The notes beneath the pieces were generated by a model. The model was given only the letters and a program-made list of their open reading frames with translations. It did not search any database and was not told the origin of the DNA. Shown here piece after piece: positions 1-64,000 of a DNA stretch of 64,000 nt. The stretch spans positions 2,254,356-2,318,355 of the forward strand of contig OZ251218.1 in the NCBI GenBank assembly GCA_965240365.1, written 5' to 3'. The position numbers and the translations under genes were made by a program. Source of the stretch: Gammaproteobacteria bacterium. Its GTDB lineage: Bacteria > Pseudomonadota > Gammaproteobacteria > Eutrophobiales > Eutrophobiaceae. How positions within the stretch are numbered: the stretch's first letter is position 1; each line of letters starts with the position of its first letter.

Positions 1-330
1 GCACTGCATGATTTTATTGACGAGGATCGCGCCCATATCACCGCACTGAATGTCCTTGACATCAAAGGCCGTGACCCTTTTTTTATCCCGCCGGAGCGGC
101 GCGATATCCAGCGCCATGTTCTTGTCGATAATGCCGGCCTTGTCGAACAGCACCATCTCCAGTTTGAATGTCTCGAAGGCGAGGCCGCTCCCGTTCTCTA
201 TCAACAGATAAACCCGGCAACTCTGGCCGCGCTGCTCTGTTTTATTCAATTCCAGGCCGACACTATCGGCGCCGAGCGCGGCGCCGGGGAGCAAAATCAT
301 TGCGAAAATAAACCGTTTAAGGCGTTGCAT
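1..330 (-). CDS. Hypothetical secreted protein, N-terminal 110 aa only (gene runs off window start); predicted signal peptide MQRLKRFIFAMILLPGAALGA
   Basis: Open frame on minus strand from ATG at 328-330 to window edge, not in the ORF track because it has no stop in the window; hydrophobic N-terminus; AT-rich promoter-like region at 360-480 upstream. Confidence 0.4.
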   Translation of the reverse strand, partial: MQRLKRFIFAMILLPGAALGADSVGLELNKTEQRGQSCRVYLLIENGSGLAFETFKLEMVLFDKAGIIDKNMALDIAPLRRDKKRVTAFDVKDIQCGDMGAILVNKIMQC

Positions 331-589
331 AATTAACACCGATCATGGACTAAGGATAAAAGGGGTGAAACCCGGTAACACGGGCGCGTTACAGCTTAAA
401 ATTTGTTGAATATTATTGGCTTAATAAAAATATTGCAAGTTATTATCATTTATAAAATTGATCATGGCCTGAAAAAAGTCCGGTTCCGGCGGCGCCTGCC
501 TGTGGCAGGCAGGTGAAAGCTCTTGCGTCTCTATAAGTAAGCTGGGAAGCCAGGATAACGGGAAAAACAGAACAACGCCCCGCCGTCAT

Positions 590-1075
590 TTATGGACAGG
601 ATGTCCTGTATGCGGCGTGAGGGCAGGATGCCCGTAGCCGCCCGGCGAAGGCCGGAATCCAGTAGTTTATGTCATACATTCCCGCCCAGGCGGGAATGAC
701 AATCAGGCAGGACTGGCGCTTATTTCACATCCCGGCCCGCCCTCCTGGATTCCGGCCTTCGCCGGAATGACGACGAGGTGTTGTTTTGGCTTTCCGTTAT
801 CCTGTCTGCCTGCTGCGGGCAGGGCTTTAGCAGTAATGCAGGGTCACCTCATCTAAAATAAGGCTCAGGTATCCTGGCCACGGTATCGTTAGTATCGCTC
901 ATAATGCGCCTATCGCCCCCGTCGTCATTCCAGCGAAAGCTGGAATCCAGTGGTTTATGCCATACATTCCCGCCCGGGCGGGCGGGAATGACAATTAGAC
1001 AGAACTGGCGCTCATTTCATATCCCGCCCCGCCCTCCTGGATTCCGGCCTTCGCCGGGCGGCTTGTCAGGGAGCA
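590..1075. repeat. Mosaic array of short palindromic repeats (ATTCCNGC-loop-GCNGGAAT stems such as cattcccgcccaggcgggaatg and cgtcattccggcgaaggccggaatccag; CTGCCTGCTGCGGGCAGG palindromes; ccgtcatttatggacaggatgtcctgta module)
   Basis: Same modules recur at more than 15 intergenic sites in this window. Confidence 0.7.
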
Positions 1076-1082
1076 GAGGCAG

Positions 1083-1799
1083 TCAGGAGAGTTTGATGAG
1101 CACTGCCAAAGCGCTGACACCGATAGACACTATCACGCCGAGCTTGATGGTCAGCTTGTGTTCCATTTCCCTAATGGTGGCCTCTTGTTCTTTGATGGCC
1201 AGTTCCAGCGCCTTGATAGCGGTCCCCTGTTCTTTAATGTTGGCCTCTTGTTCCTTGATGGCCAGTTCCAGCGCCTTGATGGCGGTCCCCTGTTCTTTAA
1301 TGTTGGCCTCTTGTTCCTTGATGGCAAGCTCCAGCGCCTTGATGGCGGTCCCCTGTTGCTCAAGGTCGCGTTTCAGACCAGCTTCGATAGCCTTGATGGC
1401 GGTCCTCTGTTGCTCAAGGTCGCGTTTCAGACCAGCTTCGATAGTCTTGATGGCGGTCCCCTGTTGCTCAAGGTCGCGTTTCAGACCAGCTTCGATAGCC
1501 TTGATGTTGGTCTCTTGTTCCTTGAGTTTTTGTTCCAGGGCGACCCGGAGCTTCTCAATGTCGTGTTTTAGCTCGGTCTTTAGTTTCTCGATATCGTACT
1601 TGTGGGCAATATCCAGTTCCTTGAGCTTTTGTTCCAGGATGGCGTCCTGCTGCTTGAGGTCTTGTTTAGTGGCCAGACGTTCCTGGATCAGGCGGGACTG
1701 TTCTTCGGCCAGGATTTCGGCCTGGGGTTCGGGCATGCCGGCGCTGGTCAGGCGTTTGACGAAGCCGTGAGTGTCGAATGTGACGGTTTCTGTTTCCAT
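1083..1799 (-). CDS. DUF1640-like coiled-coil protein with C-terminal transmembrane anchor and expanded internal tandem repeats
   Basis: N-terminal METETVTFDTHGFVKRLTSAGMPEPQAEIL resembles DUF1640 (FDT...AG...QAEA) start; heptad-rich KELD/IKAIEAGLKRDLEQQGT repeats; C-terminal hydrophobic IVSIGVSALAVLIKLS. ORF track start at 1835 is a TTG; ATG at 1797-1799 preferred. Plus-strand ORFs 904-1770 and 1158-1571 are shadows of the repeats. Confidence 0.6.
   Translation of the reverse strand: METETVTFDTHGFVKRLTSAGMPEPQAEILAEEQSRLIQERLATKQDLKQQDAILEQKLKELDIAHKYDIEKLKTELKHDIEKLRVALEQKLKEQETNIKAIEAGLKRDLEQQGTAIKTIEAGLKRDLEQQRTAIKAIEAGLKRDLEQQGTAIKALELAIKEQEANIKEQGTAIKALELAIKEQEANIKEQGTAIKALELAIKEQEATIREMEHKLTIKLGVIVSIGVSALAVLIKLS
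1176..1505. repeat. Coding tandem repeats: 3 copies of a 63-bp unit (1176-1365) then 3 copies of a 54-bp unit (1344-1505)
   Basis: Direct inspection: ggcctcttgttccttgatggccagttccagcgccttgatggcggtcccctgttctttaatgtt x3; gcggtcccctgttgctcaaggtcgcgtttcagaccagcttcgatagccttgatg x3. Confidence 0.9.
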
Positions 1800-1854
1800 G
1801 AGAGGCAGGTTACTGGTTGGGGCAACTGTTTGCAAGTTACCGTGACATTGCCCT

Positions 1855-2040
1855 GGTTAACCCGCAGATTCCGCCCCCGCCGTCATTTATGGACAGGATG
1901 TCCTGTAGGCGAGCTTGCGCCGGAATGACGGCGGGGTTGGTGGGTGTATCCTGCCAGGCAGGCGGGAGGGGTGTTCGTTTTATACTCCGGCCCCGCCCGC
2001 CCGGTTTGGGCAGGCAGGCGGGGTTTTGGATGGACGGCGG
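1855..2040. repeat. Palindromic repeat cluster (catttatggacaggatgtcctgta, gccggaatgacggcgg, caggcaggcgg modules)
   Basis: Shared modules with the 590-1075 and 45050-45240 clusters. Confidence 0.55.
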
Positions 2041-2045
2041 TTTGC

Positions 2046-4550
2046 TTACCACTCAAGCTCTACGCCCAACTTAACCAGGCGCGGCGGACCTTGCATTAAT
2101 CTTGGATTGCTTGCTCTTGTTACCCAGTAGGCTTCGTCGGTCAGATTGTCCACATTTAGCCGCAGGGTTAGCCCCTTACCGGCAATTTTTGTCTCGTAGC
2201 GCGCGCCGATATCAAATAGCGTGATATCGTCGAGATACCACCGTTTGTCCGGATCGATCGGGATTTTACCTCGGTAACGGGCGCTTGCCGTCAACGTCAG
2301 TGGCAAACCCGGCGCGCGGTACTCGCCATAAAGGCTGAACTGCTCGCGGACCTTCCCAGGTATGCTTTTGCCATCAAGCGTACCGCCCGTGGTTTTCTGG
2401 TTGGTGGCGTCCAGCCACATGGCGCTGGCCGTCAGAAGCCAATACCGGCCTAAGCGGAATTTGCCGTTGAGTTCCAGGCCCTGGTAGCGGGCTTCGCCGT
2501 CCTGGGTGAAGACATTAGCCGGGGTGGTATAGGTGAGCGCGCGTTCCGTTCGGAACAGCGCGGCGGTGGCTGACCAGTCATCAGCTTCGGCCTTTGCTCC
2601 GAACTCGTACTGCTTGCTGACAGACGGCGGGAAGATTTGACCGGCGTTGGCCGCTGTTCTTGGCGCCGTTGCCCCTTGTTCCAGGGCTTCTATATAACTT
2701 CCGTATAAGGATAAGTTATCCAGTGGGCGAAAGACGGCGGCAAAGGTGGGGGTAAGTGCGCTCTTGTCGTAATCCGAGAGCTTGAGGTCCAGATTACCGT
2801 ACCGCAAGCCGAGGATGATGTCCCAGTCCTCACCGATTCTTAGTGTATCTGACAGGAATAGCTCCCGCCGACGATCGGCATACCATTCGCTTAACGCGAA
2901 AGTCTGGTCTCTGTTAAAATAAAAAGAAGTGCCAAATGGATTATTAATCTCAACCGGATTGGACAGGTTACCCGCATTGGGTATATCAATGAATGTCTTT
3001 TTGGAGAAAGGTTTTTCGTTAAAAGGTTTTTTGTCAATCTGATCATCATAAGTGTCAATTCTGCGTATTTCAGTATATGAAGCGCCTACTGCCAACTCAT
3101 GCGATACGGGCCCGGTTGTGAAGATGCCGTTGATCATTGCCTGCGATTGCGAACTTTCACTTAGAAGTGATTGCGTATGTCCTAATCGCAACGAGTAGTT
3201 GCCGCCAGAATCAGAAAAGATCAATGGTAAACCACGCTCCTCATCATTCTTTAACTGACGATGCGCCAGGGTCAGTTTCCAGTCCGCGGCAAAGTTCCAG
3301 GAAAGGTCTGTGCCGTAGGTTTCATGAATCGTACTCTGACCTGACCAGGAGGGGGCAAGTCTTCGACTACCGTCAATGGGTGCGGGTGGTTTATTGATAT
3401 TCCTAAATCCAATAGCGCCGTCAGAGTTTGGAACCAAATAGAGATAACCACCTCTGCGTATATGCTTTCCCAACAGCGCGTCGAATCGCCATAGCAAATC
3501 AGGCGTGATTTGCCAGTCCAGGGCGATGGAACCTGAATTACGGCGTGACTCGCCGTCGTTGATATAGGTGTCTCCCGATTCGTGGATCACATTGACGCGG
3601 TAACCAAAACGATCATCGGCGCCCAGTCGCCCACCCACATCCCCATGCGCCAGCGCCAGGCCGCTGTCCATCACCTGTGTGCTTAGGCTCCGAAAAGGTT
3701 GGTTTGTGGGCCGTTTCATTACGTAGTTGACAATGCCGCCTGGCGCCCCAAACCCGTACAGGAAGCCACTGGCGCCCTTGAGAATGTCAATCCGTTCCAG
3801 GTGCTCCAGAGGTAGATCTCTCGAAAACACAAATGCACTCAGGCCGTCAATTTTTTGTCCAGTAGCAAGGTCTGGTCGTAGACCTCGTATGTTCAGCGAC
3901 CAATTTGCACCCACAAGATTATCCGGCATCAGGCTGATTGAGGCATCTCCCTTGGTGATGTCAGCTAATGAGCGCGCCTGTTTGTTTTTTATCAAGTCAC
4001 TCGAATAGACTTCAATGCTGTAAGGTGTGTCTTTGAGTAGTTTGTTACCGAGCACGCCGACATTGGCGTCTTCCACGCGATAGGCTTTTTCGGCATCGCC
4101 GGACAACCACGGCTCTGCCGATTGCGCCTCCCCTTCCACCGTCAGCGGCGCCATTAGTATGGGTTCTTCCTCCTCCGGCGCGGATTCGAGCACGGCGGTA
4201 TTGGCGGCCGTGAGCCGGTAGGCGATGCCCGTGCCGGCCAGCAGTTGGCGGAGCGCCTCGGTATGTTGCAGTGCGCCGCTGACGCCGGGCGATTGCACGC
4301 CCTCAAGCCGGCTGGTGGCATAGGCAAAGGAAAGCCCGGTTTGCTCCGAGAAACGGTCCAGCGCCGAGGCCAGCGGCTGGGGCGGGATGGAGAAGGTCTG
4401 CACCGCGCCGGTCCCGGCTCTGGCAGGGGCGGCGGGTTCGGCCGCTGTGGCGCCGAGTGTCAGCAAGCCGAGGCCGATGCCTGCAATGAGGGTGCGTAGC
4501 GCCGTCAGCGTCGGTTGGCCGGCGGTTGCCGGTGGGTTGTGCGTTGTCAT
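2046..4550 (-). CDS. TonB-dependent outer-membrane receptor/transducer (FecA-like) with N-terminal STN signalling domain
   Basis: Signal peptide, STN-like FSIPPQPLASALDRFSEQTGLSFAY, plug and beta-barrel motifs, C-terminal ...KLGVELEW; start moved to ATG at 4548-4550 with AGGAG 10 nt upstream; downstream of fecI/fecR on the same strand. Confidence 0.85.
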   Translation of the reverse strand: MTTHNPPATAGQPTLTALRTLIAGIGLGLLTLGATAAEPAAPARAGTGAVQTFSIPPQPLASALDRFSEQTGLSFAYATSRLEGVQSPGVSGALQHTEALRQLLAGTGIAYRLTAANTAVLESAPEEEEPILMAPLTVEGEAQSAEPWLSGDAEKAYRVEDANVGVLGNKLLKDTPYSIEVYSSDLIKNKQARSLADITKGDASISLMPDNLVGANWSLNIRGLRPDLATGQKIDGLSAFVFSRDLPLEHLERIDILKGASGFLYGFGAPGGIVNYVMKRPTNQPFRSLSTQVMDSGLALAHGDVGGRLGADDRFGYRVNVIHESGDTYINDGESRRNSGSIALDWQITPDLLWRFDALLGKHIRRGGYLYLVPNSDGAIGFRNINKPPAPIDGSRRLAPSWSGQSTIHETYGTDLSWNFAADWKLTLAHRQLKNDEERGLPLIFSDSGGNYSLRLGHTQSLLSESSQSQAMINGIFTTGPVSHELAVGASYTEIRRIDTYDDQIDKKPFNEKPFSKKTFIDIPNAGNLSNPVEINNPFGTSFYFNRDQTFALSEWYADRRRELFLSDTLRIGEDWDIILGLRYGNLDLKLSDYDKSALTPTFAAVFRPLDNLSLYGSYIEALEQGATAPRTAANAGQIFPPSVSKQYEFGAKAEADDWSATAALFRTERALTYTTPANVFTQDGEARYQGLELNGKFRLGRYWLLTASAMWLDATNQKTTGGTLDGKSIPGKVREQFSLYGEYRAPGLPLTLTASARYRGKIPIDPDKRWYLDDITLFDIGARYETKIAGKGLTLRLNVDNLTDEAYWVTRASNPRLMQGPPRLVKLGVELEW

Positions 4551-4739
4551 GTCTGTTTGACTCCTGTTGTTGAGTGTAAAAGTAAGGCGAATGCGTGGCA
4601 TTTGCCCGCTTGTACCTAATAGACGAGTGAGCGGCGCAAGATCGGTGCTTTTTTTTGAGGTTTTTTTGATTTTGTGTGGATAAAGGGGGTTTGGGGTGGG
4701 GTTTTGGATGGTATTTAGCCGGTTGGGGGTTAGAAAGGG

Positions 4740-5200
4740 TCATCCCGGCAAGCCGGGATGTATTTTATAAACCACTGGATTCCAGCTTTCGCTGGAATGA
4801 CGATGGGGGCAATAGGCGCATTATGAGCGATACTAAACGATACCGTGGCCAGGATACCTGACGCCTTATTTTAGATAAGGTGACCCTGCATTCCTGCTAA
4901 AGCCCTGCCTGCTATAGGCAGACAGGATGACGGAAAGCCAAAACAACACCTCGTTGTCATTCCGGCGAAGGCCGGAATCCAGGAGGACGGGCCGGGATGT
5001 GAAATGAGCGCCAGTCCTGCCTGATTGTCATTCCCGCCTGAGCGGGAATGTATTACATAAACCACTGGATTCCAGCTTTCGCTGGAATGACGGGTAGTAA
5101 GCGGACTGCTGTTTGCCGTTTCTCTGACTTTGTTATCATGCCGGTCTACCCGGTGAAGGCAGGCAGGACGCCGCATGCCGGACATCCTGTGCATAAATGA
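4740..5200. repeat. About 460-bp palindromic-repeat array between fecR and the TonB-dependent transducer
   Basis: gtcattccagcgaaagctggaatccagtggtttat, cattcccgctcaggcgggaatg, cattccggcgaaggccggaatccaggag modules, several in inverted orientation. Confidence 0.7.
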
Positions 5201-5241
5201 CGATAGAAGCGAGGCGCGCCCCCGGGTTTTCTCACCCCGGT

Positions 5242-6291
5242 TCAGTGGACGATGACGAGGAGTTTTGTGAGTCTGGTGACGGACAGTCCGTTGGTGGCGG
5301 CCAGGGCGTCCAGTCCGGCGTCGATCGAGGCAATCGACAGCCGCGCGGTGACGGGTTCGAGGTTGCCGGTGTTGCTCAGCAGCATGATGCGGCCGGGCCG
5401 GTAGCGGTCGATCTCCAACAGGGCGGCGGTCAGTGGCATGTTTATGATCGAGATATAGCCCTGCCGCCAGGCCATAACGGCGGCCGCATTGACCCGCCGC
5501 ACGGGCCCCGGCGGCGCGCCGGTCTGGTAGCGCACCTGTTCGCCGGGCTTGAGCACGGCGGCGCCGGCCTTTGGCGGCGCGTTCTCTGCCCCGGCCGGCG
5601 AGCTTACCCCGACTGTCCCTTCACTCACCGTCACCACAGCCCCGCCGCCGTCGTCCCGCACCGAGAAGATCGTGCCGAGGGCGGTTGAGCGCCCGGCGCG
5701 GGCCATGACCGCAAAGGGGCGGGCCTTGTCTTCAGCGACCTCAAACCGGGCCTCGCCCCGCAACAGCGAGATTTGTCGGCGGTCTTTTGAGTATTGCACC
5801 GAGAGGGCGCTGCCGGTGTTGAGCCAGACGATCGAGCCGTCCGGCAGCTTGATTTGCGCCTGCTCGCCGATGCCGGTGTAGTAGTCGGCCGTGAGCCTGA
5901 GCGCCATGTTCGGCGCTGTCAGCAGGAGAAACAGGGCGCAGGCGGCCGCGAGGCCGCCCCACAAGAACGGCCGGCGGCGCGGGCCGAAGCCGGTTTTCGC
6001 GGCCGGGCGGGAGGGTGTTTCATCTGATCGCCGCGGCGCAATGTCCGGGCGGGCCTGCTCCGGCGGCAGAAAGGCGTCTTGCAGTTCGCCGAGTTCGTCC
6101 CAAAGCGCCTGTAGTTCGGCATAGGCGGCCTGATGGCGCGGGTCAGCCTGCCGCCAGTCTTCAAAACGCGCCCGCTCGGTCTCTGTCGGCGCGCCGGTGG
6201 TGATAAGCAGGAACCATTCCCGGGCGGCCTCGTCGATGGCGGCGCGGTCGTCCCGTGGCCTTGATTTTTCAGGATCGCTGGGCTCGTTCAT
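5242..6291 (-). CDS. fecR: FecR-family anti-sigma factor / iron signal transducer
   Basis: N-terminal REWFLLITTG...RFEDWRQADPRHQAAYAEL motif typical of FecR, single TM, periplasmic FecR domain; sits between an ECF sigma gene and a TonB-dependent transducer. Confidence 0.8.
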   Translation of the reverse strand: MNEPSDPEKSRPRDDRAAIDEAAREWFLLITTGAPTETERARFEDWRQADPRHQAAYAELQALWDELGELQDAFLPPEQARPDIAPRRSDETPSRPAAKTGFGPRRRPFLWGGLAAACALFLLLTAPNMALRLTADYYTGIGEQAQIKLPDGSIVWLNTGSALSVQYSKDRRQISLLRGEARFEVAEDKARPFAVMARAGRSTALGTIFSVRDDGGGAVVTVSEGTVGVSSPAGAENAPPKAGAAVLKPGEQVRYQTGAPPGPVRRVNAAAVMAWRQGYISIINMPLTAALLEIDRYRPGRIMLLSNTGNLEPVTARLSIASIDAGLDALAATNGLSVTRLTKLLVIVH

Positions 6292-6368
6292 GGTGAGGGT
6301 CTATAGCCTTTGGGCAAAGCGCGCGGGCAGCCGCGCGCCGGCTATATTGGCCCTAAAGACCAGCGGTA

Positions 6369-6923
6369 TCAATCGGGTTCAGATTCCTGGCCGGCTGATT
6401 CGCGGTCGTCCGGCGCCGGATCGTGAAATTGGCGGCGGGCCTCAAGCAGGGCTGACATGACCGCTTTCATGTCTTTGTAGATGGTGGTTATGCCGATACC
6501 GAGTTGGGCGGCGATCTCGGCCTGGGATTTGCCTTCATAGCGGGTGAGGTAGAAGATCTGGCGACCGCGGGGGCTGAGCCGCTCAATTTCCACCCTGAGG
6601 CAGTCAAATTCGGCCCGCGCCAGGGCATGGCGTTCCGGGGTCAGTTCGTTGGCCTGCGGCCAGACCACGGCCTGCGCCTCCTCCAGGATTTCGCCGCGCC
6701 GCTTTTCGACCCGGATATGGTCGGTGGCGAGGTTCGCGGCCATGCTGAAGAGATAGGCGCGGTGGTCGCGTATGGGCGGACATTCTTTTATGCTGCGCAG
6801 CTTGAGGTAGAGATCCTGAACGAGGTCGGCGGCAAGGCTGGGCGAGTCGAGGCGCTTGCTCAGAAACCGCAGCAATTCGAGCTTGTGCTCCAGGTAGGTC
6901 TGCATTAATACCGAATGCGACAT
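6369..6923 (-). CDS. fecI: ECF sigma-70 factor (FecI-like)
   Basis: Region 2 (DLVQDLYLKL) and region 4 HTH (SQAEIAAQLGIGITTIYKDM) signatures; 184 aa. Confidence 0.85.
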   Translation of the reverse strand: MSHSVLMQTYLEHKLELLRFLSKRLDSPSLAADLVQDLYLKLRSIKECPPIRDHRAYLFSMAANLATDHIRVEKRRGEILEEAQAVVWPQANELTPERHALARAEFDCLRVEIERLSPRGRQIFYLTRYEGKSQAEIAAQLGIGITTIYKDMKAVMSALLEARRQFHDPAPDDRESAGQESEPD

Positions 6924-7011
6924 TACGCGCGACGCCCGGCGGGTGGTAAAGTCATTGTCAAAAAGGCCGATAGATGAAAATTTAAGGTTTGACGGATGAT
7001 ATTCGCTTGCT

Positions 7012-7040
7012 TGAATGATTGCAATTCATTCTCATTATTT
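7012..7040. promoter_or_regulatory. Putative Fur box upstream of fecI
   Basis: ttgaatgattgcaattcattctcattatt resembles GATAATGATAATCATTATC hexamer repeats; about 90 bp upstream of the fecI start. Confidence 0.3.
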
Positions 7041-7239
7041 TGTTATTTGCGGGGGGTGTAGCGGGCAGGCCGGCTGGAATCATGGCACAGCGGGCATTTT
7101 TAGCGCATGGTTATTCCGGTAACTTTTATTGCCTCTTTTAAAATCTGAGTGGGTAATGCAATAATTCTGGCTTAATTGATGACCAGTACAGAACGGAGAC
7201 GGCCTGCGGGCAGTAGGTAGGCCAAAATGACAACAGTTT

Positions 7240-7480
7240 CGTCATTCCAGCGAAAGCTGGAATCCACGCCTGCCGGAGGCAGGCCTGCCTGCTGCAGGCA
7301 GGTAGCGGGGTGGCAGCTAATTCAGCGGGGTCTGTTGGAATGAGGTATTCAGATGGTCATTCCCGCTTATGCGGGAATGTATTGTATCAACCACTGGATT
7401 CCAGCTTTCGCTGGAATGACGATGGGGTGTTGTTCCGGCTTTACATCATTCCGGCCTGCCTGCCGCAGACAGGCTCATGC
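7240..7480. repeat. Palindromic repeat cluster
   Basis: cgtcattccagcgaaagctggaatcc, ctgcctgctgcaggcagg, cattcccgcttatgcgggaatg modules. Confidence 0.6.
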
Positions 7481-7546
7481 TATTTTCTGCACACTCAATC
7501 CACATGCGACTTAACCCACTCGGAACTCAAAAGAGCCCTTTTATTA

Positions 7547-8212
7547 TTATGCCTGCCCCTCTCCGTCATTCTGGCGGGTCCGAGACGGGCAGGCCCCGGA
7601 CTGTCGTTTCCGCAGAAAATATTGTCTGGCCACCCAGACGCAGAACAGCGGCGCGCCCGCGCCCGCGAGCAGCAGGAAGTAGTAGTCGAGTTGCAGCAAG
7701 GTCACGATCGGGGTCAGGTATAAAATATCCTCGGCTTCCAGGAACAGCTTTTCTACATCGGCATCCCCGGCGTTTGCCGATTTTTTTTCCAGTTCGGACA
7801 GCCCGTGTATGAAGATAAAGATAGCGGCCACCGCCAGACCGGAAATGCCGCCCAGGAGGCCGGCATGGCCGCCGGCGCCGCCCTGCATCAGGCCGATGCC
7901 CAGGCCGACAAACAGGGAGATATTCACCAGCGCGTCCGAGTACAGGTCAAAATAATGCCCGAATGCGCTGCTGTTGCCGGTCAGGCGGGCCAGTTCGCCA
8001 TCGGTGTGATCGAGGAAATTGGAGATCACAAAAAGCAGCGCGCCGATATTGGCGTGCAGATAGCCGCCCACGCAAAAAAAATAGAACGCGAGCAACCCGC
8101 AGGCGAGACGCAGGGCGGTCAGATGGTTAGGCGTGATGAAGGTGTTTTTTAAGGGATAGACCAGGCGGCAGGCCAGCCGCGCGTCCCAGGGTTTGTCCTC
8201 AGCCCCGGCCAT
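7547..8212 (-). CDS. CDP-alcohol phosphatidyltransferase family membrane protein
   Basis: Exact D-x2-DG-x2-AR-x8-G-x3-D-x3-D motif (DHTDGELARLTGNSSAFGHYFDLYSD); multiple TM helices; start overlaps the stop of the upstream hpnN-like gene by 14 bp. Confidence 0.75.
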   Translation of the reverse strand: MAGAEDKPWDARLACRLVYPLKNTFITPNHLTALRLACGLLAFYFFCVGGYLHANIGALLFVISNFLDHTDGELARLTGNSSAFGHYFDLYSDALVNISLFVGLGIGLMQGGAGGHAGLLGGISGLAVAAIFIFIHGLSELEKKSANAGDADVEKLFLEAEDILYLTPIVTLLQLDYYFLLLAGAGAPLFCVWVARQYFLRKRQSGACPSRTRQNDGEGQA

Positions 8213-10793
8213 GATTCCCCCCGGACGGATTCTGCCAGATTAAAAAGGCGGGCAGTACCAGCAGCGTGGCGATCATCATCGAAATCAGGCCGGTTGCGAG
8301 CAGCAGGCCCATACTGGCCGTGCCGAGGTGCGCCGAAAAGGCCAGATTGCCGATGCTGAATACGGTCGTCAGCGAACTGATGATCACGCCGCGCGTGGCG
8401 CTGGTGCTAAAGATATTGCGCTTGTGGCCCTGTTCCTGCCGAAAACGATCCGCGATATGGATCGCGCTATCGACGCCGATGCCGAGCAGCAACGGCAGGC
8501 CGATGATATTGGCGAAATTGAGCGGGATCTTAAACAGCAGGATAAGGCCGGCGGTAAAGAGCCCGCCGGTCAGGACGGTCAGCAGTATCAACACGGCGTC
8601 CCGCTTGACCCGGACCAGCAACAGCAGCAATAGCGTGATCGCGATCAAGGCGTAGCTGAACGCGGAGGTAAACGCCGCGATCACGGCCTCGCCGGCCTCG
8701 ACCCGGATAACGGGCAGGCCGGTCACGGCCGCGTCTTTTGCCTGTAGCTGCCGGACAAAACGCGCGATGGCCGGATTATCATTCAGGTCTTCCTTTGGTT
8801 GCAGTTGCAGTTTATAAACCCCGTCGCTGAGCCAGCGATCACGCGCATCGTCCGGCAGGCTGTCCAGAGTAACCGGCCCGGCCGCGAGCGCGTCATTCAG
8901 GCCGTCGATGCGCCCGTTCAGGTTGCCGAGCATCCGTTGTTCAATGTCCGGCAGCCGCTCAGGGGCGAGCAGGGCGCGGTTTAGATTGGCATACAGCCTG
9001 TCAAGCCGCGCGCCGCGGTTTTCCTGGCTGACAGTTTCAAGCCGCGCCAGGAATTGCCGGAGCGCCGCGGTCCGCGTTTCGTTGTTAATCCCGGGGCCTG
9101 CCGCCATCTCCAGCGGCCCCATAAACAGGTTCATGTCATCAATAATAAATAATTTTTCCTGCTGGTTTTGGGGGATCAGATCGGGCAGCCAGATCACATC
9201 GTCAACCAGTTCCAGCGCCGCAAATTCCTCTTTAGCCCGTTTGGCCTCGGGTATTGATTTTTTTAACAGCAGGCCGTGCCAGGGCGAGTTGTCAGGCTCG
9301 CTTAAAAGGTCTCTATAGGTTTGCACCGATTCATTTTCGGGGTCTTGTAGATTGAGCGGATTAAAATCAAAATTCAGCCGGTGTATCTGCGAAAGCGCCG
9401 CCGCGCCAAGCAGGGCGGCGACCAGCAGTATTTGTTTTGGATAGCGGTACGGTATGCGGCTCAGGCGGTCTGCCAGGGCGGCGATGCGCTGGTTGGCGGG
9501 GCGGGGTCGGCAGGGTTTCAGGCTTAACAGCGCCGGCAGCAACAGGAAGGTATAGAGCACGCTGATGAACATGCCGCTGCCGGCTATCCAGCCCAGTTCG
9601 GCCACGCCCTCATAGTCTGTCGGGATAAACGAGTAAAAGCCGATCGCCGTGGTCAGCGCGCATAAGGCCAGGGAGCGAAAGAGAGTGAGGCCGGCGGTCT
9701 TTAATGCGCCCTCCGGTCTTGCGCCGGATAAGATCTGTTCCCGGTAGCGCAGCGTCAGGTGAATGGCAAAATCAATGCCGAGGCCGATATACAATACCGC
9801 AAAGGCCACCGAGATCAGGTTCAGTTCGCCGACCGTGAGCGTGGCAAAGGCGGTGGTCGCAATCAGCCCCATTAATAATGTTATGAGACAGGCGCCGACC
9901 AGCCACCATGATCCCAGTCCGAGCAGCAACAGGCCGCTGACCAGTATGATCGAGGCGGCGATCGCCACGGTATTGGCCTTTGCCACACTTTGCAGTTCTT
10001 CATTGGCCAGCGCCACGCTGCCGGTCAGGCGGATATTCGTATTGCCGCGGTTCAGATCGAGCGCGGCGCCGGCCGCGCGTATCTGGCGGATAGCCTCGGC
10101 CCCCGGCAGGAAGCCGGCCCCCGGTTCCACTTCCAACAGGATGAATTCACGGTAAACCGCCTTTTGTGCGCTGTTGACAGCCATCAACCTTTGCCAGGAA
10201 ACGGGATAGCGCTCATCTTCCAGGCTGCGGTTCAACTCGGCCAGCAGGGCGTCAATGTCAATATCCTCGCCGGCCTCAATGGCCTGCAAGGCGTTGTCCA
10301 GCATGGCGAACAGGCCGCGCAGGTTATTATCCTGCAACAGCGCGCCGAGGAAGGGCTGAATCTGCGCGAGTTGATCTGCCAGGCTTTGCAGTTCTGTTTC
10401 CTCAAGAAACAAAAAGGCGGATTCACGGAAAAAAGGCAGCGCCGGCGGGTAATAAACCGATTTGATCCACTCCGGTTCGGAAGCCAGCGCCCGCGTCAGG
10501 CGCAGGGCGCTGTCGGCGGCCTCGTCCGGCGTGGCGGCTTCGACCACGACCAGGATGGTATTGACAAACTGCGGAAATAATCTTTCATATTCGATATCCA
10601 GTTTGCGCCAGTCCAGTTCCTCGGACAGCATATCGGCCGTATCGGCGCTCATGCCGAGGTTGTCTTTGATATAGAAGACAGCGCCGAGCGTCAGCGCGAT
10701 GACGCCGAGAATAATGGCAAGACGGCGCCGTTCCACGAACGTTATCCAGCCCGTAATGAATCGCTCCGGCCATGTCGGGGATGATGGGCGCAT
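8199..10793 (-). CDS. hpnN: MMPL/RND-superfamily exporter, HpnN-like (hopanoid transporter)
   Basis: 864 aa, 12 TM in two 6-TM bundles with large periplasmic loops; last gene of the sqs-shc-hpnG operon; gene symbol from context and size. Confidence 0.7.
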   Translation of the reverse strand: MRPSSPTWPERFITGWITFVERRRLAIILGVIALTLGAVFYIKDNLGMSADTADMLSEELDWRKLDIEYERLFPQFVNTILVVVEAATPDEAADSALRLTRALASEPEWIKSVYYPPALPFFRESAFLFLEETELQSLADQLAQIQPFLGALLQDNNLRGLFAMLDNALQAIEAGEDIDIDALLAELNRSLEDERYPVSWQRLMAVNSAQKAVYREFILLEVEPGAGFLPGAEAIRQIRAAGAALDLNRGNTNIRLTGSVALANEELQSVAKANTVAIAASIILVSGLLLLGLGSWWLVGACLITLLMGLIATTAFATLTVGELNLISVAFAVLYIGLGIDFAIHLTLRYREQILSGARPEGALKTAGLTLFRSLALCALTTAIGFYSFIPTDYEGVAELGWIAGSGMFISVLYTFLLLPALLSLKPCRPRPANQRIAALADRLSRIPYRYPKQILLVAALLGAAALSQIHRLNFDFNPLNLQDPENESVQTYRDLLSEPDNSPWHGLLLKKSIPEAKRAKEEFAALELVDDVIWLPDLIPQNQQEKLFIIDDMNLFMGPLEMAAGPGINNETRTAALRQFLARLETVSQENRGARLDRLYANLNRALLAPERLPDIEQRMLGNLNGRIDGLNDALAAGPVTLDSLPDDARDRWLSDGVYKLQLQPKEDLNDNPAIARFVRQLQAKDAAVTGLPVIRVEAGEAVIAAFTSAFSYALIAITLLLLLLVRVKRDAVLILLTVLTGGLFTAGLILLFKIPLNFANIIGLPLLLGIGVDSAIHIADRFRQEQGHKRNIFSTSATRGVIISSLTTVFSIGNLAFSAHLGTASMGLLLATGLISMMIATLLVLPAFLIWQNPSGGNHGRG

Positions 10794-10834
10794 TTGTTTA
10801 TTTGATGGCTTTATGGTGTTTCATTTGTGTCTGG

Positions 10835-10975
10835 CCGTTATCCTGGCCACGGTATCGTTAGTATTGTTCATAATATGCCTATCGCCCCCGTTGTCATTCC
10901 AGCGAAGGCTGGAATCCAGTGGTTTATGTCATACATTCCCGCCCAGGCGGGAATGACAATTCCCCCGCTATGTTA
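10835..10975. repeat. Palindromic repeat cluster
   Basis: ttgtcattccagcgaaggctggaatccagtggtttatgtcatacattcccgcccaggcgggaatgacaat. Confidence 0.6.
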
Positions 10976-10979
10976 GTAA

Positions 10980-11339
10980 TTAGATGAGGTGACCCTGGCC
11001 CTCATAAATCTGCCTCTTTGTAAACAGCGCTTTGGCCACAAAGTCAATATGTCTTTTTAACGGCGGATAGCTGATGTGTTCATACAGGGTGATATCGACC
11101 TTGTGCGGAATCATGCTTTCCAGAAAGCAGGTATAGAGGCGATCGCCGTCCCGTTCGCTGATGTTGCCGTAGAGCACCAGATCAATATCGGAGACGCGCG
11201 TAAATGTCCCGGTCGCCCGGGAGCCAAACAGCCCCACTCGTTCTATGGCGGCGCAGTTGTCTCTTAAGATATCCCTTATGCTTTGCAGATATTGCTTTGC
11301 AGATATTGCGGTTTTATGCCGTGCTTCATTCCGCTTCAT
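10980..11339 (-). CDS. Minimal nucleotidyltransferase (MNT/MntA-type antitoxin of HEPN/MNT module)
   Basis: GS-x9-13-D-x-D signature (LFGSRATGTFTRVSDIDLVL); 119 aa; overlaps upstream HEPN gene by 14 bp. Confidence 0.75.
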   Translation of the reverse strand: MKRNEARHKTAISAKQYLQSIRDILRDNCAAIERVGLFGSRATGTFTRVSDIDLVLYGNISERDGDRLYTCFLESMIPHKVDITLYEHISYPPLKRHIDFVAKALFTKRQIYEGQGHLI

Positions 11340-11757
11340 CCATGATCCTTACGGCCAGTGTTTCATACAGGGCGCCAAAACACCCATCAATATAAAGGCG
11401 GCTGATTCGATCTATAACCTGTTCAAATTTTTTGAAATCATAGGTATGACTCATTTTGTTGCGGTCATCCAGGGCCTCCAGCCAGATATCGGGCCGGTCG
11501 ATCAATCTGGCGTTGCCCGCTTCCCTGATCACGGTGCTTGGAAACACCTCCGGAAATACGAAATGCTCATATTCCATATAATCCTTTATGGTCTTCCAGG
11601 CCAGTTCCATGCAAAATTCAAAACGCTGGATCATGCCCTCTTTGGCGATTTGTTCCAGTTCTTCCTGCCGTTGCCGGTCGCATATTTCCCGCAACAATAC
11701 ATAAGCGCGCCTGTAATTATCAAAGCGATATTGCCACCTCGGTTTTTGCTTCATCAT
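11326..11757 (-). CDS. HEPN-domain protein, HI0074/HepT-like nucleotidyltransferase substrate-binding protein (toxin of HEPN/MNT pair)
   Basis: RFEFCMELAWKTIKDYM and C-terminal region match HI0074-family HEPN; 143 aa; paired with the MNT gene. Confidence 0.7.
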   Translation of the reverse strand: MMKQKPRWQYRFDNYRRAYVLLREICDRQRQEELEQIAKEGMIQRFEFCMELAWKTIKDYMEYEHFVFPEVFPSTVIREAGNARLIDRPDIWLEALDDRNKMSHTYDFKKFEQVIDRISRLYIDGCFGALYETLAVRIMDEAE

Positions 11758-11774
11758 TTTCTCCTTCCGACAGA

Positions 11775-12551
11775 TTAATGCCTTTGGTCCGTATCATCAT
11801 AAAGAAAATGCCGTGTTTTTAAATCCGCCGCAATGATTTTTAGCGCGTGTATGGCCTTGCGGTAGCGGTTTGCCAGGGTGATCAGGGCGGCTATCTGGCC
11901 CGGTTGTCTTAGCACTGAAACGAGAAAGCCGGGCAGGCGCGGCCGGCCCAGGTTGTCGGTGTGTTCGGTGACCGCGGCGGGGAGGGTGTCATCAAGCGTG
12001 TCCGCGATCGCGCGCACGACCAGCAGATCGAGTTTGTGTCGCCGCGCCTCGGCCGCGAGCGCGGCGCTTTCCATGTCAACCGCGCTGGCCCCCGTGGTTT
12101 CTGCCAGCGCGCGTTTTTGCGCCGGGCCGCGGCAGATTTGATCGACCGAGGCCAGCGGCGCGGCGCGGGCATTGTGCCCCCGGCGGCGCAGCATTTGCAG
12201 CACCCGGTCGCGCCAGTGATGGCGCGGGTCATAGCTGATCTCCGCGCCGGCAATACGGCTGGCGACCAGCAGATCGCCCGGCCCGAGGCCGCGCCTGATG
12301 GCACCGGCCACGCCCCAACTGACCAGCGCCCCGATGTTAAGCGCGCGGAGCTGGCCCGCGCTCTTGAGCGCCGCCCGCTGACCCGCGCCGCTCAGACATA
12401 AAAACAGGTTTTTTTCAATTTCTACAGGGCGGGCAATGGACAGTTTTCCGGCATGGAGGCAGCTTGCCTCGGCAGGGAGCGCGGCAATGACGCCGAGCCT
12501 GGGGTTCAAGCCTGTTCTGCGAGCCGGTTGCGGTAGCGGGCCAGCGCCCAT
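11775..12551 (-). CDS. hpnG: Purine-nucleoside phosphorylase / MTA-SAH nucleosidase family protein, HpnG-like (adenosylhopane nucleosidase)
   Basis: PNP_UDP_1-fold motifs (GVIAALPAEA, SGAG, ASAVDMESAALA); directly downstream of shc. Start uncertain: ATG 12551 overlaps shc by 46 bp, or TTG at 12509 in a TTGA overlap with the shc stop. Confidence 0.6.
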   Translation of the reverse strand: MGAGPLPQPARRTGLNPRLGVIAALPAEASCLHAGKLSIARPVEIEKNLFLCLSGAGQRAALKSAGQLRALNIGALVSWGVAGAIRRGLGPGDLLVASRIAGAEISYDPRHHWRDRVLQMLRRRGHNARAAPLASVDQICRGPAQKRALAETTGASAVDMESAALAAEARRHKLDLLVVRAIADTLDDTLPAAVTEHTDNLGRPRLPGFLVSVLRQPGQIAALITLANRYRKAIHALKIIAADLKTRHFLYDDTDQRH

Positions 12552-14449
12552 AGCGGAAAATATTTGCTATAGCCGTGATATTTCAAATAGAAGACCCGCG
12601 GGAAACCGGGCGCGGTATAAACCGCGTCATACCAGTGGCCATCGGGCAGTTGGGTGTCGAGCAGATAGTTGACGCCCTTGCGGATGGTCTCCGTGTCAGG
12701 GCCGTCCACGGCCAACAGCCCCAGCAATGCCCAGGCCGTCTGGAAGGCCGTGCTTTGAAACGGCCGGGGGTGCCGGGGCGGATAATAGCTGTCGTTGCTT
12801 TCGCCCCAGCCGCCATCGGCGTTTTGCATGTCCTGCAAATAGGCGACGGCGCGGCGGATATAGTCCTGCTCCGGCGCTTCTCCGGCAATCTCCAGCGCGG
12901 ACAGGACCGACCAGGCGCCATAGATATAGTTGGTCCCCCAACGGCCAAACCAGGAGCCGTCTTCCTCCTGTTTTTCCTTGAGATAATGGATCGCCCGCTG
13001 GATATGGGCCGCATATTTCTCCTTGTCGGCCAGACTCAAGAGGGCAATCACGCGGCCGGTCACATCGGCAGTGGGCGGGTCCAGCAGGGCGCCATGATCG
13101 GCAAAGGGGATGGCGTTTAGATAGTATTGGGTATTGTTGACCTCGAATGAGCCAAAACCGCCGCCACTGGACTGCATACCGGCCACCCAGTTGGCCGCGC
13201 GCCGGATGGATTCGGCGTAGCGCGGCTGGTCGGCGCGCTGCATGGCCCAGGCCACCATCGAGGTGTCATCCAGGTCCGGGTAGTAATAGTTGCTGTATTG
13301 AAAGGCCCAGCCGCCGCCGTCCAGACCGGGCCTGGCGATGCGCCAGTCGCCCGGTTCATCGGCCAGTTGTCTGTCTTTCAGCCAGTCGAGCGCCTGCTCG
13401 ACCGCGGCGCTGTCGCCGGTTTCGATCAGCGCCTGGCTGGCCAGGCAGGTATCCCAGACCGGCGAGACGCAGGGCTGCACGTATTGACTGTTACCGCGCC
13501 GGCAGAGCAGGGCGTCAATGGCCCGGCGGGCCTTGCGGCGCACGGGGTGCTCTTTGGCATAGCCCCGGATGACCAGCGATTCAAACACGTTGACCATGGC
13601 CGGGAAGATGCCGCCGATGCCGTGTTCTTCATTCATCCTGGCAAGAAACCATTGTTCGCACTTGCGGATGGAGTACTGGCGCACGAATTTGGGCACCAGT
13701 TTTTCCAGCAGGCGGCCGGCATGGTCAAGCGTCAAAAACACGCGGCTGAGCGCCGTGGTCACCTTGAAATAGTGCTGCTCATCCTCCGGCGGGGTAATAA
13801 AAAGCTCGCGGATGTCTATCCCGCGCGGGTTGGCGGCCTCCGGCTTCATCGTGCAGAGGATGAATAACGGCACCATCACGGTGCGGGACCAATACGAGAC
13901 CTTGTCGATATGAAACGGGAACCACTTCGGCAGGATGATGACCTCGGCCGGGATAAAGGGCGTGGCCCGCCAGGGCACCTGACCGAACAGGGCCATGGTA
14001 ATGCGCGTGAACACATTGCAGTGGGCCGCGCCGCCATGATTCAGGATCAGGTTTCTGGCGCGCGCCATGTGTTCCGCATGGGCATCGTCGCCCACCAGCT
14101 TGAGGGCGTAGTAGGCCTTGACGGAGCAGCTTATATCAAAATCCCCGCCGCTATAAAGCGTCCAGCCGCCTTCCTCGGTCTGCCGGTCACGCAGATAGCA
14201 GGCAATTTCCTGCTCGGTCTGGTCATCGACCTCGCCGGCGAAGTGATTCATTAATATATATTCCGCCGGGATGGTGCAGTCCGCCTCCAGTTCATAGACC
14301 CAGTGACCGTCTTCATGCTGCTCGGTCAGCAGTTGCCCGCGCGCGGCCCGGATCGCGTCTTCCAGGCTGGGCCTCGACCTGGGCGCCGTGACCGGGGCAA
14401 GGGCCTCGGCGGGTTCGGTCTCGGCGACGGGTTGAATATGGAGCGTCAT
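12506..14449 (-). CDS. shc: Squalene-hopene cyclase
   Basis: DxDDTA motif (YYPDLDDTSMV), multiple QW repeats, GGWGE; about 647 aa from ATG 14449 (upstream TTG at 14491 possible). Confidence 0.9.
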   Translation of the reverse strand: MTLHIQPVAETEPAEALAPVTAPRSRPSLEDAIRAARGQLLTEQHEDGHWVYELEADCTIPAEYILMNHFAGEVDDQTEQEIACYLRDRQTEEGGWTLYSGGDFDISCSVKAYYALKLVGDDAHAEHMARARNLILNHGGAAHCNVFTRITMALFGQVPWRATPFIPAEVIILPKWFPFHIDKVSYWSRTVMVPLFILCTMKPEAANPRGIDIRELFITPPEDEQHYFKVTTALSRVFLTLDHAGRLLEKLVPKFVRQYSIRKCEQWFLARMNEEHGIGGIFPAMVNVFESLVIRGYAKEHPVRRKARRAIDALLCRRGNSQYVQPCVSPVWDTCLASQALIETGDSAAVEQALDWLKDRQLADEPGDWRIARPGLDGGGWAFQYSNYYYPDLDDTSMVAWAMQRADQPRYAESIRRAANWVAGMQSSGGGFGSFEVNNTQYYLNAIPFADHGALLDPPTADVTGRVIALLSLADKEKYAAHIQRAIHYLKEKQEEDGSWFGRWGTNYIYGAWSVLSALEIAGEAPEQDYIRRAVAYLQDMQNADGGWGESNDSYYPPRHPRPFQSTAFQTAWALLGLLAVDGPDTETIRKGVNYLLDTQLPDGHWYDAVYTAPGFPRVFYLKYHGYSKYFPLWALARYRNRLAEQA

Positions 14450-14525
14450 CGACAGAAGGCTTGCGGGTCGTTTTTGCCTGAGGCGGCACAAAATGACGCG
14501 CCGGCATGGTCTTTATGGTTATTAT

Positions 14526-15635
14526 TCATTGAGATAGTTTCCCCGTGGCGCCCTGACTACTGGCAAGCGCCGAATTTTCACTTAGTGTCTCACGAATGGC
14601 GGCCATAGGCAAATGTCTGCCCAGAAATCGGAACAGATAATGCAGCATCCGATCCCGGCCGGCCAGCAGGCCAGTTAAAACCACGATCAGCCTCACGCTG
14701 CGGCGGCTGATCTTGACCTGCCGGCCCCGGCTGAAATTCGGATTTTGCCGAATCTTGTCCAATGTCATTACCGCCATGCCCGCGGCCCACAAACAAAAGC
14801 GGCGCAGGCCCTTTTCCTCGGGCGGGATCATCAGGCTATAACGCAGGGCGTTGTCGATATGCCGGTGAGCGATGCCCAGTAATTCTGTCAGGGCCGCCTC
14901 AAAGCCGGGCGCGTTTTGGCCGGGGATTTTTTTGGTAATATCGACCCGGTGTTTATTAAAGACATCCCGCGGCAGCCAGCAGGCGCCGCGTTCGTGATCT
15001 TCCCAAATATCCTTGAGGATATTGGTCATCTGCAAGCCCTGCCCAAAGGAAACGCCAAGTTGCATCAAGGTCGCCCGGTGTTGGTCAAGCGTCGGCGAAT
15101 AGTCACAGAAGAGTTCGGTCAACATCTCGCCCACGACCCCCGCGACGTGATAACAATAGCGCCCCAGATCCTCCAGATCGGCCACGCCGTCCAGCGTCTC
15201 GGCCTCCTGATAGTGCGCCATGCCGGCCGCCATGATCGAGACGCAGCGCGCCAGCGCGGCCCGCTGGCGCGGATTAAAGCCGCGGGTAATGCGGATCACC
15301 GCCGCGATATTGGCGATCAGGTCGTGCTCGGCCTTGCTGGCCGCGGCCGACAGCCGGGGGAAAAGCGCCGCCGAGAAACGGTCCGGATCCAGTTCGCCCT
15401 CGACCACCTTGACGAAGCGTTCGGCATAGTCACGCTTGGCTTCGGCAGACAGGGTCTTGTCATCTTCTATGGTGTCGGCAATACGGCACAGCAGATAGGC
15501 ATTTCCCACGACCCGGCAGAGCGGCGCCGGCAGTTCGGGGATCGTCAGGGCAAAGGTCCGCGACACATGCTGCAAAATCTCATCCTGATAGGCATCGTCA
15601 TCAAGCCGGGTCTGAAAGGCGGTCCTGGGTTTCAT
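14526..15635 (-). CDS. Squalene/phytoene synthase family enzyme (squalene synthase, HpnC/HpnD/Sqs type)
   Basis: Trans-IPPS head-to-head motifs (RIADTIEDD, YCYHVAGVVG); adjacent to shc. ORF-track start at 15746 extends into a repeat element; ATG at 15635 gives about 369 aa. Confidence 0.8.
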   Translation of the reverse strand: MKPRTAFQTRLDDDAYQDEILQHVSRTFALTIPELPAPLCRVVGNAYLLCRIADTIEDDKTLSAEAKRDYAERFVKVVEGELDPDRFSAALFPRLSAAASKAEHDLIANIAAVIRITRGFNPRQRAALARCVSIMAAGMAHYQEAETLDGVADLEDLGRYCYHVAGVVGEMLTELFCDYSPTLDQHRATLMQLGVSFGQGLQMTNILKDIWEDHERGACWLPRDVFNKHRVDITKKIPGQNAPGFEAALTELLGIAHRHIDNALRYSLMIPPEEKGLRRFCLWAAGMAVMTLDKIRQNPNFSRGRQVKISRRSVRLIVVLTGLLAGRDRMLHYLFRFLGRHLPMAAIRETLSENSALASSQGATGKLSQ

Positions 15636-15744
15636 CGTGATGTTGTCTTTGTTTTTATCATGGCGATTAAATGGTTTGCCCGAGGCAGTTAAGCAAAAGC
15701 CGGGCAACGCAGGCATTGTCTTGATGTGTCCGCCCCCCGTGGTC

Positions 15745-15960
15745 ATTCCCGCTTGAGCGTTAATGTATCATAATAAACCATTGGATTCCGACTGTTGTCC
15801 GGATTCAATACTTATTGAGACAAATTAGACAGGCAGGTTAAACAGATTATGTGTGGTTTTGGTTGGTCCTGTTGCTGGCGGGCGGGAATGATGTGAAGCC
15901 AAAACAACACCCCATCGTCATTCCGGCTTTCGCCGTAATGACGGCACAGCGTATCCATCC
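15745..15960. repeat. Palindromic repeat cluster
   Basis: gtcattcccgcttgagcgttaatg, ggcgggaatgatgtgaagccaaaacaacaccccatcgtcattccggctttcgccgtaatgacgg. Confidence 0.55.
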
Positions 15961-16047
15961 TCTGCACCGCTGTTTTCAAAACTGTTTTTGCAATAATATT
16001 TCTGACCGGCTAATATACTGCGGGTTTTGACAATTTCGAGAGCGGTT

Positions 16048-16248
16048 ATGCAGACAGAGTCTTTCCCATCCCCCGAGCTACTCGGCCAGTTTCGCCGGTT
16101 TGGCGAACTCGGGCCTGCCTATAAGATATTAATGCCCATTCGCCCTGTTGATAACAATGACTGGCTGCTCCTTATTCAGTTGACTGAAACCGGCGAAGAG
16201 ATTGAATATCGCTATTCCCGCCTTGCAAAAGATCCGATAGCCTGCTGA
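16048..16248 (+). CDS. Small hypothetical protein (66 aa)
   Basis: ORF only; ATG at 16048 within a TTG-initiated ORF; no recognisable motif. Confidence 0.3.
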   Translation: MQTESFPSPELLGQFRRFGELGPAYKILMPIRPVDNNDWLLLIQLTETGEEIEYRYSRLAKDPIAC

Positions 16249-16333
16249 TGTTTGCCAAGCACAAAATCCTGGATTCGTAGAAAAAAGACTTAAACCGGGC
16301 TATATCAATCCCGAAAAATATTTACGTATGTAA

Positions 16334-17278
16334 ATGCAAAAAGATTCACGAATTTATGTCGCGGGCCATACCGGTTTGGTGGGCAGCGCGATATGCCGCT
16401 ATCTGCACAAGCATAAATTCACTAACCTCATTGTCCGCTCCCATGCCGAACTCGACTTGATGGCGCAAACCGAGGTCGAGCGGTTTTTTGAAGCAACAAG
16501 GCCGGAATATGTGTTTGACGCTGCGGCGGTGGTGGGGGGCATCCAGGCCAATGCGGCCAGGCCGGTTGAGTTTCTGCGTGATAATCTGTTAATACAGACC
16601 CATCTTATTGATACGGCCTGTAAATATGAGGCAAAAAAACTGGCCTTTCTGGGCTCCACCTGCATCTATCCGCGTGATTGCCCGCAGCCGATAAAAGAGG
16701 AATATCTGCTCACGGGCCCGCTGGAAGAAACTAATCAGTGGTATGCGATAGCCAAGATTGCGGGGCTCAAACTTTGTCAGGCCTACCAAAGACAATACGG
16801 CTTTAATGCCATCGCGTTGATGCCGACCAATCTCTACGGGCCGGGCGATAATTTCAGCCTGCCCGGTTCGCATGTCCTGCCGGCCTTGATCAGAAAATTC
16901 CATGAGGCCAGGCTCAGGCAGGCCGAAACGGTGGAAGTCTGGGGCTCCGGGCGGCCCTGCCGGGAATTTCTGTATGTTGACGACCTGGCCGAGGCGGCCG
17001 TCTTTCTCATGCGGAATTATAATGATCCCTCGATCATCAATATCGGCGTGGGCAAAGACATCAGTATTATGGCGCTGGCCGATTTAATAAAAAACACGGT
17101 GGGCTATAAAGGCGACATTGTCTTTAATACCGGCCAGCCGGATGGCACACCCAGAAAGCTGTGCGATGTAAGCAGGCTGAGGCAACTGGGCTGGCAAAGC
17201 AGCACGTCACTGCGCCGGGGTATTGAGTTGACTTATGCCTGGTTTTGCAGGCATTATGGTAAGGAAGCTCTGATTTAA
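16334..17278 (+). CDS. fcl: GDP-L-fucose synthase (GDP-4-keto-6-deoxy-D-mannose 3,5-epimerase/4-reductase)
   Basis: IYVAGHTGLVGSAI Rossmann start, NLYGPGDNF, SHVLPALIRKFHEA; 314 aa. Confidence 0.85.
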   Translation: MQKDSRIYVAGHTGLVGSAICRYLHKHKFTNLIVRSHAELDLMAQTEVERFFEATRPEYVFDAAAVVGGIQANAARPVEFLRDNLLIQTHLIDTACKYEAKKLAFLGSTCIYPRDCPQPIKEEYLLTGPLEETNQWYAIAKIAGLKLCQAYQRQYGFNAIALMPTNLYGPGDNFSLPGSHVLPALIRKFHEARLRQAETVEVWGSGRPCREFLYVDDLAEAAVFLMRNYNDPSIINIGVGKDISIMALADLIKNTVGYKGDIVFNTGQPDGTPRKLCDVSRLRQLGWQSSTSLRRGIELTYAWFCRHYGKEALI

Positions 17279-17462
17279 TCAGAGTTTTATGCGGCATAGG
17301 GACCTGCCTGCTGCAGGCAGGTGTGCCGCCCCAAATCAATAACCTGGCATTGACGTCAGTCATTGATTTTGAAGCCCTGCCTGCTACAGGCAGGAGGGTG
17401 AAAATGCAATTTTCACCCCGCGTGCTCTGGGAAGTTCAGGATGGACTTATTCAGAGTTGCCT
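17263..17462. mobile_element. MITE family B copy (diverged, about 200 bp); its first 16 bp supply the last codons and stop of fcl
   Basis: Terminal palindrome ggaagctctgatttaatcagag..., internal aggtgaaaatgcaattttcacc and ctgcctgctgcaggcagg modules, ends ...ggatggacttattcagagttgcc; homologous to 26030-26202, 50937-51086, 60066-60214. Confidence 0.6.
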
Positions 17463-17687
17463 TAAGGACTCCGGCTCCGATCCGGCGTGTCTGCCTGTGG
17501 CAGGCCCGCCGGAATAATGTAAAACAGGAAGCCCGGAAACCGTTATCTGTGAAGACGCCTGCGAGGGGCAGGCGAGGCAATCTCAAATAACTCATTAGTA
17601 TTTTTTACCGGGCTGACATGCTATACAGCTTCACACGCACAATCTCGCTGGCGGGATGCCCGTCGGCTTTAACCGGAACTGCGTCAG

Positions 17688-18374
17688 GTGAATGACCCTG
17701 CCGATCTAAACAAGATAGTCGATGCGGATCCCGGCGATTGTCGCGCTGAAGCCGGTCGCGGCCTGCTGGCAAAGCGGCTGTTCGACATTTTTGCAAGCGC
17801 AACCGGCCTGGCCGTGCTCATGCCGGCGCTGCTTTTGATCGCGCTGGCGCTGAAGATTGATTCGCGCGGCCCCGTTTTCTTTCGCCAGATTCGCGTTGGC
17901 CGCTATGGTAAAGAATTTCGAATCCATAAATTCCGCACCATGGTCACGGGCGCCGAGCACATGACGGAAAGGCACATTACCGCGGCGCAAGACGCGCGCG
18001 TCACCCGCGTGGGTCATTTATTGCGGCGCTACAAGCTGGATGAATTGCCTCAATTGATCGATGTCGTGAGGGGCAGCATGAGTCTGGTCGGCCCGCGCCC
18101 GCAAGTGCCGGCTCAAATCGAGCTTTACCCCCTTGCCATACGCAAGCTGATCCTGGCGGTCAGGCCCGGAATCACCGGCCTGGCCACCCTTGAATTCAAA
18201 CATGAACACGAAATCCTCGTACGATACGAAGATGCCGAACGCGCCTATATCGAAAAAATCATGCCGGCCAAGCTGGCGCGCAACATCGAATACCTGCGCC
18301 GCCGAAGTTTCTGGGGCGACATCAAGATTATCCTGGCAACATTGCATGTCGTCTTCCGCGGGCCGAAGCAATAG
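17688..18374 (+). CDS. Bacterial sugar transferase (polyprenyl-phosphate hexose-1-phosphate transferase, WbaP/WcaJ C-terminal domain type)
   Basis: KRLFDI...GPVFFRQIRVGRYGKEFRIHKFRTM...LDELPQLIDVVRGSMSLVGPRP; GTG start at 17688. Confidence 0.8.
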   Translation: MNDPADLNKIVDADPGDCRAEAGRGLLAKRLFDIFASATGLAVLMPALLLIALALKIDSRGPVFFRQIRVGRYGKEFRIHKFRTMVTGAEHMTERHITAAQDARVTRVGHLLRRYKLDELPQLIDVVRGSMSLVGPRPQVPAQIELYPLAIRKLILAVRPGITGLATLEFKHEHEILVRYEDAERAYIEKIMPAKLARNIEYLRRRSFWGDIKIILATLHVVFRGPKQ

Positions 18375-18479
18375 CGCGGGAAATCCTGCTGTCTTCTAAT
18401 CGGGAAGCGGTTGATGAGCCCATCGGCCTGAATCCTTATGCATCCGGGCGACCGCCACAAGTCCATTCCCGAGATGAAT

Positions 18480-18915
18480 CCCGGTCTATGGCGGAATATT
18501 CCAGTTGCCCTTGTCGTCATTCCAGCCTGCCTGCAGCAGGCAGGCCCGACTGGGCTGAAAAGCCCGAAGGCACGATAGAGCGACAGGGGCGCGGTTCTCA
18601 TTGAGGCCCGGGGACAATGATTCCCCAACACAGAGGCCGGATAGTCGTATGCAGTCTTATTTTACCGTTACTGAATAATCAGCTTGCAAACTACGAGGTG
18701 TACATATAGGCCGGAATGACGACAAGACGTAGATGGTAAAGCGGCACCTGCTTGCGGCGGGTTGAAATGAGGGGATAGAAAGAATAACAGGTTTGCTGTA
18801 AAGCGTGCTTCTCTCTCCATCGTCATTCCGGCGAAAGCCGGAATCCAGAAAGGCGGGCCGGGATGTTGGGTGAATTTTGATGCCTGCTCTTGCAGGGATG
18901 ACAACAAGACGTAAG
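18480..18915. repeat. Palindromic repeat cluster
   Basis: cattccagcctgcctgcagcaggcagg, gtcattccggcgaaagccggaatccag, ggaatgacgacaagacgta / gggatgacaacaagacgta direct repeat. Confidence 0.55.
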
Positions 18916-18929
18916 CGACAGATCTATTT

Positions 18930-20072
18930 ATGAAAAAAGTCTGGGAAGTCTTCTACCGGTTCCTCGCCCTGGGGTGCGTGAGCTTTGGCGGCCCGGCCGC
19001 CCATATCGGTTACTTTCAGAAGACCTTCGTTGAAAAACTGAAATGGATCGATATCGAGGCTTACGCCAGGCTGGTTTCTTTAAGCCAGTTTCTGCCCGGG
19101 CCGGGCTCAAGCCAGATCGGCTTCTGCATCGGTCTGCGCCGGGCCGGCCTCGCGGGCGCTGTCGCGGCCTTTATCGGCTTCACCACGCCCTCTTTCCTGT
19201 TGCTGTATTTGCTTGCCACTCTGGAACCCGGCGCGGCGGCCGGACACTGGTCCGGCGGCGTGATCAGCAGCCTGAAACTGCTGGCCGTTATCGTGGTCGC
19301 CGATGCCACCCTAACCATGTTCAAAACCTTTTGCGCGGAAAGGCTGGCGGCCGGCATAATGGCGCTCACGAGCGTGCTGTTGTTAATCGCGCCGGGGTCT
19401 TTGAGCCAGATCGCCGCCTTAATCCTGGCCGCCGGCATCGGCATGGCCTTTTATAACAGCGAAGCGCCCGCCGCTGCCGGCCAGGGAAAGATCGCCGTTT
19501 TCCCGCTGGCGTTATTTATTATCTTATTCGCCGGCCTGCCCGTGCTTGCGTTTAGCTCGGCGTGGTTCGATCTGGCGGCTTCCTTCTACCAGGCCGGCAG
19601 CCTGGTATTCGGCGGCGGCCATGTGGTGTTGCCGTTGCTGCAACAATCCGTGGGCGAGGCGGTCGGCGCCGATCGTTTCCTGACCGGTTATGCCGCCGCT
19701 CAGGCCGTGCCGGGGCCGATGTTCAGTCTGGCCGCATTTCTGGGCGCGGAACTGTCGGCGGCCCAACCGCTGGCCGCCGCCTTGCTGGCGACCCTGGCAA
19801 TCTTCCTGCCGGGCTTTCTGCTGGTGCTCAGCTTGCAGGGCACCTGGGAATCGCTGGCGACAAAACCCGCGATCGCGGGCGCGGCCTGGGGGATCAACGC
19901 GGCCGTGGTGGGTTTATTGCTGGCCGCGCTGTATCGGCCCGTGTTCAGCAGCGCCGTTCATTCACCGATTGAAATGGCGCTGGTCATCGCCGGTTTCTTC
20001 GCGCTGAACCGCCTGCGGGTAACGGTATTGATGCTGGTTATAAGTTTTGCCTTGATCGGCCTCGTAATCTGA
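18930..20072 (+). CDS. chrA: Chromate transporter ChrA (long two-domain form)
   Basis: FLALGCVSFGGPAAHIGYF CHR-domain signature, duplicated domain structure, 380 aa. Confidence 0.85.
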   Translation: MKKVWEVFYRFLALGCVSFGGPAAHIGYFQKTFVEKLKWIDIEAYARLVSLSQFLPGPGSSQIGFCIGLRRAGLAGAVAAFIGFTTPSFLLLYLLATLEPGAAAGHWSGGVISSLKLLAVIVVADATLTMFKTFCAERLAAGIMALTSVLLLIAPGSLSQIAALILAAGIGMAFYNSEAPAAAGQGKIAVFPLALFIILFAGLPVLAFSSAWFDLAASFYQAGSLVFGGGHVVLPLLQQSVGEAVGADRFLTGYAAAQAVPGPMFSLAAFLGAELSAAQPLAAALLATLAIFLPGFLLVLSLQGTWESLATKPAIAGAAWGINAAVVGLLLAALYRPVFSSAVHSPIEMALVIAGFFALNRLRVTVLMLVISFALIGLVI

Positions 20073-20338
20073 TAGTTGCTATGTTTGCCGCCGCACAACT
20101 CGCAGCTATCGTGATCTGGTTCTTATTAAGCACTGAAATCCATCTCGTGGTCCCTGCCCTGAATATCGGACTGTGCCCGCCAGCCCAGTATCCTAATGAT
20201 TCTCGCAAGCACAGAAATACTTTAACATTAGTTATAAAAAACGCGGATTTAAGTTGATTTTTTAAGAAATTTTTGAAATTATGCGCCGAACATTCAGATA
20301 AAAAACAGTAAAAGGTAAAAAAACCGTTTTTGTCACCC

Positions 20339-21631
20339 ATGCGCGCACTGTTGTTTAACTGTTTCATTTTTCTGGCGGCCGGTCTTCATGCCCAGACCGT
20401 CACGATCGAGAGCCTGCGGGTCTGGGCCGCGCCCGATGGCACGCGGGTGGTGTTTGATGTCAGCGCGCCGGTTGAATTTCGTGTCTTCTCGCTCAAATCT
20501 CCCCATCGCACGGTCATCGACCTGAAGAATACCCGGCTACAGGAAAAACCGGCTCAGCCCGGTTTCGCGGACAAGTATCTGCGGCGCATCCGCGCGGCGG
20601 CGCGCAATGATAACGACCTGCGGGTGGTGCTCGATTTGAAGCAATTTGCCGCGCACACGAGCTTTCAACTCAAACCCAATCAGCATTACGGACACCGGCT
20701 AGTCATCGATCTGCATGGCGGCGCGGCCAAAACGGCGGCCGTGGCCGCGAAGCCGGCGCCCGCGCCGGAGCGGCCGCGCGATGTGATCATTGCCATAGAC
20801 GCCGGTCATGGCGGAGAAGATCCCGGCGCCATTGGGCCGGGCGGCACTTATGAAAAAGACGTGGTGTTGCAGATCGCCAGAGAACTGGCCAGGAGGGTCA
20901 ACAGGGAGCGGGGCATGCGCGCGGTGTTGACCCGCGAGGGCGATTATTATATGTCTCTGCGCAAACGCATCATCAGCGCCCGCCGGCACAAGGCCGATTT
21001 ATTCATCTCGATCCATGCCGACGCCTTTCGCAACCGCAGGGTGCAGGGCGCCTCGGTCTATGTCCTGTCCAGACGCGGGGCCAGCAGCGAGGCGGCCCGC
21101 TGGCTGGCCGAACGCGAGAATGCCGCGGACCTGGTCGGCGGCGTGAGCCTGGATGACAAGGACGATGTGCTGGCCTCCGTGTTGCTGGACTTGTCGCAAA
21201 CGGCCAGCCTTGAGGCCAGTATCGACATCGCCGATCGGGTGTTAAAGGGCCTGCAAAGGGTCGGCAAGGTGCATAAAAAGAGCATCCAGTCGGCCGGTTT
21301 TGTGGTCTTGAAATCGCCGGACATCCCTTCCATACTGATCGAAACCGCGTTTATTTCAAACCCGTCCGAGGAAAAAAAGCTGTTGAGCCGCAAACACCGG
21401 AATAATCTGGCCGGGGCCATCGTGATCGGCCTGCGCGGTTATTTTCGTGATTTCGCACCGGCCGGTACCCTGCTGGCCGCAAGACAGCATGTCATCGCGC
21501 GGGGCGAGACATTGTCCGCCATCGCCCAGCGTTACCGGGTCTCGACCAGCGCCTTGAAGCAATACAACGGTCTCAACGGCGACCGGGTGCGGGCCGGACA
21601 AACCCTCAGTATCCCCGCCAGCGGCACTTGA
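20339..21631 (+). CDS. amiC: N-acetylmuramoyl-L-alanine amidase (AmiC-type: AMIN domain, Amidase_3, C-terminal LysM)
   Basis: Signal peptide, IAIDAGHGGEDPGAIGP, FISIHADA, C-terminal LysM (HVIARGETLSAIAQRYRVS...); directly upstream of mutL as in enterobacteria. Confidence 0.85.
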   Translation: MRALLFNCFIFLAAGLHAQTVTIESLRVWAAPDGTRVVFDVSAPVEFRVFSLKSPHRTVIDLKNTRLQEKPAQPGFADKYLRRIRAAARNDNDLRVVLDLKQFAAHTSFQLKPNQHYGHRLVIDLHGGAAKTAAVAAKPAPAPERPRDVIIAIDAGHGGEDPGAIGPGGTYEKDVVLQIARELARRVNRERGMRAVLTREGDYYMSLRKRIISARRHKADLFISIHADAFRNRRVQGASVYVLSRRGASSEAARWLAERENAADLVGGVSLDDKDDVLASVLLDLSQTASLEASIDIADRVLKGLQRVGKVHKKSIQSAGFVVLKSPDIPSILIETAFISNPSEEKKLLSRKHRNNLAGAIVIGLRGYFRDFAPAGTLLAARQHVIARGETLSAIAQRYRVSTSALKQYNGLNGDRVRAGQTLSIPASGT

Positions 21632-21640
21632 TGGCGGGCC

Positions 21641-23335
21641 ATGCCAGCCGCCCCGAACCCGTCCGTGGAAGCGCTCCCGCGTATCAAGGCACTGCCCGCG
21701 GCCGTGGCCAATCAGATCGCCGCGGGCGAGGTGATCGCGCGGCCGGCCTCGGTCATCAAGGAACTCATTGAAAACAGCATTGACGCGGCCGCAACCCGGA
21801 TCAGCATCGACCTTGAACAGGCGGGTTTAAGCCTGATCCGCGTCAGTGACAACGGCCAGGGCATTCACAGGGATGATCTGGCGCTGGCGCTCAAGGCCCA
21901 TGCGACCAGCAAGTTAAGGGCCTTTTCCGACCTTGCCCATATCGCCAGCCTCGGTTTCAGGGGCGAGGCGCTGCCCAGTATCGCGGCGGTATCGCGCTTT
22001 TTGCTGACCTCACGGCCCGCGCGGGCGGAACAGGCCTGGGCCATTGATAACGCGCTCGCGCCAAGGCCGGCCGCCCATGCCGCGGGCACGACGGCCGAAG
22101 TCAAGGCGTTGTTTTACACCACGCCCGCGAGGCGCCGGTTCCTCAAATCGGAAAAAACGGAATATCTGCATATCAAGGCCATAATCCGGGCGCTCGCGCT
22201 CGCCCATTGCCATGTGTATTTCAATGTGCAACACAATGATCAGCCGCTGTTCCGCCTGCCGGCCTGCGCCGCCGAGCCGGACCAGCGCATCCTCGGCGTT
22301 TGTGGCAAGTCTTTTCTGGATAAAGCCATTCGAGTCGATATTAAAAAGCATGAGCTGCGCCTGTGGGGCTGGCTGGGCGCCGGCGAGGCGGCGCGCAGCC
22401 AGTCGGACCGACAGTATTTTTATGTCAACGGGCGGCCCGTGCGCGACCGGCATATCAATCATGCCATCCGTCTGGCCTATGCCGAGCGGATCGCGACGGC
22501 GCGCTTCCCGGCCTATGTGCTGCAACTCGAACTGGCGCCGGCCAGGGTCGATGTGAATGTGCATCCGGCCAAGGCGGAGGTGCGTTTTGCCGAGACCCGG
22601 CAAGTCCATGACTTCATCTATAGCGAGCTGGCGCGAAGCCTGAATGCGCCGCTGGTTGCAGTGGCCGACTCCGGCCCTGGCCCCGAGACGGCGGCAAGCC
22701 GGCCCCCGGCAAACAAGTCCGTGCGCGACAGCGCGGCGCCCTTTGAGGCCGGGTTATTCCGGCCGGGCGCCGCCGGCCCGGCCGCTGAGCCCGGCCAGGG
22801 CTGTTTAAGCCTGCTGGACGGGCGTTTTATGGTCGCCATCCTGGGCCGGGATCCGTATTTGATCGATGTGGCCCAAACCCGCGGCCTGCTCGCAAAAGAA
22901 TATCTTGTCCGGCATTACCGCAAGGGCGCGATCATTCAGCGCCCGATCCTGGTCCCTGTCAGTATTGAAACCGGCGCCGATCAGATTGAATTTGTGCTGG
23001 CCAATAGCAACACCATCGCGCGCTGGGGCTTTGAGCTTGAACAGATGATCCCCGGACAGATCATGATCCGCGCCATCCCGGCCCGCCTGCCCCAGGCCGA
23101 CGCGATCGCGCTGGTGAAATCACTCTTGCAGGCGTTGATGCAAGACCGGGACGAGTCCGCGATCGCCGGGGCGCTGGCCAGCCATATCAACGACGCGGGC
23201 TACAGGCTGGACCAGGAGCAGAGCCGACAGTTGCTGCGGGAAGTCGATTTGTATAACGCGGAGGGCCAGGCCACGGCAAAATTGCCCTGGCGCAAACTGG
23301 ACGAGGCCGCGCTGGCCGCATTAATCCGGCACTAA
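21641..23335 (+). CDS. mutL: DNA mismatch repair protein MutL
   Basis: GHKL ATPase N-terminus ALPAAVANQIAAGEVIARPASVIKELIENSIDAAAT, DNGQGI. Confidence 0.9.
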   Translation: MPAAPNPSVEALPRIKALPAAVANQIAAGEVIARPASVIKELIENSIDAAATRISIDLEQAGLSLIRVSDNGQGIHRDDLALALKAHATSKLRAFSDLAHIASLGFRGEALPSIAAVSRFLLTSRPARAEQAWAIDNALAPRPAAHAAGTTAEVKALFYTTPARRRFLKSEKTEYLHIKAIIRALALAHCHVYFNVQHNDQPLFRLPACAAEPDQRILGVCGKSFLDKAIRVDIKKHELRLWGWLGAGEAARSQSDRQYFYVNGRPVRDRHINHAIRLAYAERIATARFPAYVLQLELAPARVDVNVHPAKAEVRFAETRQVHDFIYSELARSLNAPLVAVADSGPGPETAASRPPANKSVRDSAAPFEAGLFRPGAAGPAAEPGQGCLSLLDGRFMVAILGRDPYLIDVAQTRGLLAKEYLVRHYRKGAIIQRPILVPVSIETGADQIEFVLANSNTIARWGFELEQMIPGQIMIRAIPARLPQADAIALVKSLLQALMQDRDESAIAGALASHINDAGYRLDQEQSRQLLREVDLYNAEGQATAKLPWRKLDEAALAALIRH

Positions 23336-23338
23336 ATC

Positions 23339-24262
23339 ATGCCGGGGCGCCCTTATGTGATCTTTGTCATGGGCCCGACTGCGGCGGGCAAAACGGCGCT
23401 GGCCCTGCATCTCCATGAACGCATGGACAGCGAGATTATCAGTGTCGATTCAGCCCAGATTTACCGCGGCATGGACATCGGCACGGGCAAGCCGGAGCGG
23501 GCGCTGTTGCAGACAGCGCCACACCATCTGGTTGATATTTGCGATCCGGCCGAATCCTATTCGGCCGCGCGCTTTCGAAGCGCGGCCTATGCCCTTGTTA
23601 TGGACATCATCGGCAAGGGCAGGACGCCGATCCTGGCCGGCGGCACGGGCCTCTATTTTCGCGCGCTGGAACAGGGCCTGGCCGAACTGCCCGGGGCCGA
23701 TCAAGGGCTGCGCGCCCGGCTTGCGGCCGAGGCCGGGCAATACGGCTGGCCGGCCCTGCATGAACGGTTGCGGGCGCTGGATCCGGAGTCCGCCGCCAGA
23801 ATCGCGGCCAATGACCCGCAGCGCATTCAACGGGCGCTGGAGGTGTATGAACTCAGCGGCGAACCCCTGTCGGCCCTGCTGGCGGCCGGGCGAAAACAGC
23901 CATTTCCCTTGCCAATCAAAAAGATAGTGCTCTCCCCGCCGCGCCCGCTGTTATCCCGGCGGGTTGCGCGGCGATTTGCGGCCATGCTGGACAGGGGGCT
24001 GGTCGAAGAGACGCAAAATCTTTGCCGCCGCGGCGATCTTTCCCTGAACCTGCCGTCAATGCGGTTGGTCGGATACAGACAAGTCCGGCAATATCTGGCC
24101 GGCCATCTTGATTATGAACAGATGTGGGAACGCGCGCTGGCCGCGACCCGGCAACTGGCAAAGCGGCAACTGACATGGTGCCGCAAAGAACAGGACGCCG
24201 ACTGGTTTGATCCCTGCGAGACGGGAATTTATCCGGAAATTATGAAAAAACTGGATAAATGA
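23339..24262 (+). CDS. miaA: tRNA dimethylallyltransferase
   Basis: P-loop GPTAAGKTALAL, ISVDSAQIYRGMDIGTGKP. Confidence 0.9.
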   Translation: MPGRPYVIFVMGPTAAGKTALALHLHERMDSEIISVDSAQIYRGMDIGTGKPERALLQTAPHHLVDICDPAESYSAARFRSAAYALVMDIIGKGRTPILAGGTGLYFRALEQGLAELPGADQGLRARLAAEAGQYGWPALHERLRALDPESAARIAANDPQRIQRALEVYELSGEPLSALLAAGRKQPFPLPIKKIVLSPPRPLLSRRVARRFAAMLDRGLVEETQNLCRRGDLSLNLPSMRLVGYRQVRQYLAGHLDYEQMWERALAATRQLAKRQLTWCRKEQDADWFDPCETGIYPEIMKKLDK

Positions 24263-24389
24263 ACATAAATTTCCGGCATTTGTAATATACTTGTACCTTA
24301 TTCGACAATCATCGGCGCGGCCGCTGATTGCGCCAGACACAAGAATTTGACAGCAAGGGGAATAATTTTGACAAACAGGGGAATTACCC

Positions 24390-24635
24390 ATGAGTAAGGG
24401 GCACTCATTGCAGGATCCTTTTTTAAACGCCTTGAGAAAAGAACGTATCCCGGTATCGATATTTCTGGTCAACGGCATAAAATTACAGGGGCAGATTGAA
24501 TCGTTTGATCAATTTGTCATCCTGCTCAGAAATTCGGTCAACCAACTGGTCTATAAACACGCTATCTCGACCATCGTTCCGGCCAGAAGCGTCAGACTGC
24601 CGCGCGCCGATGAGGACGCGGGCGAAGAAGGATAA
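24390..24635 (+). CDS. hfq: RNA chaperone Hfq
   Basis: Sm motifs [40 protein letters not shown]...[10 protein letters not shown]. Confidence 0.95.
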
Positions 24636-24692
24636 GTCCCGGATGACCTTATCTGAGCTTCCGCAACACACTGAATCCAGTCCGGCAAACAT

Positions 24693-25985
24693 TTGAAATC
24701 AAACCACGCTGACATCCGGCGCGCCCTGATCGTATATGTCGATTTCGGACAGGGCCAGGGCGATGATGAATACGCGGAATTCATTGAACTGACGCAATCG
24801 TCCGGTCTGGATATTGTCGCCTCCGTTATGGCGGCAAGGCGAACCCCCGACCCGAATTTCCTGGTAGGCCGGGGCAAGGCCGATGAAATTGCGGCCGCTG
24901 CGGCCGCGGCCGATGTGATCATCTTCAATCATCCCTTGACGCCCGCCCAGGAACGCAATCTGGAAAAACATACGGCGCGCCGGGTGATCGACCGTATCGG
25001 GCTGATCCTGGACATCTTCGCCCAGCGGGCAGAGAGTCATGCCGGTAAATTGCAGGTCGAACTGGCGCAACTGCAACACCTGTCAACCCGCCTGATCCGC
25101 GGCTGGACCCACCTCGAACGGCAAAAGGGCGGTATCGGCCTGCGCGGGCCGGGTGAAACCCAACTGGAGACCGACCGGCGCCTGATCGGGCAACGCATCA
25201 AAATGATAAACCGGCGTCTGCAAAAAGTGCGGCAACAGCGCCAGCAGGGCCGCCAGCAGCGCAAAAAAAACGACCTGCCGGTCATCTCGCTGGTGGGCTA
25301 TACCAATGCCGGCAAGTCAACCTTGTTTAACCGCCTGACGGGCGCGGATGTGCTCACGGCCGATCGATTATTCGCCACGCTGGACCCGACCTTGAGGCGC
25401 ATCCGCACCCCGCGCGGCCGCGCCCTGCTATTGACGGACACGGTCGGATTTATCCGGGCCCTGCCGCATGAACTGGTGGCCGCGTTTCAGGCCACGCTGG
25501 AAGAGGTGCGCGAGGCCGACCTGCTGCTGCATGTGATCGATGTGGATCAGGCAGAGCGCCAGCAGCGCATTGACGAGGTCAACCGGGTGATTGAACGGAT
25601 CGGGGCCGCGCAGGTCCCGCAGATCGAGGTTTATAACAAGATTGACCGGCATCCTGAACATGAGGCGCGTGTGGAACAGGCCGGGGCCGGCCCGCGGGCG
25701 CGCGTCTGGCTGTCCGCGCTGACGGCCGGCGGCATTGACGCCCTGCTGGACTGTATCGATCGGCAAATCGGCCAGACCATCCGGCCGCGCCTGCTCAAAC
25801 TGCCCGTGACGGCGGCCCGTTTGCGGGCTAAACTATTCAATATCGGCGCAGTCAGACAGGAAGACATCAATGAGGCCGGCGGCTGGGAACTGAAAGTGGA
25901 ACTGGAAGACCGCCTTTTGAGCAAGCTCTGCCGGGAAGCGAGCCTGGATATTGCAAAGTTGCAGTCCGGCGCCGTTCACCATTAA
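24693..25985 (+). CDS. hflX: GTPase HflX
   Basis: G1 GYTNAGKSTLFN, G3 DTVGF, HflX N-domain; TTG start at 24693. Confidence 0.85.
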   Translation: MKSNHADIRRALIVYVDFGQGQGDDEYAEFIELTQSSGLDIVASVMAARRTPDPNFLVGRGKADEIAAAAAAADVIIFNHPLTPAQERNLEKHTARRVIDRIGLILDIFAQRAESHAGKLQVELAQLQHLSTRLIRGWTHLERQKGGIGLRGPGETQLETDRRLIGQRIKMINRRLQKVRQQRQQGRQQRKKNDLPVISLVGYTNAGKSTLFNRLTGADVLTADRLFATLDPTLRRIRTPRGRALLLTDTVGFIRALPHELVAAFQATLEEVREADLLLHVIDVDQAERQQRIDEVNRVIERIGAAQVPQIEVYNKIDRHPEHEARVEQAGAGPRARVWLSALTAGGIDALLDCIDRQIGQTIRPRLLKLPVTAARLRAKLFNIGAVRQEDINEAGGWELKVELEDRLLSKLCREASLDIAKLQSGAVHH

Positions 25986-26029
25986 GATCGTAGGGAGCAA
26001 GACCACATGATTCACACAAGGAAACTCTG

Positions 26030-26202
26030 ATTTAATCAGAGTTTCCTGCGGCACAGGGAAGTGCCGCCCCAAGATCAATAACTTGGCAATGACGTCAGTC
26101 ATTTGATTTTGAAGTAAGGTGAAAATCGCATTTTCGCCTTGCGCGCTCTGACCTGCCTGCAGCAGGCAGGTGAGTCCTGGATGGACTTATTCAGAGCTTC
26201 CA
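26030..26202. mobile_element. MITE family B copy (inverted orientation) in the hflX-hflK intergenic region
   Basis: ggaaactctgatttaatcagagtttcc ... aggtgaaaatcgcattttc ... ctgcctgcagcaggcagg ... tcctggatggacttattcagagcttcc; flanked by ACAA on both sides (putative 4-bp target-site duplication). Confidence 0.65.
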
Positions 26203-26225
26203 CAATATATCTGGAGACCGTATTA

Positions 26226-27380
26226 ATGGGCTGGAACGAACCACCTGACAACAAGGGCAAGGATCCCTGGGGTAATCGCGGCAATAGCGGCGGGCCGCCT
26301 GACCTTGACGAGATCATAAAGAAGATGCAGCAGGGCTTCGGTGGCCTGTTTGGCAAGCGTCCGGGGCCGGAGTCGGCCCAGGGAAAGAACAATTCGATGT
26401 TTCCCACCCTGTTCGCCGTTATTCTGTTGATCGTCTGGCTGGCCTATGACATGACCTACCTGATCGACCAGCAGGAACGCGGGGTCGTGCTGCGTTTCGG
26501 CAAGCATGTCAGCACGCTTGAACCGGGCCTCAGCTTCCGCCTGCCGCGCCCGGTCGAGACCGTTAACAAGGTCAATGTCGGCCAGGTGCGCCCCATTACC
26601 CACAAGGCGCTGATGCTGACCCAGGATGAAAACATTGTCGATGTTGAAGTGGCCGTGCAATGGCGTATCGGTAATGCCACCGATTATCTGTTTAACGTGT
26701 TCTCGCCGGCCGGCACCCTGCGCCAGGTCACCGAGAGCGTCGTGCGCGAAGTCATCGGCAAAAGCGAGCTTGATTTTATCCTGACCGAGGGGCGCAGCGA
26801 GATCACCGGCCGCATCCAGGAGATCACCCAGCAAACCCTGAACGATTATGCCTCGGGCATTTATATCTCAACGGTCGAAATGCAGCCGGCCAAGCCGCCC
26901 GAGGAAGTCAAGGCCGCGTTTGACGACGCCATCAAGGCGCGCGAGGACGAACAGCGCCTGGTCAATGAGGCGGAAGCCTACCGTAACGACATTATCCCCA
27001 AGGCGCGCGGCGCGGCGGCGCGCCTGCGCGAGGAGGCCAACGGCTACAAGTCGCGGGTCATCTCCAAGGCGGAGGGCGAGGCCAGCCGCTTCGAGCAGTT
27101 GCTGACCGAATATCAGCGCGCCCCCAAAGTCACGCGCGAGCGCCTGTATCTGGACACTATCGAATCGGTCTTTTCCAATACCAACAAGGTGCTGATCGAT
27201 AATGACAACGGCAACAGCCTGATGTATCTGCCCATCGACCGCCTGATGGACCGGCGCCAGGGCGGCGGCGCGGCTGCCGGCCAGGACTTCAATAACGCCT
27301 CAACCGCCGCCTCCAACATGCAATCCACCTATAATGACGCGCGCGAACGCCTGAACGACCGCCTGCGGGGAGTACGCTAA
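26226..27380 (+). CDS. hflK: Protease modulator HflK
   Basis: MGWNEPPDNKGKDPWG... start matches HflK N-terminus; SPFH/band-7 domain; GGAGA RBS upstream. ORF-track start at 26139 runs into the MITE. Confidence 0.85.
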   Translation: MGWNEPPDNKGKDPWGNRGNSGGPPDLDEIIKKMQQGFGGLFGKRPGPESAQGKNNSMFPTLFAVILLIVWLAYDMTYLIDQQERGVVLRFGKHVSTLEPGLSFRLPRPVETVNKVNVGQVRPITHKALMLTQDENIVDVEVAVQWRIGNATDYLFNVFSPAGTLRQVTESVVREVIGKSELDFILTEGRSEITGRIQEITQQTLNDYASGIYISTVEMQPAKPPEEVKAAFDDAIKAREDEQRLVNEAEAYRNDIIPKARGAAARLREEANGYKSRVISKAEGEASRFEQLLTEYQRAPKVTRERLYLDTIESVFSNTNKVLIDNDNGNSLMYLPIDRLMDRRQGGGAAAGQDFNNASTAASNMQSTYNDARERLNDRLRGVR

Positions 27381-28246
27381 TGCCCATCAGCCTGAAAATC
27401 CTGATACCTCTTGCGGTCATCGCCGTGGCCGCCTATTTTTCACTGTTTACCGTCAAGCAATATCAGCAGGCGATCGTGTTCAAGTTCCGCGAGATAGAGC
27501 GGGCCGATTTTGAACCGGGCCTGCAGGTCATGATCCCGGTGGTCAATATGGCGCAAAGGTTTGAAAAGCGGCTGCTCAACCTTGACCAGGAACCGCAGCG
27601 TTTTCTGACCAGGGAAAAGAAAGACGTGATCGTCGATTATTACGTCAAATGGCGCATCACCAATGTCGAAAAGTTTTATACCGCGACCCGCGGCGATGTG
27701 CTCTATGCCAACGGCCTCCTGGGGCAGCGCATCAACCGCTCCCTGCGCGACGAATTCGGCAAGCGCACGGTGCAGGAAGTGGTGGCCGGCGAACGCACCC
27801 AGATCTTGAATGTGGTGACCTCATCCACGGCCAACCTGCCGGATGAACTCGGCATCTCGGTGGTCGATGTGCGCACCAAGCAGATTAACCTGCCGGCCGA
27901 GGTCAGTAACTCGGTCTATGAACGTATGCGGGCCGAGCGCAACCGGGTCGCCAAGGACTTCAGGGCGCGCGGTTCCGAGGCCGCCGAACGGATCCGCGCC
28001 AACGCCGACAAGGAACGGGAAATCATCCTCGCCAACGCCTACCGCGACGCTGAAATCATTCGCGGCGAGGGCGACGCGCAGGCCACCGAGACCTACGCCG
28101 CGGCCTATACCAAGGATGAAGAATTTTACTCGCTTTACCGCAGCCTGAACGCCTATCAAAACAGCTTCAGCGAGGGCAACGACATTCTGCTGCTGGAACC
28201 CGAATCGGACTTCTTCCGCTACTTCAACAGCCCTGTAGAGCAATAG
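27380..28246 (+). CDS. hflC: Protease modulator HflC
   Basis: SPFH domain, N-terminal TM; start overlaps hflK stop by 1 nt. Confidence 0.85.
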   Translation: MPISLKILIPLAVIAVAAYFSLFTVKQYQQAIVFKFREIERADFEPGLQVMIPVVNMAQRFEKRLLNLDQEPQRFLTREKKDVIVDYYVKWRITNVEKFYTATRGDVLYANGLLGQRINRSLRDEFGKRTVQEVVAGERTQILNVVTSSTANLPDELGISVVDVRTKQINLPAEVSNSVYERMRAERNRVAKDFRARGSEAAERIRANADKEREIILANAYRDAEIIRGEGDAQATETYAAAYTKDEEFYSLYRSLNAYQNSFSEGNDILLLEPESDFFRYFNSPVEQ

Positions 28247-28307
28247 GCGGCGCTCGGGCCTTCTCTTTCAGCGCGGCTGTTGCGGCCGGCGTCAATGGTG
28301 ACGGAGC

Positions 28308-28505
28308 TTGTTTGATATTAACTTTTCCGACCTGCTGGCCGCGCTGGCCCTGGTGTTTGTGCTGGAGGGCCTGTTGCCCTTTCTGAGTCCCGAAAGAGTC
28401 CGCAGGATGCTGTTGCTGGCCGCGCAAATGGACAATCAGACCCTGCGTTTTATGGGGCTGACCAGCATGACCGTCGGCGTGCTGCTGCTCTATATCTTCA
28501 AATGA
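28308..28505 (+). CDS. DUF2065 (YjeT-like) small membrane protein
   Basis: 65 aa, LAALALVFVLEGLLPFL aligns with E. coli YjeT LALALVLVLEGLGPML; sits after hflC as yjeT does in E. coli; TTG start. Confidence 0.55.
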   Translation: MFDINFSDLLAALALVFVLEGLLPFLSPERVRRMLLLAAQMDNQTLRFMGLTSMTVGVLLLYIFK

Positions 28506-28551
28506 CACCGCGCCGGCCAAACCCGCGCCCGCCCGGCCCGATATTCACACC

Positions 28552-29736
28552 ATGAACGCGACCAACCGCTGGTTATTACCGGAGGGTATCGAGGAGATCC
28601 TGCCGCCCAGCGCCATGCGGCTTGAGCGGCTCTGCCGCGAGATCATCGACCTGCTATGCGGCTGGGGCTATGAATTCGTGATCCCGCCGCCGATAGAATA
28701 TCTGGAATCGCTGCTGACCGGCGCCGGCGAAGACCTGGACCTGCAAACCTTCAAGCTCATCGATCAGTTGAGCGGGCGCCTGATGGGGATCAGGGCCGAT
28801 ATTACGCCCCAGGTTGCCCGTATTGACGCCCACCGCCTACAGCGCGATGCGCCCGTCCGGCTTTGTTATCTGGGGTCCGTGCTGCACGCCCGGCCCGGCA
28901 GGTCGGGCGACACCCGCGCGCCCATGCAGGCCGGGGCCGAGCTTTATGGTCATGCCGGCGTCGCCAGCGACATAGAGATCGTCAGGCTGATGCTGGCCAC
29001 GCTGAGCCGGGCCGGCCTTGAAAAAACCTGTATCGATCTGGGGCATATCGGGATCTTCCGCGCCCTGAGCGACGCCAGTTCCTTAAATAGCGAACAACGC
29101 AAAGACGTGTTTGACATCTTGCAGCGCAAGGCCAAAGACGAATTGAACGCGCTTTATAAAAAGTGGAAGATCCGCGACGACGCCGGTCTGGCGCTGGCGG
29201 CCCTGATTAACTGCAACGGCGACCGGGCCATCTTAAAAGAGGCCAGAGAACGCTTCGCCGACATCTCGGAGGCGGCCGGCCGGGCCATCGCCGAACTGGA
29301 GGCGCTGACCGCGGCCATCGGCGATAACAGCGATATTTCGATCAACATCGATCTGGCCGAACTGCGCGGTTATCACTATCATACCGGCATGGTTTACACC
29401 GCGTTCGCGCCGGGCCAGGGCGCGGGCATTGCCTTCGGCGGGCGTTATGATTACATCGGCCGGGCCTTTGGCCGGGCCCGCCCGGCCACCGGTTTCAGCA
29501 CCGATGTAAAATCACTGCTGCGCTTCGGCGCTAAAGCCGGCGTGGAAAAGAGCCGGATATTTGCGCCGGCCGGCAATGACCCGGCATTATTAAAGAAAAT
29601 AAACGAACTAAGGGCAAAGGGCGAAGTGCTTATTCAACAACTGGAAGGCCAGCAGGCCGATGCAGGACAAATGGGCTGCCAGCGGCAACTCGTGTTCGAG
29701 GATGCGGCCTGGCGCGTCAAGAAAATCCTGACTTAA
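28552..29736 (+). CDS. hisZ: ATP phosphoribosyltransferase regulatory subunit HisZ (HisRS paralogue)
   Basis: Class II aaRS-like core motifs (LPEGIEEILP, FKLIDQ, RLCYLGSVLH, GGRYD); between hflC and purA as in many beta/gammaproteobacteria. Confidence 0.75.
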   Translation: MNATNRWLLPEGIEEILPPSAMRLERLCREIIDLLCGWGYEFVIPPPIEYLESLLTGAGEDLDLQTFKLIDQLSGRLMGIRADITPQVARIDAHRLQRDAPVRLCYLGSVLHARPGRSGDTRAPMQAGAELYGHAGVASDIEIVRLMLATLSRAGLEKTCIDLGHIGIFRALSDASSLNSEQRKDVFDILQRKAKDELNALYKKWKIRDDAGLALAALINCNGDRAILKEARERFADISEAAGRAIAELEALTAAIGDNSDISINIDLAELRGYHYHTGMVYTAFAPGQGAGIAFGGRYDYIGRAFGRARPATGFSTDVKSLLRFGAKAGVEKSRIFAPAGNDPALLKKINELRAKGEVLIQQLEGQQADAGQMGCQRQLVFEDAAWRVKKILT

Positions 29737-29745
29737 AAACCGTGA

Positions 29746-31041
<1,296 letters not shown>

Positions 31042-31090
31042 GACGCGGGCTGATATTCTGGCGCGGATTGTTGCCGGGGGACACAAATTC

Positions 31091-32911
31091 ATGGGGAGTC
31101 TGCTCAAATTTCGCGGTTTTACGGCCTACATCATCGTCGTATTCCTGAATGCCTTTGTTGACCTGGGGCATAAAATCGTCATCCAGAACACGGTCTTCAA
31201 AATCTATGAAGGCCAGACCCAGATCATACTGACCGCGATAGTCAACGCGCTGATCCTGCTGCCGTTCATCCTGCTGATTTCGCCGGCCGGCTATTGCTCC
31301 GATAAATATCCGAAAACCAGGGTAATACGCATCAGCGCCTGGGTCGCCGTGCTGGTCTCATTGTGCATTACCCTGTTTTACTATCTGGGCTGGTTTTGGG
31401 CGGCCTTTCTGATGACCTTCATGCTGGCCCTGCAAAGCGCGTTCTATTCCCCCTCCAAATATGGTTTTATCAAGGAAATGGTGGGCAAAAATAATCTGGC
31501 GCGGGCCAATGGCCTAGTGCAGGCCATCACCACCATCGCCATCCTGGCCGGTATTTTTGTCTTTTCAATCGCATTCGAACAATTTCTGATCGACCAGCCA
31601 TTTAGCGATACCGGATCGCTATTAAAGCGCATCGCCCCCATCGGCTGGGGGCTGGTCCTGTTCAGCCTGATCGAACTGGCCCTGGCCTGCACATTGACCG
31701 ACCGGCATCCGCCTGATGAAACCATGCAATTCGATTTCCGGGCCTACCGCCACGGCGAATATCTAAAGCGCAACATGCAAGCCGTGCTGCGGCATGAGGT
31801 GATCTTTCTGTCGATCATGGGGCTCGCCATCTTCTGGTCAATCTCGCAAGTGATGCTGGCCGCCTTCCCCAGCTATGCCGAGGAAACGCTGGGCATCGGT
31901 AATACGGTGATTGTGCAGGGCGCCATGGCCTGCGCCGGCTTCGGCATCATGCTGGGCTCCGTGATCTGCGGGCGGCTCTCCCGCAGCCATATTGAAACCG
32001 GCATGATTCCGCTGGGCCTGGTGGGTATCGCCTTGTGTTTATTTATTCTGCCCTATCTTGACAATGCCTATCTGCACGCCGCCAACTTCCTGATCTGGGG
32101 CCTGTTCGGCGGCCTTTTGATCATTCCGCTCAATGCGCTGATTCAGTTTCATGCCGGCCAGAATGAATCCGGCCGTGTGCTGGCCGGCAACAACTTCCTG
32201 CAAAACTGCATGATGCTGAGCTTTCTCGGTTTAACGGTTGTGTTTGCCTTATATGGCATTGACAGCCTGGGCCTGTTTAGCATCCTGCTGCTGGTTGCCG
32301 GCGTCGCCACCCTCTACCTCGCTTATAAACTGCCGCAATCACTGCTGCGCCTTATTGTCGGCGTTATCAGCGGGCAGCGTTACCGCCTGCGGGTGCTGGG
32401 GCTTGAAAACATGCCGGAGACCGGCGCCGTCTGGCTGCTTGGCGAACAGCGCAACGGGGTCGATTGCGCGATACTCCAAATGGCCTCGCCCCGCCCGATT
32501 CGTTTTGTCGTGCCGGGCGATATCCATAAACGCCGCGCCCTCGGCTGGTTCGCCGACCTGTTCAAGGCCATCCCGGCCGGCTTCGGCGAAGAAGCATTAG
32601 GGGCCATCAACAAAGCCCTGCATCATGGCGATATGGTCTGTTTATTCGCGCGGGCAACCGCGAGCCAGAGCGGCCGCCTGGCTGAATTCCAGCAACACGG
32701 CCCAAAGGCCGGCGGCAATCCCGCCGCCGTCATCCTGCCATTCTACCTGCACGATCCGGGCAAACGGCCCGCGCGACTTGGCCAAAGGCAGGACATCATC
32801 GTGGCCTTTGGCCGGCCGCTTCCGATTGACGCCAAACCCCATATTTTAGACAGGGGCCTGCTCGATCTTTTGCTTGCCGCCCGGGAATATGATAAGGAAG
32901 CGCTTCCATAA
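31091..32911 (+). CDS. MFS transporter fused to a C-terminal acyltransferase-like domain (LplT/Aas-type lysophospholipid transporter-acyltransferase architecture)
   Basis: 12 predicted TM helices then a PlsC-like fold (VLGLENMPETGAVWLLGEQRNGVDCAIL...) with the usual H of HX4D replaced by Q; ATG at 31091 with GGGGGA RBS. ORF-track start at 30827 overlaps purA. Confidence 0.65.
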   Translation: MGSLLKFRGFTAYIIVVFLNAFVDLGHKIVIQNTVFKIYEGQTQIILTAIVNALILLPFILLISPAGYCSDKYPKTRVIRISAWVAVLVSLCITLFYYLGWFWAAFLMTFMLALQSAFYSPSKYGFIKEMVGKNNLARANGLVQAITTIAILAGIFVFSIAFEQFLIDQPFSDTGSLLKRIAPIGWGLVLFSLIELALACTLTDRHPPDETMQFDFRAYRHGEYLKRNMQAVLRHEVIFLSIMGLAIFWSISQVMLAAFPSYAEETLGIGNTVIVQGAMACAGFGIMLGSVICGRLSRSHIETGMIPLGLVGIALCLFILPYLDNAYLHAANFLIWGLFGGLLIIPLNALIQFHAGQNESGRVLAGNNFLQNCMMLSFLGLTVVFALYGIDSLGLFSILLLVAGVATLYLAYKLPQSLLRLIVGVISGQRYRLRVLGLENMPETGAVWLLGEQRNGVDCAILQMASPRPIRFVVPGDIHKRRALGWFADLFKAIPAGFGEEALGAINKALHHGDMVCLFARATASQSGRLAEFQQHGPKAGGNPAAVILPFYLHDPGKRPARLGQRQDIIVAFGRPLPIDAKPHILDRGLLDLLLAAREYDKEALP

Positions 32912-33003
32912 CGGCAGTTGATTCACCCCGCCCGCAGAGCCAATTTCAGGAACGGCGGCCTGCGCGGGAAACGGATTACCCGGCGAGGCGTACGCCGCCG
33001 CCC

Positions 33004-33546
33004 TCACTCGGCCAGGCCCGTATCAAGGCCGTCAATGCTTTTACTGTTCTTGTCATGCTGATATTCGGCAATGCCCGCGGCCCCCTTCCCCTCGGCCCAG
33101 CGTTGCAGGGTAGCGCGTTCCCGCGCGGGCCCCATCTGCGGCACGCCAAAGCCGCAACTGGTTTGCACCGACTCAATGTCGATAAAGATAATCTGGCGGA
33201 CACCGGCCAGCCGGGGGAAACGGCCCAGATTCGTCTCAAAATCCGAAGCGCCGGGTCGGGCCACCGATCCGTGCCCGTAAAGCCGCACGATCAGCGGTTT
33301 TTGCGTGAAGCTGTTAAACATGATCGTTATGCGTCCATCCGCCTTGATATGAGCCGCGGTCTCATTGCCGCTGCCCGTGATATCCAGATAGGCGCAGCGC
33401 GCGGGGTTCAACACGCGAAACGTATCCATGCCCTTGGGCGACAGATTGATACGCCCGCCGGGCGCGGCCGTGGCGACAAAGAACATGGGTTGCTCGCCGA
33501 TAAACGCGGTCAATTTATCCGACAACTGATCATAAAAATCCGCCAT
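33004..33546 (-). CDS. Pyridoxamine 5'-phosphate oxidase-like FMN-binding split-barrel protein
   Basis: MFFVATAAPGGRINLSPKG and length (180 aa) typical of the PNPOx-like family. Confidence 0.6.
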   Translation of the reverse strand: MADFYDQLSDKLTAFIGEQPMFFVATAAPGGRINLSPKGMDTFRVLNPARCAYLDITGSGNETAAHIKADGRITIMFNSFTQKPLIVRLYGHGSVARPGASDFETNLGRFPRLAGVRQIIFIDIESVQTSCGFGVPQMGPARERATLQRWAEGKGAAGIAEYQHDKNSKSIDGLDTGLAE

Positions 33547-33639
33547 TGTGAATCCTCCTGTTCAACTCGCTCATGCGACAGATAAGAAAGCATAAACACT
33601 CTGCCGGCTTCGGGCAAGCCCGTGCCCGGGTTCAATACT

Positions 33640-34110
33640 TGTGAGATAAATCAGGGCTGCCTGCTGCCAGTAGGCGCCTTGCCAGCCGGAACAGTGTGTT
33701 TGGTTGTCATTCCCGCTTTCGCCGGACGGCTACGGGCATCCTCGGCAGCTTGTTCCTGACACTGCTCTACCACCTACGTCCTGTAGGCGTGCCCTCCCTG
33801 CCTGCTGCAGGCAGGTCGCCGCATACAGGACTTCCTGTCCATAAATGACGGTAGGGGCGGAATGTCCAAGTTCAACAACATACAAGACAAATCAGGGAGG
33901 TAGGGAATCCGTAGAACTGCCTGCAACAAGCAGGTTAGCGCAGATTATGTGTTGTTCTGTTTGGCCTGTTGCTGACGGGCGGGAATGATGGAAAGTGAAT
34001 TTCAGCTACGTCGTCATTCCGGCGAAAGCCGGAATCCAGGACAGTAGGGCCGGAGAGTGAAATAGATTACGATTCTGTCTGCCTGCCTGCTGCCAACAGG
34101 CTACAGGCAG
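33640..34110. repeat. Palindromic repeat cluster
   Basis: ctgcctgctgccagtaggc, gtcattcccgctttcgccggacgg, ctgcctgctgcaggcagg, ccataaatgacggtaggggcgg, cgtcattccggcgaaagccggaatccag modules. Confidence 0.6.
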
Positions 34111-34116
34111 GCAAGA

Positions 34117-34287
34117 CGCTCACGCACCTGCTCGGGCGTGACGGCGCGGGATGGATCGGCTTTCAGCGCGTCATAAGCCGGACCGACCTGGTTATGAAGC
34201 CAGGCTTCCACGGCGCGATCACGCGCAAGCAGCGCCCGCAGACCATCGCGGATGACTTCGCTCTCGCTCGCATACTCTCCTGTTGCC
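34117..34287 (-). pseudogene. ParD-family antitoxin remnant (C-terminal ~56 aa only)
   Basis: Minus-strand translation GEYASESEVIRDGLRALLARDRAVEAWLHNQVGPAYDALKADPSRAVTPEQVRERL matches the ParD consensus (GRYGSASEVIRAGLRLLE...); in-frame TAG right upstream, no start, no parE partner. Confidence 0.5.
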
Positions 34288-34441
34288 TATTTTAGCCAGA
34301 ATTTACATGCATGCAAAGCCCCTCCTGTAGCAGGCGGGTCGGAATAACAACGAATATTTCATTAGTTTTGCGGTTATTCTTGCTATATGTATGAACCCGT
34401 ACTATAATTTCTAAATAACGACTAAATACATAGGAGCACGA

Positions 34442-34711
34442 ATGACTGACTTACTTGCAACTGAAAAGACCTATCTAGCTGATCACCAATCCGAACTTGT
34501 GCAGAAACACCCCGGCAAATTCCTGTTGATAAAGGGAAAAGCCGTACATGGCGCTTTCCAGACTTACGAACAGGGTGTGATCGAGGGAACGGCGCGGTTC
34601 GGCGCCGGCCCCTTCCTGGTTCGCGATGTCTCTGCCACTTCTGATCCCGAAGCCCCGAACATACCGGCCTTGTCCATTGGGCTGCCGTTCACCCGCCTTG
34701 CCGATAATTAA
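34442..34711 (+). CDS. Small conserved protein (89 aa) that precedes a retropepsin-like protease; family not confidently assigned
   Basis: Substitutions against the partial duplicate at 35811-36037 are almost all synonymous in this frame, supporting protein coding. Confidence 0.6.
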   Translation: MTDLLATEKTYLADHQSELVQKHPGKFLLIKGKAVHGAFQTYEQGVIEGTARFGAGPFLVRDVSATSDPEAPNIPALSIGLPFTRLADN

Positions 34712-34728
34712 CCCGAAAGTCCAGGCCC
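34501..34728. repeat. Copy 1 of a 228-bp direct duplication (second copy at 35811-36037)
   Basis: About 94% identity; one 1-nt indel at the left edge; copy 1 lies within the small-protein gene. Confidence 0.9.
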
Positions 34729-34754
34729 AAATCCTGGACGCAAAGGGCAAAAAA

Positions 34755-35183
34755 GTGCCGCTTACCGGCAGGGCGGGCCTCCGGGATGCCGGCCCCAAAA
34801 TTAAGCTCGCGCTATCATCGTTGGAATCACAACTGCAGACCCTTGCTGATCGCGGTAAAACACCGCCCGCCCCGGTGGCCGGCTGGGGCATCATCGACAC
34901 GGGCGCCTGTGTCACCTGCGTGGATGAAACTGCGGCACGCAATGCTGGCCTGGCAACCGTGGATACGGGGCCGATTGCCTCGGCCACCCACGACAATCAC
35001 ACGGTACCCATCTTCGCCGGCCAACTTGATGTGGCCGGCATTCCTCAGAACATCAATATCTATCGTGCCTACGGCGTGAACTTGGAAGCTCAAGGACTTA
35101 TCGCGCTGATAGGGCGTGATGTGCTCGCCAACTGCATTCTGGTGTACAACGGTCTGGACGGATCGTTTTCGCTCGCGTTGTAA
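34755..35183 (+). CDS. Retropepsin-like (clan AA) aspartic protease
   Basis: GIIDTGACVTCVDETAARNAGL contains the D-T-G-A catalytic motif with the hydrophobic-hydrophobic-D-T-G-A context of retropepsins; about 140 aa. ORF track gives 34626-35183, but the overlapped 5' part reads better in the upstream gene's frame, so a GTG at 34755 is proposed; start uncertain. Confidence 0.55.
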   Translation: MPLTGRAGLRDAGPKIKLALSSLESQLQTLADRGKTPPAPVAGWGIIDTGACVTCVDETAARNAGLATVDTGPIASATHDNHTVPIFAGQLDVAGIPQNINIYRAYGVNLEAQGLIALIGRDVLANCILVYNGLDGSFSLAL

Positions 35184-35324
35184 CTTCCACGCCGCCGTGC
35201 TGGCGACTTTTGGCTTGTCGGATTGTGTACGTAGCGGATGACCTGCCTACTACGGACTAAAGAAGGCCGTGATCCGATTTCGGTCCATGTCCGCCGGGAA
35301 TAAAGTACGGCTTGTGCGGGCGGA

Positions 35325-35594
35325 CTAAAATTCGGACGCTATTGCCATATCGTAATTAGTCTGCATATTCATCCAGTAGGCCAGAGTGGTATTGAAGGCG
35401 CGGGCAAGCCGCAGGGCGGTGTCCGGCGTCATGCCGGTCGCTCCCTTGACAAGCCGCTCAATCCGCGTGCGCGGCACACCCAGGCGGCGGGCAAGGGCAA
35501 TGGCCCCCATATCCAGGGGCACAAGGTAAAGTTCTTGCAGAACTTCGCCGGGGTGCATGGGGGCTTTGAGCAGGCTCATGGACTTAATCCTCAT
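35325..35594 (-). CDS. higA: HigA antitoxin (XRE-family HTH)
   Basis: MHPGEVLQELYLVPLDMGAIALARRLGVPRTRIERLVKGATGMTPDTALRLARAF is the canonical HigA HTH; ATGA start/stop overlap with higB. Confidence 0.85.
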   Translation of the reverse strand: MRIKSMSLLKAPMHPGEVLQELYLVPLDMGAIALARRLGVPRTRIERLVKGATGMTPDTALRLARAFNTTLAYWMNMQTNYDMAIASEF

Positions 35595-35860
35595 CAGTGG
35601 TAATCGCTAATCTCAACATCAGCGGGGCCGTTCGGCGTCCAGACAAGGCAAATATGCCATTGGCGATTGATCCGCACGGCATGTTGCCCGGCCCGGTCGC
35701 CTTTCAGTGCTTCCAGCCGGTTACCCGGCGGAAGGCGTAAATCCTCCACGACAACCGCGGTATCCAGGGCCGTGAGCAGCGCCCGCGCGCGCTTTCTGCC
35801 TTGATATACCGCAGAAGCACCCCCGGCAAATTCCTGCTGATCAAGGGAAAAGCCGTACAT
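35594..35860 (-). CDS. higB: HigB toxin (RelE/ParE superfamily) with a chimeric N-terminus
   Basis: C-terminal LKGDRAGQHAVRINRQWHICLVWTPNGPADVEISDYH matches HigB. The first 13 codons (MYGFSLDQQEFAG) are encoded antisense to copy 2 of the 228-bp duplication. Confidence 0.65.
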   Translation of the reverse strand: MYGFSLDQQEFAGGASAVYQGRKRARALLTALDTAVVVEDLRLPPGNRLEALKGDRAGQHAVRINRQWHICLVWTPNGPADVEISDYH

Positions 35861-36037
35861 GGCGCTTTCCAGACTTACGAGCAGGGCGTGATCGAGGGAA
35901 CGGCGCGGTTCGGCGCCGGCCCCTTCCTGGTTCGCGATGCCTCTGCCACTTCTGACCCCGAAGCCCCGAACATCCCGGCCCTGTCCATTGGGCTGCCGTT
36001 CGCTCGCCTTGCCGATAATTAACCCGAAAGTCCAGGC
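35811..36037. repeat. Copy 2 of the 228-bp direct duplication; carries a 5'-truncated paralogue of the 34442-34711 gene (ORF 35801-36022)
   Basis: Alignment to 34501-34728; the reading frame is preserved with only synonymous changes. Confidence 0.9.
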
Positions 36038-36056
36038 TCCGGCCTTTGCGAACAGG

Positions 36057-36362
36057 CTAAGATGCGGATGCGGCTTTTGCGGCCTTGATGAGGTCTGCTG
36101 TGCGCAAGGGTTCGGGTACGTATTCAAGCGCATCCCCGTCCTGTGTAACCGCCGCCCGGCACATCTTCACGGTGCGCAGGGGTTTGGGCATAAATTTCAA
36201 CTTCACGTCTGTTGCAAAAAATACGAGGATTGCGATGCCCCCTAAGATCAGGAGAACCGTTGGATATCCTTTTACTACCAAATTAAAGATTGATAGATAG
36301 ATCAAGTATCCTATGATTCCGTAAAATATCAGCAAGATGAATCTGGAACTTCCTATAGACAT
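36057..36362 (-). CDS. Small 2-TM membrane protein encoded at the 3' edge of the low-GC island. The reading frame runs on into flanking high-GC DNA, which resembles a DUF4116-repeat fragment
   Basis: N-terminal 60 aa (two TM helices) is AT-rich; C-terminal AVTQDGDALEYVPEPLRTADLIKAAKAASAS is GC-rich and DUF4116-like; 37 bp downstream of the 742-aa gene on the same strand. Confidence 0.4.
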   Translation of the reverse strand: MSIGSSRFILLIFYGIIGYLIYLSIFNLVVKGYPTVLLILGGIAILVFFATDVKLKFMPKPLRTVKMCRAAVTQDGDALEYVPEPLRTADLIKAAKAASAS

Positions 36363-36399
36363 AGCGATCTTTTCTATTTTTAGTTAATTTGGTACAAGG

Positions 36400-38628
36400 C
36401 TAATTTTCTTCATATTGCTTCTGGAAATCTGACTGAAGTTGTGTAGAAGCTTCTGCAAGCAACACTTTGGCTCGCGAATCATCAATTTCATCATATACTT
36501 CTTTGGCTTTTGAAATTATCTTTTTGAAGGCATCTTCATCCATCCTATTACCGAGTTTTACTCCAAGCATAGAAGGAAAGATTTTGTCGTAACTACTTTG
36601 GACAGACTTTGCAGAAGGAATTGATGCAAGATAATGGATCAGAAACTCAGGCCGCATCATATATCGCGCGCCCTCTTTCGATACTAAGCTTCTAGTAGCA
36701 CTTTGAACTCTCGTTTGCTGTGTTAACCACCACGTTTTGAATCCATAAGGGTTTCCACCACTGCGTTCACTATCGACTCTACGTTTTTGAAATATGCGCA
36801 GTATAGTTAAAGCAGCGTTTCTTGATAAGATTTCTTCGCTCGCGTTATCTCTATCAATTCTATTGCGGTTATTTTTAATGTCGGATGTAAGCTGATTTAG
36901 ATCGGTTTTATTTACACCTGACAACATTTCAGCTTCGTTTTCATAGTAGAAACCGAACTCGTTTATTAGATACTCTCTTAATTCATCTCGTGAGGATGGT
37001 TTAGTAATCCTGTTTACTGTGAGAAACTTACCTAAGTAGGTTTGCCATCCAGATAGTGAATTGTTCTTAGATACTGGCTTAAGTTTGGCATAAAAGTAGG
37101 CACGTATTAAAATGCGATCAATATGGCTAGCAAGCGTTAAGTCGATATAATTTTGAATATTTTCATAATTGTTTACAAACTCAAAGTGAGTTATTTTGAG
37201 ATGATTCCACACTTCGTCGAGCGTTTTCTCCGTTAGAGCTAGTTTCGATCCAGCCGTTTTGAGAAGCTTTAAAGTATTTTTGGTCTTCTGATCTTCTTTC
37301 ACGAGCATTTGCTCTGACAATGCCTCTACAATCAAGTCAGCACCAATGTAGAGATTAAAGTTTGAGGTCATTCTTCTAAAATATTCCAAGATCCGAGGTT
37401 CATTTTTCAGCATGAAAAGAAGAATATATGTTCGGGATAACTTACGAAAGTAGCGTCTCTCTACTTCCGAACTGTTATAGTAAGCACCTCGTAAAATACT
37501 TGAACAGGTCTGGAAAATGAGTTCGGCATTTTTACCGACAAGTCCTTGATCTTCAATTTCTCGGCCCAGAAAATCTTTGATTAAAGGAAGATCGCTATCA
37601 CTTCCTTCTGCACGCTCTAGGAAAAGCACGATCTCAAGCCCTTGAGCGTGAAATGATCGATGTATAACATTATGACAGATTTCGACGCACTGTTCGATTA
37701 TTTTTGTGTTATTTGTCGCCAAGGACGTATTCTGAGCTGCTCGATTGCGAAAGATATTACTAACGTCTTGCTTTAGCGCTTCGTCCTTAACATTTTCATC
37801 GTGGATCATCTTTCTAGTTTCATAAGGCAAGCAATATCCCTTCTCTTTTCGATGATAGTTAACTTTCCGTCCGCCGTTTCCTTTGGTAGTTAGTGCATTA
37901 ATTCTATGCTTGACAATACCTCTAAAGAAAGTTTTAGCGGATGGTAGCGTCTCAATTACGCGCGTTTCAATATTGGAAAGCGATAGAAATTTACCCTTAT
38001 CAGGATCTGTTCCTTCAAGCGACCAAAGAATTAAACTATCAGTCACTGTTTCAAGAAGTTCAGTTTTCCCGCGCTGGCACTCAAGTTCCTGCCCAAGGAA
38101 CACAAAAAGTGTTTTTGCTGGAAGGCCTTGGATAGTGTTGGGCACATACCCTGTGCCGATGCCTTCCAGAAAAGAAGCTGCATCAGCAACGTATGTTTTG
38201 TAGGCTTGTAGTGCACCCGGAGTGTTGTTGATATGAGATTGGAAGTAATATCCATCTCGAATAACAATTCGACAGTCTAGTTCATCGCTAAGTTCATCCT
38301 GAATTTTATCTATCAGAGTTAGCTTTTGGTTAGTAGCGTAGATCAAACTCTTTGGATCGCGATCAAATTCTCTAAGTCGTTTTAGAGTTTTGCGAATCTT
38401 TGTCTTAGGTTCTACTGTAACGGATGCTTGCATGAACTTTTGAGTGCCACCTGCTTCGAAAATGCGATCATCTATCACCCCGTCAGCACCACCATCATGA
38501 AAACCTCCCATAGGCACATAGTCGACACCAATAGAAGACGCAAAGAACTCTTGTGCGAACTTTTCGAAATTGACTCCTTCCACTTTCGACAACGCAATTT
38601 CAATTACTCTTGTATCGACAATATCCAC
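36400..38628 (-). CDS. Uncharacterised 742-aa protein with N-terminal Mrr-type restriction-endonuclease-like (PD-(D/E)xK) domain and a long alpha-helical C-terminal region
   Basis: FEKFAQEFF...GVDYVPMGGFHDGGADGVIDD...FMQASVTV...SLIYATNQKLT follows the Mrr_cat pattern (FE..l.....G.....DgGiDg....vQcK....ilvTt); no P-loop; region GC about 40% against 62% background. Confidence 0.75.
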   Translation of the reverse strand: MDIVDTRVIEIALSKVEGVNFEKFAQEFFASSIGVDYVPMGGFHDGGADGVIDDRIFEAGGTQKFMQASVTVEPKTKIRKTLKRLREFDRDPKSLIYATNQKLTLIDKIQDELSDELDCRIVIRDGYYFQSHINNTPGALQAYKTYVADAASFLEGIGTGYVPNTIQGLPAKTLFVFLGQELECQRGKTELLETVTDSLILWSLEGTDPDKGKFLSLSNIETRVIETLPSAKTFFRGIVKHRINALTTKGNGGRKVNYHRKEKGYCLPYETRKMIHDENVKDEALKQDVSNIFRNRAAQNTSLATNNTKIIEQCVEICHNVIHRSFHAQGLEIVLFLERAEGSDSDLPLIKDFLGREIEDQGLVGKNAELIFQTCSSILRGAYYNSSEVERRYFRKLSRTYILLFMLKNEPRILEYFRRMTSNFNLYIGADLIVEALSEQMLVKEDQKTKNTLKLLKTAGSKLALTEKTLDEVWNHLKITHFEFVNNYENIQNYIDLTLASHIDRILIRAYFYAKLKPVSKNNSLSGWQTYLGKFLTVNRITKPSSRDELREYLINEFGFYYENEAEMLSGVNKTDLNQLTSDIKNNRNRIDRDNASEEILSRNAALTILRIFQKRRVDSERSGGNPYGFKTWWLTQQTRVQSATRSLVSKEGARYMMRPEFLIHYLASIPSAKSVQSSYDKIFPSMLGVKLGNRMDEDAFKKIISKAKEVYDEIDDSRAKVLLAEASTQLQSDFQKQYEEN

Positions 38629-38749
38629 TCAGTGATCTCTAATTAAGATAGCGATAGTTTTATGATAACATCACATATCGCCAACGTTGTCAATAAAAGA
38701 ATGATCTGAAGTTCTCTCATTTTTTGCCCTAGAGATAAAACTAAAACAA

Positions 38750-38905
38750 TACTCCATCGTCATTTATGGACAGAGGTGAAGTGAAATATTCGTTGTCATT
38801 CCGGCCTGTCTGCCGCAGGCAGGCGAAAGCCGGAATCCAGAAGGCGGCGCCAAGGTGGTGTATGGACTCCCGCCCGTGCCTGACTGCGGCAGGCAGGAAA
38901 CCCTG
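38750..38905. repeat. Palindromic repeat cluster at the right border of the low-GC island
   Basis: tcgtcatttatggacagaggtg, gtcattccggcctgtctgccgcaggcaggcgaaagccggaatccag, ctgactgcggcaggcagg. Confidence 0.6.
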
Positions 38906-38912
38906 GTCGATT

Positions 38913-39725
38913 TTATTTCAAATTCAGCACATCCCGCATGTCGAACAGTCCCCTGTCCTTGCCGGCCAGCCATTTTGCGGCCTTGAGCGCGCCGTTGGCG
39001 AAGGTTTTTCTGGAAGACGCCTTGTGTGTTATTTCGACACGTTCGCCGTCCGCGGCAAACAGGACCGTGTGTTCGCCAACCATATCGCCCGCGCGGATGG
39101 TTTGAAAGCCGATGCTGCCGGGCTTTCTTTCTCCGCTTCCGGCCCGGTTATACTCGGCGCATTCGCTTAAATCGCGCCCCAGCGCCGCGGCCACCACTTC
39201 GCCCATGCGCAGGGCCGTGCCCGAGGGCGCGTCTTTTTTGTGGCGATGGTGCGCTTCGATGATCTCGATGTCGGTGTCGGCGCCGATTGCCCTGGCCGTC
39301 ATCTCCAGCAGTTTGAGGCAGAGGTTGACGCCGATGCTCATGTTCGGCGCATAAACGATGGCGATCTGGTCCGCGGCGGTCTCCAGCAGTTTATGGTCTT
39401 CCCGGCCGAGGCCGGTCGTGCCGATGACCATTTTTGTATTGGTGGCCACACACTTCTGAATATTGGCCGCAAATCCGGCGGCCAGGCTGAAATCAATCAG
39501 CACATCGACATTATCAGCGGCATTATCACCCAGCGCAGCAACACCCGTGACCGGCACGCCGAGCCTGCCTGTCCCGGCCAGTTCACCGGCGTCTCGCCCC
39601 GCCGCGGGTGATTTGTCGTGTTCAATCGCGGCGGTGACTTTAACGCCTTCTGTCTCGTGACAAAGCGCCAGGATGGTTCTGCCCATCCGGCCGGCCGCGC
39701 CGCATACTCCAATTTTGAGTGTCAT
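38913..39725 (-). CDS. dapB: 4-hydroxy-tetrahydrodipicolinate reductase
   Basis: [18 protein letters not shown](P) motif, [15 protein letters not shown] active-site region, 270 aa. Confidence 0.9.
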
Positions 39726-39759
39726 TTGTCTGTTTCCTCTCGCGCTACGAACAGCAAGG

Positions 39760-40901
39760 CTAACCGGTCATGGATTCAAAGAATTTTTTGACGCCGTCCA
39801 GCCATGAACTCGCCTGCGGGCTGTGCCGGGCGCCGCTTGATTGCATGGTTTCATCAAATTGCCGCAGCAATTCTTTTTGTTTGTGATTGAGTTTAACCGG
39901 CGTCTCGACCACGACCCGGCAGAGCAGATCGCCTTTGGCCGAGTTGCGCACCGAGCGCACGCCTTTGGCGCGCAGGCGAAACATCTTGCCGCTCTGGGTT
40001 TCGGGCGGTATTTTCAGTTTCACCTTGCCGTTGAGCGTGGGCACTTCGAGTTCGCCGCCGAGCGCGGCCGCGACAAAGCTGATCGGCACATCGCAGTGCA
40101 GATCAGTCCCCTCGCGCGCGAAGATAGGGTGCGGCTTGACGTTGATATGCACATACAGATCGCCGGCCGGGCCGTTATTTTCCCCGGCCTCGCCCTCGCC
40201 CGAGAGCCGGATGCGGTCGCCGTTATCCACGCCCTCCGGCACCTTGACGGAGATGGTCTTGCTGTCCTGCACCCGGCCCTGGCCCTGGCATGAGGCGCAC
40301 GGGTCGCTGATAATCCTGCCCTGCCCGCGGCATTGCGGACAGGTTTGCTGCACCGAGAAAAAGCCCTGTTGCATACGCACCTGCCCATGCCCGTCGCAAG
40401 TCGGACAATTGGCGGGCGCGCTGGATTTGCCGGCCCCTGATCCGCGGCAACTGGCGCAGGCCGTCATCCTGGGGATGCGGATCTTGACGGTGGTCCCCGC
40501 GACCGCGTCTTCCAGCGAAAGCTCCAGGTTGTACGCAGGTCCGCGCCGCGGTAAACCCGGCTGCCGCCGCGGCCGCCACCGCCAAAGATGTCACCGAAGA
40601 CGCTGTCAAAGATATCGCCCAGCCCCGCGCCCTGGCCAAAGCCGCCCTGCCCCGCGCCAACGCCGGCGCCGGCATCGACCCCGGCATGGCCGAATTGATC
40701 ATAAGCGGCGCGCTTTTTTGCGTCGGAAAGCACATCGTAGGCCTCTTTGGCCTCCTTGAATCTTTCCTCGGCCCCGGCGTCGCCCTCGTTGCGATCAGGA
40801 TGGTATTTCATGGCCAGCCGCCGGTACGCCTTTTTGAGGCCGGCCTCGTCGGTGTTTTTTGAAACACCGAGCACTTCGTAATAGTCTCGTTTATTTGCCA
40901 T
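39760..40901 (-). pseudogene. dnaJ: Chaperone DnaJ with an apparent 1-nt deletion frameshift (or sequencing error) near 40533
   Basis: J-domain and G/F region in ORF 40464-40901; Zn-finger CxxCxGxG repeats and C-terminal domain in ORF 39760-40467 in the +1 frame. Conserved [13 protein letters not shown] is split: observed gacctgcgtacaacctggag, expected cgt tac aac. Confidence 0.85.
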
Positions 40902-41039
40902 GCCGTTAAGTTTTTTATGATCGCTTAAAAACGCGCCTGGTACCGATGAAAACCGGCAACAAGATACGCACAAGCCCGGAGAAGATGAACATCCCCGGGC
41001 TTGTGTCCATGCCACCGCGCTCGATCAAGGCGCCAGGCC

Positions 41040-42968
41040 TTATTTTTTATCGTCTTTGACTTCCTCAAATTCGGCATCGACCACGTCATCCTTGCCGGCC
41101 TCCGGCTGCGCTTCAGACGCCGCCTCCGGCCCGGCGTTGTCGGCGCCCTGTTGTTGGGCGTATGCCTTTTCGGCCAGCTTGCCGGCGACCTCGGTCAGCT
41201 TTGTGGTCTTTTCCGAGATGGCGTCTTTGTCATCGCCCTGCAATGCCGTTTCGAGATCGGCAATCGCGCTTTCGATGTCTTTTTTCTCCTGCTCCTCGGC
41301 CTTGTCTCCGAGTTCGGCCAGTGATTTTCTGGTCGCATGGATCATATTCTCCGCCGTATTGCGGGTCTCGACCAGTTCGCGCGCCTTGCGGTCTTCTTCG
41401 GCGTGGGCCTCGGCGTCCTGGATCATGGAATCGATCTCCTTGTCCGACAGGCCGCTGGACGCCTTGATGATGATGGACTGCTCCTTGCCGGTCGCCTTGT
41501 CTTTGGCGGAAACGTTCAATATGCCGTTGGCGTCTATGTTGAAGTTGACCTCGATTTGCGGCATGCCCCGCGGCGCGGGCGGTATGTCGCTCAGGTCGAA
41601 CCGGCCCAGCGACTTGTTGCCCGTGGCCACTTCGCGCTCGCCCTGCAAGACATGCACGGTCACGGCGGTTTGATTGTCTTCGGCCGTGGAGAAGGTCTGA
41701 CTGGCCTTGGTCGGGATCGTGGTGTTCTTCTCAATGAGCTTGGTCATAACGCCGCCCAGGGTCTCGATGCCGAGTGACAGCGGGGTCACGTCCAGCAACA
41801 GGACATCCTTGACATCACCGCCCAGCACGCCGGCCTGAATGGCCGCGCCGACGGCCACGGCCTCATCGGGATTGACATCCTTGCGCGGCTCCTTGCCAAA
41901 GAAGCCCTGCACCTTGTCCTGCACCATCGGCATGCGCGTCTGCCCGCCGACCAGGATCACATCGGTAATATCCGAATTGGACAGGCCGGCGTCGTTCAAT
42001 GCCACCCGGCACGGCTCAATAGTGCGCTCTACCAGTTCTTCGACCAGGGATTCCAGCCGCGCGCGGCTCATCTTCAGGTTGAGGTGCTTGGGGCCGCTGG
42101 CATCGGCCGTGATGTAAGGCAGATTCACGTCCGTCTGCTGGCTGGACGACAGTTCGATCTTGGCCTTCTCGGCCGCCTCCTTCAGGCGTTGCAGCGCGAG
42201 CGGGTCATTGTGCAGATCCACGCCCTGCTCCTTTTTGAATTCATCACACAGGAAGTCGATGATGCGCAGATCGAAATCTTCGCCGCCGAGGAAGGTATCG
42301 CCGTTGGTGGACAACACTTCAAACTGGTGTTCGCCGTCCACCTCGGCAATCTCGATGATGGACACGTCAAAGGTGCCGCCGCCCAGGTCGTAAACCACGA
42401 TCTTGGCGTCCCCGCGCTGTTTGTCCATGCCATAGGCCAGCGCCGCCGCGGTCGGTTCATTGATGATGCGCCGCACCTCAAGCCCGGCGATACGGCCCGC
42501 GTCTTTGGTCGCCTGGCGCTGCGAGTCGTTAAAATAGGCCGGCACGGTGATGACGGCCTCCTTGACCTCTTCGCCCAGATAGTCCTCCGCGGTTTTTTTC
42601 ATCTTCATCAGCACCCGCGCGGAGACCTCGGGCGGGGCCATCTTCTTGCCCTTTACCTCCACCCAGGCATCGGCGTTGTCGGCCTTCACGATCTTGTAAG
42701 GCACCAGCTTGATATCCTTTTGCACCGTGTCTTCCTCGAAACGGCGGCCGATCAGGCGCTTGACGGCATACAGCGTATTGTCCGGGTTGGTCACGGACTG
42801 CCGCTTGGCCGACTGGCCGACCAGGATCTCATCGCCGTCCGAATAGGCGACGATAGACGGGGTTGTTCTGGCGCCTTCGCTGTTCTCGATTACCTTTGCC
42901 TGCCCGCCTTCGAGCACCGCGACACAGGAATTGGTCGTGCCGAGGTCTATTCCGATCATCTTTGCCAT
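41040..42968 (-). CDS. dnaK: Chaperone DnaK (Hsp70)
   Basis: [21 protein letters not shown], full-length 642 aa with all Hsp70 signatures. Confidence 0.95.
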
Positions 42969-43025
42969 TTATTTTCTCCGCAATGCTTGCATGTTTGCTG
43001 TTAAAGGTATTTCCTGTTCCATAAA

Positions 43026-43054
43026 AGATGGGGTAAGCGCCTTGTTTTTCAAGG
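43026..43054 (-). promoter_or_regulatory. Sigma32 (RpoH)-type heat-shock promoter upstream of dnaK
   Basis: Minus-strand CCTTGAAAAACAAGGCGCTTACCCCATCT fits CTTGAAA-N13-CCCCATNT. Confidence 0.6.
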
Positions 43055-43104
43055 CTTTGGTCGGGCTTCTGCCGCGCTTAAACGAATATCGGCGGGAACG
43101 CGCC

Positions 43105-43755
43105 TTATTTGGCGACCATGACCGTGGCGGCCCTGATCAGGCGCCCGTTCAGTTCATAGCCCTTTTGCATGACCGAGATCACCGTGCCCGATGCCTTGCC
43201 TTCGGCCTCCTGCATGGACACGGCCTCATGTTGTTCGGGATTAAACTTTTCATCCAGCGGGTCGATCATCCTGACCCCGAATTTATCCAGGGCCGCGCCA
43301 AACATCTTCAGGGTTAATTCCATGCCCGCGCGCAGTTCCTTGATATTGTCCGTGTCGCCGCTGGCCGCCAGCCCGAGTTGCAGGCTGTCCATAATCGGCA
43401 ATAACTCGTTGACGAAGCCTTGCAGGGCGTATTTATGCGCGTTTTCTATGTCCCGCGCGGTGCGTTTTTGCAGGTTTTCCATATCGGCCCGGGTGCGCAG
43501 GGCCAGTTCCCGGTTGGCCTCGGCCTGCTCGGTCTCTTTTTTTAGCTGTAATTGCAGGGCCTCAATATCAATCTCAGGCGCGGCGGGATCGGCCTGATCC
43601 CCGGCTTCATTACCGACTTCGGCCGGCGGCGCGCCCGGCGTTTGGTCTTCGGCCGCGGGCCGCGCCTGGCCCGTCTCTTCCGTGCCCGCTTCGGCCGCGT
43701 CCTGCTGTTCCTTGACAACCTTGTTTTCTTGCGTTGGGTTTTCTTGCATTGGCAT
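43105..43755 (-). CDS. grpE: Nucleotide exchange factor GrpE
   Basis: GrpE coiled-coil and C-terminal domain (RTRADMENLQKRTARD...ISVMQKGYELNGRLIRAATVMVAK). Confidence 0.9.
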   Translation of the reverse strand: MPMQENPTQENKVVKEQQDAAEAGTEETGQARPAAEDQTPGAPPAEVGNEAGDQADPAAPEIDIEALQLQLKKETEQAEANRELALRTRADMENLQKRTARDIENAHKYALQGFVNELLPIMDSLQLGLAASGDTDNIKELRAGMELTLKMFGAALDKFGVRMIDPLDEKFNPEQHEAVSMQEAEGKASGTVISVMQKGYELNGRLIRAATVMVAK

Positions 43756-43818
43756 AATGACCTCTTACTTAAATCAGATACTATTTGTTATCCCAAAATC
43801 TCTGTCTTGAGTTGGGGA

Positions 43819-44880
43819 TTAATTCTTTGAATTCAAGGCGCAGCCCAGCATCCTGGCCGTGATATCCACGATGGGGATGACCCGCTCATAGTGCATGCGG
43901 GTCGGGCCGATGACGCCCAGCACGCCCAGTATCTGGCCGTCCACCTCGTAGGGCGCCGTGACCACGCTGTAATTGTCCAGCACATCATAACCGGATTCTT
44001 CGCCGATAAAGATCTGGATCCCGTTGGCATTGATGGCCTGTTCCAGCAAGTGCAGGATGTCGCGCTTTTGATTAAAGCTCTCAAATAATTTCTTGAGCTT
44101 GTCGATGTCCGACAAGGCGGCCACGTCCATGAGATTGGTCTGCCCCGAAAACAGCAGATCGTCATCCGGTTCGGCCTCGGTCCTGGTATTAAAGGCCATC
44201 TGCGCCATCTCAATCGCGGCCTGCATGGATTGATTGACCTGCTCCTTCATTTTTTCCAGTTCATCCAGGATGGTGGCGCGGACATAATTCAGGTCCTTGC
44301 CGGCAAAGATCTCGTTCAGATAGTTTGACACCTGCTGCAATTCCGAGGCCGAAAAATCCCTGGCCGTATTGATGATCCGGTTTTGCACCTCGCGCTCATT
44401 GACCACCAGGATCACCAGGATGCGCCTGGCCGACAGCGCCACAAATTCTATCTGCTGCAAGCGCGACTGTTCCACGCGCGGCAGCATGACCACGCCCGCC
44501 AGCCGGGTAATATCCGACAACATGCTGGAAGTGCGCTGCATCAGGGCCGACACATCGTCCTTGGGCGCGAGTTCCCGGGCGATCTTTTCGACTTCGGTGG
44601 AATTCAGGTCATCCACGCTGAGCAGGGTATCGACAAACAGGCGATAGCCTTTTGCGGTCGGGATGCGGCCGGCCGAGATATGGGGCGAATCGAGAAAGCC
44701 CAGGTCTTCCAGATCCGCCATGACATTGCGGATGGTGGCCGGGCTCAGGTTGAGCTTGGAATCCCTGGCCAGCGTGCGCGAACCGACCGGCATGCCATCC
44801 TCGATAAAATGCTCCACCAGCGACTTGAACAGGCGCAGGCTGCGTTCCGAGAGTTGCGAAGAATCTATGCTGGAAACCAT
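43819..44880 (-). CDS. hrcA: Heat-inducible transcription repressor HrcA
   Basis: N-terminal winged HTH SERSLRLFKSLVEHFIEDGMPVGSRTLA...ATIRNVMADLEDLGFL; start set at ATG 44880 (ORF-track start 44973 extends over the CIRCE). Confidence 0.85.
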   Translation of the reverse strand: MVSSIDSSQLSERSLRLFKSLVEHFIEDGMPVGSRTLARDSKLNLSPATIRNVMADLEDLGFLDSPHISAGRIPTAKGYRLFVDTLLSVDDLNSTEVEKIARELAPKDDVSALMQRTSSMLSDITRLAGVVMLPRVEQSRLQQIEFVALSARRILVILVVNEREVQNRIINTARDFSASELQQVSNYLNEIFAGKDLNYVRATILDELEKMKEQVNQSMQAAIEMAQMAFNTRTEAEPDDDLLFSGQTNLMDVAALSDIDKLKKLFESFNQKRDILHLLEQAINANGIQIFIGEESGYDVLDNYSVVTAPYEVDGQILGVLGVIGPTRMHYERVIPIVDITARMLGCALNSKN

Positions 44881-44918
44881 ACCAAAACGTGTAAACCGCA
44901 AAACGACCAGACAGGAAT

Positions 44919-44945
44919 TTAGCACTCTCCACCGGAGAGTGCAAA
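44919..44945. promoter_or_regulatory. CIRCE operator (HrcA binding site)
   Basis: TTAGCACTC-tccaccgga-GAGTGCAAA: 9-bp inverted repeat with 9-bp spacer, one mismatch to TTAGCACTC-N9-GAGTGCTAA; 40 bp upstream of hrcA. Confidence 0.7.
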
Positions 44946-45044
44946 ATCTTGTCCGGGCGGGCGGGGAATCCACAGGGCTGCCGGCAGCAGGCCGGTTTCG
45001 CGGATTAAGTATTATTTTGGTTGGGTAGGCAACAGGTCAGGATG

Positions 45045-45245
45045 ATGGGAAATGGGAACAACACCTCATCGTCATTTATGGACGGGATGTCCTGTATGCG
45101 GCGACCTGCCTGCTACAGGCAGGGCTCAGCGGGAAAATGACAACCAAACACACCATTTTGACCAGCCTGGAACGGCCAGACAGCGCCGGAATCCGTTTCA
45201 CACCCCGGCCCCGCCTCCTGGATTCCGGCTTTCGCCTGCCCATGT
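45045..45245. repeat. Palindromic repeat cluster
   Basis: catcgtcatttatggacgggatgtcctgtatgcggcgacctgcctgctacaggcagg ... cctggattccggctttcgcc. Confidence 0.6.
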
Positions 45246-45258
45246 TAAGTTGACTTCT

Positions 45259-47516
<2,258 letters not shown>

Positions 47517-47639
47517 TGTGAGGTCTCTCGTGTCTTTAGGTTAATTGGAAAAACGATATTGTAAGGATAGTTTAAATGATTCGCAAGTTTATTTTTATAA
47601 AAACAGGAAATTATTTTTAGCGTTGTTGTTTTGGCTTGT

Positions 47640-48010
47640 TTGCGGCAGGTAGCAGACAGGCGAAAACCGGAATCCAGGAGGGCGATGCCGTAGTGTAAAA
47701 CAGATTTCGGTTCTATCTGCCTGTAACAAGCCGTTCAGAATCAGGCATTTGTTGTCATTCCCGCTTGGCGGGAATGTATAATGAAAACCACTGGATTCCG
47801 GCTTTCGCCGGAATGACGGCGGGGGTTATTCTCGCTCCCGTCATTTATGTAGGCGCGCGCTCTGGAATAACCGATTCTTAACTTCATACACTATCGTCAT
47901 TCCGGCGAAGGCCGGAATCCAGGAGGGCGGGCCGTGGTATGAAACAGATTCGGGTTCTGTCTGCCTGTATCAAACCGTTCAGAATAAGGCATTTCCGGAA
48001 TGACGACGGG
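47640..48010. repeat. Palindromic repeat cluster (about 370 bp)
   Basis: cgaaaaccggaatccaggagggcg, gtcattcccgcttggcgggaatg, cactggattccggctttcgccggaatgacggcggg, tcgtcattccggcgaaggccggaatccaggagggcggg; internal 2x duplication. Confidence 0.65.
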
Positions 48011-48183
48011 GGTTATTCCCACTATGCCTCATTATCTGCCCGGCGCCTGTCTAAGGTGTGTCTCCCGTGCATAGTAACCACTCACAGACTACCCGGGTTT
48101 CTTGTCTCAGAAAAGTCTCACTATCTGGCTGAACCCGCACAAATCTATACCCGGCATGTTGCCGCTCGGCCGAAGACCGTGTT

Positions 48184-49083
48184 ATGTTTGACGAAAAGAC
48201 AGGGATTTTTATACAGATTATGTTTAACCGGATTGGCATTATCAGCAACTCGGGGGTCAAGGCGGCGCGGCTGATCCTGATCGAGTTGATCGATTATCTT
48301 GAAGCGCAGGATCGCGGCATTATTCTGGATAAATGCTGCGCCGAATTGCTGGACGGGTCGGGCCATGCGGTCTGCGCGCCCGGCGAACTCGGCAAAAATT
48401 GCGACCTGGTCATCGCCATCGGCGGGGACGGCACCATGCTCATGGCCTCGCACCTCTTGTGCGATTTCAACGTGCCGCTGTTGGGCATCAACCTGGGGCA
48501 TGTCGGTTTTCTGGCCGACATCCCGGCCGATGCCATCAGGCGCGATATGGAGGCCATCCTGAACGGCCGTTATGTCGAAGACATGCGCTTTTTATTGCGC
48601 GGCCAGGTGTTTCGCGGCGATAATTGCGTGTTTGAGGGCTATGCCGTCAATGATGTGATCATCCAGAAATGGAATATCGCCCGTCTGATTGAACTCGAAA
48701 CCTATATCAACAGCGCCTTTGTGCATACGCATCGCTCTGACGGCCTGATCGTCTCGACCCCGACGGGTTCGACCGCCTATGCCCTGTCCGGCGGCGGGCC
48801 GGTGGTGCATCCGGCCGTGGACGCGCTGTTGCTCGTGCCCATTTGTCCGCATTCCTTGACCAACCGCCCGCTGGTGGTCAACGGCGACAGTTGTGTCGAA
48901 ATCATCAGCGCCACCCACAAACCCGACCATGCGCGCCTGACCGTCGATGGCGAAAGCAGGCTGGAACTGGCGCCGGGGGATCGGGTGCGGATTAAAAAGA
49001 AGGATAAGAAAATACGCCTGATCCATCCGCCGCAACACGATCAGTTTCACATCCTGCGCGAGAAACTGCATTGGAGTAAATAG
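48184..49083 (+). CDS. nadK: NAD kinase
   Basis: GGDGTML...GINLGHVGFL, NDVII, DGLIVSTPTGSTAYALSGGGP; alternative ATG at 48220. Confidence 0.85.
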   Translation: MFDEKTGIFIQIMFNRIGIISNSGVKAARLILIELIDYLEAQDRGIILDKCCAELLDGSGHAVCAPGELGKNCDLVIAIGGDGTMLMASHLLCDFNVPLLGINLGHVGFLADIPADAIRRDMEAILNGRYVEDMRFLLRGQVFRGDNCVFEGYAVNDVIIQKWNIARLIELETYINSAFVHTHRSDGLIVSTPTGSTAYALSGGGPVVHPAVDALLLVPICPHSLTNRPLVVNGDSCVEIISATHKPDHARLTVDGESRLELAPGDRVRIKKKDKKIRLIHPPQHDQFHILREKLHWSK

Positions 49084-49088
49084 CCGCC

Positions 49089-50750
49089 TTGTTACGCCAA
49101 CTTGTTATCAATAATCTGGCCGTCATCGACCGGCTCAGCCTGGATTTTGAGACCGGCATGACGGTCCTGACCGGCGAGACCGGGGCCGGCAAGTCGATCC
49201 TGCTGGACGCGCTGGGCCTGATCCTGGGCGCGCGCGCCGAGACCGGCCTGATCCGGGGTGGCGCGGATAAAACCGACATCACCGCGATCTTTGTGGTCGA
49301 GGGAGACACGGCGCTGCGGCAAAGGCTGGACGCCCTGGACATTGAATGCGAGGCCGAACTCTTTATCAGGAGGACGATCAGCCGGGACGGCCGTTCCCGC
49401 GCCTACATCAACAATATACCGACGCCCGCGCAGACCCTGCGGGAACTGGGCCGGCAACTGATCGGGATCCACGGCCAGCATGCCTATCAGGCCCTGTCCG
49501 GCCTGGAGGCGCAACGCGAACTGCTGGACCAGACCGGCGCCTATCAGCCGCTTTTGGAGCGGGTCAAGCGTGTCCATGAATCCTGGAAGACGATCACGGA
49601 GCGATTGCAGGCCATTCACCCCGAGGGCGCGGAGACCGAGGCAAAACGGACCTTATTGCGTTACCAGATCGATGAACTGGAGGCGCTCGACATCGGCGAA
49701 TCCGAATACACGGCCGCGCATGAGGAATACAAGCGCCTGTCCAATGCGCAAACCATACTGGCCACCTGCCATGCGGCGCTGGACAGTCTGACGGAATCGG
49801 AAGATGCCGTGGCCGCGCGCCTTGGCCGCTGCCGGCAGGATATTCACGGCCTGTGCGGCTTCGATGAGAAACTGGCAAGTATCGCCACGCTGCTGGAGGG
49901 GGCCTCGATCCAGTTGGCCGAGGCGACGGGCGAATTGCGTCATTATATCGACCAGTTCGACGCCGACACCTCGCGCCTCGCCGTGCTCGAAAGCCGGCTC
50001 GATAAACTGCACGAACTCTCGCGCAAGCACAAGGTCAAGCCGGCCGAACTGGCGGCGCATCTGGGCCGGCTCACGGCCGAACTCGAACAACTTGAAGACG
50101 GGCAGGAACAGACCGAACTGTTGCAACAGCGGGAAACCGAGTTGCGCCGCGATTATGCCGCGCTCGCGCAGGAACTGCACGAGGCCCGCCGGCAGACCGC
50201 CGCGAGCATGGCGGCCGCCATCACGGAAAAAATGAAGGAACTGGGCATGGGCGGCGAATTCAGCATCGAGGTCGAGCAGACCGAGGCCGAACAACCGCGC
50301 GCCCGCGGTCTGGACAAGGTCAGCTTTCTGGTCTCGGCCAACCCGGGGCAGCCGCCGGGGCCCATCAACAAGGTCGCCTCGGGCGGCGAACTCTCGCGTC
50401 TGAGTCTGGCCATTCAGATTGTCGGTTCCAAAGATACGGGCGTGCCGACCTTGATATTTGACGAAGTGGACGCCGGTATCGGCGGCGGCATTGCCGAGAT
50501 TGTCGGCCGCCTGCTGCGACGCCTCGCCGGTCACCGGCAGATCTTGTGCGTGACCCATCTGGCCCAGGTGGCCTCCTGCGGCCATCACCATTTTCGCGTC
50601 TCCAAGAGGAACGAAAATGACCAGACCTTCACCGGGGCCGATAAACTCAATGAACAGGAACGCATCAATGAAGTCGCCCGTATGCTGGCCGGGATGACGA
50701 TCACCGACGAAAGCCGCGCCAATGCCCGCAAGATGCTGGAATCGGCCTGA
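49089..50750 (+). CDS. recN: DNA repair protein RecN
   Basis: Walker A LTGETGAGKSILLDAL, SMC-like coiled coil, C-terminal signature; TTG start right after nadK, as in the E. coli nadK-recN arrangement. Confidence 0.9.
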   Translation: MLRQLVINNLAVIDRLSLDFETGMTVLTGETGAGKSILLDALGLILGARAETGLIRGGADKTDITAIFVVEGDTALRQRLDALDIECEAELFIRRTISRDGRSRAYINNIPTPAQTLRELGRQLIGIHGQHAYQALSGLEAQRELLDQTGAYQPLLERVKRVHESWKTITERLQAIHPEGAETEAKRTLLRYQIDELEALDIGESEYTAAHEEYKRLSNAQTILATCHAALDSLTESEDAVAARLGRCRQDIHGLCGFDEKLASIATLLEGASIQLAEATGELRHYIDQFDADTSRLAVLESRLDKLHELSRKHKVKPAELAAHLGRLTAELEQLEDGQEQTELLQQRETELRRDYAALAQELHEARRQTAASMAAAITEKMKELGMGGEFSIEVEQTEAEQPRARGLDKVSFLVSANPGQPPGPINKVASGGELSRLSLAIQIVGSKDTGVPTLIFDEVDAGIGGGIAEIVGRLLRRLAGHRQILCVTHLAQVASCGHHHFRVSKRNENDQTFTGADKLNEQERINEVARMLAGMTITDESRANARKMLESA

Positions 50751-50869
50751 GCGGGGGTAAATTATAAAAATCCGCAGACCGGTCTGGTGCGCGCGGGTTA
50801 ACGCAGATGACGTACTTATTCTGGTCGCCTTGGCGCACAGGACGAAAATGGAAGGGTCTGTTGAAAGGT

Positions 50870-51490
50870 TAATTCCAGCCCCGTCGTCATTCCAGCGAAA
50901 GCTGGAATCCAGGAGGGTAGTCCGGGGTACTATAGTGGAAGCTCTGAATAAATCCATCCTGGATTTCTCAGAGCACGCAAGGTGAAAATGCGATTTTCAC
51001 CTTGCTTCAAAATCAATGATTTGCATCATTGATTTTGGCGGTACGTCCCTGTACCGCAGGAAACTCTGATTCAATCAGAGTTTCCTAGTGAATTGCAGCT
51101 TCCACCTGCCTGCGCCAGACCGGTCTGAATGGTGTGTTTGGTTGTCATTCCCGCAAGCGGGAATGTATAACATAAACCACTGGATTCCGGCTTTCGCCGG
51201 AATGACGGAGGGGGCGATAGCAGGTTTTTCGTCATTCTGGTCGGCCCCGTTGGTTACTCTTGACGCATTCCCGGGAGCAGCACTTTACCGTCATTCCGGC
51301 GAAGGCCGGAATCCAGGAGAGCGGGGGTGGAGTGTTGGATGAATTCCGGCTTTTGCCTGCTTGCACCGGACTTACCGGAATGGTGTGTTTGGTTGTCATT
51401 CCCGCTGGGCCTGTCACAGGCAGGAAGGTGAAAATCGCATTTTCATCTGGCGCGCCCTGAAAATCCAGGATGGACTTATTCAGGGCTTCT
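50870..51490. repeat. Repeat cluster containing a MITE-B copy plus dRS3-like palindromes and a partial MITE-B end (51420-51490)
   Basis: gtcattccagcgaaagctggaatccaggag; gtcattcccgcaagcgggaatg; cgtcattccggcgaaggccggaatccaggag; aggtgaaaatcgcattttcat...tccaggatggacttattcagggcttc. Confidence 0.65.
50937..51086. mobile_element. MITE family B copy (150 bp, near-identical to 60066-60214)
   Basis: ggaagctctgaataaatccatcctggatttctcagagcacgcaaggtgaaaatgcgattttcaccttgcttcaaaatcaatgatttgcatcattgattttggcggtacgtccctgtaccgcaggaaactctgattcaatcagagtttcc; TAGT on both flanks (putative target-site duplication). Confidence 0.7.
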
Positions 51491-51504
51491 TTTAGAATCA
51501 AACC

Positions 51505-52509
51505 ATGAGAATCCCGCTTGCGACCCTGCTCTTGTGCCTCGCCGCCGGCGCCGCCCCGGCGGCGGACATATCCGGCGTAAGCACGGCCAGGCTGGCCGAT
51601 ATCGCGCTCTACCCGGAGCGCTCGGCGCCGGCCACGGTGGTCAGCCTGAACCGGAGCATCATCAGCGCCAGGATCAACGCCCAGGTTGAAGCCCTGCCCG
51701 TCAAGGTCGGCGATGTGGTGGAAAAGGGCCGGCTGCTGGCCGAACTGGATTGCAGCGATTATGAACTTGCCACGGCCGAGGCCGAGGCCCGGCTGGATGT
51801 GCTGCAAGCCCGGATCGGGCTGGCCCGGCGTCAGCTTGAGCGGACCAGGACGCTGAGCCTGCGACAATCGGTGGCCGAGGAGTTGCTGGATGAGCGGGAA
51901 GCGGCCCTGGCCGTGCTGGCCGGTGAACGGCGCGCGGCCCGGGCCGGACTGGACCGCGCCAGACTGCAAGGCGCGCGCTGCCGGATCACAAGCCCGTTCC
52001 GGGCGCTGGTCAGCCAAAGGCTGAGCGCCATCGGCCAATACGCCGCGACCGGCACGGCCCTGCTTGAGATTATTGACCTGGATCGGCTGGAACTCTCGGC
52101 CCAGATCTTTAACCGTGACAGCGCGCAAATCCTGACCACGGACGCGCTATATTTTGAACACGCCAGGCGGCGCTATCCGCTCAAGCTCAGGGTCATCAGC
52201 CCCGCGATCAACAGCGAGACGCGCAACCGCGAGGCGCGCCTCTTGTTTGCGGCCGAGCCGGCCCTGCCGGGCGCGGCCGGCAAATTGATCTGGCGCGATA
52301 AGCGCCCGCATATCCCGGCCCGGTATCTGCTCAGGCGGGGCGGCGAACTGGGGGTCTTCGTGGTCGAAAACGGCGCCGCGCGCTTTGTCGCCATCGCGGG
52401 CGCCCAGACCGGGCGCGCCAGCCCGACTTTATTGGCGCCGGAAACGCGCATCGCCGTGGAGGGGCAGTTTGCGCTGACTCAGGGCGACCCCGTTGACAGC
52501 GGCGATTGA
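51505..52509 (+). CDS. RND efflux periplasmic adaptor (membrane fusion protein, HlyD/AcrA family)
   Basis: Signal peptide, coiled-coil hairpin (ATAEAEARLDVLQARIGLARRQLERTRTL), beta-barrel/MP domains; stop overlaps the RND pump gene region. Confidence 0.8.
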   Translation: MRIPLATLLLCLAAGAAPAADISGVSTARLADIALYPERSAPATVVSLNRSIISARINAQVEALPVKVGDVVEKGRLLAELDCSDYELATAEAEARLDVLQARIGLARRQLERTRTLSLRQSVAEELLDEREAALAVLAGERRAARAGLDRARLQGARCRITSPFRALVSQRLSAIGQYAATGTALLEIIDLDRLELSAQIFNRDSAQILTTDALYFEHARRRYPLKLRVISPAINSETRNREARLLFAAEPALPGAAGKLIWRDKRPHIPARYLLRRGGELGVFVVENGAARFVAIAGAQTGRASPTLLAPETRIAVEGQFALTQGDPVDSGD

Positions 52510-52520
52510 GTGAGCGCGCG

Positions 52521-55500
52521 ATGTCCCGCCTGGAAGGTTTTTTAGACAATCACGTACTGGCCAACCTGAGCTTTTGTCTGATCCTGATCACCGGCTTTTT
52601 TTCCTACGCGCAAATGCCCCGCGCCAAGGACCCGGAGATCAACTTCAACTGGGTCAGCATCGTGATATTTCTGCCCGGCGCTGCGGCGGAGGACATCGAA
52701 AAACGGGTGACCGACCCGATCGAAGCGGCCATCCGCCGCGCCGTCCAGGATCTGCGTTTTGTCTCCAGCACCAGCCGCGAGGGCCTGGCGAGCCTGTTGC
52801 TGCGCTTTGACCAGATCGATGAACGCACCTTTGACAAGCGCCTGGCCGACTTGCGCCGGGAGGTGCAAAACACCTATACCGATGAACTGCCGGCGGAGGC
52901 CAAAGACCCGATTATCTTTGAGATCACGACCTCGAACGCCTTCCCGGCGGCGACCGTGGTCGTGACCGGCGCCGGCGCGGATGAAAACCTCAGAAAACAG
53001 ACCCGCAATATCAAAAAAGACATTGAACTGATCCAAGGCGTGGACCGCATCAATGACCTCGGTCTCGACGATCCGGAGTTGCATATCCGCTTCCTGCCCG
53101 AGCGGTTGCAGGGCCTCGGCATCACGCCGGCCGATCTGGCCGACACCATCAGCCAGTATTTCCGCGATATTGCCGCCGGCGACAGCAAGACCGGCGACGG
53201 TCAGTGGATCGTGCGCCTGCAAGGCACGGCGGCCGATCTTGAGACCCTCGCCGAGTATCCGATCATGAGCGCCCGCGGCGTGGTGCCGCTCGGCAACCTG
53301 GCCGAACTGGCGCGCGCCACGGAAGAGCCGGCCGAGATCGTGCGCTTTAACGGCCAACCGGCCGCCCTGCTCGCCATCACCAAGCAGGCCGGCGCCAACG
53401 CGCTGGAACTGGTGGATGCCGTGGCGGATTACATCAACGCGAAAAATAAACTCAGCGATGCCACCGGGGTCAGGCTGGCGCTGGTTGACGACCAGACCGT
53501 GAGCACCCGCCGGGCGCTGGCGCTCATGCAAAAGAACGCCCTGATCGGTCTGGTGCTGGTGCTGCTGGTCACCTGGGCCTTCCTCGGCGCCCGTATCGCG
53601 CTGCTGACCAGCATCGGCATCCCCTTCACGCTGGCCGGGACCTTCCTGCTGCTAAACGCCGGCGGCATGTCGCTGAACAATACGGTATTGCTCGGGGTCG
53701 TTATCGCGCTGGGCATGATCGTGGACGATGCCGTGGTGGTGGTGGAGGCGATCTATCAACGCCTGCAGGCCGGCAGTCCGGCCATGCAGGCCGCCAGCGG
53801 GGGGCTGGTGGAGGTCTTTGCGCCCGTGACCACCTCGGTGCTGACCACCATGGCCGTATTTCTGCCACTGGCGCTGTTGCCCGGCATCCTGGGCGAATTT
53901 ATGAAGGTGATCCCGATCGTGGTCACGCTGGCGCTGGCCTTCAGCCTGGTCGAGGCTTACTGGATGTTGCCGGCGCATGTGAACGCCAGCCGGATCAGTT
54001 ATGCCCGGCCGGCCCGCCGGCGGGCGTTGAGAGGCGCGGCCCTGCACTGGATCAGGCTGAAATACACGCGCCTTTTATTAAAGGCATTGCGTTATCCGCT
54101 GATCTCGATCGCGGCCGTGCTGCTGGTGTTCATGCTGGCCGTGGCGACCGTGGCGGGCGGCCATATACGCTTTAATTTCTTTGAGGCCGACAAGACCAGC
54201 CTGTTTTACGTCAATGTTGAAATGGAGCGTGGCTCGACCCTGGCGCAAACCAGCGCAAAATTGCTTGAGATCGAACAACAGGCGCTGGCGGAGATCGGGG
54301 CGGAAGAACTGCGGGCGACGGTCAGCTATGCCGGACAGCAGTTTACCGAAACGGAACCGCTGTTTGGCGATACGATCGGCCAGGTCATGGTCAGTCTCAA
54401 TCCGACCGGGGCGAACGGGCGCCCGGTCGATGCCATCGCCGATGCGGTTGAAGAGGCATTGGCGGATACGCCCGGCATCGCCAATATCTCGCTGTTGCGG
54501 ATGCAGGACGGCCCGCCCACGACCCGGCCCGTCAGTATCAAGATCCGGGGCGACGAGTACGCCGAAATCAGGCGGGCCGCGGAGCGCCTGAGCGATTTTC
54601 TGGAGACGCGGGAGAATTTCAGCAATATCACCCTTGATTACCGGCCGGGCAATCCTGAACTGGTGCTACGCTATGACGGCGAGGCCATCAAGCGGGCCGG
54701 CCTCAACCCGGCCACGCTCAGCCGCAGTATCCGCGCCTTTGTGGACGGTGAAATCGTGGCCGAGTTTCAGGATGAAGGCGAGGAAGTGAAGCTGCGGCTG
54801 CTGGCCAAAGATAATGACTGGCCCGATATTGAGGCGCTGCTGCGGCAACCGCTGTCGTTGCCGGGCGGGCGCTCGATCGCCATCGGCGAACTGGTTACGG
54901 CCGAATACGGGTTCGGGCAATACAACATACGGCATTATAACTTCCGCCGCACCATCACCCTGGAGGCGGACATTGACAAGGAGCGCATTGACACGGTCAC
55001 GGCCAACAACCTGATCATGCGGGAATGGCAGCGCCTGCAAGGCGACTATCCCGGCATTGACCTTGATTTCTCCGGCGAACTCGACGATATCAAGGAGAGC
55101 ATTGACGCCATGGCCATGTTGTTTCTGCTCGGAATCGGCGTGATCTATATCATCCTCGGCACCCAGTTCCGCAGTTATTTTCAACCGCTGATGATACTGG
55201 TGTCGGTGCCATTGGCATTTACCGGGGTGGTGCTGGGCCTGCTGGTGACCAATAACCCGCTCAGCCTTTATACGCTGTACGGTATCATTGCCCTGTCCGG
55301 CATCGCCGTCAACGCGGCCATCGTCCTGATCTCCGCGGCCAATGCCCGCCTGAAAAACGGCATGAACCTGTTACACGCGACCGTTTATGCGGCCCGGCGG
55401 CGCGTTATCCCGGTGCTGATCACCTCCGTCACCACTATCGCCGGCCTGTTCTCGCTGGCGGCGGGGCTCGCGGGCAAATCGCTCATCTGGGGGCCGGTGG

Positions 55501-55613
55501 CAACGGCCATAGTCTGGGGCCTCGCGTTTTCCACCATACTGACCCTGTTCGTCATCCCGCTGCTGTACCGGATGTTTATGCGTTTTAGCCGCTATGGTCA
55601 GCGAATCGTCTAA
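52521..55613 (+). CDS. RND efflux inner-membrane transporter (AcrB/HAE family)
   Basis: About 1030 aa, 12 TM with two large periplasmic loops; N-terminal MSRLEGFLDNHVLANLSFCLILITG; ATG 52521 (TTG 52506 possible). Confidence 0.9.
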   Translation: MSRLEGFLDNHVLANLSFCLILITGFFSYAQMPRAKDPEINFNWVSIVIFLPGAAAEDIEKRVTDPIEAAIRRAVQDLRFVSSTSREGLASLLLRFDQIDERTFDKRLADLRREVQNTYTDELPAEAKDPIIFEITTSNAFPAATVVVTGAGADENLRKQTRNIKKDIELIQGVDRINDLGLDDPELHIRFLPERLQGLGITPADLADTISQYFRDIAAGDSKTGDGQWIVRLQGTAADLETLAEYPIMSARGVVPLGNLAELARATEEPAEIVRFNGQPAALLAITKQAGANALELVDAVADYINAKNKLSDATGVRLALVDDQTVSTRRALALMQKNALIGLVLVLLVTWAFLGARIALLTSIGIPFTLAGTFLLLNAGGMSLNNTVLLGVVIALGMIVDDAVVVVEAIYQRLQAGSPAMQAASGGLVEVFAPVTTSVLTTMAVFLPLALLPGILGEFMKVIPIVVTLALAFSLVEAYWMLPAHVNASRISYARPARRRALRGAALHWIRLKYTRLLLKALRYPLISIAAVLLVFMLAVATVAGGHIRFNFFEADKTSLFYVNVEMERGSTLAQTSAKLLEIEQQALAEIGAEELRATVSYAGQQFTETEPLFGDTIGQVMVSLNPTGANGRPVDAIADAVEEALADTPGIANISLLRMQDGPPTTRPVSIKIRGDEYAEIRRAAERLSDFLETRENFSNITLDYRPGNPELVLRYDGEAIKRAGLNPATLSRSIRAFVDGEIVAEFQDEGEEVKLRLLAKDNDWPDIEALLRQPLSLPGGRSIAIGELVTAEYGFGQYNIRHYNFRRTITLEADIDKERIDTVTANNLIMREWQRLQGDYPGIDLDFSGELDDIKESIDAMAMLFLLGIGVIYIILGTQFRSYFQPLMILVSVPLAFTGVVLGLLVTNNPLSLYTLYGIIALSGIAVNAAIVLISAANARLKNGMNLLHATVYAARRRVIPVLITSVTTIAGLFSLAAGLAGKSLIWGPVATAIVWGLAFSTILTLFVIPLLYRMFMRFSRYGQRIV

Positions 55614-55933
55614 CGCGGGATGATGCGGTTGCTGTTACCGATATTCTTTACCACGCCATCGGCGATAGCCAACTGGGTATATTTGAAAATCTTGTCGGAT
55701 TCGCCCTGCCGCACCAGGGATTCGTAGAGCCAGAATTCGAAATTATTTTTTTTTGTGATGCTGACCGGTTCGCCGATGGCCTTCTTTATGTCCTCAATCG
55801 GGTTATCCAGCACCATCCTGAGAAATTCCGCCTCGGCATAGGGTCTTGAGCCGGAGTCTGCCTGGGCGTAAATACCGCCAAAACTGAAAATAACGCCCAA
55901 AACGCAGGAAAGTATTTTTTTGTTGGATATCAT
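55610..55933 (-). CDS. Hypothetical secreted protein (107 aa), possible BamE/SmpA_OmlA-like fold
   Basis: Signal peptide KKILSCVLGVIFSFGGIYA; lower GC than flanks. Confidence 0.45.
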   Translation of the reverse strand: MISNKKILSCVLGVIFSFGGIYAQADSGSRPYAEAEFLRMVLDNPIEDIKKAIGEPVSITKKNNFEFWLYESLVRQGESDKIFKYTQLAIADGVVKNIGNSNRIIPR

Positions 55934-55955
55934 GCTCGTGTTCCTTATCTAAGGT

Positions 55956-56483
55956 TTATCTGGAGTTGGCCTGCAATCGCCCTTCTATGATATTTTGCAC
56001 CGCGGCTTCGTGCGCCACGCCCTGCGCCCTGAGATTGAAATAATGCTGGCAATAACTGCCATAGACCGTCATGGTGCCCTCGGAAGGTATCTTTGCAAAA
56101 TCCGCCATAAACCGTTCCAGTTCAATCGACAGGCCGTTCTCCGCCAGCATTTTAAAGGTCTGCATCGTGCGGTTGGCCAGCATTCTGGTGCTTTCGGTAT
56201 AATGACTGTTGAGTTGAAGCAACAGCGTCCTGATCTCTTCACGGCCTTCATATTCGGCCGGGTCAACCTTGTATATTTTATATATCAGCCAGTCCGCGGG
56301 TTCTACGCTTTCCTCCATGGTGAGAAAATCAATATCCAGTAAAACCTTTTGATTGTCCGCGAGACTGGTGTTGCCGGCCGAATCGTCAGCCTCGTCCGAA
56401 TAGGAATCCTGCCCGTCAAAGCAACCGGAAAATATCAGGACCGCAAGCCATGCGGTGATGTGCCGTCTGAAAAAATGATTCAT
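55956..56483 (-). CDS. Hypothetical lipoprotein (175 aa)
   Basis: Signal peptide with lipobox LIFSGC; lower GC. Confidence 0.45.
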   Translation of the reverse strand: MNHFFRRHITAWLAVLIFSGCFDGQDSYSDEADDSAGNTSLADNQKVLLDIDFLTMEESVEPADWLIYKIYKVDPAEYEGREEIRTLLLQLNSHYTESTRMLANRTMQTFKMLAENGLSIELERFMADFAKIPSEGTMTVYGSYCQHYFNLRAQGVAHEAAVQNIIEGRLQANSR

Positions 56484-56660
56484 ATTTTTTATGCAAACAA
56501 CAACTAAATAAATGTTATTGTTGGCCCCGTGGCGTGATTGTGGTTGTTCAGAGTAAGCGATCCCGCGCTTAAATGATAGTGTATTTTCTCATAAAAAATT
56601 GATGAATTATTCCTTATAAAGCCGGGAAATTTACCGGCTTGCCCAATCGTGGGGCATTTT

Positions 56661-57074
56661 ATGGATACAATAATCGAAAATCTGTTTGCCTTCGTGCTCA
56701 CGGCAATGAATTTTCAGGGCGAGATAAACCCGCCGGAATTGGTCGGCATCTCAAAGGAAGAGATTGAAACGGCAGTTTGTGGCGGCAGGACCTGCCCCGC
56801 GATCGCCTATTATGACGATATTTCAGAAAGGGTTTATATTCTTGAATCGATCAATCTGAAAACCAGTATCAGCGGCCGCAGTTATGTCCTGCATGAAATG
56901 GTCCATCATGTGCAAAAATCCGTTCATAAGCTCACGGCAAAGAATATTGACTGCAATAAAAGGCTGGCGCTGGAACGCGAGGCCTATCAAATCCAGATGG
57001 ACTACCTGATATCCAAGCGGGAAAATCCGTTTCATATCCGCTATATACTCAGCAGATTGCCCTATAACTGCTGA
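56661..57074 (+). CDS. Hypothetical cytoplasmic protein with HExxH zinc-metallopeptidase-like motif (LHEMVHHVQ)
   Basis: 137 aa from ATG 56661 (GTG 56649 in ORF track); GC about 47%. Confidence 0.45.
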   Translation: MDTIIENLFAFVLTAMNFQGEINPPELVGISKEEIETAVCGGRTCPAIAYYDDISERVYILESINLKTSISGRSYVLHEMVHHVQKSVHKLTAKNIDCNKRLALEREAYQIQMDYLISKRENPFHIRYILSRLPYNC

Positions 57075-57095
57075 CGCCGGGCGGCCGGCATACGC

Positions 57096-57434
57096 TCAAT
57101 ATCGGGGTATATTGGCCTTGATAATCTTCCAGCTTTGCTCCGCGCCGTCTGCCAGCACGCGCGAGCAGCCCAGTTCGCTGGGTTCGGCATTCGGCTTCAG
57201 CACGATAACGGAACGCCCGGCCTGACGCACATCTTGAAAAAACCGGTCTAAGTGGACCTCAATGCTGTGTTGCCGGTTGCTGGACCGCACCAATATCATC
57301 TTCCCGTTATTGTCGGAGCATTGCGGATGCGGCTGCTCTATGATTTGTATATCCTTGACAAGATCGGCGGCCTGGGCAAACAGGCTTGCGCAGCATATTG
57401 CGCTCATAAGAACATAACGGCTGATATTGATCAT
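57096..57434 (-). CDS. Hypothetical secreted protein (112 aa)
   Basis: Signal peptide MSAICCASLFAQA; two Cys; lower GC. Confidence 0.4.
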   Translation of the reverse strand: MINISRYVLMSAICCASLFAQAADLVKDIQIIEQPHPQCSDNNGKMILVRSSNRQHSIEVHLDRFFQDVRQAGRSVIVLKPNAEPSELGCSRVLADGAEQSWKIIKANIPRY

Positions 57435-57497
57435 GTTATTTCGCTCAATGGTTAACGTTAAAAGTGATTGCGGGGCGCGCTCAGCTGGCCGCCCGCC

Positions 57498-58163
57498 TTA
57501 TTTGTTCGCTTCCGGCAACGGCGCCTTGCGCGTGATATTAAACCGGTAGCCCAGATGCACCAGCCCGGCGGTACTGTCTATATTGAGCTTGGCCTTGATC
57601 TTGGTAATGTAATTGCTGACCGATTTGGAACTCAGATGCAAGGTTGCGGCTATCTGCGAAATATTATTGCCGTTTACCAGCATATCAAATATTTCATATT
57701 CCTTGGCCGTCAGGGCATCCAGCCTGCTTTGCGCCGGCTTGAGTTTATCCAGCGCGAGCGTCTGCGCAATGTCGCGCGACAGATAGATATTGCCCGCCAG
57801 TACGGTGTTTACGGCCTCGATAATTTTGGCGGGCGCGGCAGTTTTACCGATATAGCCCTGCACGCCGGCATTCAGCGCGCGGGAGACGATGCTGGAGTCA
57901 TCATACATCGAAAAGACGATGATTTTCGTCTCCGTATTTTTTTTCCTGATACGCCGTATCATTCCGAGGCCGCCCATGCCCGGCATGGCGATATCGACCA
58001 TGACCAGATCCGGCTTTTCCTTGAACGCCAGCCGCATGCCCTCTTCACAGTCTGTCGCGGTGGAAATCGGCCCGAAGCCGTTTTGTTTTAACAGGGCGGA
58101 ACAGCCATCAACGATAATGGCATGATCATCTATCAGTAATATGGATTGTTTGGCATGGGCCAT
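57498..58163 (-). CDS. NarL/FixJ-family response regulator (REC + LuxR HTH)
   Basis: ILLIDDH...DLVMVDIAMPGMGG receiver domain; C-terminal LTAKEYEIFDMLVNGNNISQIAATLHLSSKSVSNYITKIKAKL LuxR-type HTH; start at ATG 58163 (ORF track 58268). Confidence 0.85.
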   Translation of the reverse strand: MAHAKQSILLIDDHAIIVDGCSALLKQNGFGPISTATDCEEGMRLAFKEKPDLVMVDIAMPGMGGLGMIRRIRKKNTETKIIVFSMYDDSSIVSRALNAGVQGYIGKTAAPAKIIEAVNTVLAGNIYLSRDIAQTLALDKLKPAQSRLDALTAKEYEIFDMLVNGNNISQIAATLHLSSKSVSNYITKIKAKLNIDSTAGLVHLGYRFNITRKAPLPEANK

Positions 58164-58345
58164 GAGAAATGTATCCAGAGCAAGCAATAAGCCGGCCAGA
58201 CCGGCGGTCATACACGGGCATGTCGGTGAAATATTCTGCATCATAATCGGGAATATTTCAAAAGGCATGACGCGCGTTACGCTGCTGTCCCGCGCTGCCG
58301 ATCAAATGCGTCGCCACGGGCGGCCGCCTGAGCCCGGCAATATTA

Positions 58346-58628
58346 GGGCCTGTTAACACTATTTTAGCAGTGCCTGTTGTGCCCCAAACTGCGCCAATCA
58401 AGGCGCGCGGAGCGAAATTTGGTCATTCCAAATGAGCGACCTGCCTGCAGCAGGCAGGCAACAACGCCGAGTGGCGCAGTTTGGGGCACAACCCGGAGGG
58501 CTTGGCCTGTTTTGCGCCCAGCTTCGTTGTCAGTCGCTTGAGTAGCGCAACTACACTGCGCTTCTTCCGCCTTGCTGGCGCGCAAAACAGACTCAAGCAG
58601 GGACTGCTAAAATAGTGTTAACAGGCCC
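58346..58628. mobile_element. MITE family C (283 bp) with 31-bp terminal inverted repeats and a TA target-site duplication, inserted between the response-regulator and histidine-kinase genes
   Basis: Left end gggcctgttaacactattttagcagtgcctg, right end cagggactgctaaaatagtgttaacaggccc (1 mismatch); nested inverted repeats gtgccccaaactgcgcc / ggcgcagtttggggcac. Flanking TA on both sides; the right TA is part of the kinase TAG stop. Confidence 0.7.
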
Positions 58629-60007
58629 TAGCTGAGCGGAATATCCGCTGTTATCCTGAGCCCGCCCTTTGGGGGCGCAGACAACAGGAATCTGCCGCTC
58701 AGGGCCTCGACCCTCTCGCGCATGCCGATCAGTCCGAAACCGTGACTGGCGCCGGCCGGGATGCCTTTGCCGTCATCCTCAATCAGGATATGCAGGCGCT
58801 TTTTATCGGGCCTGGCGTCACTGCCTGTCTGCATGGCCGCCGTATCCGCGCCCTGGCTGGAGACCCATATCTTCACATTTTCCGCCTCGGCATGGTGGAT
58901 TATATTGCTTACGCCTTCCTGGACAATGCGATAAAGCGTCACCTTGATCGTGTCACTCAGATGCTCTTCATCAAGTTCAGTCAGGTCCAGCTCCCATTTT
59001 AGCGGCAGCCCGCGGACTTCCCTGCTTTCGATCAACGCGCCGAGCGCCTCCTTTATGCTTAAATCATCCAGCACCAGGGGGCGCAGCCTGCCGAGCAATG
59101 CCCGCATCTGCTGCTGTAGCTCACTGACACGATTATCTATGGCGGCCAATTCGTTTCCCGCCTGTTGTATTTGATTATCATCCAGCAGCGCGTTTATCCT
59201 GGCGGCAGTGGCCCGGATCCCAAACAGATGCGGCGCCATCTCATCATGCAGTTCCCGCGCCAGCGCGCGCCGTTCCTCTTCCTGTAGATTGAGCATTTTT
59301 CGGGCCAGCAATGCATTATCTTCGGCGGCGCGGCGCAACAGCATGAGCAGGTGATTAAACTTCCGGTTTATCCGGGACAGTTCCGGCGCCGCCTGCTCGC
59401 TCAGTTTGTGATCAAACGAACCGGCTTCAAGTTTGCTAAAAGCCGCGAGCAGGTCATTAAGGGGCCGAAGTCCAATATAAAGCCCTATGTAGGTGAGTAG
59501 AATGACAAAAAACAAAAAAACGAACGCGCCGGTCGTGCGAATACGAAAATCCTCCCAGCGCGCTATGATTTCAGCGCTCGGATCGGCTTCAATAACGATG
59601 GAAGAAAAGCGATTCGGGCCTGCAAGCGTGAGGCTGGGCAAAGGCCCCGCATCAGGATATAAAAATCCCGCAAACCAGTCTGGCACGCCGGCCTCTTTAA
59701 CTGCCTCTGCCTTGTCTGCAAAACGGCCGCTGTGATCGGGTTTAACGATAATGTTGATATGCCTGAGTCCTTGCAGGGCATCAATAATCGACTCGCCGGC
59801 CTCGCTGCTCAGCCTGGCCCCCGCTCCGGGCAGGTTATTGCCGGCCAGCCTTTCTGCGAGACTGAAACTGGCATCGACCTCTGATCGTATGGCCTGCTTC
59901 CAGTTATAGACCCGGAGCAGTCCCTCGCCGGTCAGGCTAAACAAAAAAACAGCGCCGATAATCAATAAAAGCCGTGTCTTCAGGGATATATTGCCAATGT
60001 TCGGCAT
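58628..60007 (-). CDS. Sensor histidine kinase, NarX/NarQ-like (HisKA_3 + HATPase_c)
   Basis: Two TM helices, HAMP, H-box ARELHDEMAPHL (HisKA_3), HATPase_c N/G boxes (IEDDGKGI, HGFGLIGMRER). Confidence 0.85.
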   Translation of the reverse strand: MPNIGNISLKTRLLLIIGAVFLFSLTGEGLLRVYNWKQAIRSEVDASFSLAERLAGNNLPGAGARLSSEAGESIIDALQGLRHINIIVKPDHSGRFADKAEAVKEAGVPDWFAGFLYPDAGPLPSLTLAGPNRFSSIVIEADPSAEIIARWEDFRIRTTGAFVFLFFVILLTYIGLYIGLRPLNDLLAAFSKLEAGSFDHKLSEQAAPELSRINRKFNHLLMLLRRAAEDNALLARKMLNLQEEERRALARELHDEMAPHLFGIRATAARINALLDDNQIQQAGNELAAIDNRVSELQQQMRALLGRLRPLVLDDLSIKEALGALIESREVRGLPLKWELDLTELDEEHLSDTIKVTLYRIVQEGVSNIIHHAEAENVKIWVSSQGADTAAMQTGSDARPDKKRLHILIEDDGKGIPAGASHGFGLIGMRERVEALSGRFLLSAPPKGGLRITADIPLS

Positions 60008-60065
60008 GGTTTTGGCCGGCGCCTTTTAATCGGGAAATTACAATTATAAGACAGGATTGTATTGA

Positions 60066-60214
60066 GGAAGCTCTGAATAAATCCATCCTGGATTTCTCAG
60101 AGCACGCAAGGTGAAAATGCGATTTTCACCTTGCTTCAAAATCAATGACTTGCATCATTGATTTTGGCGGTACGTCCCTGTACCGCAGGAAACTCTGACT
60201 CAATCAGAGCTTCC
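60066..60214. mobile_element. MITE family B copy (149 bp)
   Basis: 97% identical to 50937-51086; TTGA on both flanks (putative target-site duplication). Confidence 0.7.
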
Positions 60215-60617
60215 TTGAGCGAATACAGGCAATATTTCGGCGCCCGCATCCTGAAGTTTCCATGAGGAGGCGTGAAAAAAGTTTGCAGAATAACAGCTAC
60301 CAGGGCGGTAGCAGTGAATTCAATAAAAAACCATCACCCGGTCATAAACCAACGCCGCTTTCACTTGTCTGCAACCGGAATGATATTGTTGGATGGCGCC
60401 GGACGCGGCGGAATGAGGATTACCGGCCAATAGTTTTATACCGGACATTTTGCTGCCTTGCGGCAACGCCCGGCACTTGCGCGTTGAACGCTTTTTTATT
60501 CAGATTAGGGCTTGATTCGATTTAAGCCGCCAGGACCTTCATTCGCAGGCAGGGGCGTGGCCCCGCGGGCCATTAAGCCCGCTGCCTCCCCCGCGCTTTC
60601 AGCGCCCGGCCCTGCTG

Positions 60618-60836
60618 TCAGCGGCCCGGAAAGCCGCCCAGTACGATGTAATCACCGACATTGGACTTCAGCTTTCCGTTGCGATTGACCGCGCCGATTC
60701 GGCGGGGCGTGAAATCACCGGCCAGGGTATTTGAAAAGTCTTTTGAAATTCCGGTGATATTCAAAAATCTGAAAATACGGGCAATGAAAGACCACCCGCT
60801 CTGAGCGGACAGGCTGTTAGTGATTGATGAATTCAT
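60618..60836 (-). CDS. Small hypothetical protein (72 aa) downstream of the ECF sigma/anti-sigma pair
   Basis: ATG with GGAG 8 nt upstream; no recognisable domain. Confidence 0.3.
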   Translation of the reverse strand: MNSSITNSLSAQSGWSFIARIFRFLNITGISKDFSNTLAGDFTPRRIGAVNRNGKLKSNVGDYIVLGGFPGR

Positions 60837-61122
60837 GGTTTTACTCCGTTATTCTTAAAATATCTCATTGATACTGTAATAACGGTTGAGGGCGGGGTTT
60901 TATTCCCTGATTTTTAAAAAAATCAGAAATATATTTTGAAAATCCTGAAACAGGGAGTAATCAGAGGGCGGGGCCGGCGCCTGCGGCTGGGAAAAAGGTC
61001 TGGGAAAAGGCGGCTTGAGCGGCCGAGCCGGCCAAGCCCGCCGCCTTTACAGGCGGACAGGCTTTACTGGCTTTAACGGCTTTACGGGTTCTTGGACGGT
61101 GCCACAGGCTTCACATTCCGGG

Positions 61123-61923
61123 CTAAGATTCAGGCTGCCATTGCCTGGCGATCAAGCGCCGCTCTTCCTCTTTGCTCAGGGGAGCGTCTGCCATGAGATT
61201 ATCTACCGCGGCATTCAGGGCCTCGGAATCCTGGCCTGATGCCAGTTGATAGCCATTGCCCTGGCCGGTTTCCGGCCCCGCTGCCGCCGCCTCCAGACGC
61301 CAACTGGCATCATCTGCGCGGCAGGCCAGGCCCGTCATGCTTTTAAGCTCATAATGCAGGTCAAATTCCCGGCAATAATTGCCGTTCGTGCTTTTAAAGC
61401 TCAACACGGGTTCAAAGGTGACGGTATGGCCGTTTTCTGCCAGCCTGACCGAGTTGGCGCTCAGCGTATGCTCCAAAGCGCCATGCAATTCGCTGCCGGG
61501 CCTGAATTCAGCGCCGGGCTTGATCTCAGAGGCCAGGGCGGGGCCGGCCAGCCGATTATCGGTCAGCAACAGGCTGCCCGTGATGGCGCCGATCATGAGC
61601 GTGACCGAGGCCGCGAGCGAGGCCGGTTTCCAGTAGCCAAGGCGCGCCTTGTGTTTGCGGACGCGGCCGCTGATGGGTATCACGTTCGCGGCCTTTTCTG
61701 TCTGGCCGGCCGGCCCGCTGATGGTCTTGAGGAACCGCTCGGGGATTTTATCCTCCAGCGGAAATGCCTGCTTGAGCAGGGCGTCAAGACGCCTTATTTT
61801 TTTAACCCTGATCTTCAAATCAAGCTCCGTTACCGGTTGATTTTCAAACTGTTTTCTCTGCGCTCTGCTCAATTCGCCATCGGCGTAGGCAGACACTGTT
61901 TCATCGCTGATGTTCATAATCAT
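61123..61923 (-). CDS. Anti-sigma factor (N-terminal anti-sigma domain, single TM, periplasmic C-terminal domain)
   Basis: N-terminal DETVSAYADGELSRAQRKQFE typical of RseA/ChrR-type anti-sigma factors; TM PASLAASVTLMIGAITGSLL; follows the ECF sigma gene with a 3-bp gap. Confidence 0.7.
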   Translation of the reverse strand: MIMNISDETVSAYADGELSRAQRKQFENQPVTELDLKIRVKKIRRLDALLKQAFPLEDKIPERFLKTISGPAGQTEKAANVIPISGRVRKHKARLGYWKPASLAASVTLMIGAITGSLLLTDNRLAGPALASEIKPGAEFRPGSELHGALEHTLSANSVRLAENGHTVTFEPVLSFKSTNGNYCREFDLHYELKSMTGLACRADDASWRLEAAAAGPETGQGNGYQLASGQDSEALNAAVDNLMADAPLSKEEERRLIARQWQPES

Positions 61924-61926
61924 TTC

Positions 61927-62424
61927 CTATAAATCAAAGTGTTCGATTAATGTTTTTCTCGCTCTCGACAGGCGGCTCATCACGGTGCCGACCGGAATAT
62001 CGAGTAATTCTGCCGCTTCTTTGTAAGAATATCCTTCCACCGCGACCAGGACCAGGACCGCGCGCTGATCTTCAGGCAACTCGCGCATCCTTTCGGTGAC
62101 TTCCCGCAATTCATGCGTGGTATCCATGTCGGCCAGATTGTCGTCCGCGATATTGATCTCTTCATCGTCTATATCCTCGGTATTGGCCCTGACCTTTTGC
62201 GCCCTGAGTTGATCCAGCCATATATTTTTAGCTATCTTGAACACCCAGGACTTCAGTGGCCGGCTGCTGTCCCAGGCCGAGCTTTTGCTCAGCGCCCTTT
62301 CCAGGGTGGCCTGCGTCAAATCATCGGCCGTGTCTCTGTCACAGGTCAGACCGTGGGCAAATCGCCTCAACTCCGGCAACAACTCTACCAGGCCGGTCTG
62401 AATCTGCTCTGTTTCTCTGTTCAA
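61927..62424 (-). CDS. ECF RNA polymerase sigma factor
   Basis: Region 2 (DTADDLTQATLERALSK, WVFKIAKNIWLDQLR) and region 4 (SYKEAAELLDIPVGTVMSRLSRARKTL); TTG start. Confidence 0.85.
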   Translation of the reverse strand: MNRETEQIQTGLVELLPELRRFAHGLTCDRDTADDLTQATLERALSKSSAWDSSRPLKSWVFKIAKNIWLDQLRAQKVRANTEDIDDEEINIADDNLADMDTTHELREVTERMRELPEDQRAVLVLVAVEGYSYKEAAELLDIPVGTVMSRLSRARKTLIEHFDL

Positions 62425-62556
62425 CCTTGCTCTTCTTGTTAATACGTTTCAAATGGATAATTTATTCCAAAATTCATGGAATATAATGTCAGGCCCAGAC
62501 GTACTGACTATAATTAAGCCGTAAACATTCTAACTTTTTCAAAAGAAGATATAAAA

Positions 62557-64000
62557 AATGTGGAAATTAGCGCTGTCTTTGCTGTTTTTTTTGCCGGTCG
62601 CGGCCCTGTTGCCTGATCTGCACACGTCAAACCCGCTCGCCTCGCGCGAGGATGGCCGGGGATCCCCTGTATTTCGAATAGTCTCGCTGCTGCCGCTACA
62701 GGCCGTTTATGCGCTGGAGGATTTCGATGATGACTCCGCGGACGGCGATGCGGATGGCGATGACGGCTTTGACAGTGACTTTGATGATGACGATGCCACG
62801 GATGATTTCGCGGGGAATGATGATAGCAGGGACGATAGTGACGGATTCTCGGCAGGACGTGATAACAGCGGGGATGATAGCGACCGCTTCACTGCGGAGC
62901 GTGATGACAGCGGGGATGATAGCAACCGCTTCACGACAGGGCGTGACGACAGTCGGGATGATAGTGACCGCTTACCAACGGGGCGCGATGACAGCGGGGA
63001 CGATAGTAACCGCTTCACGGCAGGGCGTGATGATAGTGAGGACGATGCAGATTCACGGCGTGACGATGATGATGACTTCGCATTTGATGACGCCAACGCT
63101 GACGATGGTGACAGGGATGACTTCGAACGTGATGATGACGGGGGGATTGGCGATGAGACGGATGACGGTTTTGAGACCGCCTTCGGTTTTGATGGCGACG
63201 ATAACGATGATGGCAATGGCGATGAGGGTATCGAGGTGGACAATCCAAGCGATGCCGGGGATGATGGCGCCGATGACGATGCCCTTGCGCGCGGCGGCGA
63301 AGATGGTGACGACCGGGAACAGTTAGACGGCAACGCCGCCGCCCCGGAAAGTGATACTTTCATCAGCCTGGAAAATGACACTTTTATAATCCCTGATGAT
63401 AATCCCTTGCGTCTGGATAATATCGTACAGGGTCCGGACGGCGATCCCCATATCAATGGCGAAATGCTGGTCCTGGTTGACGCCACGGAATACAATGAAA
63501 TCATCAGCAAACTCCAGTACCGGATTATTGCCGAGCAGAGGATCAAGACACTCGGCCAGGTTTTGGTCAGATTACAGGTGCCCACGCGCGATTTTCAGAC
63601 TGCCGCCGAACTCATCAGCGCTAACGCGCCCGGCGCGAGCATAGACTACAACCACACTTACGATTTATCCAACGCCGGCGCCGCCCTGGAAACAGGGGCG
63701 GAAATCCGGCACGACAGCCGTATTGCGCTGGACGGCGCGAGGGTAAAAATAGGCATGATTGACTCGGGCGTGGACAGATTTCACCCGAGCCTGAAACAGG
63801 CGGATCTGGTTATTCGTGATTTTTCGCCGAAAAATACCAGAACGTCTTTTAGCCACGGCACCGCCATTGCCTCGCTTATCGTCGGCAATGAAGAGAGCAG
63901 GTTCACGGGCTTCATCCCCACGGCCACCTTATATGCGGCATCGGTCTTCGGCCTTTCCGAGAAGGGCCATATTCGCTCCACCACCGAAGACCTGGTCCGG
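62557..64000 (+). CDS. Secreted subtilisin-like serine protease (S8 family) with an acidic Asp-rich tandem-repeat region after the signal peptide; partial, continues past the window end
   Basis: Read in the third plus-strand frame (absent from the ORF track because no stop in window). Signal peptide MWKLALSLLFFLPVAALL; 14-aa repeats RDDSGDDSNRFTAG; catalytic Asp box VKIGMIDSGVD and His box SHGTAIASLIVG. Confidence 0.75.
62830..63050. repeat. Coding tandem repeat, about 5 copies of a 42-bp unit (cgtgatgacagcggggatgatagcaaccgcttcacgacaggg)
   Basis: Direct inspection; encodes the RDDSGDDS(N/D)RFT(A/T)G repeats. Confidence 0.85.

What the first reader, a model, noticed from the sequence alone, without database searches (positions are those of the whole stretch)
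7547..10793. CDP-alcohol phosphatidyltransferase translationally coupled to the hpnN-like exporter
A 221-aa enzyme with a perfect CDP-alcohol phosphotransferase motif starts 14 bp inside the 3' end of the 864-aa HpnN-like MMPL transporter, at the distal end of the hopanoid operon. This suggests a head-group transfer step functionally linked to hopanoid or lipid export, which is not part of the canonical hpn gene set as I know it.
Basis: partly seen in the sequence, partly recalled or inferred. Interest (0 to 1): 0.5.

Follow-up and report, generated by a model that had tools for sequence, protein, structure and literature searches.

The report
Head-group transferase welded to hopanoid exporter
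A small membrane enzyme that attaches polar head groups to lipids is coupled to the hopanoid exporter HpnN; its relatives sit in 2-aminoethylphosphonate gene cassettes, which hints at an undescribed phosphonate-bearing hopanoid or partner lipid.

Summary
ORF 7547-8212 (-) encodes a 221-aa CDP-alcohol phosphotransferase with an intact catalytic motif. Its ATG lies 14 nt inside the 3' end of a true HpnN gene (8199-10793), at the end of an SQS-shc-hpnG-hpnN cluster.

It is not PgsA, PssA, PIPS, AIPS or DIPPS. It belongs to a small, distinct clade. In 28 of 36 gammaproteobacterial species loci this clade sits directly after hpnN. In two metagenomic contigs it is fused to HpnN, once in each order.

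In Burkholderiales, Acetobacteraceae, Nevskiales/Steroidobacteraceae and Nostocales the same clade is the transferase of the seven-gene 2-aminoethylphosphonate (AEP) 'Group 1 phosphonolipid' cassette, whose product has never been characterised. That cassette repeatedly abuts or sits inside hopanoid clusters.

The best reading is an enzyme that moves a CMP-activated head group, probably AEP or hydroxy-AEP, onto a lipid alcohol. That alcohol is plausibly an extended hopanoid, and the product would be handed to HpnN.

Donor and acceptor are inferred, not shown. The window itself holds no AEP genes. The hopanoid literature I could search does not discuss the link, although one preprint's supplementary table counts the gene near shc.

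The parts
7547..8212 (-). CDS of the 221-aa CDP-alcohol phosphotransferase, in the clade shared with the AEP 'Group 1 phosphonolipid' cassettes
   Evidence: ORF. PF01066 at 51.3 bits. The AF2 model has pLDDT 89, with one amphipathic helix and six transmembrane helices. Foldseek best match is AF2299, E 1e-5. It is 43-47% identical to the cassette enzymes of Burkholderia and Mycetohabitans.
7934..8011 (-). Codons for the catalytic signature D68xxD71GxxAR76x8G85x3D89x3D93
   Evidence: Read from the translation. All of these residues are at least 90% conserved in both clades of the family.
8199..8212 (-). 14-nt overlap between the hpnN stop codon (8201-8199) and the transferase start codon (8212-8210)
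   Evidence: Across related loci, 18 of 30 junctions lie between -20 and +3 nt.
8215..8222 (-). Shine-Dalgarno-like GGGGGGAA inside the 3' end of hpnN, ending 2 nt before the ATG
   Evidence: Read. This is a sequence inspection only.
8199..10793 (-). hpnN, the RND/MMPL hopanoid transporter (864 aa)
   Evidence: TIGR03480 at 858 bits, cutoff 752; PF03176 MMPL.
10870..10897 (-). Sigma-70-like promoter match (ATGACA-16-TATTAT, 10 of 12 positions) about 77 nt upstream of the hpnN start
   Evidence: This is a consensus match only. It could give hpnN and the transferase their own transcript downstream of the inserted toxin-antitoxin-like pair.
10980..11757 (-). Inserted two-gene nucleotidyltransferase module (HI0074-type substrate-binding subunit 11326-11757; MntA/Pol-beta-type NTase 10980-11339) between hpnG and hpnN
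   Evidence: The same insertion is present in the 75%-identical relative L081 and absent from the other gammaproteobacterial loci.
11775..12551 (-). hpnG-like hopanoid-associated phosphorylase/nucleosidase
   Evidence: TIGR03468 at 163 bits, below the cutoff of 187; PF01048. It overlaps the shc stop by 46 nt.
12506..14491 (-). shc, squalene-hopene cyclase
   Evidence: TIGR01507 at 807 bits, cutoff 431.
14526..15746 (-). Squalene synthase-type SQS/PSY enzyme, first gene of the cluster
   Evidence: PF00494 at 191 bits. TIGR01559 at 120 bits, below its cutoff.

Best explanation
The 221-aa protein is a functional six-helix inner-membrane CDP-alcohol-type phosphotransferase. It is made from the same mRNA as HpnN by translational coupling.

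Its Asp-rich motif should bind divalent metal and a cytidine-nucleotide-activated head group at the cytoplasmic face. A lipid hydroxyl then attacks the donor phosphorus and CMP is released.

The protein belongs to the clade that serves as the transferase of the AEP 'Group 1 phosphonolipid' cassette. The donor is therefore most likely CMP-2-aminoethylphosphonate or its 1-hydroxy derivative.

The gene is wedged against, and occasionally fused to, the hopanoid exporter, and the cassette repeatedly sits inside hopanoid clusters. The acceptor is therefore most plausibly the polyol side chain of an extended hopanoid such as bacteriohopanetetrol. The product would be passed to HpnN for delivery to the outer membrane.

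Shown here: enzyme family, intact active site, fold, conserved coupling to hpnN, and cassette membership of the clade.
Inferred: donor identity (about 0.55), hopanoid acceptor (about 0.4) and hand-over to HpnN.
For: Enzyme and fold:
- PF01066 match and complete motif.
- Confident AF2 model; best structural matches are AF2299, PIPS and DIPPS.

Link to HpnN:
- hpnN lies directly upstream in 28 of 36 gammaproteobacterial loci, with HpnN identity of 37-58%.
- 18 of 30 junctions lie between -20 and +3 nt.
- Fusion ORF HpnN-transferase in L019, 1080 aa.
- Fusion protein transferase-HpnN in P0275, 1089 aa; its HpnN part is 37% identical to the window HpnN, E 2e-132.

Link to AEP:
- The same clade lies next to a 2OG oxygenase, an HpnL-type LPG_synthase_TM protein, a PntC-like NTP transferase, Ppm-PntC, Ppd and AEP transaminase in Nostocales, Nevskia, Steroidobacteraceae, Burkholderia and Mycetohabitans.
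- Other fusions join the transferase to HpnL-like, PntC-like and HalD-like oxygenase domains.
- Between the hpnN-linked clade and the cassette-linked clade, 55 columns are at least 90% conserved with the same residue and none shows a clade-specific fixed difference.
- 22 of 36 gammaproteobacterial loci carry a PhyH-type dioxygenase that also replaces the cassette oxygenase in Scytonema and Brasilonema. In most of them, including 17 of the 26 with a full HpnN match, it lies between hpnG and hpnN.
- L007 has a genuine AEP transaminase beside its cluster, 506 bits.
- The window's 75%-identical relative L081 has a PntC-type gene 8 kb away that is 49% identical to the Nostoc cassette copy.

Cassette inside hopanoid clusters:
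- L046: SQS-hpnG-hpnN-transferase-hpnA-hpnL-oxygenase-PntC-Ppm-Ppd-AEPT.
- L057.
- Mycetohabitans pBRH01, where hpnD/shc/hpnA/hpnH/HpnN/dxs are contiguous with the cassette, and the same pairing holds in 9 of 9 records.
- Roseomonas marmotae, where the cassette lies between hpnH/ispH and polyprenyl synthetase/MMPL/VacJ.
- Scytonema, where HpnI x2 and HpnK lie directly upstream.

Independent published data:
- Ppm and Ppd presence correlates with SHC in Gammaproteobacteria, r 0.43 and 0.38 (Table S7 of 10.1101/2025.07.29.667474).
- A CDP-alcohol transferase family is counted 1409 times in the neighbourhoods of 3662 shc genes (Table S8).
Against: - The 64-kb window holds no Ppm, Ppd, AEP transaminase, PntC, HpnL, HpnA or cassette oxygenase. 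The donor for this particular enzyme therefore rests on homology alone.
- No phosphorus-containing hopanoid turned up in the paper library, and I know of none.
- In B. cenocepacia the cassette lies about 1.9 Mb from shc on the same replicon.
- 15 of 37 cyanobacterial loci show neither hopanoid nor phosphonate neighbours.
- Both HpnN fusions come from metagenome assemblies. One contig is 3.6 kb, and no second copy of the L019-type fusion appeared among 120 close database hits.
- The nearest solved structures are only 18-23% identical, so substrates cannot be read from the model.
- The phosphonate literature predicts a glycerolipid acceptor (PMC8942020, PMC5987646).
Confidence: 0.5

Rival explanations
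1. It is a conventional phosphonolipid synthase. It transfers AEP or hydroxy-AEP from CMP-AEP to diacylglycerol or another glycerolipid or ceramide. The gene sits with hopanoid genes only because both lipids are envelope components that are co-regulated, or because HpnN also carries this lipid.
For: This is the published prediction for the cassette: Group 1 phosphonolipids and the 'Burkholderiales_CDP-OH' family (PMC8942020), and the pathway drawn for Nostoc with DAG/AAG (PMC5987646). From general knowledge, eukaryotic CDP-alcohol phosphotransferases of the CEPT/EPT type make DAG-based phosphonolipids. CEPT1 and CHPT1 are weak profile matches. In B. cenocepacia and many Nostoc genomes the cassette stands apart from hopanoid genes.
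Against: No such phosphonolipid has been found in the organisms that carry the cassette, despite its abundance (PMC8942020). Co-regulation alone does not explain insertion between hpnN and hpnA in about 30 divergent species, two fusions to HpnN, or neighbours that tailor the hopanoid side chain (HpnI, HpnK). The protein has only six transmembrane helices and lacks the additional helices of the roughly 400-residue, DAG-using CEPT1/CHPT1.
Confidence: 0.25
2. In this genome the enzyme does not handle phosphonates. It uses an ordinary CDP-alcohol (CDP-ethanolamine, -choline, -glycerol or -inositol) or CDP-diacylglycerol. The product would be a phospho-linked head group on a hopanoid or a minor phospholipid.
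For: There are no AEP biosynthesis genes in the 64-kb window, nor within 10 kb in most hpnN-linked loci. The best NCBIfam similarities are to inositol-phosphate-type enzymes: AIPS 52.8 bits, DIPPS 36, PIPS 32. PGAP annotates the cassette's PntC-type enzymes as 'phosphocholine cytidylyltransferase family'.
Against: There are no clade-specific fixed residue differences from the AEP-cassette enzymes. The cassette-type PhyH dioxygenase and HpnL travel with the hpnN-linked clade. L046 and L007 tie the clade to AEP genes. All NCBIfam equivalog cutoffs are missed by a wide margin.
Confidence: 0.15
3. It is the housekeeping PgsA (or PssA or Pcs) that merely happens to lie next to hpnN.
For: Some source annotations call relatives 'phosphatidylglycerophosphate synthase'.
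Against: TIGR00560 pgsA scores 32.8 bits against a cutoff of 109.1. PRK10832 PgsA scores 18.5 against 304. pssA scores 25.3 against 107. The PgsA structure 7drk matches at Foldseek E 0.45, against 1e-5 for AF2299. The family is small, with 30 representatives at E<=1e-30 among 1.84 billion, and taxonomically patchy, unlike an essential gene.
Confidence: 0.02
4. The adjacency is fortuitous, the 14-nt overlap has no functional meaning, and the gene is unrelated to hopanoids.
For: Short overlaps are common in compact bacterial operons. The downstream context is not conserved even in the closest relative.
Against: The gene pair is conserved across species whose HpnN proteins are only 37-58% identical. 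Independent associations with hopanoid genes occur in alpha-, beta- and gammaproteobacteria and in cyanobacteria. Fusion proteins exist.
Confidence: 0.03

Closest known systems
CDP-alcohol transferase of the 'Group 1 phosphonolipid' / 'Burkholderiales_CDP-OH' AEP cassette (Yu et al. 2013, as cited in PMC8942020; Li & Horsman 2022, PMC8942020; Nostoc cyanobiont cluster, PMC5987646)
   Same: It is the same protein clade. The window protein is 43-47% identical over 91-97% of its length to the Burkholderia, Cupriavidus and Mycetohabitans copies, and the Nostocales loci match it at 47-53% identity. 55 positions are conserved in both clades and there are no clade-specific fixed differences. The catalytic motif and the six-transmembrane-helix architecture are the same.
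   Different: In the window the gene is detached from the other six cassette genes and is instead the last gene of a hopanoid operon, overlapping hpnN. The cassette's product has never been characterised, so 'phosphonolipid synthase' is itself only a prediction.
AF2299 and IPCT-DIPPS of Archaeoglobus fulgidus (PDB 4o6m/4o6n/4q7c, 4mnd)
   Same: These are the best sequence-profile and fold matches. They share the metal-binding Asp motif on TM2-TM3, six transmembrane helices and an N-terminal interfacial helix. From general knowledge of these enzymes, the DIPPS donor is a water-soluble CDP-alcohol, as proposed here.
   Different: Identity is only 18%. The window protein has no fused cytoplasmic nucleotidyltransferase or CBS-type domain, although PntC fusions exist elsewhere in the family (P0226, P0345). 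The acceptors are different.
Eukaryotic choline/ethanolamine phosphotransferases CEPT1/CHPT1 (PDB 8gyw, 8ero)
   Same: The reaction logic is the same: a CMP-linked small head group is transferred to a lipid alcohol. From general knowledge, related eukaryotic enzymes accept CMP-AEP to make phosphonolipids. They are weak profile matches, E 5e-5 to 8e-4.
   Different: These are much larger proteins (chains of 380-406 residues) that use diacylglycerol as acceptor. The fold match is much weaker, Foldseek E 0.02-0.1.
PgsA / PssA / PIPS / AIPS (bacterial and archaeal CDP-diacylglycerol- or CDP-archaeol-using synthases)
   Same: Same superfamily and same motif.
   Different: Every NCBIfam equivalog cutoff is missed by a factor of three or more. 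In those enzymes the lipid is the CDP-linked donor. Here the context argues for a lipid acceptor and a soluble donor.
Hopanoid side-chain tailoring enzymes HpnI/HpnK/HpnJ and the HpnN export route
   Same: The biological role would be analogous: a polar head group is added to bacteriohopanetetrol and the composite hopanoid is exported. HpnI and HpnK lie directly upstream of the transferase in Scytonema and Nostoc loci.
   Different: The chemistry is unrelated: phospho- or phosphonyl transfer rather than glycosyl transfer. The gene has no hpn name, and the text of the most recent shc-synteny study does not discuss it.

Membership tests
CDP-alcohol phosphotransferase superfamily (PF01066) | Profile match above the curated threshold | tested here: met
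   51.3 bits against a cutoff of 22, E 2e-13.
CDP-alcohol phosphotransferase superfamily (PF01066) | Signature D-x2-D-G-x2-A-R-x8-G-x3-D-x3-D | tested here: met
   D68, D71, G72, A75, R76, G85, D89 and D93 are all present and conserved across the family.
CDP-alcohol phosphotransferase superfamily (PF01066) | Six-transmembrane-helix core with an N-terminal interfacial helix | tested here: met
   The AF2 model has pLDDT 89 and helices at 9-21, 28-48, 51-78, 83-113, 115-144, 152-172 and 176-207. Foldseek probability is 1.00 to AF2299, PIPS and DIPPS.
CDP-alcohol phosphotransferase superfamily (PF01066) | Metal-dependent transfer with release of CMP | not testable with these tools
   Requires an enzyme assay.
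PgsA (CDP-diacylglycerol--glycerol-3-phosphate 3-phosphatidyltransferase) | NCBIfam equivalog score at or above the cutoff | tested here: not met
   TIGR00560 scores 32.8 against 109.1. NF008090 scores 18.5 against 304.
Inositol-phosphate-type synthases (AIPS, PIPS, DIPPS) | NCBIfam equivalog score at or above the cutoff | tested here: not met
   AIPS scores 52.8 against 180. PIPS scores 32.4 against 170. DIPPS scores 36 against 580.
Transferase of the AEP 'Group 1 phosphonolipid' cassette | Orthology-level similarity to the cassette's CDP-OH transferase | tested here: met
   43-53% identity over more than 87% of the length. It forms a single family in the NJ tree. There are no clade-specific fixed differences.
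Transferase of the AEP 'Group 1 phosphonolipid' cassette | Adjacency to Ppm, Ppd, AEP transaminase and PntC | tested here: not met
   None is present in the 64-kb window. Adjacency holds in relatives L046, L057, L047, L065, L076 and the Nostocales, Burkholderia, Mycetohabitans and Roseomonas loci. A PntC-type gene lies 8 kb away in L081.
Transferase of the AEP 'Group 1 phosphonolipid' cassette | Adjacency to the cassette's 2OG oxygenase and HpnL-type LPG_synthase_TM protein | tested here: not met
   Both are absent from the window. The oxygenase is present in 22 and HpnL in 16 of the 33 database loci of the hpnN-linked clade A, in the loci labelled y and L in the tree.
Transferase of the AEP 'Group 1 phosphonolipid' cassette | Product is an AEP-bearing lipid | not testable with these tools
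   The product has never been characterised for any member (PMC8942020).
HpnN (partner gene 8199-10793) | TIGR03480 score at or above the cutoff, and a hopanoid-cluster context | tested here: met
   858 bits against 752. shc and hpnG lie upstream. The stricter NF052374 model scores 575 against 1100, which is not met.
Canonical hpn gene set (hpnA-hpnP, hpnR) | A named hopanoid-associated NCBIfam/TIGRFAM model matches the 221-aa protein | tested here: not met
   No hpn model appears among its NCBIfam hits. The family is listed only as unnamed gene ID '6' in Table S8 of 10.1101/2025.07.29.667474.

The most novel reading that the evidence does not exclude
The enzyme esterifies 2-aminoethylphosphonate or 1-hydroxy-AEP to the side chain of bacteriohopanetetrol or a related extended hopanoid. 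That would create a phosphono-hopanoid, an undescribed class of composite hopanoid that HpnL flips and HpnN exports. It would also explain why the lipid product of the most abundant bacterial phosphonate gene cluster family (Group 1 / Burkholderiales_CDP-OH) has never been found among glycerolipids. It would give HpnL its first proposed function.
Probability: 0.33. Interest if true: 0.85.

Novelty: new variant of a known kind. Interest (0 to 1): 0.65.

Why it matters
Two fields each hold half of this picture. Phosphonate researchers know the seven-gene AEP cassette as the commonest ppm neighbourhood in sequenced bacteria. They have never found its predicted phosphonolipid. Hopanoid researchers list HpnL as function-unknown, and in the text I searched they do not discuss the CDP-alcohol transferase that lies near shc.

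The window shows the transferase at its most telling position: stripped of the rest of the cassette and translationally coupled to the hopanoid exporter.

If the acceptor is a hopanoid, this defines a new lipid class. It would have consequences for outer-membrane biology in Burkholderia, for the Mycetohabitans fungal endosymbiosis and for lichen-forming Nostoc. It would also affect marine and soil phosphonate budgets and the interpretation of hopanoid biomarkers. If the acceptor is a glycerolipid, the data still predict that HpnN or its operon handles a second lipid.

Either way the question becomes testable in organisms with genetic tools.

Tried and rejected
- **PgsA, PssA, Pcs, cardiolipin synthase, AIPS, PIPS, DIPPS:** all rejected on NCBIfam cutoffs and on fold ranking.
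- **More HpnN-transferase fusions of the L019 type:** I searched the 5.8-billion-protein set with the L019 junction region. None appeared among the best 120 hits. The opposite-order fusion P0275 came from the representative search instead.
- **The cyanobacterial B12-radical SAM/DUF4070 neighbour (c8):** I asked whether it is HpnP, HpnJ or HpnR. It reaches no NCBIfam cutoff. The best hit is the PhpK P-methyltransferase family at 82 bits; HpnJ scores 53 and HpnR 44. NCBI names it generically. This stays unresolved.
- **AEP genes, hpnA, hpnL, hpnH, hpnM, hpnS and PntC anywhere in the window:** tblastn found nothing.
- **Rfam scan of the window:** no matches at gathering scores.
- **afdb50 fold library:** unavailable.
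- **Yu et al. 2013 (PMC3870699):** not held in the paper library. It is cited here only through PMC8942020 and PMC5987646.
- **Taxon breakdown of gene '6' in Table S8 of the hopanoid preprint:** not recovered. The figure of 1409 may be inflated by heavily sampled genera and may include other CDP-alcohol transferase families.

Full report
**Observation**

On the minus strand, ORF 7547-8212 encodes 221 aa and ORF 8199-10793 encodes 864 aa. The downstream ATG (8212-8210) lies 14 nt inside the upstream gene, whose TGA is at 8201-8199. A GGGGGGAA run ends 2 nt before the ATG.

The small protein matches PF01066 at 51.3 bits against a cutoff of 22. It carries the complete signature D68xxD71GxxAR76-x8-G85-x3-D89-x3-D93. 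The large protein is HpnN, with TIGR03480 at 858 bits against 752.

Upstream on the same strand are an SQS-type squalene synthase, shc (TIGR01507, 807 bits) and an hpnG-like phosphorylase. A two-gene nucleotidyltransferase module is inserted between hpnG and hpnN. A sigma-70-like match at 10897-10870 could drive hpnN and the transferase as their own unit.

**What the protein is not**

No NCBIfam equivalog is reached. AIPS scores 52.8 against 180, DIPPS 36 against 580, PIPS 32.4 against 170, pgsA 32.8 against 109 and pssA 25.3 against 107.

A profile of the family finds only AF2299, IPCT-DIPPS and, weakly, CEPT1/CHPT1 among solved structures. An AlphaFold model has pLDDT 89, with one interfacial helix and six transmembrane helices. 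It matches AF2299 best (E 1e-5, TM 0.65-0.68), then PIPS and DIPPS. PgsA matches only at E 0.45.

**The family and its neighbours**

The protein has a 97%-identical database twin, relatives at 75-77% identity, and several hundred listed homologues of about 200 aa at 50-64% identity. In a library of 1.84 billion representatives clustered at 50% identity, only 30 score E<=1e-30, so this is a small clade.

A scan of one genome per GTDB species found 404 relatives. I kept the best 80 loci with 10-kb flanks, clustered their ORFs and annotated the recurrent clusters. Two neighbourhood types emerged.

- **Type A: gammaproteobacterial MAGs.** The usual order is (hpnL)-SQS-(shc)-hpnG-(PhyH-type 2OG dioxygenase)-hpnN-transferase-hpnA. 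All 36 loci have hopanoid genes. 28 have hpnN immediately upstream, two of them cut by a contig end. HpnN identity to the window ranges from 37% to 58%.
- **Type B: Nostocales, Nevskia, Steroidobacteraceae, Burkholderia, Cupriavidus and Mycetohabitans.** The order is transferase-2OG oxygenase-HpnL-type LPG_synthase_TM protein-PntC-like NTP transferase-Ppm/PntC fusion-Ppd-AEP transaminase.

Type B is the seven-gene 'Group 1 phosphonolipid' or 'Burkholderiales_CDP-OH' core described by Li & Horsman. [quoted passage not shown] It was also drawn for lichen Nostoc, with hpnL included (PMC5987646).

**The two neighbourhood types are one system**

- A neighbour-joining tree separates an hpnN-linked clade, which includes the window, from a cassette-linked clade. 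L046 branches at the base of the cassette-linked clade.
- L046 carries everything in a single run: SQS-hpnG-hpnN-transferase-hpnA-hpnL-oxygenase-PntC-Ppm-Ppd-AEPT.
- Between the clades, 55 alignment columns are at least 90% conserved with the same residue and none is fixed differently. Identity is 53% between clades and 59% within the hpnN-linked clade. I see no sign of a change in chemistry.
- The PhyH-type dioxygenase that lies between hpnG and hpnN in most type A loci takes the place of the cassette oxygenase in Scytonema and Brasilonema. Its best NCBIfam hit is a phosphonate hydroxylase model, at 193 bits and below the cutoff.
- L007 has a genuine AEP transaminase (506 bits) next to hpnL-SQS-hpnG-dioxygenase-transferase.
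- The window's closest mapped relative, L081, has the same layout as the window. It carries a PntC-type gene 8 kb downstream that is 49% identical to the Nostoc cassette copy.

**The cassette keeps turning up inside hopanoid clusters in unrelated lineages**

- In Mycetohabitans rhizoxinica pBRH01, hpnD, shc, a glycosyltransferase, hpnA, hpnH, ispH, an MlaC-like protein, an HpnN-sized MMPL transporter and dxs run directly into the cassette. All nine Mycetohabitans records carry both.
- In Steroidobacteraceae locus L057, shc-hpnG-hpnA precede the cassette.
- In Scytonema and several Nostoc loci, HpnK (280 bits against 233) and two HpnI copies (357 and 366 bits against 310) lie directly upstream, together with an ABC exporter and an unassigned B12-radical SAM protein.
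- Counter-examples exist. In B. cenocepacia the cassette is about 1.9 Mb from shc. 15 of 37 cyanobacterial loci show neither context.

**Coupling to HpnN**

Of 30 loci in which both genes could be placed, 18 have a junction between -20 and +3 nt. The window is at -14 and L081 at -17.

In L019 the two genes form one 1080-aa ORF in the order HpnN-transferase. No second example of that order was found.

The exhaustive representative search did yield P0275, 1089 aa, in the opposite order. An N-terminal transferase is followed by a full-length HpnN homologue that is 37% identical to the window HpnN over residues 16-851, E 2e-132. It comes from a 3.6-kb contig.

Both orders are topologically permissible. 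From general knowledge of the two families, both proteins have an even number of membrane helices and cytoplasmic termini.

Other fusions join the transferase to HpnL-like domains (P0243, P0310), PntC-like domains (P0226, P0345) and the HalD-like oxygenase (P0217).

**Mechanism**

Established: this is an intact CDP-alcohol-type phosphotransferase co-encoded with HpnN, and it belongs to the AEP-cassette clade.

Inferred, step by step:
1. A PntC-type enzyme makes CMP-AEP. Rice et al. showed that PntC enzymes prefer AEP (PMC6697681).
2. The transferase moves the phosphonyl head group onto a lipid hydroxyl at the cytoplasmic face and releases CMP.
3. The 2OG oxygenase hydroxylates the head group.
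4. HpnL flips the product. This rests on analogy to the MprF flippase domain and is speculative.
5. HpnN carries the product towards the outer membrane.

The acceptor is the open point. Repeated embedding in hopanoid operons, the HpnI/HpnK neighbours and the HpnN fusions favour an extended hopanoid. The published prediction is a glycerolipid.

My estimates are: CMP-AEP-type donor about 0.55, hopanoid acceptor about 0.4, glycerolipid acceptor about 0.3.

**Prior knowledge**

No paper in the library combines hopanoids with CDP-alcohol transferases or phosphonolipids in a relevant way.

A genome-mining paper on Acetobacteraceae remarks that terpenoid genes are often linked to ppm, 'suggesting ... 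an undiscovered terpene-phosphonate' (PMC8776678).

The latest shc-synteny study names hpnL, hpnM, hpnS and hpnT and calls HpnL's function unclear. Its Table S8 lists 'IPR000462 CDP-alcohol phosphatidyltransferase' as unnamed gene 6 with frequency 1409 against 3662 shc genes, higher than hpnG or hpnN, and the searched text never mentions it. Its Table S7 shows Ppm and Ppd presence correlated with SHC in Gammaproteobacteria, r 0.43 and 0.38. The raw signal is therefore public but uninterpreted.

**Verdict**

The gene is best filed as a new variant of a known kind: the Group 1 phosphonate-cassette transferase captured by the hopanoid export operon.

The window alone cannot settle donor or acceptor, because it contains none of the AEP genes.

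Noticed in passing
window 10980-11757 (-): An HI0074-type substrate-binding subunit and an MntA/Pol-beta-type nucleotidyltransferase, resembling a type VII toxin-antitoxin pair, are inserted between hpnG and hpnN. The same insertion is present in the 75%-identical relative L081 and in no other surveyed locus.
   Followed up: partly
window 39760-41015 (-): dnaJ is split into two ORFs. The J domain and G/F region lie in 40464-41015, and the zinc-finger and C-terminal domains lie in 39760-40467. This indicates either a frameshift (pseudogene) or an indel error in the assembly.
   Followed up: partly
window 36400-38628 (-): A 742-aa ORF with no Pfam match lies in a block of about 40% GC, against 53-64% for most of the window, next to dapB, dnaJ and dnaK. 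It may be a horizontally acquired orphan.
   Followed up: no
window 1083-1835 (-), repeats at 1172-1506: A coiled-coil ORF with a weak CCDC90-like match is built on tandem DNA repeats of 63 nt (3 copies, 95% matching) and 54 nt (3.2 copies, 96% matching).
   Followed up: partly
window 2046-6923 (-): Directly downstream of the transferase lies an ECF sigma factor (6369-6923), a FecR-type anti-sigma factor (5242-6291) and, judging from its sequence only, a TonB-dependent receptor (2046-4601). This context is not shared with L081, so the transferase is the last conserved gene of the cluster.
   Followed up: partly
L019 772-4014; P0275 (L087 176-3445): There are two natural fusions of this transferase with HpnN, in opposite orders. 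Both come from metagenome assemblies. Only P0275 is in the protein databases.
   Followed up: yes
P0243, P0310, P0226, P0345, P0217, P0322: Other fusions of the same transferase family exist: with an HpnL-like LPG_synthase_TM domain, with PntC-like NTP transferases, with a HalD-like oxygenase, and, oddly, with SCO1/SenC.
   Followed up: partly
L024 8329-9984, and cluster c8 in 21 cyanobacterial loci: A 551-aa B12-binding radical SAM protein with DUF4070 lies immediately upstream of the transferase in Chlorogloeopsis, Scytonema, Brasilonema and a few Nostoc/Tolypothrix loci, and up to several kb upstream in other Nostoc loci. It matches no NCBIfam equivalog. The best hit is the PhpK P-methyltransferase family at 82 bits. 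It could be a hopanoid methylase, an HpnJ-like enzyme or a phosphonate methyltransferase.
   Followed up: partly
L084 22399-24136 and 26187-24283 (Mycetohabitans pBRH01): dxs and two hypothetical genes bridge HpnN and the AEP cassette. The 360-aa hypothetical protein has no NCBIfam match.
   Followed up: no
window 12506-12551: The shc stop and the hpnG start overlap by 46 nt. The same overlap occurs in L081, so the upstream genes of the cluster also appear to be translationally coupled.
   Followed up: no
Supplementary Tables S7 and S8 of bioRxiv 10.1101/2025.07.29.667474: In the published tables a CDP-alcohol phosphatidyltransferase family (gene ID 6) is counted 1409 times across the neighbourhoods of 3662 shc genes. 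PEP mutase presence correlates with SHC in Gammaproteobacteria, r 0.43. The paper's text comments on neither point.
   Followed up: partly

Follow-up and report, generated by a model that had tools for sequence, protein, structure and literature searches.

The two small genes that lie between hpnG and hpnN in a hopanoid gene row of a gammaproteobacterium most probably form a toxin-antitoxin cassette of the HI0074/HI0073 type, which was inserted there once and has since been kept by vertical inheritance without a specific hopanoid role. The element is of an ordinary type in an uncommon place: a toxin-antitoxin cassette lodged in a core lipid-biosynthesis operon, where it has survived speciation (dS about 0.3-0.6) with its toxin constrained more tightly than the surrounding metabolic genes.

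A HEPN/MNT pair within a row of hopanoid genes

In the window, that is, the whole 64,000-nt stretch of DNA analysed here, the pair belongs to a row of genes that are all on the minus strand, in the order sqs, shc, hpnG, HEPN, MNT, hpnN and CDP-alcohol phosphatidyltransferase:

14526..15746, minus strand: sqs, squalene/phytoene synthase family (SQS_PSY; PF00494, 190.7 bits), heads the row
12506..14491, minus strand: shc, squalene-hopene cyclase (TIGR01507, 807 bits against a cut-off of 431)
11775..12551, minus strand: hpnG-like hopanoid-associated phosphorylase (PF01048, 70 bits; TIGR03468, 162.9 bits, under the cut-off of 187.1)
11326..11757, minus strand: HEPN toxin, HI0074/NTase_sub_bind type (PF08780, 120 bits; TIGR01987, 89.4 bits)
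10980..11339, minus strand: MNT antitoxin ORF as present here, 119 aa (PF18765, 40.7 bits; PF01909, 38.5 bits)
8199..10793, minus strand: hpnN, hopanoid RND transporter (TIGR03480, 858 bits against a cut-off of 752)
7547..8212, minus strand: CDP-alcohol phosphatidyltransferase (CDP-OH_P_transf; PF01066, 51.3 bits)

A preliminary description of this DNA had placed a HEPN/MNT toxin-antitoxin pair between hpnG and hpnN in a same-strand hopanoid row, and the ORFs and HMM assignments bear this out; its minus-strand coordinates for HEPN (11757-11326) and MNT (11339-10980) and the 14-bp overlap between the two ORFs were also recovered. Upstream of the pair, sqs and shc are 34 bp apart, shc and hpnG overlap by 46 bp, and HEPN follows hpnG after 17 bp; downstream, 186 bp separate MNT from hpnN, which overlaps the CDP-alcohol phosphatidyltransferase gene by 14 bp. 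The latter gene occupies the equivalent place in the related loci L081, L088, L089, L090 and L014, and sqs is 81-98% identical across related loci. A search of the whole window with Rfam at the gathering thresholds returned no RNA family. The best labelled relatives of the source organism are marine Gammaproteobacteria or Pseudomonadota MAGs. The window also contains a 36-base poly-G run that resembles a sequencing artefact.

Identity of the two proteins and comparison with known systems

The HEPN protein exceeds the curated cut-offs of both PF08780 (31.8 bits) and TIGR01987 (55.8 bits), and MNT likewise scores above the cut-offs of PF18765 and PF01909. Translation of HEPN more likely starts at the second ATG, at 11754, than at 11757, as the later start gives a 142-aa protein that matches all relatives and has AGGAG 6 nt upstream. 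A look-up of the exact sequence of the window HEPN found no record. The AlphaFold2 (AF2) model of HEPN (pLDDT 94.1) consists of five helices in the all-alpha HEPN helical-bundle fold and finds its best PDB matches in 8YUF and 8XDJ (TM 0.86-0.94, rmsd 1.3-1.7 Å), with 1WTY and 1JOG also matching. The model of MNT is built of the elements a1-b1-b2-a2-b3-a3-b4 plus a 5-residue helix, matches Legionella 8XEO/8XEH_E (TM 0.73-0.89, rmsd 1.2-1.5 Å) and has pLDDT values below 50 at residues 1-10. The residues expected at the functional centres of such proteins were located as follows:

11617..11628, minus strand: HEPN Q44 and E47 codons, aligned with Legionella Q44/E47
11440..11463, minus strand: HEPN R99-x4-H104-x-Y106 codons (RNKMSHTY, residues 99-106)
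11181..11225, minus strand: MNT GS-x10-DxD motif (G39 S40 ... D51 I D53), GSRATGTFTRVSDID, residues 39-53
11094-11096, minus strand: MNT third carboxylate, D82

In an alignment of 60 HEPN homologues, R99 and N100 are invariant, while Q44, E47, H104 and Y106 are conserved in at least 90% of the sequences; the alignment of 60 MNT homologues shows no variation at G39, S40, D53 and D82 and at least 90% conservation at D51.

The closest characterised relative is the type VII toxin-antitoxin system lpg2920/lpg2921 of Legionella pneumophila (8XDJ, 8YUF, 8XEH, 8XEO), which is the best match for both proteins in sequence and in predicted fold (phmmer E=3.5e-18 for HEPN against the 8XDJ toxin, E=2e-05 for MNT). 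Mutation of Q44/E47 in the Legionella HEPN abolished RNase activity and toxicity, and the residues of its MNT equivalent to GS-x10-DxD were needed for AMPylation (PMC11586414). The two pairs have in common the Q44/E47 site, the R-x4-H-x-Y loop with its acceptor Tyr (R99/H104/Y106 align with Legionella R98/H103/Y105) and the GS-x10-DxD motif. By analogy, Q44/E47 are predicted to be the Mg2+ site and RNase centre of the window HEPN, and Y106 is the predicted AMPylation acceptor. Together, the HMM scores above curated cut-offs and the sequence and fold matches to Legionella uphold the earlier assignment of the pair to HI0074-type HEPN/MNT toxin-antitoxin systems.

By transfer from this distant Legionella homologue, we infer a mechanism in which HEPN would be a Mg2+-dependent RNase with its Q44/E47 centre in the dimer cleft, and MNT a short pol-beta-type adenylyltransferase that would use GS-x10-DxD to AMPylate the Tyr in the R-x4-H-x-Y loop and so neutralise HEPN. 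The toxin gene comes first, and the antitoxin would normally be translated through ATGA stop/start coupling. Identity to the Legionella proteins is low (32-33% for HEPN, 27-30% for MNT), the gene overlap is 8 bp in Legionella and a 4-bp ATGA in the subfamily described here, and the Legionella pair differs in its setting, as the window pair sits inside a hopanoid operon. Furthermore, Q64, which mediates tetramer autoinhibition in Legionella, and the MNT-docking R73 are replaced by E64 and S74 in the window HEPN; because these residues are not conserved, what the Legionella model says about oligomers may not hold here.

Two other systems are informative. HI0074 of Haemophilus influenzae (1JOG) defines TIGR01987/PF08780, whose cut-offs the window HEPN passes, and the folds of both HI0073 (1NO5) and HI0074 match the models of the window pair, although HI0074 is further away than the Legionella toxin (TM 0.61, sequence E=6e-06); the PDB titles describe HI0073/HI0074 as a two-protein nucleotidyltransferase. 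In HepT/MntA, a HEPN RNase toxin is neutralised by (poly)AMPylation of a Tyr beside R-x4-H through a GS-x10-DxD MNT (PMC7641770). The HepT/MntA pairs of Shewanella oneidensis (SO_3166/SO_3165) and Aphanizomenon flos-aquae (5YEP, 6M6U, 7AE2) follow the same logic and have a recognisably similar fold (TM 0.5-0.7). However, their HEPN belongs to the DUF86/HepT-like family rather than to PF08780 (about 10-14% identity), and in their MNT a long alpha-4 helix reaches into the toxin, whereas the window MNT is without a long C-terminal helix. Their gene order is also reversed: MNT is almost always the 5' gene in HEPN/MNT operons (PMC3710099) and lies upstream in HepT/MntA, whereas the toxin comes first in the window. 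The window MNT scored 26.7 bits against the MntA equivalog model NF047752 (cut-off 60), which makes it a relative and not a member. PADLOC gave no match for HEPN and, for MNT, weak candidate-system matches (PDC-S09) and nothing else.

Insertion history of the hpnG-hpnN slot

The pair was found on eight independent metagenome contigs (L081, L082-L085, L088, L089 and L102), on which HpnG, where present, is 76-99% identical. Seven of the eight reach a flanking gene, and on these the pair is always in this slot; four are long and show it between hpnG and hpnN. In the sister clade and in two outgroups, this slot contains a gene for a PhyH dioxygenase. None of the six sister-clade contigs (L090-L095; SHC 74-81% identical) contains the pair, PhyH being present instead, and for 80 hopanoid loci from other species, a tblastn search (E<=1e-5) revealed no HEPN/MNT homologue at a distance of up to about 10 kb from hpnG. 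The comparison of relatives that the preliminary description had called for thus puts the pair at the same place in eight contigs and finds it absent in outgroups; its position is not an assembly artefact. Two copies are exceptions in form: the MNT start is frameshifted in the window (see below), and the 3' end is altered by a 1-nt indel in L102.

The composition of the pair sets it apart from its neighbours. Its two genes have a GC content of 46.9% and 49.7% compared to 58.7-65.3% for the flanks, and a GC3 of 55-60% compared to 71-78%. Synonymous divergence is like that of the flanks (dS 0.29-0.63 for the pair, 0.39-0.57 for the flanks), and the dN/dS ratios are 0.075-0.165 (HEPN), 0.20-0.27 (MNT) and 0.23-0.36 (flanks). 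The low GC, the flank-like dS and the lower dN/dS of HEPN point to one horizontal event, an insertion or a replacement, after which the pair was passed on with the operon by vertical descent and stayed under purifying selection. Comparison of the loci indicates that the cassette entered the hpnG-hpnN slot once, in the ancestor of an uncultured marine proteobacterial clade, either by insertion after loss of PhyH or by direct replacement of it; no PhyH remnant was detected in the intergenic spacers of pair-carrying loci even at E<=10.

Between the sister clade and the pair-carrying clade, HpnG and HpnN fall to 46-59% identity while SHC stays at 74-81%. We considered a mosaic operon, in which the hpnG-hpnN half had been swapped by recombination, and rejected it, since rates are similarly unequal among members of the sister clade (SHC 83-88%, HpnG 46-55% and HpnN 65-66% identity).

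A duplication at the start of the MNT gene

The N-terminus of MNT is non-canonical in the window, as its ORF begins within the 3' end of HEPN. The preliminary description had reported a 15-bp direct duplication in this region; Tandem Repeats Finder (TRF) corrects the period to 14 (2.2 copies, 100% match, 31-bp array at 11279-11309), with two complete 14-bp copies spanning 11281-11308 and followed by one further in-register matching base.

11279..11309, no strand assigned: 14-bp tandem duplication, on the gene strand GCAATATCTGCAAA twice plus GCA (TRF)
11326..11329, minus strand: ancestral ATGA junction, shared by the stop codon of HEPN (TGA) and the canonical start codon of MNT (ATG)

As 14 is not divisible by 3, the duplication frameshifts the start of MNT, and the conserved coupling through ATGA is lost. 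From the canonical ATG at 11329, translation in the window yields merely a 17-aa peptide, MKHGIKPQYLQSNICKA, before a stop codon. Translation can now reach the MNT core solely from an ATG that lies 10 nt upstream and is preceded by AAGGA at 6 nt, and the product carries 15 foreign N-terminal residues shared by no database protein and lacks the near-invariant HG motif of the family. The 14-bp overlap of HEPN and MNT is thereby a consequence of the duplication, the family norm being the 4-bp ATGA overlap, which is kept in L081, L082, L086, L088, L089 and L096. When one copy was deleted in silico, a 111-aa MNT was obtained that differs from that of L088 by 2 residues. The duplication is absent from L088 and L102, which are 98.4-98.6% identical to the window, and from L081, L082, L083 and L085; L089 would lack it too, judging by its canonical 113-aa MNT, 4-bp overlap and MKHGIKP N-terminus. 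On this distribution, the duplication is private to the window sequence and a recent slippage event. It probably alters the synthesis of the antitoxin and lowers it, and a reduced supply may be tolerated because the antitoxin acts catalytically. The frameshifting duplication would amount to a natural experiment on the level of antitoxin that a catalytic (type VII) system requires.

It is also conceivable, if rather doubtful, that the duplication arose artificially in assembly or sequencing, or exists as a minority variant, and that the true genome codes for an ATGA-coupled 111-aa MNT. The two nearly identical assemblies and all other relatives are without it, the N-terminus that results from it is found in no database protein, and the poly-G run shows that artefact-like sequence does occur in this window. 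A perfect 14-bp copy bounded by GCA microhomology is nevertheless the signature of replication slippage rather than of a base-calling error, and the shifted frame can be read from an ATG that has AAGGA at a suitable distance before it, as would be required under selection if the toxin is active. The HEPN gene is undamaged and, relative to L088, has R29Q as its single substitution.

Alternative roles of the pair and significance

The wider family gives little reason to expect a link to lipids. A 76% identical HEPN lies in a defence island that also contains a ZorA-like gene, helicases and RelA_SpoT, a 72% identical one in a row of aromatic catabolic genes, and a 75% identical one between IS elements with a truncated MNT. 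Plasmid copies, which adjoin a replication gene in Megaera and occur on Piscirickettsia plasmids, share the HEPN-then-MNT order with overlaps of 8 bp. Since close homologues reside in a defence island, a catabolic row and plasmids, nothing ties the family to hopanoids. Viral contigs scanned with HEPN gave no match, and a scan of JGI metagenomes retrieved just three loci (about 52% identity), none with hopanoid genes; in the literature searched, we found no paper joining hopanoids or squalene-hopene cyclase with HEPN or a nucleotidyltransferase substrate-binding protein. We infer that the cassette plays no specific part in the chemistry of hopanoids.

The main competing explanation, which we regard as unlikely, is that the pair has been domesticated, either as a stress- or ATP-sensing post-transcriptional switch on the expression of hpnN or of the lipid genes, or as an addiction device against deletion of the operon. 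The pair is fixed at one site throughout a clade whose HpnG proteins are 76-99% identical, it stands in a slot that otherwise belongs to a conserved PhyH gene, and all copies sampled at the site are open frames of near-normal length. HEPN has a dN/dS (0.075-0.165) below that of every flanking hopanoid gene, and a gap of 0-20 bp after hpnG leaves no space for a promoter borne by the cassette. The tight constraint on HEPN and the lack of obvious promoter space would also fit a domesticated function. However, any live toxin-antitoxin module is expected to be under purifying selection, 72-76% identical homologues are found in unrelated contexts, the pair occurs in 0 of 80 other-species loci and 0 of 6 sister-clade contigs (L090-L095), and its low GC has not drifted to the host value. 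The more specific version, quite unlikely in our judgement, holds that a promoter-less domesticated module, through its ATP-dependent AMPylation switch and its RNase activity, would link energy or stress status to the expression of hpnN and the lipid genes, or would hinder loss of the operon. If domestication were true, the private 14-bp duplication would be a naturally occurring variant in which the antitoxin:toxin ratio has been reset. A general parallel is offered by toxin-antitoxin modules of the chromosome that stabilise adjacent DNA (PMC2701414), likewise selfish two-gene units established within a gene cluster on the chromosome and kept through speciation; hypothetically, the window pair could stabilise the hopanoid genes in the same way.

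It is highly improbable that the two proteins form a biosynthetic enzyme, that is, a split nucleotidyltransferase in which a catalytic MNT and a substrate-binding HEPN modify a small molecule of the hopanoid pathway. HI0073/HI0074 were first interpreted structurally as such a two-protein nucleotidyltransferase (PDB titles), and the pair does lie between hpnG, an enzyme of the adenosylhopane branch, and a transporter. Yet the acceptor Tyr loop and the Q/E metal site of a proven toxin are conserved, plasmids and defence islands contain members of the family, one of which also lies between IS elements, there is no co-occurrence with hopanoid genes beyond one clade, and the aminoglycoside nucleotidyltransferases, among which kanamycin nucleotidyltransferase would be the model for a split enzyme, are distant fold matches (TM 0.47).

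Seen as an inserted toxin-antitoxin cassette, the pair bears on how hopanoid loci are annotated, as the small HEPN and MNT genes are not new hpn genes. The conserved PhyH-type dioxygenase found at the slot in related bacteria may be the more interesting hopanoid-linked gene. The pair brings no new mechanism and leaves the current understanding of HEPN/MNT systems unchanged.

Transcription of the pair and the MNT-hpnN spacer

Co-transcription of HEPN/MNT with the lipid genes, which had been proposed from the gene arrangement, is plausible. The spacing between hpnG and HEPN is 0-20 bp in L081, L088 and the window, and such a short distance in three lineages suggests that the pair probably uses the operon transcript. 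No terminator-like site was found in the two junctions (hpnG/HEPN and MNT/hpnN), and a scan for promoter-like sites gave 8 matches compared to 5.7 expected, showing no excess over chance. The best of these falls partly within a strain-specific REP element, and all of the matches were discounted as evidence. The stretch of the hpnG 3' end that resembles a -35/-10 site is just conserved coding sequence.

Two further features lie downstream of MNT:

10873..10960, no strand assigned: REP/MITE-like palindromic doublet, 88 bp, in the MNT-hpnN spacer, with 25-nt inverted arms
10798..10824, minus strand: 8-codon mini-ORF, ends 4 nt before the hpnN ATG

A repeat cluster had been described as flanking the pair. 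It exists, with palindromes at 10895-10916 and 10934-10955 and inverted arms; it is not specific to the pair, as copies are dispersed window-wide, the REP-like family counting at least 15 sites in the window where chance would give 0. The 88-bp element is missing from L088 and L102 and, judged by this absence, is a recent strain-specific insertion and not part of the HEPN/MNT cassette. The sister clade is without the mini-ORF, whose length and position are conserved in every pair-carrying locus.

A HEPN/MNT pair in the hopanoid gene row

Seven ORFs, all on the minus strand of the window, form one tight row in which every gene assignment is backed by Pfam and NCBIfam profiles.

Genes of the hopanoid row (window positions)
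15746-14526, minus strand, sqs
14491-12506, minus strand, shc
12551-11775, minus strand, hpnG-like gene
11757-11326, minus strand, HEPN (143-aa ORF)
11339-10980, minus strand, MNT (119-aa ORF)
10793-8199, minus strand, hpnN
8212-7547, minus strand, CDP-alcohol phosphatidyltransferase gene

From sqs to the CDP-alcohol phosphatidyltransferase gene, successive ORFs are spaced by 34, -46, 17, -14, 186 and -14 bp (minus denoting overlap). Beyond the row, the window has the content of an ordinary proteobacterial chromosome, with, among others, amidase-mutL-miaA-hflX-hflK and a set of FecI/FecR/TonB-receptor genes. The pair of putative toxin (HEPN) and putative antitoxin (MNT) that the preliminary description placed between hpnG and hpnN is real: profiles and relatives' loci agree, and the main interpretation stands. 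HEPN opens with two consecutive ATGs (11754-11757), the second of which is the called start in all relatives (142 aa) and is better spaced from an AGGAG motif than the first. Judging from gene layout, the pair is probably transcribed together with the hopanoid genes, since the hpnG-HEPN gap is tiny (17 bp in the window, 0 and 20 bp in the pair-bearing metagenome contigs L081 and L088) and no terminator-like site was found in the MNT-hpnN spacer.

An 8-codon mini-ORF (10798-10824, minus strand) stops 4 nt short of hpnN. Its length and position are the same in the pair-bearing loci that reach hpnN (window, L088, L102, L081, L089 and L082), but in the sister clade lacking the pair hpnN is not preceded by it. 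The mini-ORF may serve as a leader or in translational coupling.

Both proteins belong to known families: HEPN scored above the curated thresholds for PF08780 (120 bits) and TIGR01987, the HI0074 family (89.4 bits), and MNT above those for PF18765 and PF01909; with the MntA equivalog model, MNT reached 26.7 bits, short of the cut-off of 60. The best solved relatives by sequence were the L. pneumophila HEPN toxin (8XDJ/8YUF, E=3.5e-18) and MNT (8XEH_E/8XEO, E=2e-05), followed by TTHA0048 and HI0074/HI0073. AlphaFold models computed from 60-sequence alignments gave the same ranking by fold, with pLDDT 94.1, TM 0.86-0.94 and rmsd 1.3-1.7 A for HEPN against 8YUF/8XDJ, and pLDDT 87.4, target-normalised TM 0.83-0.89 and rmsd 1.2-1.5 A for MNT against 8XEO/8XEH_E. 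HepT/MntA of Shewanella and Aphanizomenon were remoter fold matches than the Legionella pair, and the window MNT model, like Legionella MNT, lacks the long C-terminal helix.

Legionella HEPN depends for its RNase activity and toxicity on a Mg2+ site made up of Q44 and E47, and its Y105, in an R-x4-H-x-Y loop, is poly-AMPylated by MNT in a reaction that requires MNT's GS-x10-DxD residues (PMC11586414). The equivalent catalytic and acceptor residues are present in the window and conserved across homologues (Q44, E47, R99, H104 and Y106 of HEPN; G39, S40, D51 and D53 of MNT). In contrast, Legionella HEPN Q64 (tetramerisation) and R73 (MNT docking) are replaced by E and S, respectively, and on these two points the Legionella model should not be extended to the window pair. 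The order HEPN then MNT is constant in the subfamily, plasmid copies included.

A 14-bp duplication alters the MNT start in the window

Tandem Repeats Finder detected a perfect array at 11279-11309 (period 14, 2.2 copies). A duplication in MNT had thus been recognised correctly, at a length of 15 bp because one base of the 15-mer was counted twice. Alignment with six pair-bearing contigs (L088, L102, L081, L082, L083 and L085) showed a clean insertion of 14 bp, confined to the window; L088 and L102 share 98.4-98.6% nucleotide identity with the window, yet lack it. For L089, where the junction lies outside the alignment, its absence was read from the canonical 113-aa MNT and 4-bp overlap. In all relatives the MNT start ATG overlaps the HEPN stop codon (ATGA), and the product of 106-113 aa begins M-x-H-G-I. 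In the window, the ATG at this ancestral position (11329) yields only a 17-aa peptide, and only an ATG lying 10 nt upstream of it (11339) opens the frame of the MNT core; this second ATG is preceded by AAGGA at 6 nt and adds 15 foreign N-terminal residues. The 14-bp HEPN/MNT overlap noted in the preliminary description therefore exists in the window but is a derived state resulting from the duplication, not the native one of the family.

Deleting one repeat copy in silico restored a 111-aa MNT differing from that of L088 by 2 residues. The N-terminal HG, at least 90% conserved in the 60-sequence alignment, is lost from the window ORF, whose N-terminus was matched by no protein in a 5.8-billion-sequence database and whose modelled residues 1-10 have pLDDT <50. 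HEPN is intact, with one substitution relative to L088 (R29Q). At the level of these alignments, the MNT frameshift is demonstrably private to the window sequence. That the duplication is an assembly artefact rather than a real strain variant seems to us rather unlikely: GCA microhomology at the repeat bounds is the pattern expected of replication slippage. On the other side, a 36-G run at 47414-47449, by appearance a sequencing or assembly artefact, makes caution advisable over short indels in the assembly. In L102, one nucleotide near the 3′ end of MNT (~6330-6342) is deleted compared with the window and L088, and the final residues differ (GHPSNC versus GHLI); this deletion may be an error, coverage of that contig being 4x.

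Origin of the pair

No close relative was found among 185,579 species genomes (best HpnG match 40% identical), and relatives for comparison were drawn from metagenome assemblies. Eight independent contigs carry the pair (L081, L082-L085, L088, L089 and L102), with HpnG 76-99% identical where it is included (L081-L084, L088, L089 and L102). The full order sqs-shc-hpnG-HEPN-MNT-hpnN-CDP-OH occurs in the four long contigs (L081, L088, L089 and L102); the short ones hold part of it only, L085 consisting of the pair and a 27-aa opposite-strand fragment. The sister clade L090-L095 (SHC 74-81% identical) has the order sqs-shc-hpnG-PhyH-hpnN, and HEPN/MNT was not found in its loci. A PhyH-family gene also occupies the slot in L002 and L014, the two outgroups whose SHC is most similar, and hpnN directly follows hpnG in the outgroups L001, L003, L004, L005 and L007.

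PhyH-family (phytanoyl-CoA dioxygenase-like) genes in the hpnG-hpnN slot
L090, 10767-11513
L091-L095, same slot
L002, 3280-4017
L014, 6999-7742

None of 80 species loci contained a detectable HEPN or MNT homologue. GC content is 46.9% and 49.7% in the pair versus 58.7-65.3% in flanking genes, and GC3 is 55-60% versus 71-78%. Values of dS are 0.29-0.63 for the pair and 0.39-0.57 for flanking genes, with dN/dS of 0.075-0.165 (HEPN), 0.20-0.27 (MNT) and 0.23-0.36 (flanking genes). Presence and absence, composition and substitution rates together indicate that, in the ancestor of the clade, the pair entered the slot horizontally once, or replaced what stood there, and then co-diverged with the operon under purifying selection. 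No PhyH remnant was left in the spacers of pair-bearing loci, and a PhyH homologue is absent from the window's entire 64 kb.

The slot PhyH may be a hopanoid-modifying enzyme. Its copies in the sister clade share 84-86% identity, far above HpnG there (46-55%; SHC 83-88%, HpnN 65-66%). Within the pair-bearing clade the identities are 84-89% (SHC), 76-77% (HpnG) and 81-83% (HpnN); relative to SHC, HpnG and HpnN thus evolve much faster in the PhyH-bearing clade.

Proposed working of the pair

By analogy with the Legionella system, HEPN would be a Mg2+-dependent RNase that MNT, with ATP, would silence by AMPylating Tyr106; loss of MNT activity or falling ATP would free the RNase. Translation of the window MNT would have to depend on independent initiation at 11339, a layout that probably lowers or alters antitoxin supply, which a catalytic antitoxin may tolerate. 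To known HEPN/MNT systems the locus adds a conserved hopanoid-operon position, an apparent PhyH replacement and an antitoxin start altered by a natural frameshift.

Domestication as an operon regulator or stabiliser would also fit with HEPN being tightly constrained and the pair having no room for a promoter, but we give this reading little weight. In the library searched, no paper tied HEPN or HI0074-type proteins to hopanoid loci. Relatives of the pair occur in varied surroundings: a 76% identical HEPN adjoins RelA_SpoT, ZorA-like and helicase genes in a defence island (contig L086), a 72% identical one lies within a same-strand aromatic-catabolism row, and a 75% identical one (contig L103, 6001-6611) sits between IS elements beside an MNT truncated to 60 aa, a decaying copy. 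Remoter members are found beside the replication gene of a small Megaera plasmid and on many Piscirickettsia plasmids. This spread over defence, catabolic, IS and plasmid contexts is typical of a mobile toxin-antitoxin cassette rather than a pathway enzyme. Such contexts, together with the conserved toxin features, make it very improbable that the pair is a small-molecule nucleotidyltransferase. In L086 (10001-11773), the RelA_SpoT-domain gene follows the pair and overlaps the MNT end by 23 bp (10724-10746).

Repeats and variable DNA

The repeat cluster described as flanking the pair is genuine but not specific to it. Its palindromes (10895-10916 and 10934-10955) are members of a REP/MITE-like family dispersed in the window, with copies near 677-947, 4778-5089, 7243-7418, 47898-47919, 50888-50909 and 51292-51313 (0 expected by chance). 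The 88-bp doublet beside MNT (10873-10960) carries inverted arms of 25 nt and, it seems, a CGGGGG direct repeat on either side; neither L088 nor L102 contains it. As read from the alignments, the doublet is a recent strain-specific insertion unconnected with the cassette's arrival, and since 98.4%-identical strains lack this copy, the family appears currently mobile. Elsewhere in L088 (801-3031), an IS (DDE_Tnp_1) insertion separates a PhdYeFM antitoxin gene from a PIN toxin gene; the segment does not align to the window, and this neighbourhood varies between strains. Long in-register tandem repeats occur in the window near 1172-1506 (periods 63 and 54 bp) and 62818-63046 (periods 42 and 84 bp).

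What the first reader, a model, noticed from the sequence alone, without database searches (positions are those of the whole stretch)
34442..35183. Small conserved protein plus retropepsin-like aspartic protease cassette
A bacterial clan-AA (retroviral-type) protease with an intact hydrophobic-hydrophobic-D-T-G-A active site follows an 89-aa protein whose 3' end overlaps the protease ORF in another frame (a gag-pro-like layout). Comparison of the two copies of the 228-bp duplication shows the small gene's frame is the selected one through the overlap: 3 of 5 substitutions are synonymous in that frame against 1 of 5 in the protease frame. The protease must therefore start downstream (GTG about 34755) or by recoding. 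The pair sits in a toxin-antitoxin / defence neighbourhood, so it may be a toxin-like or defence cassette rather than housekeeping.
Basis: partly seen in the sequence, partly recalled or inferred. Interest (0 to 1): 0.7.

Follow-up and report, generated by a model that had tools for sequence, protein, structure and literature searches.

The report
Small partner protein plus retropepsin-like protease
This is an uncharacterised, horizontally spread two-gene operon in which a small DUF5678-like protein with a conserved floppy tail is always encoded just ahead of, and slightly overlapping, a cytoplasmic HIV-protease-like enzyme; it is real and conserved, but it does not use retrovirus-style recoding.

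Summary

The long "gag-pro-like" overlap is an ORF artefact. Homologues are 160-161 aa and begin MPIL(N/H). This places the start at TTG 34698, 14 nt before the small gene's stop. Neither GTG 34755 nor recoding is needed.

In 64 of 67 non-redundant loci the small gene lies directly upstream. These loci come from more than 10 bacterial phyla, one archaeon and 20 IMG/VR contigs. In the 39 loci measured, the two genes overlap by 10-47 nt. No third gene is conserved.

The small protein is a distant DUF5678 relative. It has a folded core and a disordered but nearly invariant tail, (I/V)-P-A-L-x-(L/I/V)-G. Natural fusions of DUF5678, protease and a transmembrane helix exist (72 clusters).

My best reading, which is inferred, is a mobile toxin-antitoxin-like protease/regulator pair. 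The tail would dock in the protease cleft as inhibitor or pseudo-substrate. No toxicity or defence evidence exists.

The 227-bp duplicate is the remnant of a second copy of the module.

The parts
34380..34408 (+). Sigma-70-like promoter (TTGCTA, 17-nt spacer, TATAAT) upstream of the small gene. An AGGAG ribosome-binding site lies 6 nt before ATG 34442.
   Evidence: 10 of 12 consensus matches; sequence read. This is a consensus match only and has not been shown to be functional.
34442..34711 (+). Small gene, 89 aa, a distant DUF5678-like protein. It has a folded core (residues 1-62, helix-helix-strand-strand-helix-strand) and a disordered conserved tail (residues 63-89).
   Evidence: A profile search finds 2310 cluster representatives. 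Distant members and fusions hit PF18929.
34661..34681 (+). Codons for the tail motif I-P-A-L-S-I-G (residues 74-80). P75, L77 and G80 are at least 90% conserved across 80 diverse family representatives. In many homologues the Gly codon also forms part of an SD-like element for the protease gene.
   Evidence: sequence.
34698..35183 (+). Retropepsin-like aspartic protease gene, 161 aa, starting at TTG and overlapping the small gene by 14 nt. It has no signal peptide or transmembrane segment. An N-terminal extension of about 55 aa precedes a retropepsin core of about 105 aa.
34896..34907 (+). Catalytic D-T-G-A, preceded by I-I.
   Evidence: Sequence. D67 and G69 are invariant, and T68 and A70 are at least 90% conserved, in 46 homologues.
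35106..35120 (+). L-I-G-R-D, the second retropepsin signature (hydrophobic-hydrophobic-G-R-D/N).
   Evidence: Sequence. L137, G139, R140 and D141 are invariant.
35190..35215 (+). Terminator-like hairpin followed by a T-rich tail, just after the protease stop codon.
   Evidence: pattern match only.
35811..36037 (+). Remnant of a second copy of the module. It covers small-gene codons about 21-89 plus the first 10 codons of the protease gene, at 95% identity. It is fused antisense to a 5'-truncated higB.
   Evidence: The same remnant occurs in relatives L001 and L080.

Best explanation
The region is a self-contained bicistronic operon: promoter near 34380-34408, small gene 34442-34711, protease gene 34698-35183, and a terminator-like hairpin near 35190.

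The first product is an 89-aa DUF5678-like protein. The second is a 161-aa cytoplasmic retropepsin-like aspartic protease. Its translation starts at a weak TTG codon 11 nt upstream of the small gene's stop codon, so the two genes are translationally coupled and the small protein is made in at least equal amounts.

Inferred mechanism: the small protein is the protease's dedicated partner. Its conserved, intrinsically disordered hydrophobic tail (…E-A-P-N-I-P-A-L-S-I-G…) docks as an extended strand in the substrate cleft of the protease dimer. There it holds the protease in check as an inhibitor or pseudo-substrate.

The pair would behave as a mobile, dispensable module of toxin-antitoxin or abortive-infection type. 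Its protease would act on cellular or phage proteins once the partner is lost or displaced.

Shown: gene structure, start site, fold, catalytic motifs, obligate pairing, fusions, patchy distribution.

Inferred: physical interaction through the tail, inhibition, and any toxicity or defence role.
For: Start site and coupling:
- Homologues are 160-161 aa and begin MPIL(N/H), aligned to TTG 34698.
- A start codon sits at profile position 1 in 39 of 40 loci: 14 TTG, 13 ATG, 12 GTG.
- The gene overlap is 10-47 nt in all 39 loci where it could be measured (L042 lacks an upstream small gene), and never a gap.
- The public gene call for this genome is identical.

Protease identity:
- IIDTGA and LIGRD are present and invariant across the family.
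- The AF2 model has pLDDT 92.3.
- 43 of 46 homologues hit PF13975/PF13650.

Functional link:
- The small gene lies directly upstream in 64 of 67 non-redundant loci from many phyla and from IMG/VR contigs.
- No third gene is conserved.
- Natural fusions of a DUF5678-like domain (one or two copies), a retropepsin domain and a C-terminal transmembrane helix occur in 72 protein clusters.

Tail as the interaction element:
- The tail is predicted disordered, with pLDDT below 50 for residues 67-89.
- Yet P75, L77 and G80 are at least 90% conserved in 80 diverse representatives.
- Remote subfamilies carry different tails (x-F-[IF]-[ST]-R-[DHF]; T-L-P-A-S-V-L-F) together with different protease N-termini.

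Mobile and dispensable character:
- The distribution is patchy: Binatia, Acidobacteriota, Proteobacteria, Chloroflexota, Nitrospirales, Verrucomicrobiota, Ignavibacteria, a Thermoplasmata archaeon and Paceibacterota.
- Flanks vary and include integrases, GmrSD with a type I restriction-modification system, and metabolic genes.
- Decayed copies exist: L029, L044 and window copy B.
- In this lineage the module sits in a variable hotspot between PNPOx and dapB that also carries ParD-like, HigBA and Fic genes.

Precedent (established knowledge): yeast IA3 is a small, disordered cytoplasmic inhibitor that folds into the cleft of aspartic proteinase A. The complex 1dp5 appears.
Against: - There is no evidence of toxicity, inhibition or defence.
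- Neither protein hits any PADLOC model or any PHROG.
- tblastn finds nothing in 72,556 plasmids or 50,697 phage genomes.
- L042 keeps an intact protease (DTGA, LIGRD) while only a 30-codon tail-bearing ORF of the small gene survives. This is awkward for a strict 'antitoxin is essential' model.
- Many homologues sit among ordinary metabolic genes.
- Conservation of the tail's Gly codon may partly reflect an SD-like element for the protease gene.
- The complex could not be modelled with the tools available.
Confidence: 0.42

Rival explanations
1. Substrate or maturation model. The small protein, or in the fused forms the DUF5678 domain, is the protease's dedicated substrate. The conserved tail is a cleavage site (for example between I/Y and P, or after L in P-A-L|S). 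Processing would release or activate the DUF5678 core or a C-terminal peptide. This would be a functional analogue of Gag processing, but without recoding.
For: - The tail is hydrophobic, extended and conserved, as retropepsin cleavage sites are. Some relatives have Y-P at the equivalent position (K-Y-P-A-L). From established knowledge, this resembles the Tyr/Phe-Pro sites of retroviral proteases.
- Fused DUF5678-protease polypeptides exist. This is the arrangement in which retroviral and Rickettsia APRc proteases autoprocess (PMC4140852, listed).
- Coupled translation would supply the substrate in excess.
Against: - The residue before the Pro is mostly beta-branched (I or V). By established knowledge this is disfavoured at P1 by retroviral proteases.
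- No downstream function for a processed product is evident.
- No modification or export genes are conserved nearby.
Confidence: 0.25
2. Adaptor or activator model. The small protein is a structural subunit that promotes folding or dimerisation of the protease, or that delivers specific substrates to it, rather than restraining it.
For: - Pairing is obligate and fusions exist.
- The tail could add a strand to the N/C-terminal dimer-interface sheet of the retropepsin fold.
- L042 retains the tail-encoding mini-ORF together with an intact protease.
Against: - Nothing indicates a substrate-binding surface.
- The sporadic distribution, the decayed copies and the presence on viral contigs fit a selfish or accessory module better than a housekeeping protease complex.
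Confidence: 0.15
3. Gag-pro-like recoding. A programmed frameshift near the end of the small gene produces a fusion of the small protein and the protease.
For: - The two frames overlap in every one of the 39 loci where the overlap could be measured.
- Natural in-frame fusions of the same two domains exist elsewhere.
- In the window, the protease frame is open for 24 codons upstream of the TTG.
Against: - The protease is in the +1 frame, not the -1 frame of retroviral gag-pro.
- No conserved slippery sequence is present. The codons before the stop differ among loci (GAT AAT TAA here, GAT CCT TAA elsewhere).
- A start codon is conserved exactly at the N-terminal Met position in 39 of 40 loci, and 26 of 40 loci have an in-frame stop no more than 5 codons upstream.
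- Many loci have an SD-like element 9-14 nt upstream of that start.
Confidence: 0.03
4. Unrelated neighbours or annotation artefact. The two ORFs are adjacent by chance, or one of them is not a real gene.
For: Neither window protein reaches a curated family threshold by itself.
Against: - Both proteins have dozens to thousands of homologues with conserved motifs.
- They are paired in 64 of 67 loci.
- Fusions exist.
- Synonymous substitutions are in excess in the small-gene frame.
Confidence: 0.02

Closest known systems
Retroviral proteases (HIV-1, EIAV, RSV; MEROPS family A2, Pfam PF00077 RVP)
   Same: - The hydrophobic-hydrophobic-D-T-G-A motif and the G-R-D signature are present.
- The core is about 100 residues, which implies a homodimeric active site.
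   Different: - Sequence identity is only 15-17%.
- The protein is free-standing with its own start codon, not cut out of a polyprotein, and no frameshift is involved.
- It carries an N-terminal extension of about 55 aa.
- It is encoded in bacteria, archaea and phage-like contigs, next to a DUF5678-like gene.
APRc / ApRick, the retropepsin-like protease of Rickettsia conorii (PMC4140852; PDB 5c9b, 5c9f)
   Different: - APRc is a membrane-embedded, autoprocessing, surface-exposed protein of an obligate intracellular pathogen, and no dedicated small partner gene has been described for it.
- The protease here is soluble, has no transmembrane segment, and is always paired with the small gene.
Pseudomonas retropepsin-like enzymes RloA-C (PMC12239564; PDB 9g59) and RimB (PMC11957791), both DUF785-type
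   Different: - They belong to a different sequence family.
- Per the abstracts listed, RloA-C are secreted/periplasmic stress-tolerance enzymes, and RimB works in the RimABK ribosome-modification complex.
- Neither is paired with DUF5678.
Pfam PF18929 (DUF5678), a family of unknown function
   Same: - Distant members of the small-protein family, and the N-terminal domains of the fused proteins, score above the DUF5678 gathering threshold: 36.2, 31.6 and 25.0 bits against 23.2.
- 11 of 80 family representatives hit it at E<=0.01.
   Different: - The window protein itself gives no hit, even at E<=1.
- The Pfam model covers only the 49-residue core, not the N-terminal helices or the conserved tail.
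- No prokaryotic study of DUF5678 was found.
Type II toxin-antitoxin modules (for example HigBA next door)
   Same: - Two small, co-directional, overlapping genes, with the smaller one first.
- The first product has a disordered C-terminal region.
- The distribution is patchy and horizontally transferred, with decayed copies and location in a TA-rich hotspot.
   Different: - No known TA toxin is an aspartic protease.
- The small protein has no RHH, HTH, AbrB or Phd DNA-binding fold.
- There is no match in PADLOC.
- Toxicity is untested.
IA3, the inhibitor of yeast proteinase A (PDB 1dp5)
   Same: It is a small cytoplasmic protein that is intrinsically disordered when free. By established knowledge it inhibits a cognate aspartic protease by occupying its active-site cleft. 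It serves here as a mechanistic precedent.
   Different: - The sequences are unrelated.
- IA3 is eukaryotic and targets a two-lobed pepsin-type enzyme.
- It binds as a helix. Binding here is only hypothesised.

Membership tests
Retropepsin-like aspartic proteases (clan AA; PF13975, PF13650, PF00077) | Catalytic motif hydrophobic-hydrophobic-Asp-Thr/Ser-Gly-Ala | tested here: met
   I-I-D-T-G-A lies at 34890-34907. D and G are invariant, and T and A are at least 90% conserved, in 46 homologues.
Retropepsin-like aspartic proteases (clan AA; PF13975, PF13650, PF00077) | Second signature hydrophobic-hydrophobic-Gly-Arg-Asp/Asn near the C-terminus | tested here: met
   L-I-G-R-D lies at 35106-35120. 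L137, G139, R140 and D141 are invariant.
Retropepsin-like aspartic proteases (clan AA; PF13975, PF13650, PF00077) | Retropepsin fold (single-lobe acid-protease beta-barrel of about 100 residues) | tested here: met
   [not shown]
Retropepsin-like aspartic proteases (clan AA; PF13975, PF13650, PF00077) | Profile score above Pfam's gathering threshold | tested here: inconclusive
   The window protein scores 20.3 bits (E 8.6e-4) against a cut-off of 28.2 for PF13975. 43 of 46 homologues hit PF13975/PF13650 at E<=0.01, best 3.5e-8. The family profile hits HIV-1 and HTLV-1 proteases in the PDB at E 2e-4 to 5e-3.
Retropepsin-like aspartic proteases (clan AA; PF13975, PF13650, PF00077) | Homodimerisation and pepstatin-sensitive proteolytic activity | not testable with these tools
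   This requires biochemistry.
DUF5678 (PF18929) | Match to the Pfam profile above the gathering threshold | tested here: inconclusive
   The window protein gives no hit at E<=1. 11 of 80 representatives of its family hit at E<=0.01. Fused and tandem relatives exceed the 23.2-bit cut-off. The relationship therefore rests on transitive homology.
Type II toxin-antitoxin module | Two adjacent co-directional small genes forming one operon, often overlapping | tested here: met
   The overlap is 14 nt here and 10-47 nt in the 39 loci measured. A promoter-like and a terminator-like site flank the pair.
Type II toxin-antitoxin module | Antitoxin with a DNA-binding domain (RHH, HTH, AbrB or Phd) that autoregulates the operon | tested here: not met
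   [not shown]
Type II toxin-antitoxin module | Toxin arrests growth and is neutralised by direct binding of the antitoxin | not testable with these tools
   This requires expression and rescue experiments.
Type II toxin-antitoxin module | Match to catalogued TA or defence protein models | tested here: not met
   Neither protein hits PADLOC at E<=1.
Retroviral gag-pro programmed frameshift | Downstream ORF in the -1 frame, lacking its own start, with a slippery heptamer and a stimulatory structure | tested here: not met
   The frame is +1. A start codon is conserved in 39 of 40 loci. No conserved slippery site is present. In-frame stops lie no more than 5 codons upstream in 26 of 40 loci.

The most novel reading that the evidence does not exclude
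The DUF5678/retropepsin pair would be a new class of protease-based toxin-antitoxin or abortive-infection module. A cytoplasmic retropepsin-like protease, an effector type unknown among TA and defence systems, would be kept silent by the pseudo-substrate tail of its partner. It would be released to cleave host or phage proteins when the partner is degraded or titrated, for example by a phage protein. The fused, membrane-anchored forms in phage-like genomes would be a counter-adapted or co-opted version.
Probability: 0.25. Interest if true: 0.75.

Novelty: new variant of a known kind. Interest (0 to 1): 0.5.

Why it matters
Only a few bacterial retropepsin-like proteases have been studied (APRc, RloA-C, RimB), and all have different contexts.

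This analysis defines a family of cytoplasmic retropepsin-like proteases that is always coupled to a DUF5678-like partner. The protease search returned 55 clusters. The partner family has about 2300 cluster representatives at 50% identity.

That gives DUF5678, a domain of unknown function, its first concrete functional association. It also offers a simple two-protein system for studying how a retropepsin is regulated by a dedicated partner.

If the inhibitor/toxin reading holds, it would add aspartic proteases to the repertoire of TA and defence effectors.

The analysis also corrects the gene model. The protease starts at a TTG and overlaps the small gene by 14 nt. This matters for annotation, because gene callers variously produce 142-, 161- or 185-aa proteins.

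Tried and rejected
- **GTG 34755 as start.** Rejected. The 19 residues upstream (MPIINPKVQAQILDAKGKK) align with the conserved N-terminus of the family. The 142-aa call for P0001 is a gene-caller choice on a 1x-coverage contig that still carries the TTG and the LPIINPKVQ sequence.
- **ATG 34626 as start (185 aa).** Rejected. The extension is not conserved, and most homologues have a stop within 5 codons upstream of the start.
- **Programmed frameshift.** Rejected; see the rival explanations.
- **RiPP-like precursor plus leader peptidase.** Rejected. No modification or export gene is conserved.
- **Known defence or TA catalogue membership.** PADLOC gave nothing.
- **Phage families.** PHROGs gave nothing for either protein or for the fusion.
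- **Plasmid or phage carriage in curated genomes.** tblastn gave nothing.
- **Literature.** Searches for DUF5678, PF18929, and retropepsin combined with toxin-antitoxin or defence found no prokaryotic study of this pair.
- **Rfam.** No RNA family was found in 30000-40000.
- **Modelling of the complex.** Not possible with the tools.
- **Organism identification.** Failed. The window comes from an unnamed 3.66-Mb contig.

Full report
**1. What is in the sequence**

On the + strand there is an 89-aa ORF (34442-34711), preceded by AGGAG. A mechanical ORF of 185 aa (34626-35183) follows in the +1 frame.

The second ORF contains G-I-I-D-T-G-A (34887-34907) and L-I-G-R-D (35106-35120). These are the two sequence signatures of retropepsins.

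A direct repeat is present: 34510-34726 vs 35821-36037, 95% identical. It extends to about 227 nt with one 1-nt indel.

I recounted the substitutions.
- Ten substitutions fall in the ungapped repeat. Seven are synonymous in the small-gene frame (binomial P about 0.004-0.01).
- Six fall within the ORF overlap. Three are synonymous in the small-gene frame and two in the protease frame.

The observation therefore holds in substance, but the numbers differ and the test is weak.

**2. The real gene structure**

A search of 5.8 billion proteins gave 55 protease homologues. Most are 160-161 aa and cover 87% of the 185-aa query.

In the alignment they all begin M-P-I-L-(N/H), opposite L-P-I-I-N in the window. 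That position is the TTG codon at 34698.

I scanned the species-representative genomes of GTDB (41 loci). I added contigs found by exact look-up and IMG/VR (20 loci). I then located both genes with profile HMMs.
- In 39 of 40 loci with a full-length match, an ATG, GTG or TTG sits exactly at profile position 1 (14 TTG, 13 ATG, 12 GTG).
- The small gene's stop lies 10-47 nt downstream of that start in all 39 loci where it could be measured. The overlap is 14 nt in 16 loci and 26 nt in 9.
- In 26 of 40 loci an in-frame stop lies no more than 5 codons upstream.

The public gene call for this very genome is the 161-aa TTG-start protein (P0249).

The protease therefore starts at 34698 and overlaps the small gene by 14 nt. 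GTG 34755 would remove 19 conserved residues, and recoding is unnecessary.

The frame relationship is +1 and there is no conserved slippery sequence. Both facts argue against a gag-pro-type frameshift.

Many homologues have an SD-like AGGAG or GGGA 9-14 nt upstream of the start, built from the invariant Gly codon of the small protein's tail. The window has only a distant GGG. The weak TTG start and the lack of an SD imply that the protease is made by translational coupling and at lower levels than the small protein. This last step is an inference.

A promoter-like site (34380-34408) and a terminator-like hairpin (35190-35205) bracket the pair.

**3. What the proteins are**

*Protease.*
- The window sequence is sub-threshold for PF13975 (20.3 bits against 28.2). 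However, 43 of 46 homologues hit PF13975/PF13650, with a best E-value of 3.5e-8.
- The family profile finds HIV-1 and HTLV-1 proteases, Ddi1 and ApRick in the PDB.
- The AF2 model is confident (pLDDT 92.3).
- The retropepsin core spans roughly residues 58-161. Residues 1-55 form a conserved extension.
- There is no signal peptide or transmembrane segment, as read directly from the sequence.

*Small protein.*
- It has no direct Pfam, NCBIfam, PADLOC or PHROG hit and no PDB sequence match.
- AF2 predicts a helix-helix-strand-strand-helix-strand core (residues 1-62, pLDDT about 85) and a disordered tail (residues 67-89 below 50).
- A profile search of 1.84 billion cluster representatives finds 2310 relatives.
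- Among these, tandem two-domain proteins and fused proteins hit PF18929 (DUF5678) above threshold. 11 of 80 single-domain representatives hit it at E<=0.01.
- The small protein is therefore a divergent DUF5678-type protein.
- Across 80 diverse representatives the predicted-disordered tail carries the most conserved motif, (I/V)-P-A-L-x-(L/I/V)-G, with P75, L77 and G80 at least 90% conserved.

**4. Evidence that the two work together**

- The small gene is directly upstream on the same strand in 64 of 67 non-redundant loci. The three exceptions are a 5'-truncated protease (L029), a contig end (L069), and L042. In L042 only a 30-codon tail-bearing ORF survives next to an intact protease.
- All-against-all comparison of flanking ORFs finds no third conserved gene.
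- Fusions exist. 72 protein clusters carry one or two DUF5678-like domains, a retropepsin domain (DTGAS…LLGRD) and a C-terminal hydrophobic helix.
- One such fusion lies in 195-236 kb contigs of co-directional unknown genes, next to a PHROG virion structural protein.
- Remote subfamilies combine different tails with different protease N-termini. This is covariation at the family level.

**5. Distribution and context**

The pair occurs sporadically in MAGs of many phyla, and in 20 IMG/VR contigs. The phyla include:
- Binatia, Acidobacteriota, Gamma- and Alphaproteobacteria, Chloroflexota, Nitrospirales;
- Armatimonadota, Ignavibacteria, Verrucomicrobiota, Gemmatimonadota, Paceibacterota;
- one Thermoplasmata archaeon.

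It was not found in curated plasmid or phage genomes.

Flanking genes vary: integrases, GmrSD with a type I restriction-modification system, TonB-type receptors, and plain metabolism.

In this lineage the pair lies in a variable segment between PNPOx (33004-33546) and dapB (38913-39725). Three related strains, roughly 92-98% identical across the shared blocks, share the pair, higA and a chimeric higB. They differ downstream. The window and L001 have a low-GC 742-aa gene, whereas L080 has a Fic-containing cassette.

The 227-bp copy B covers small-gene codons about 21-89 plus 10 protease codons. It is present in all three strains. It is best read as the remnant of a second, once-functional module. 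This would explain why its 5% divergence is mostly synonymous in the small-gene frame.

**6. Mechanism**

*Shown:* a bicistronic, overlapping operon; a catalytically intact retropepsin-fold protease; an obligate DUF5678-like partner with a conserved disordered tail; domain fusions; a mobile and dispensable character.

*Inferred (confidence about 0.4):* the tail binds in the substrate cleft of the protease dimer and restrains it, giving a TA-like protease/regulator module. IA3 and proteinase A provide a mechanistic precedent, from established knowledge.

*Rivals:*
- The tail is a genuine cleavage site and the small protein is the substrate (0.25).
- The small protein is an adaptor or assembly factor (0.15).
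- Recoded fusion (0.03).
- Chance adjacency (0.02).

*Against the TA reading:* there is no DNA-binding fold, no catalogue hit, an orphan intact protease in L042, and many non-defence contexts.

**7. Comparison with known systems and novelty**

The protease is a member of the retropepsin-like superfamily. Motifs and fold are met, while the curated score threshold is not met by this sequence alone.

It is not APRc-like, because it is not a membrane protein, and it is not of the DUF785 RloA/RimB type.

The small protein is a peripheral DUF5678 relative.

I found no paper on DUF5678 in prokaryotes or on any retropepsin/partner module. The only loosely related note is that small retropepsin-domain proteins associate with type III CRISPR loci in Sulfolobales (PMC3973734).

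I rate the finding as a new variant of a known kind. It is a solid, conserved, uncharacterised module of moderate interest (0.5). The retrovirus-like recoding idea is not supported.

Noticed in passing
window 35325-36133 (- strand); L080 3571-4103: higA (35325-35594, HTH_3) is followed by a higB whose 5' end is replaced by the antisense of the duplicated small-gene fragment. Only about 75 C-terminal residues are HigB-derived (Pfam match to profile positions 28-82 of 91). The same chimera, with a different junction, occurs in relative L080, where it is called as an 87-aa HigB-like protein. Whether the chimeric toxin is active is unknown.
   Followed up: partly
window 34107-34283 (- strand); L001 7464-7742: This is a remnant of a ParD/RHH-type antitoxin gene. 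The relative L001 has the intact 92-aa gene. The window has lost 176 bp of its 5' part. No partner toxin gene is present in either strain.
   Followed up: partly
window 33657-34107, 38805-38896 and about 15 further sites: A REP-like palindrome, CTGCCTGC(T/A)GCAGGCAGG, gives 34 strand-matches at about 17 sites in the window, against 0.12 expected. Copies cluster at both edges of the variable island. A 450-bp insertion rich in these palindromes (33657-34107) is absent from relative L001.
   Followed up: partly
window 36057-38628 (- strand): A low-GC segment (38-45% against about 57% elsewhere) carries a 742-aa gene with no Pfam hit. Its N-terminus matches a PADLOC REase-TIR-type model only weakly (PDLC02416, E 1.4e-4). 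A 101-aa hydrophobic ORF is also present. In relative L080 this segment is replaced by a Fic-domain cassette. The interval between PNPOx and dapB therefore looks like an integration hotspot.
   Followed up: partly
L077/L078 4001-4870 (P0254); P0101, P0105, P0277: Natural fusions of one or two DUF5678-like domains, a retropepsin domain and a C-terminal transmembrane helix occur in 72 clusters. P0254 lies in 195-236 kb contigs of co-directional unknown genes, beside phrog_1383 (virion structural protein) and phrog_2087. This suggests a large phage.
   Followed up: partly
L042 about 5900-6489 (Candidatus Porisulfidus MAG): The protease is intact (DTGA, LIGRD), but the upstream small gene is reduced to a 30-codon ORF. 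That ORF still encodes a tail-like sequence (…T-I-P-N-I-S-K-P-P-L-G-G-P-F-V-A-N-S) and an AGGAGG before the TTG start. It could be a tail-only partner, gene decay, or an assembly error.
   Followed up: partly
P0136, P0143, P0152, P0167, P0174, P0187, P0205: These are free-standing proteins made of two tandem DUF5678-like domains (160-230 aa). Their genomic partners were not examined.
   Followed up: no
window 34475-34996 (- strand): A 173-aa antisense ORF lies across both genes. Similar antisense ORFs recur in homologous loci. They look like GC-rich shadow ORFs of the conserved sense genes, not genes.
   Followed up: partly

Follow-up and report, generated by a model that had tools for sequence, protein, structure and literature searches.

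In the window, by which we mean the whole 64,000-nt stretch of DNA analysed here, a protease gene, higA and higB lie between two closely similar segments in the same orientation, and the locus therefore raises the question of whether these segments are the ends of a unit that can move or whether one of them is the remnant of a gene. We favour the second answer, with a probability of roughly 85%: the right-hand copy is the pseudogene stump of a once-complete paralogue of the intact small-protein gene on the left, cut by two small deletions together with higB. The locus shows commonplace decay of genes among clustered addiction-type modules and is no mobile cassette. The features of the locus are as follows.

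34108–34283, minus strand: 3' part of a ParD antitoxin gene, a pseudogene, with a 176-bp deletion at 34283/34284
34380–34408, plus strand: promoter-like site (TTGCTA-17-TATAAT) 5' of the intact small gene, a consensus match only
34442–34711, plus strand: intact small-protein gene, 89 aa (gene call), containing repeat copy 1
34501–34728, plus strand: repeat copy 1, comprising small-gene codons 20–89 and the first 31 nt of the protease gene
34698–35183, plus strand: retropepsin-like aspartic protease, 161 aa, TTG start at 34698, a gene call that recurs in relatives
35325–35594, minus strand: higA antitoxin, intact (TIGR02607, 99.4 bits against a cutoff of 47.7; Pfam HTH_3)
35594–35795, minus strand: higB toxin fragment, the C-terminal ~66 codons, with the first ~27 codons and the promoter gone
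35787–35810, no strand: deletion scar GCGCGCTTT (35787–35795) and 15 nt of the former higB/small-gene spacer
35811–36039, plus strand: repeat copy 2, a pseudogene fragment comprising codons 20–89 of a second small gene and 31 nt of a lost second protease gene, with a 1-nt insertion
36057–36362, minus strand: hydrophobic, AT-rich 101-aa ORF at the right end of a ~2.3-kb block common to the related loci L001, L002 and L041

Extent and divergence of the repeat

Exact alignment of 34501–34728 with 35811–36039 gave a direct repeat identical at 216 of 229 columns (94.3%), with 12 mismatches and one 1-nt indel. This agrees with the identity of about 94% reported by an earlier, sequence-only reading of the locus, although the copy-2 end given there (36037) is 2 nt short. 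A repeat finder returned 34510–34726 and 35821–36037 at 95%, and chance similarity was ruled out for the aligned pair. The indel consists of one additional C in copy 2 and puts the initial few codons of that copy out of frame. Across the in-frame part (66 codons), copy 1 and copy 2 are separated by eight synonymous and two nonsynonymous differences (V63A and T84A), and the dN/dS comparison proposed in the earlier reading yielded a value of 0.08 (Fisher p = 0.0004, against site numbers). Two more silent differences lie at K22 (aaa/aag) and in codon 10 of the protease frame. All five of the synonymous differences listed earlier are correct, but the list is not complete.

Related loci retain both copies

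Comparison contigs were all taken from one metagenome assembly (ERZ25067570). An assembly artefact was ruled out, as L001, L002 and L041 also carry both copies, each with its own substitutions. L002 comes from a strain with 98.3% identity to the window and matches it in chromosomal locus (PNPOx ... dapB-dnaJ-dnaK) and in structure. L041, a 1x contig whose allele of the small protein is on record for a 94-kb contig too, covers the PNPOx–dapB locus with Fic in place of the 742-aa ORF of the window and with an extra 108-bp deletion across the joint between the truncated higB (higB') and copy 2. In L001 the ~2.3-kb block is present in full, from parD to the 101-aa ORF and with both copies, at 92–97% identity but at a different chromosomal place, adjoining an IS630-type transposase gene, Fic and a Wadjet (JetABCD) operon. 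The presence of the same junctions in these three loci implies that the deletion events and the repeat structure predate their divergence. The block at this second place, in the same metagenome assembly (coverage 16x against 17x), extends over L001 9496–13487 and corresponds to window 34108–36378.

The sequence-only reading had suggested that the protease–higA–higB unit could be excised or inverted like a cassette. Direct repeats can delete or duplicate the segment between them but never invert it, and this disposes of inversion. For excision, with the repeats acting as attL/attR-like ends or as substrates for programmed homologous recombination, it can be said that about 228 bp of direct repeat at 94% identity is in principle enough for RecA-mediated deletion, and that the ~2.3-kb block occurs at two chromosomal places beside changing cargo (the 742-aa ORF; Fic; Fic and Wadjet). 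However, no integrase or transposase was called within 10 kb on either side and no tRNA gene that could serve as an integration target was present in the window. The suggested comparison of relatives for presence or absence of the intervening segment showed both repeats in all four versions (window, L001, L002 and L041), among which no precise 1.31-kb loss between the repeats was seen. The sole rearrangement, that in L041, is an illegitimate 108-bp deletion rather than a repeat-by-repeat recombination. The three genes do lie between the repeats, as had been stated, but higB has lost its 5' end and copy 1 includes the opening 31 nt of the protease gene; the segment is not self-contained, because the protease start belongs to copy 1 and the toxin gene is dead. 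An intact gene accompanied by a diverged, 5'-truncated direct copy of its 3' part is also what attL/attR of integrative elements present, but here a recombinase and an empty site are both missing from the ranges just given, copy 2 is bordered on its left by a deletion scar and leftover spacer rather than by a crossover core, and the enclosed DNA consists of 1.1 kb of partly dead genes. We therefore regard a mobile or excisable cassette as very unlikely. Homologous deletion between the copies is physically possible and would leave an orphan small gene without a protease.

An undeleted layout in a relative

A third genomic context, L050, contains higA and a higB that is intact at 93 aa; across a 186-bp spacer lies a small gene, complete at 89 aa and oppositely oriented, which no protease follows. 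The L050 higBA segment (7274–7734) is 96.7% identical to window 35335–35795, and the L050 small gene shares 93.6% identity with window 35811–36043. In addition, window 35787–35811 (GCGCGCTTTCTGCCTTGATATACCG) matches L050 spacer positions 7896–7920 at 24 of 25 nt, and the 9-mer GCGCGCTTT occurs twice in L050 (at 7726 in higB and at 7896 in the spacer) and once in the window. Compared with L050, the window lacks 170 bp between these 9-bp repeats, covering higB codons 1–27 and the higB promoter-like site, plus about 138 bp covering the rest of the spacer and small-gene codons 1–19. The -10 element and ribosome-binding site of the L050 small gene, like the higB promoter-like site, fall in stretches deleted from the window. 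Taken with the surviving piece of spacer, the two deletions indicate that copy 2 descends from a complete gene that pointed away from higB and possessed an upstream region of its own.

The same joint could be read as the product of an in-situ tandem duplication or replication template switch that copied 34501–35810, or the 228 bp alone, such that copy 2 was never part of a working gene. This account needs fewer events on paper, the junction of a truncated higB with a truncated small gene has the geometry that it predicts, and some of the synonymous excess between the copies arises from selection on copy 1 alone. Against this, the joint is not an end-to-start fusion, since 24 nt left over from a separate upstream spacer intervene between higB' and copy 2; L050 has the divergent layout intact; and the four early differences of copy 2 (see below) are all synonymous, an outcome with a chance of 0.03–0.12 if copy 2 had always been neutral. 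The spacer relic and the L050 layout lead us to exclude duplication or template switching as an extremely improbable origin, and all three observations bear out the earlier proposal that copy 2 derives from a functional paralogue. Homology-facilitated illegitimate recombination was also considered and was dropped on finding the spacer relic.

If copy 2 is the stump of a paralogue, the ancestor would have had two neighbouring units, the first consisting of parD and the operon of small gene and retropepsin-like protease, and the second of higA and higB reading away from a second complete small gene, whose protease partner would have been lost already or later. A 170-bp deletion between the 9-bp direct repeats and another of about 138 bp would have stripped higB of its 5' end, eliminated both promoters and shortened the second small gene by its first 19 codons, silencing the toxin gene and the small gene together. 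The leftover second small gene, 94% identical to the first, would then appear as a direct repeat around protease–higA–higB'. We infer this order of events, and the deletions may have spread because they removed the toxin. The locus provides a clean and fully traceable example of microhomology-mediated deletion eliminating a toxin gene along with a neighbouring paralogue, which matters little in itself.

Selection on the intact gene and on the fragment

Purifying selection acts strongly on the small-gene/protease operon. In the comparison of the window with L001, the small gene has six synonymous and no nonsynonymous differences, the small gene and protease together have 10 synonymous and no nonsynonymous differences in 250 codons, and the protease protein is identical in the window, L001 and L002 despite 4–5 synonymous changes.

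All copy-2 versions are separated from all copy-1 versions and from L050 at four sites, each of them synonymous, with AAG, CTG, ATC and CTG as the copy-2 states. L050, whose coding sequence has the copy-1 state at these diagnostic sites, is either a sister of copy 2 with ancestral states or has been homogenised with copy 1, and the flanks favour the sister relationship. Past the protease breakpoint, L050 and copy 2 have only 4–5 nt in common; beyond the repeat's right-hand boundary, copy 1, copy 2 and L050 showed no more homology to one another than shuffled controls, and unrelated AT-rich DNA lies to the right of copy 2 from 36040.

Since the deletion, copy 2 has been evolving as a pseudogene under relaxed constraint. 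The copy-1 lineages account for six synonymous changes and one nonsynonymous change, compared with four synonymous and six nonsynonymous changes on the copy-2 lineages (I47T, which functional alleles carry too, was left out of these counts). The copy-2 changes include G49E at an invariant position (L002) and E43K and V46M at nearly invariant positions, and are accompanied by three indels: the 1-nt insertion in the window, a 2-nt deletion in L001 and the 108-bp deletion in L041. Between the window and the syntenic L002, copy 2 differs at six sites and by an indel and copy 1 at two sites, a ~3x divergence. Copy 2 begins at codon 20 and has neither promoter, start nor the first 19 codons; the earlier statement that it is not a random relic is thus no longer tenable for its present state, even though the paralogue from which it came was functional. 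Truncation without start or promoter, relaxed constraint and an undeleted layout in a relative, all found for copy 2, are the marks by which a pseudogene made by deletion is recognised.

The dN/dS of 0.08 between the copies reflects both the selection that copy 2 experienced as a gene and the selection that still acts on copy 1 alone. Of the eight in-frame synonymous differences in the window, four arose on the copy-1 lineage and are therefore uninformative on selection acting on copy 2. Synonymous-only divergence of an intact gene from a fragment hence need not mean that the fragment is still under selection.

It might nevertheless be argued that copy 2 still functions, either through a protein of 73 aa shortened at its N terminus or through an RNA acting as antisense or decoy, given that a window ORF (35801–36022, TTG at 35801, 73 aa) spans copy 2 and retains the predicted folded core (residues 27–62). 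This ORF is not conserved, however, being frameshifted by the 2-nt deletion in L001, deprived of 108 bp in L041 and altered by G49E at the invariant glycine in L002. A consensus scan found no promoter-like site on the plus strand between 35369 and copy 2, and no Rfam families were found in 33000–39000. We consider a present function for copy 2 extremely improbable.

Base composition also differs between the copies, with A or T in copy 1 and G or C in copy 2 at 10 of the 12 repeat mismatches. The A/T bias of copy 1 is partly GC-to-AT drift at silent sites on the copy-1 lineage, and the four early copy-2 changes run the opposite way, from AT to GC. Gene conversion was considered for the copy-2-like silent states in L001 copy 1 and was dropped, as ordinary divergence suffices (six differences observed, about seven expected at 3.1%).

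A degenerate islet between PNPOx and dapB

In the islet that separates PNPOx from dapB, parD without parE is accompanied by the operon of small gene and protease, by higA and its dead higB partner, by the stump, and by a cargo gene that is AT-rich and variable. The window HigA passes the equivalog cutoff of the antitoxin of the HigBA/GraTA family (PF05015 toxin, TIGR02607 antitoxin; PDB 6F8S). It probably starts at 35579, giving 84 aa, and exact look-up of the two HigA start variants found neither on record. The HigB fragment covers positions 28–82 of the 91 in the PF05015 profile and aligns solely to residues 35–98 of PDB 6f8s_B (E = 2e-21), matching a solved toxin of HigB type over its C-terminal two thirds; by PF05015 and 6f8s_B coverage, the fragment is not a full-length HigB/RelE-fold toxin. 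Unlike the characterised systems, the window toxin lacks about 27–34 N-terminal residues and its promoter, and the two genes are not a working pair.

A window-specific 176-bp deletion took the first ~24 codons of parD and the region upstream, whereas L001, L002 and L041 retain the extra 176 bp and an intact ParD of 92–93 aa. The remaining parD DNA is 85% identical to parD of IncP-1-type plasmids; parE is absent in the window, and L002 has just a C-terminal scrap of it. Whether the 101-aa ORF is a real gene is uncertain, as it is uncalled in L002 and broken by an IS630-type insertion in L001. The islet resembles degenerate chromosomal type II toxin-antitoxin loci in that higB has lost its 5' end beside an intact higA, parD occurs without parE, and the modules cluster in a small variable stretch flanked by housekeeping genes. 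It is unlike them in that the deletion that killed higB also cut a neighbouring paralogue, whose stump repeats part of an intact gene 1.3 kb away.

Several other elements were observed in and around the islet. The 742-aa ORF (36400–38628, minus strand) has a GC content of 38–45%, against about 58% for the genome; it belongs to no Pfam family, gave a weak N-terminal PADLOC match (E = 1e-4) to a restriction-endonuclease-type domain of an Argonaute-associated defence protein, and was not on record by exact look-up. A GC-rich palindrome, CTGCCTGCTGCAGGCAGG, is present with variants in several copies at 33597–34111, between the PNPOx gene and parD, a stretch that is ~280 bp longer in the window than in L002. 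Elsewhere, a MITE-like repeated element of ~152 bp, with five successive hairpins and terminal inverted repeats (GGAAGCTCTGA...TCAGAGTTTCC), has copies in the window at 50937–51085 and 60062–60214 and, on the minus strand, at 26020–26151, 17257–17467 and 51422–51495. A copy in L001 (11005–11160) is inserted into higA, which it splits.

A small protein coupled to a retropepsin-like protease

The intact operon is the more useful side product of this analysis, being rare, horizontally scattered and strongly constrained among toxin-antitoxin remnants. The small protein is modelled as two helices and a beta-beta-alpha-beta core, which is folded in the model, followed by a disordered C-terminal tail with a conserved IPALS(I/V)G motif; this tail is the most conserved part of the family. 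No Pfam, NCBIfam or PADLOC family, PDB sequence match or PDB fold match was found for the small protein. The start of the protease gene overlaps the end of the small gene by 14 nt, and an identical overlap is seen in most of 28 distant loci.

The protease has both a catalytic DTG motif and a retropepsin fold. Its DTGA (D66-T67-G68-A69) and GRD motifs are invariant in the family, and the model (pLDDT 92) matches retropepsin folds at a probability of 1.0 (foamy virus, FIV and HTLV-1 proteases and Rickettsia APRc). At the level of sequence, the family profile matches HIV and HTLV proteases weakly, and the match of the window protein to Pfam PF13975 is likewise weak (19.8 bits against a cutoff of 28.2), with many homologues carrying precomputed PF13975 or PF13650 matches. 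The DTG(A) and GRD motifs and the fold are common to the bacterial retropepsin-like proteases APRc (PDB 5C9B/5C9F) and Pseudomonas RloA (PDB 9G59). The window protease differs from these in an extra N-terminal domain of ~58 residues, in having no noted signal or membrane part, in its translational coupling to the small upstream gene and in belonging to a separate and rare sequence family.

The small-protein family is rare (37 clusters) and scattered over MAGs of several phyla. Scanning species-representative genomes with the single small protein gave no match, and an alignment scan of the same genomes recovered the 28 distant small-gene loci, with one copy each; the repeat structure is absent from all 28. 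JGI metagenomes yielded only seven distant loci, phage collections gave no match, plasmid matches were limited to parD and higBA, and a literature search found no paper on this gene pair.

The coupled two-gene operon, the disordered conserved tail, the patchy distribution and the existence of orphan small genes are circumstantial features suggesting that the pair may be an addiction-like module. A tentative reading, in which we place clearly less confidence than doubt, is that the two genes encode a hitherto undescribed pair of addiction or defence type: the IPALS[I/V]G tail of the small protein would occupy the protease active site, and orphan small genes, such as the copy-2 ancestor and that of L050, would persist as protection against incoming copies. 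If so, the islet would record turnover of competing modules.

The small gene usually lies directly upstream of the protease, but sometimes alone or before an HNH protein. In some genomes it is followed by a 359-aa HNH-domain protein (L015 5203–6282) or a 340-aa protein (L011 5251–6273) instead of the protease, and in others it stands alone (L004 5001–5264; L048 6001–6264). One lone small gene lies on an 80-kb contig marked as circular by the assembler (suffix _c), together with ParA and an integrase gene.
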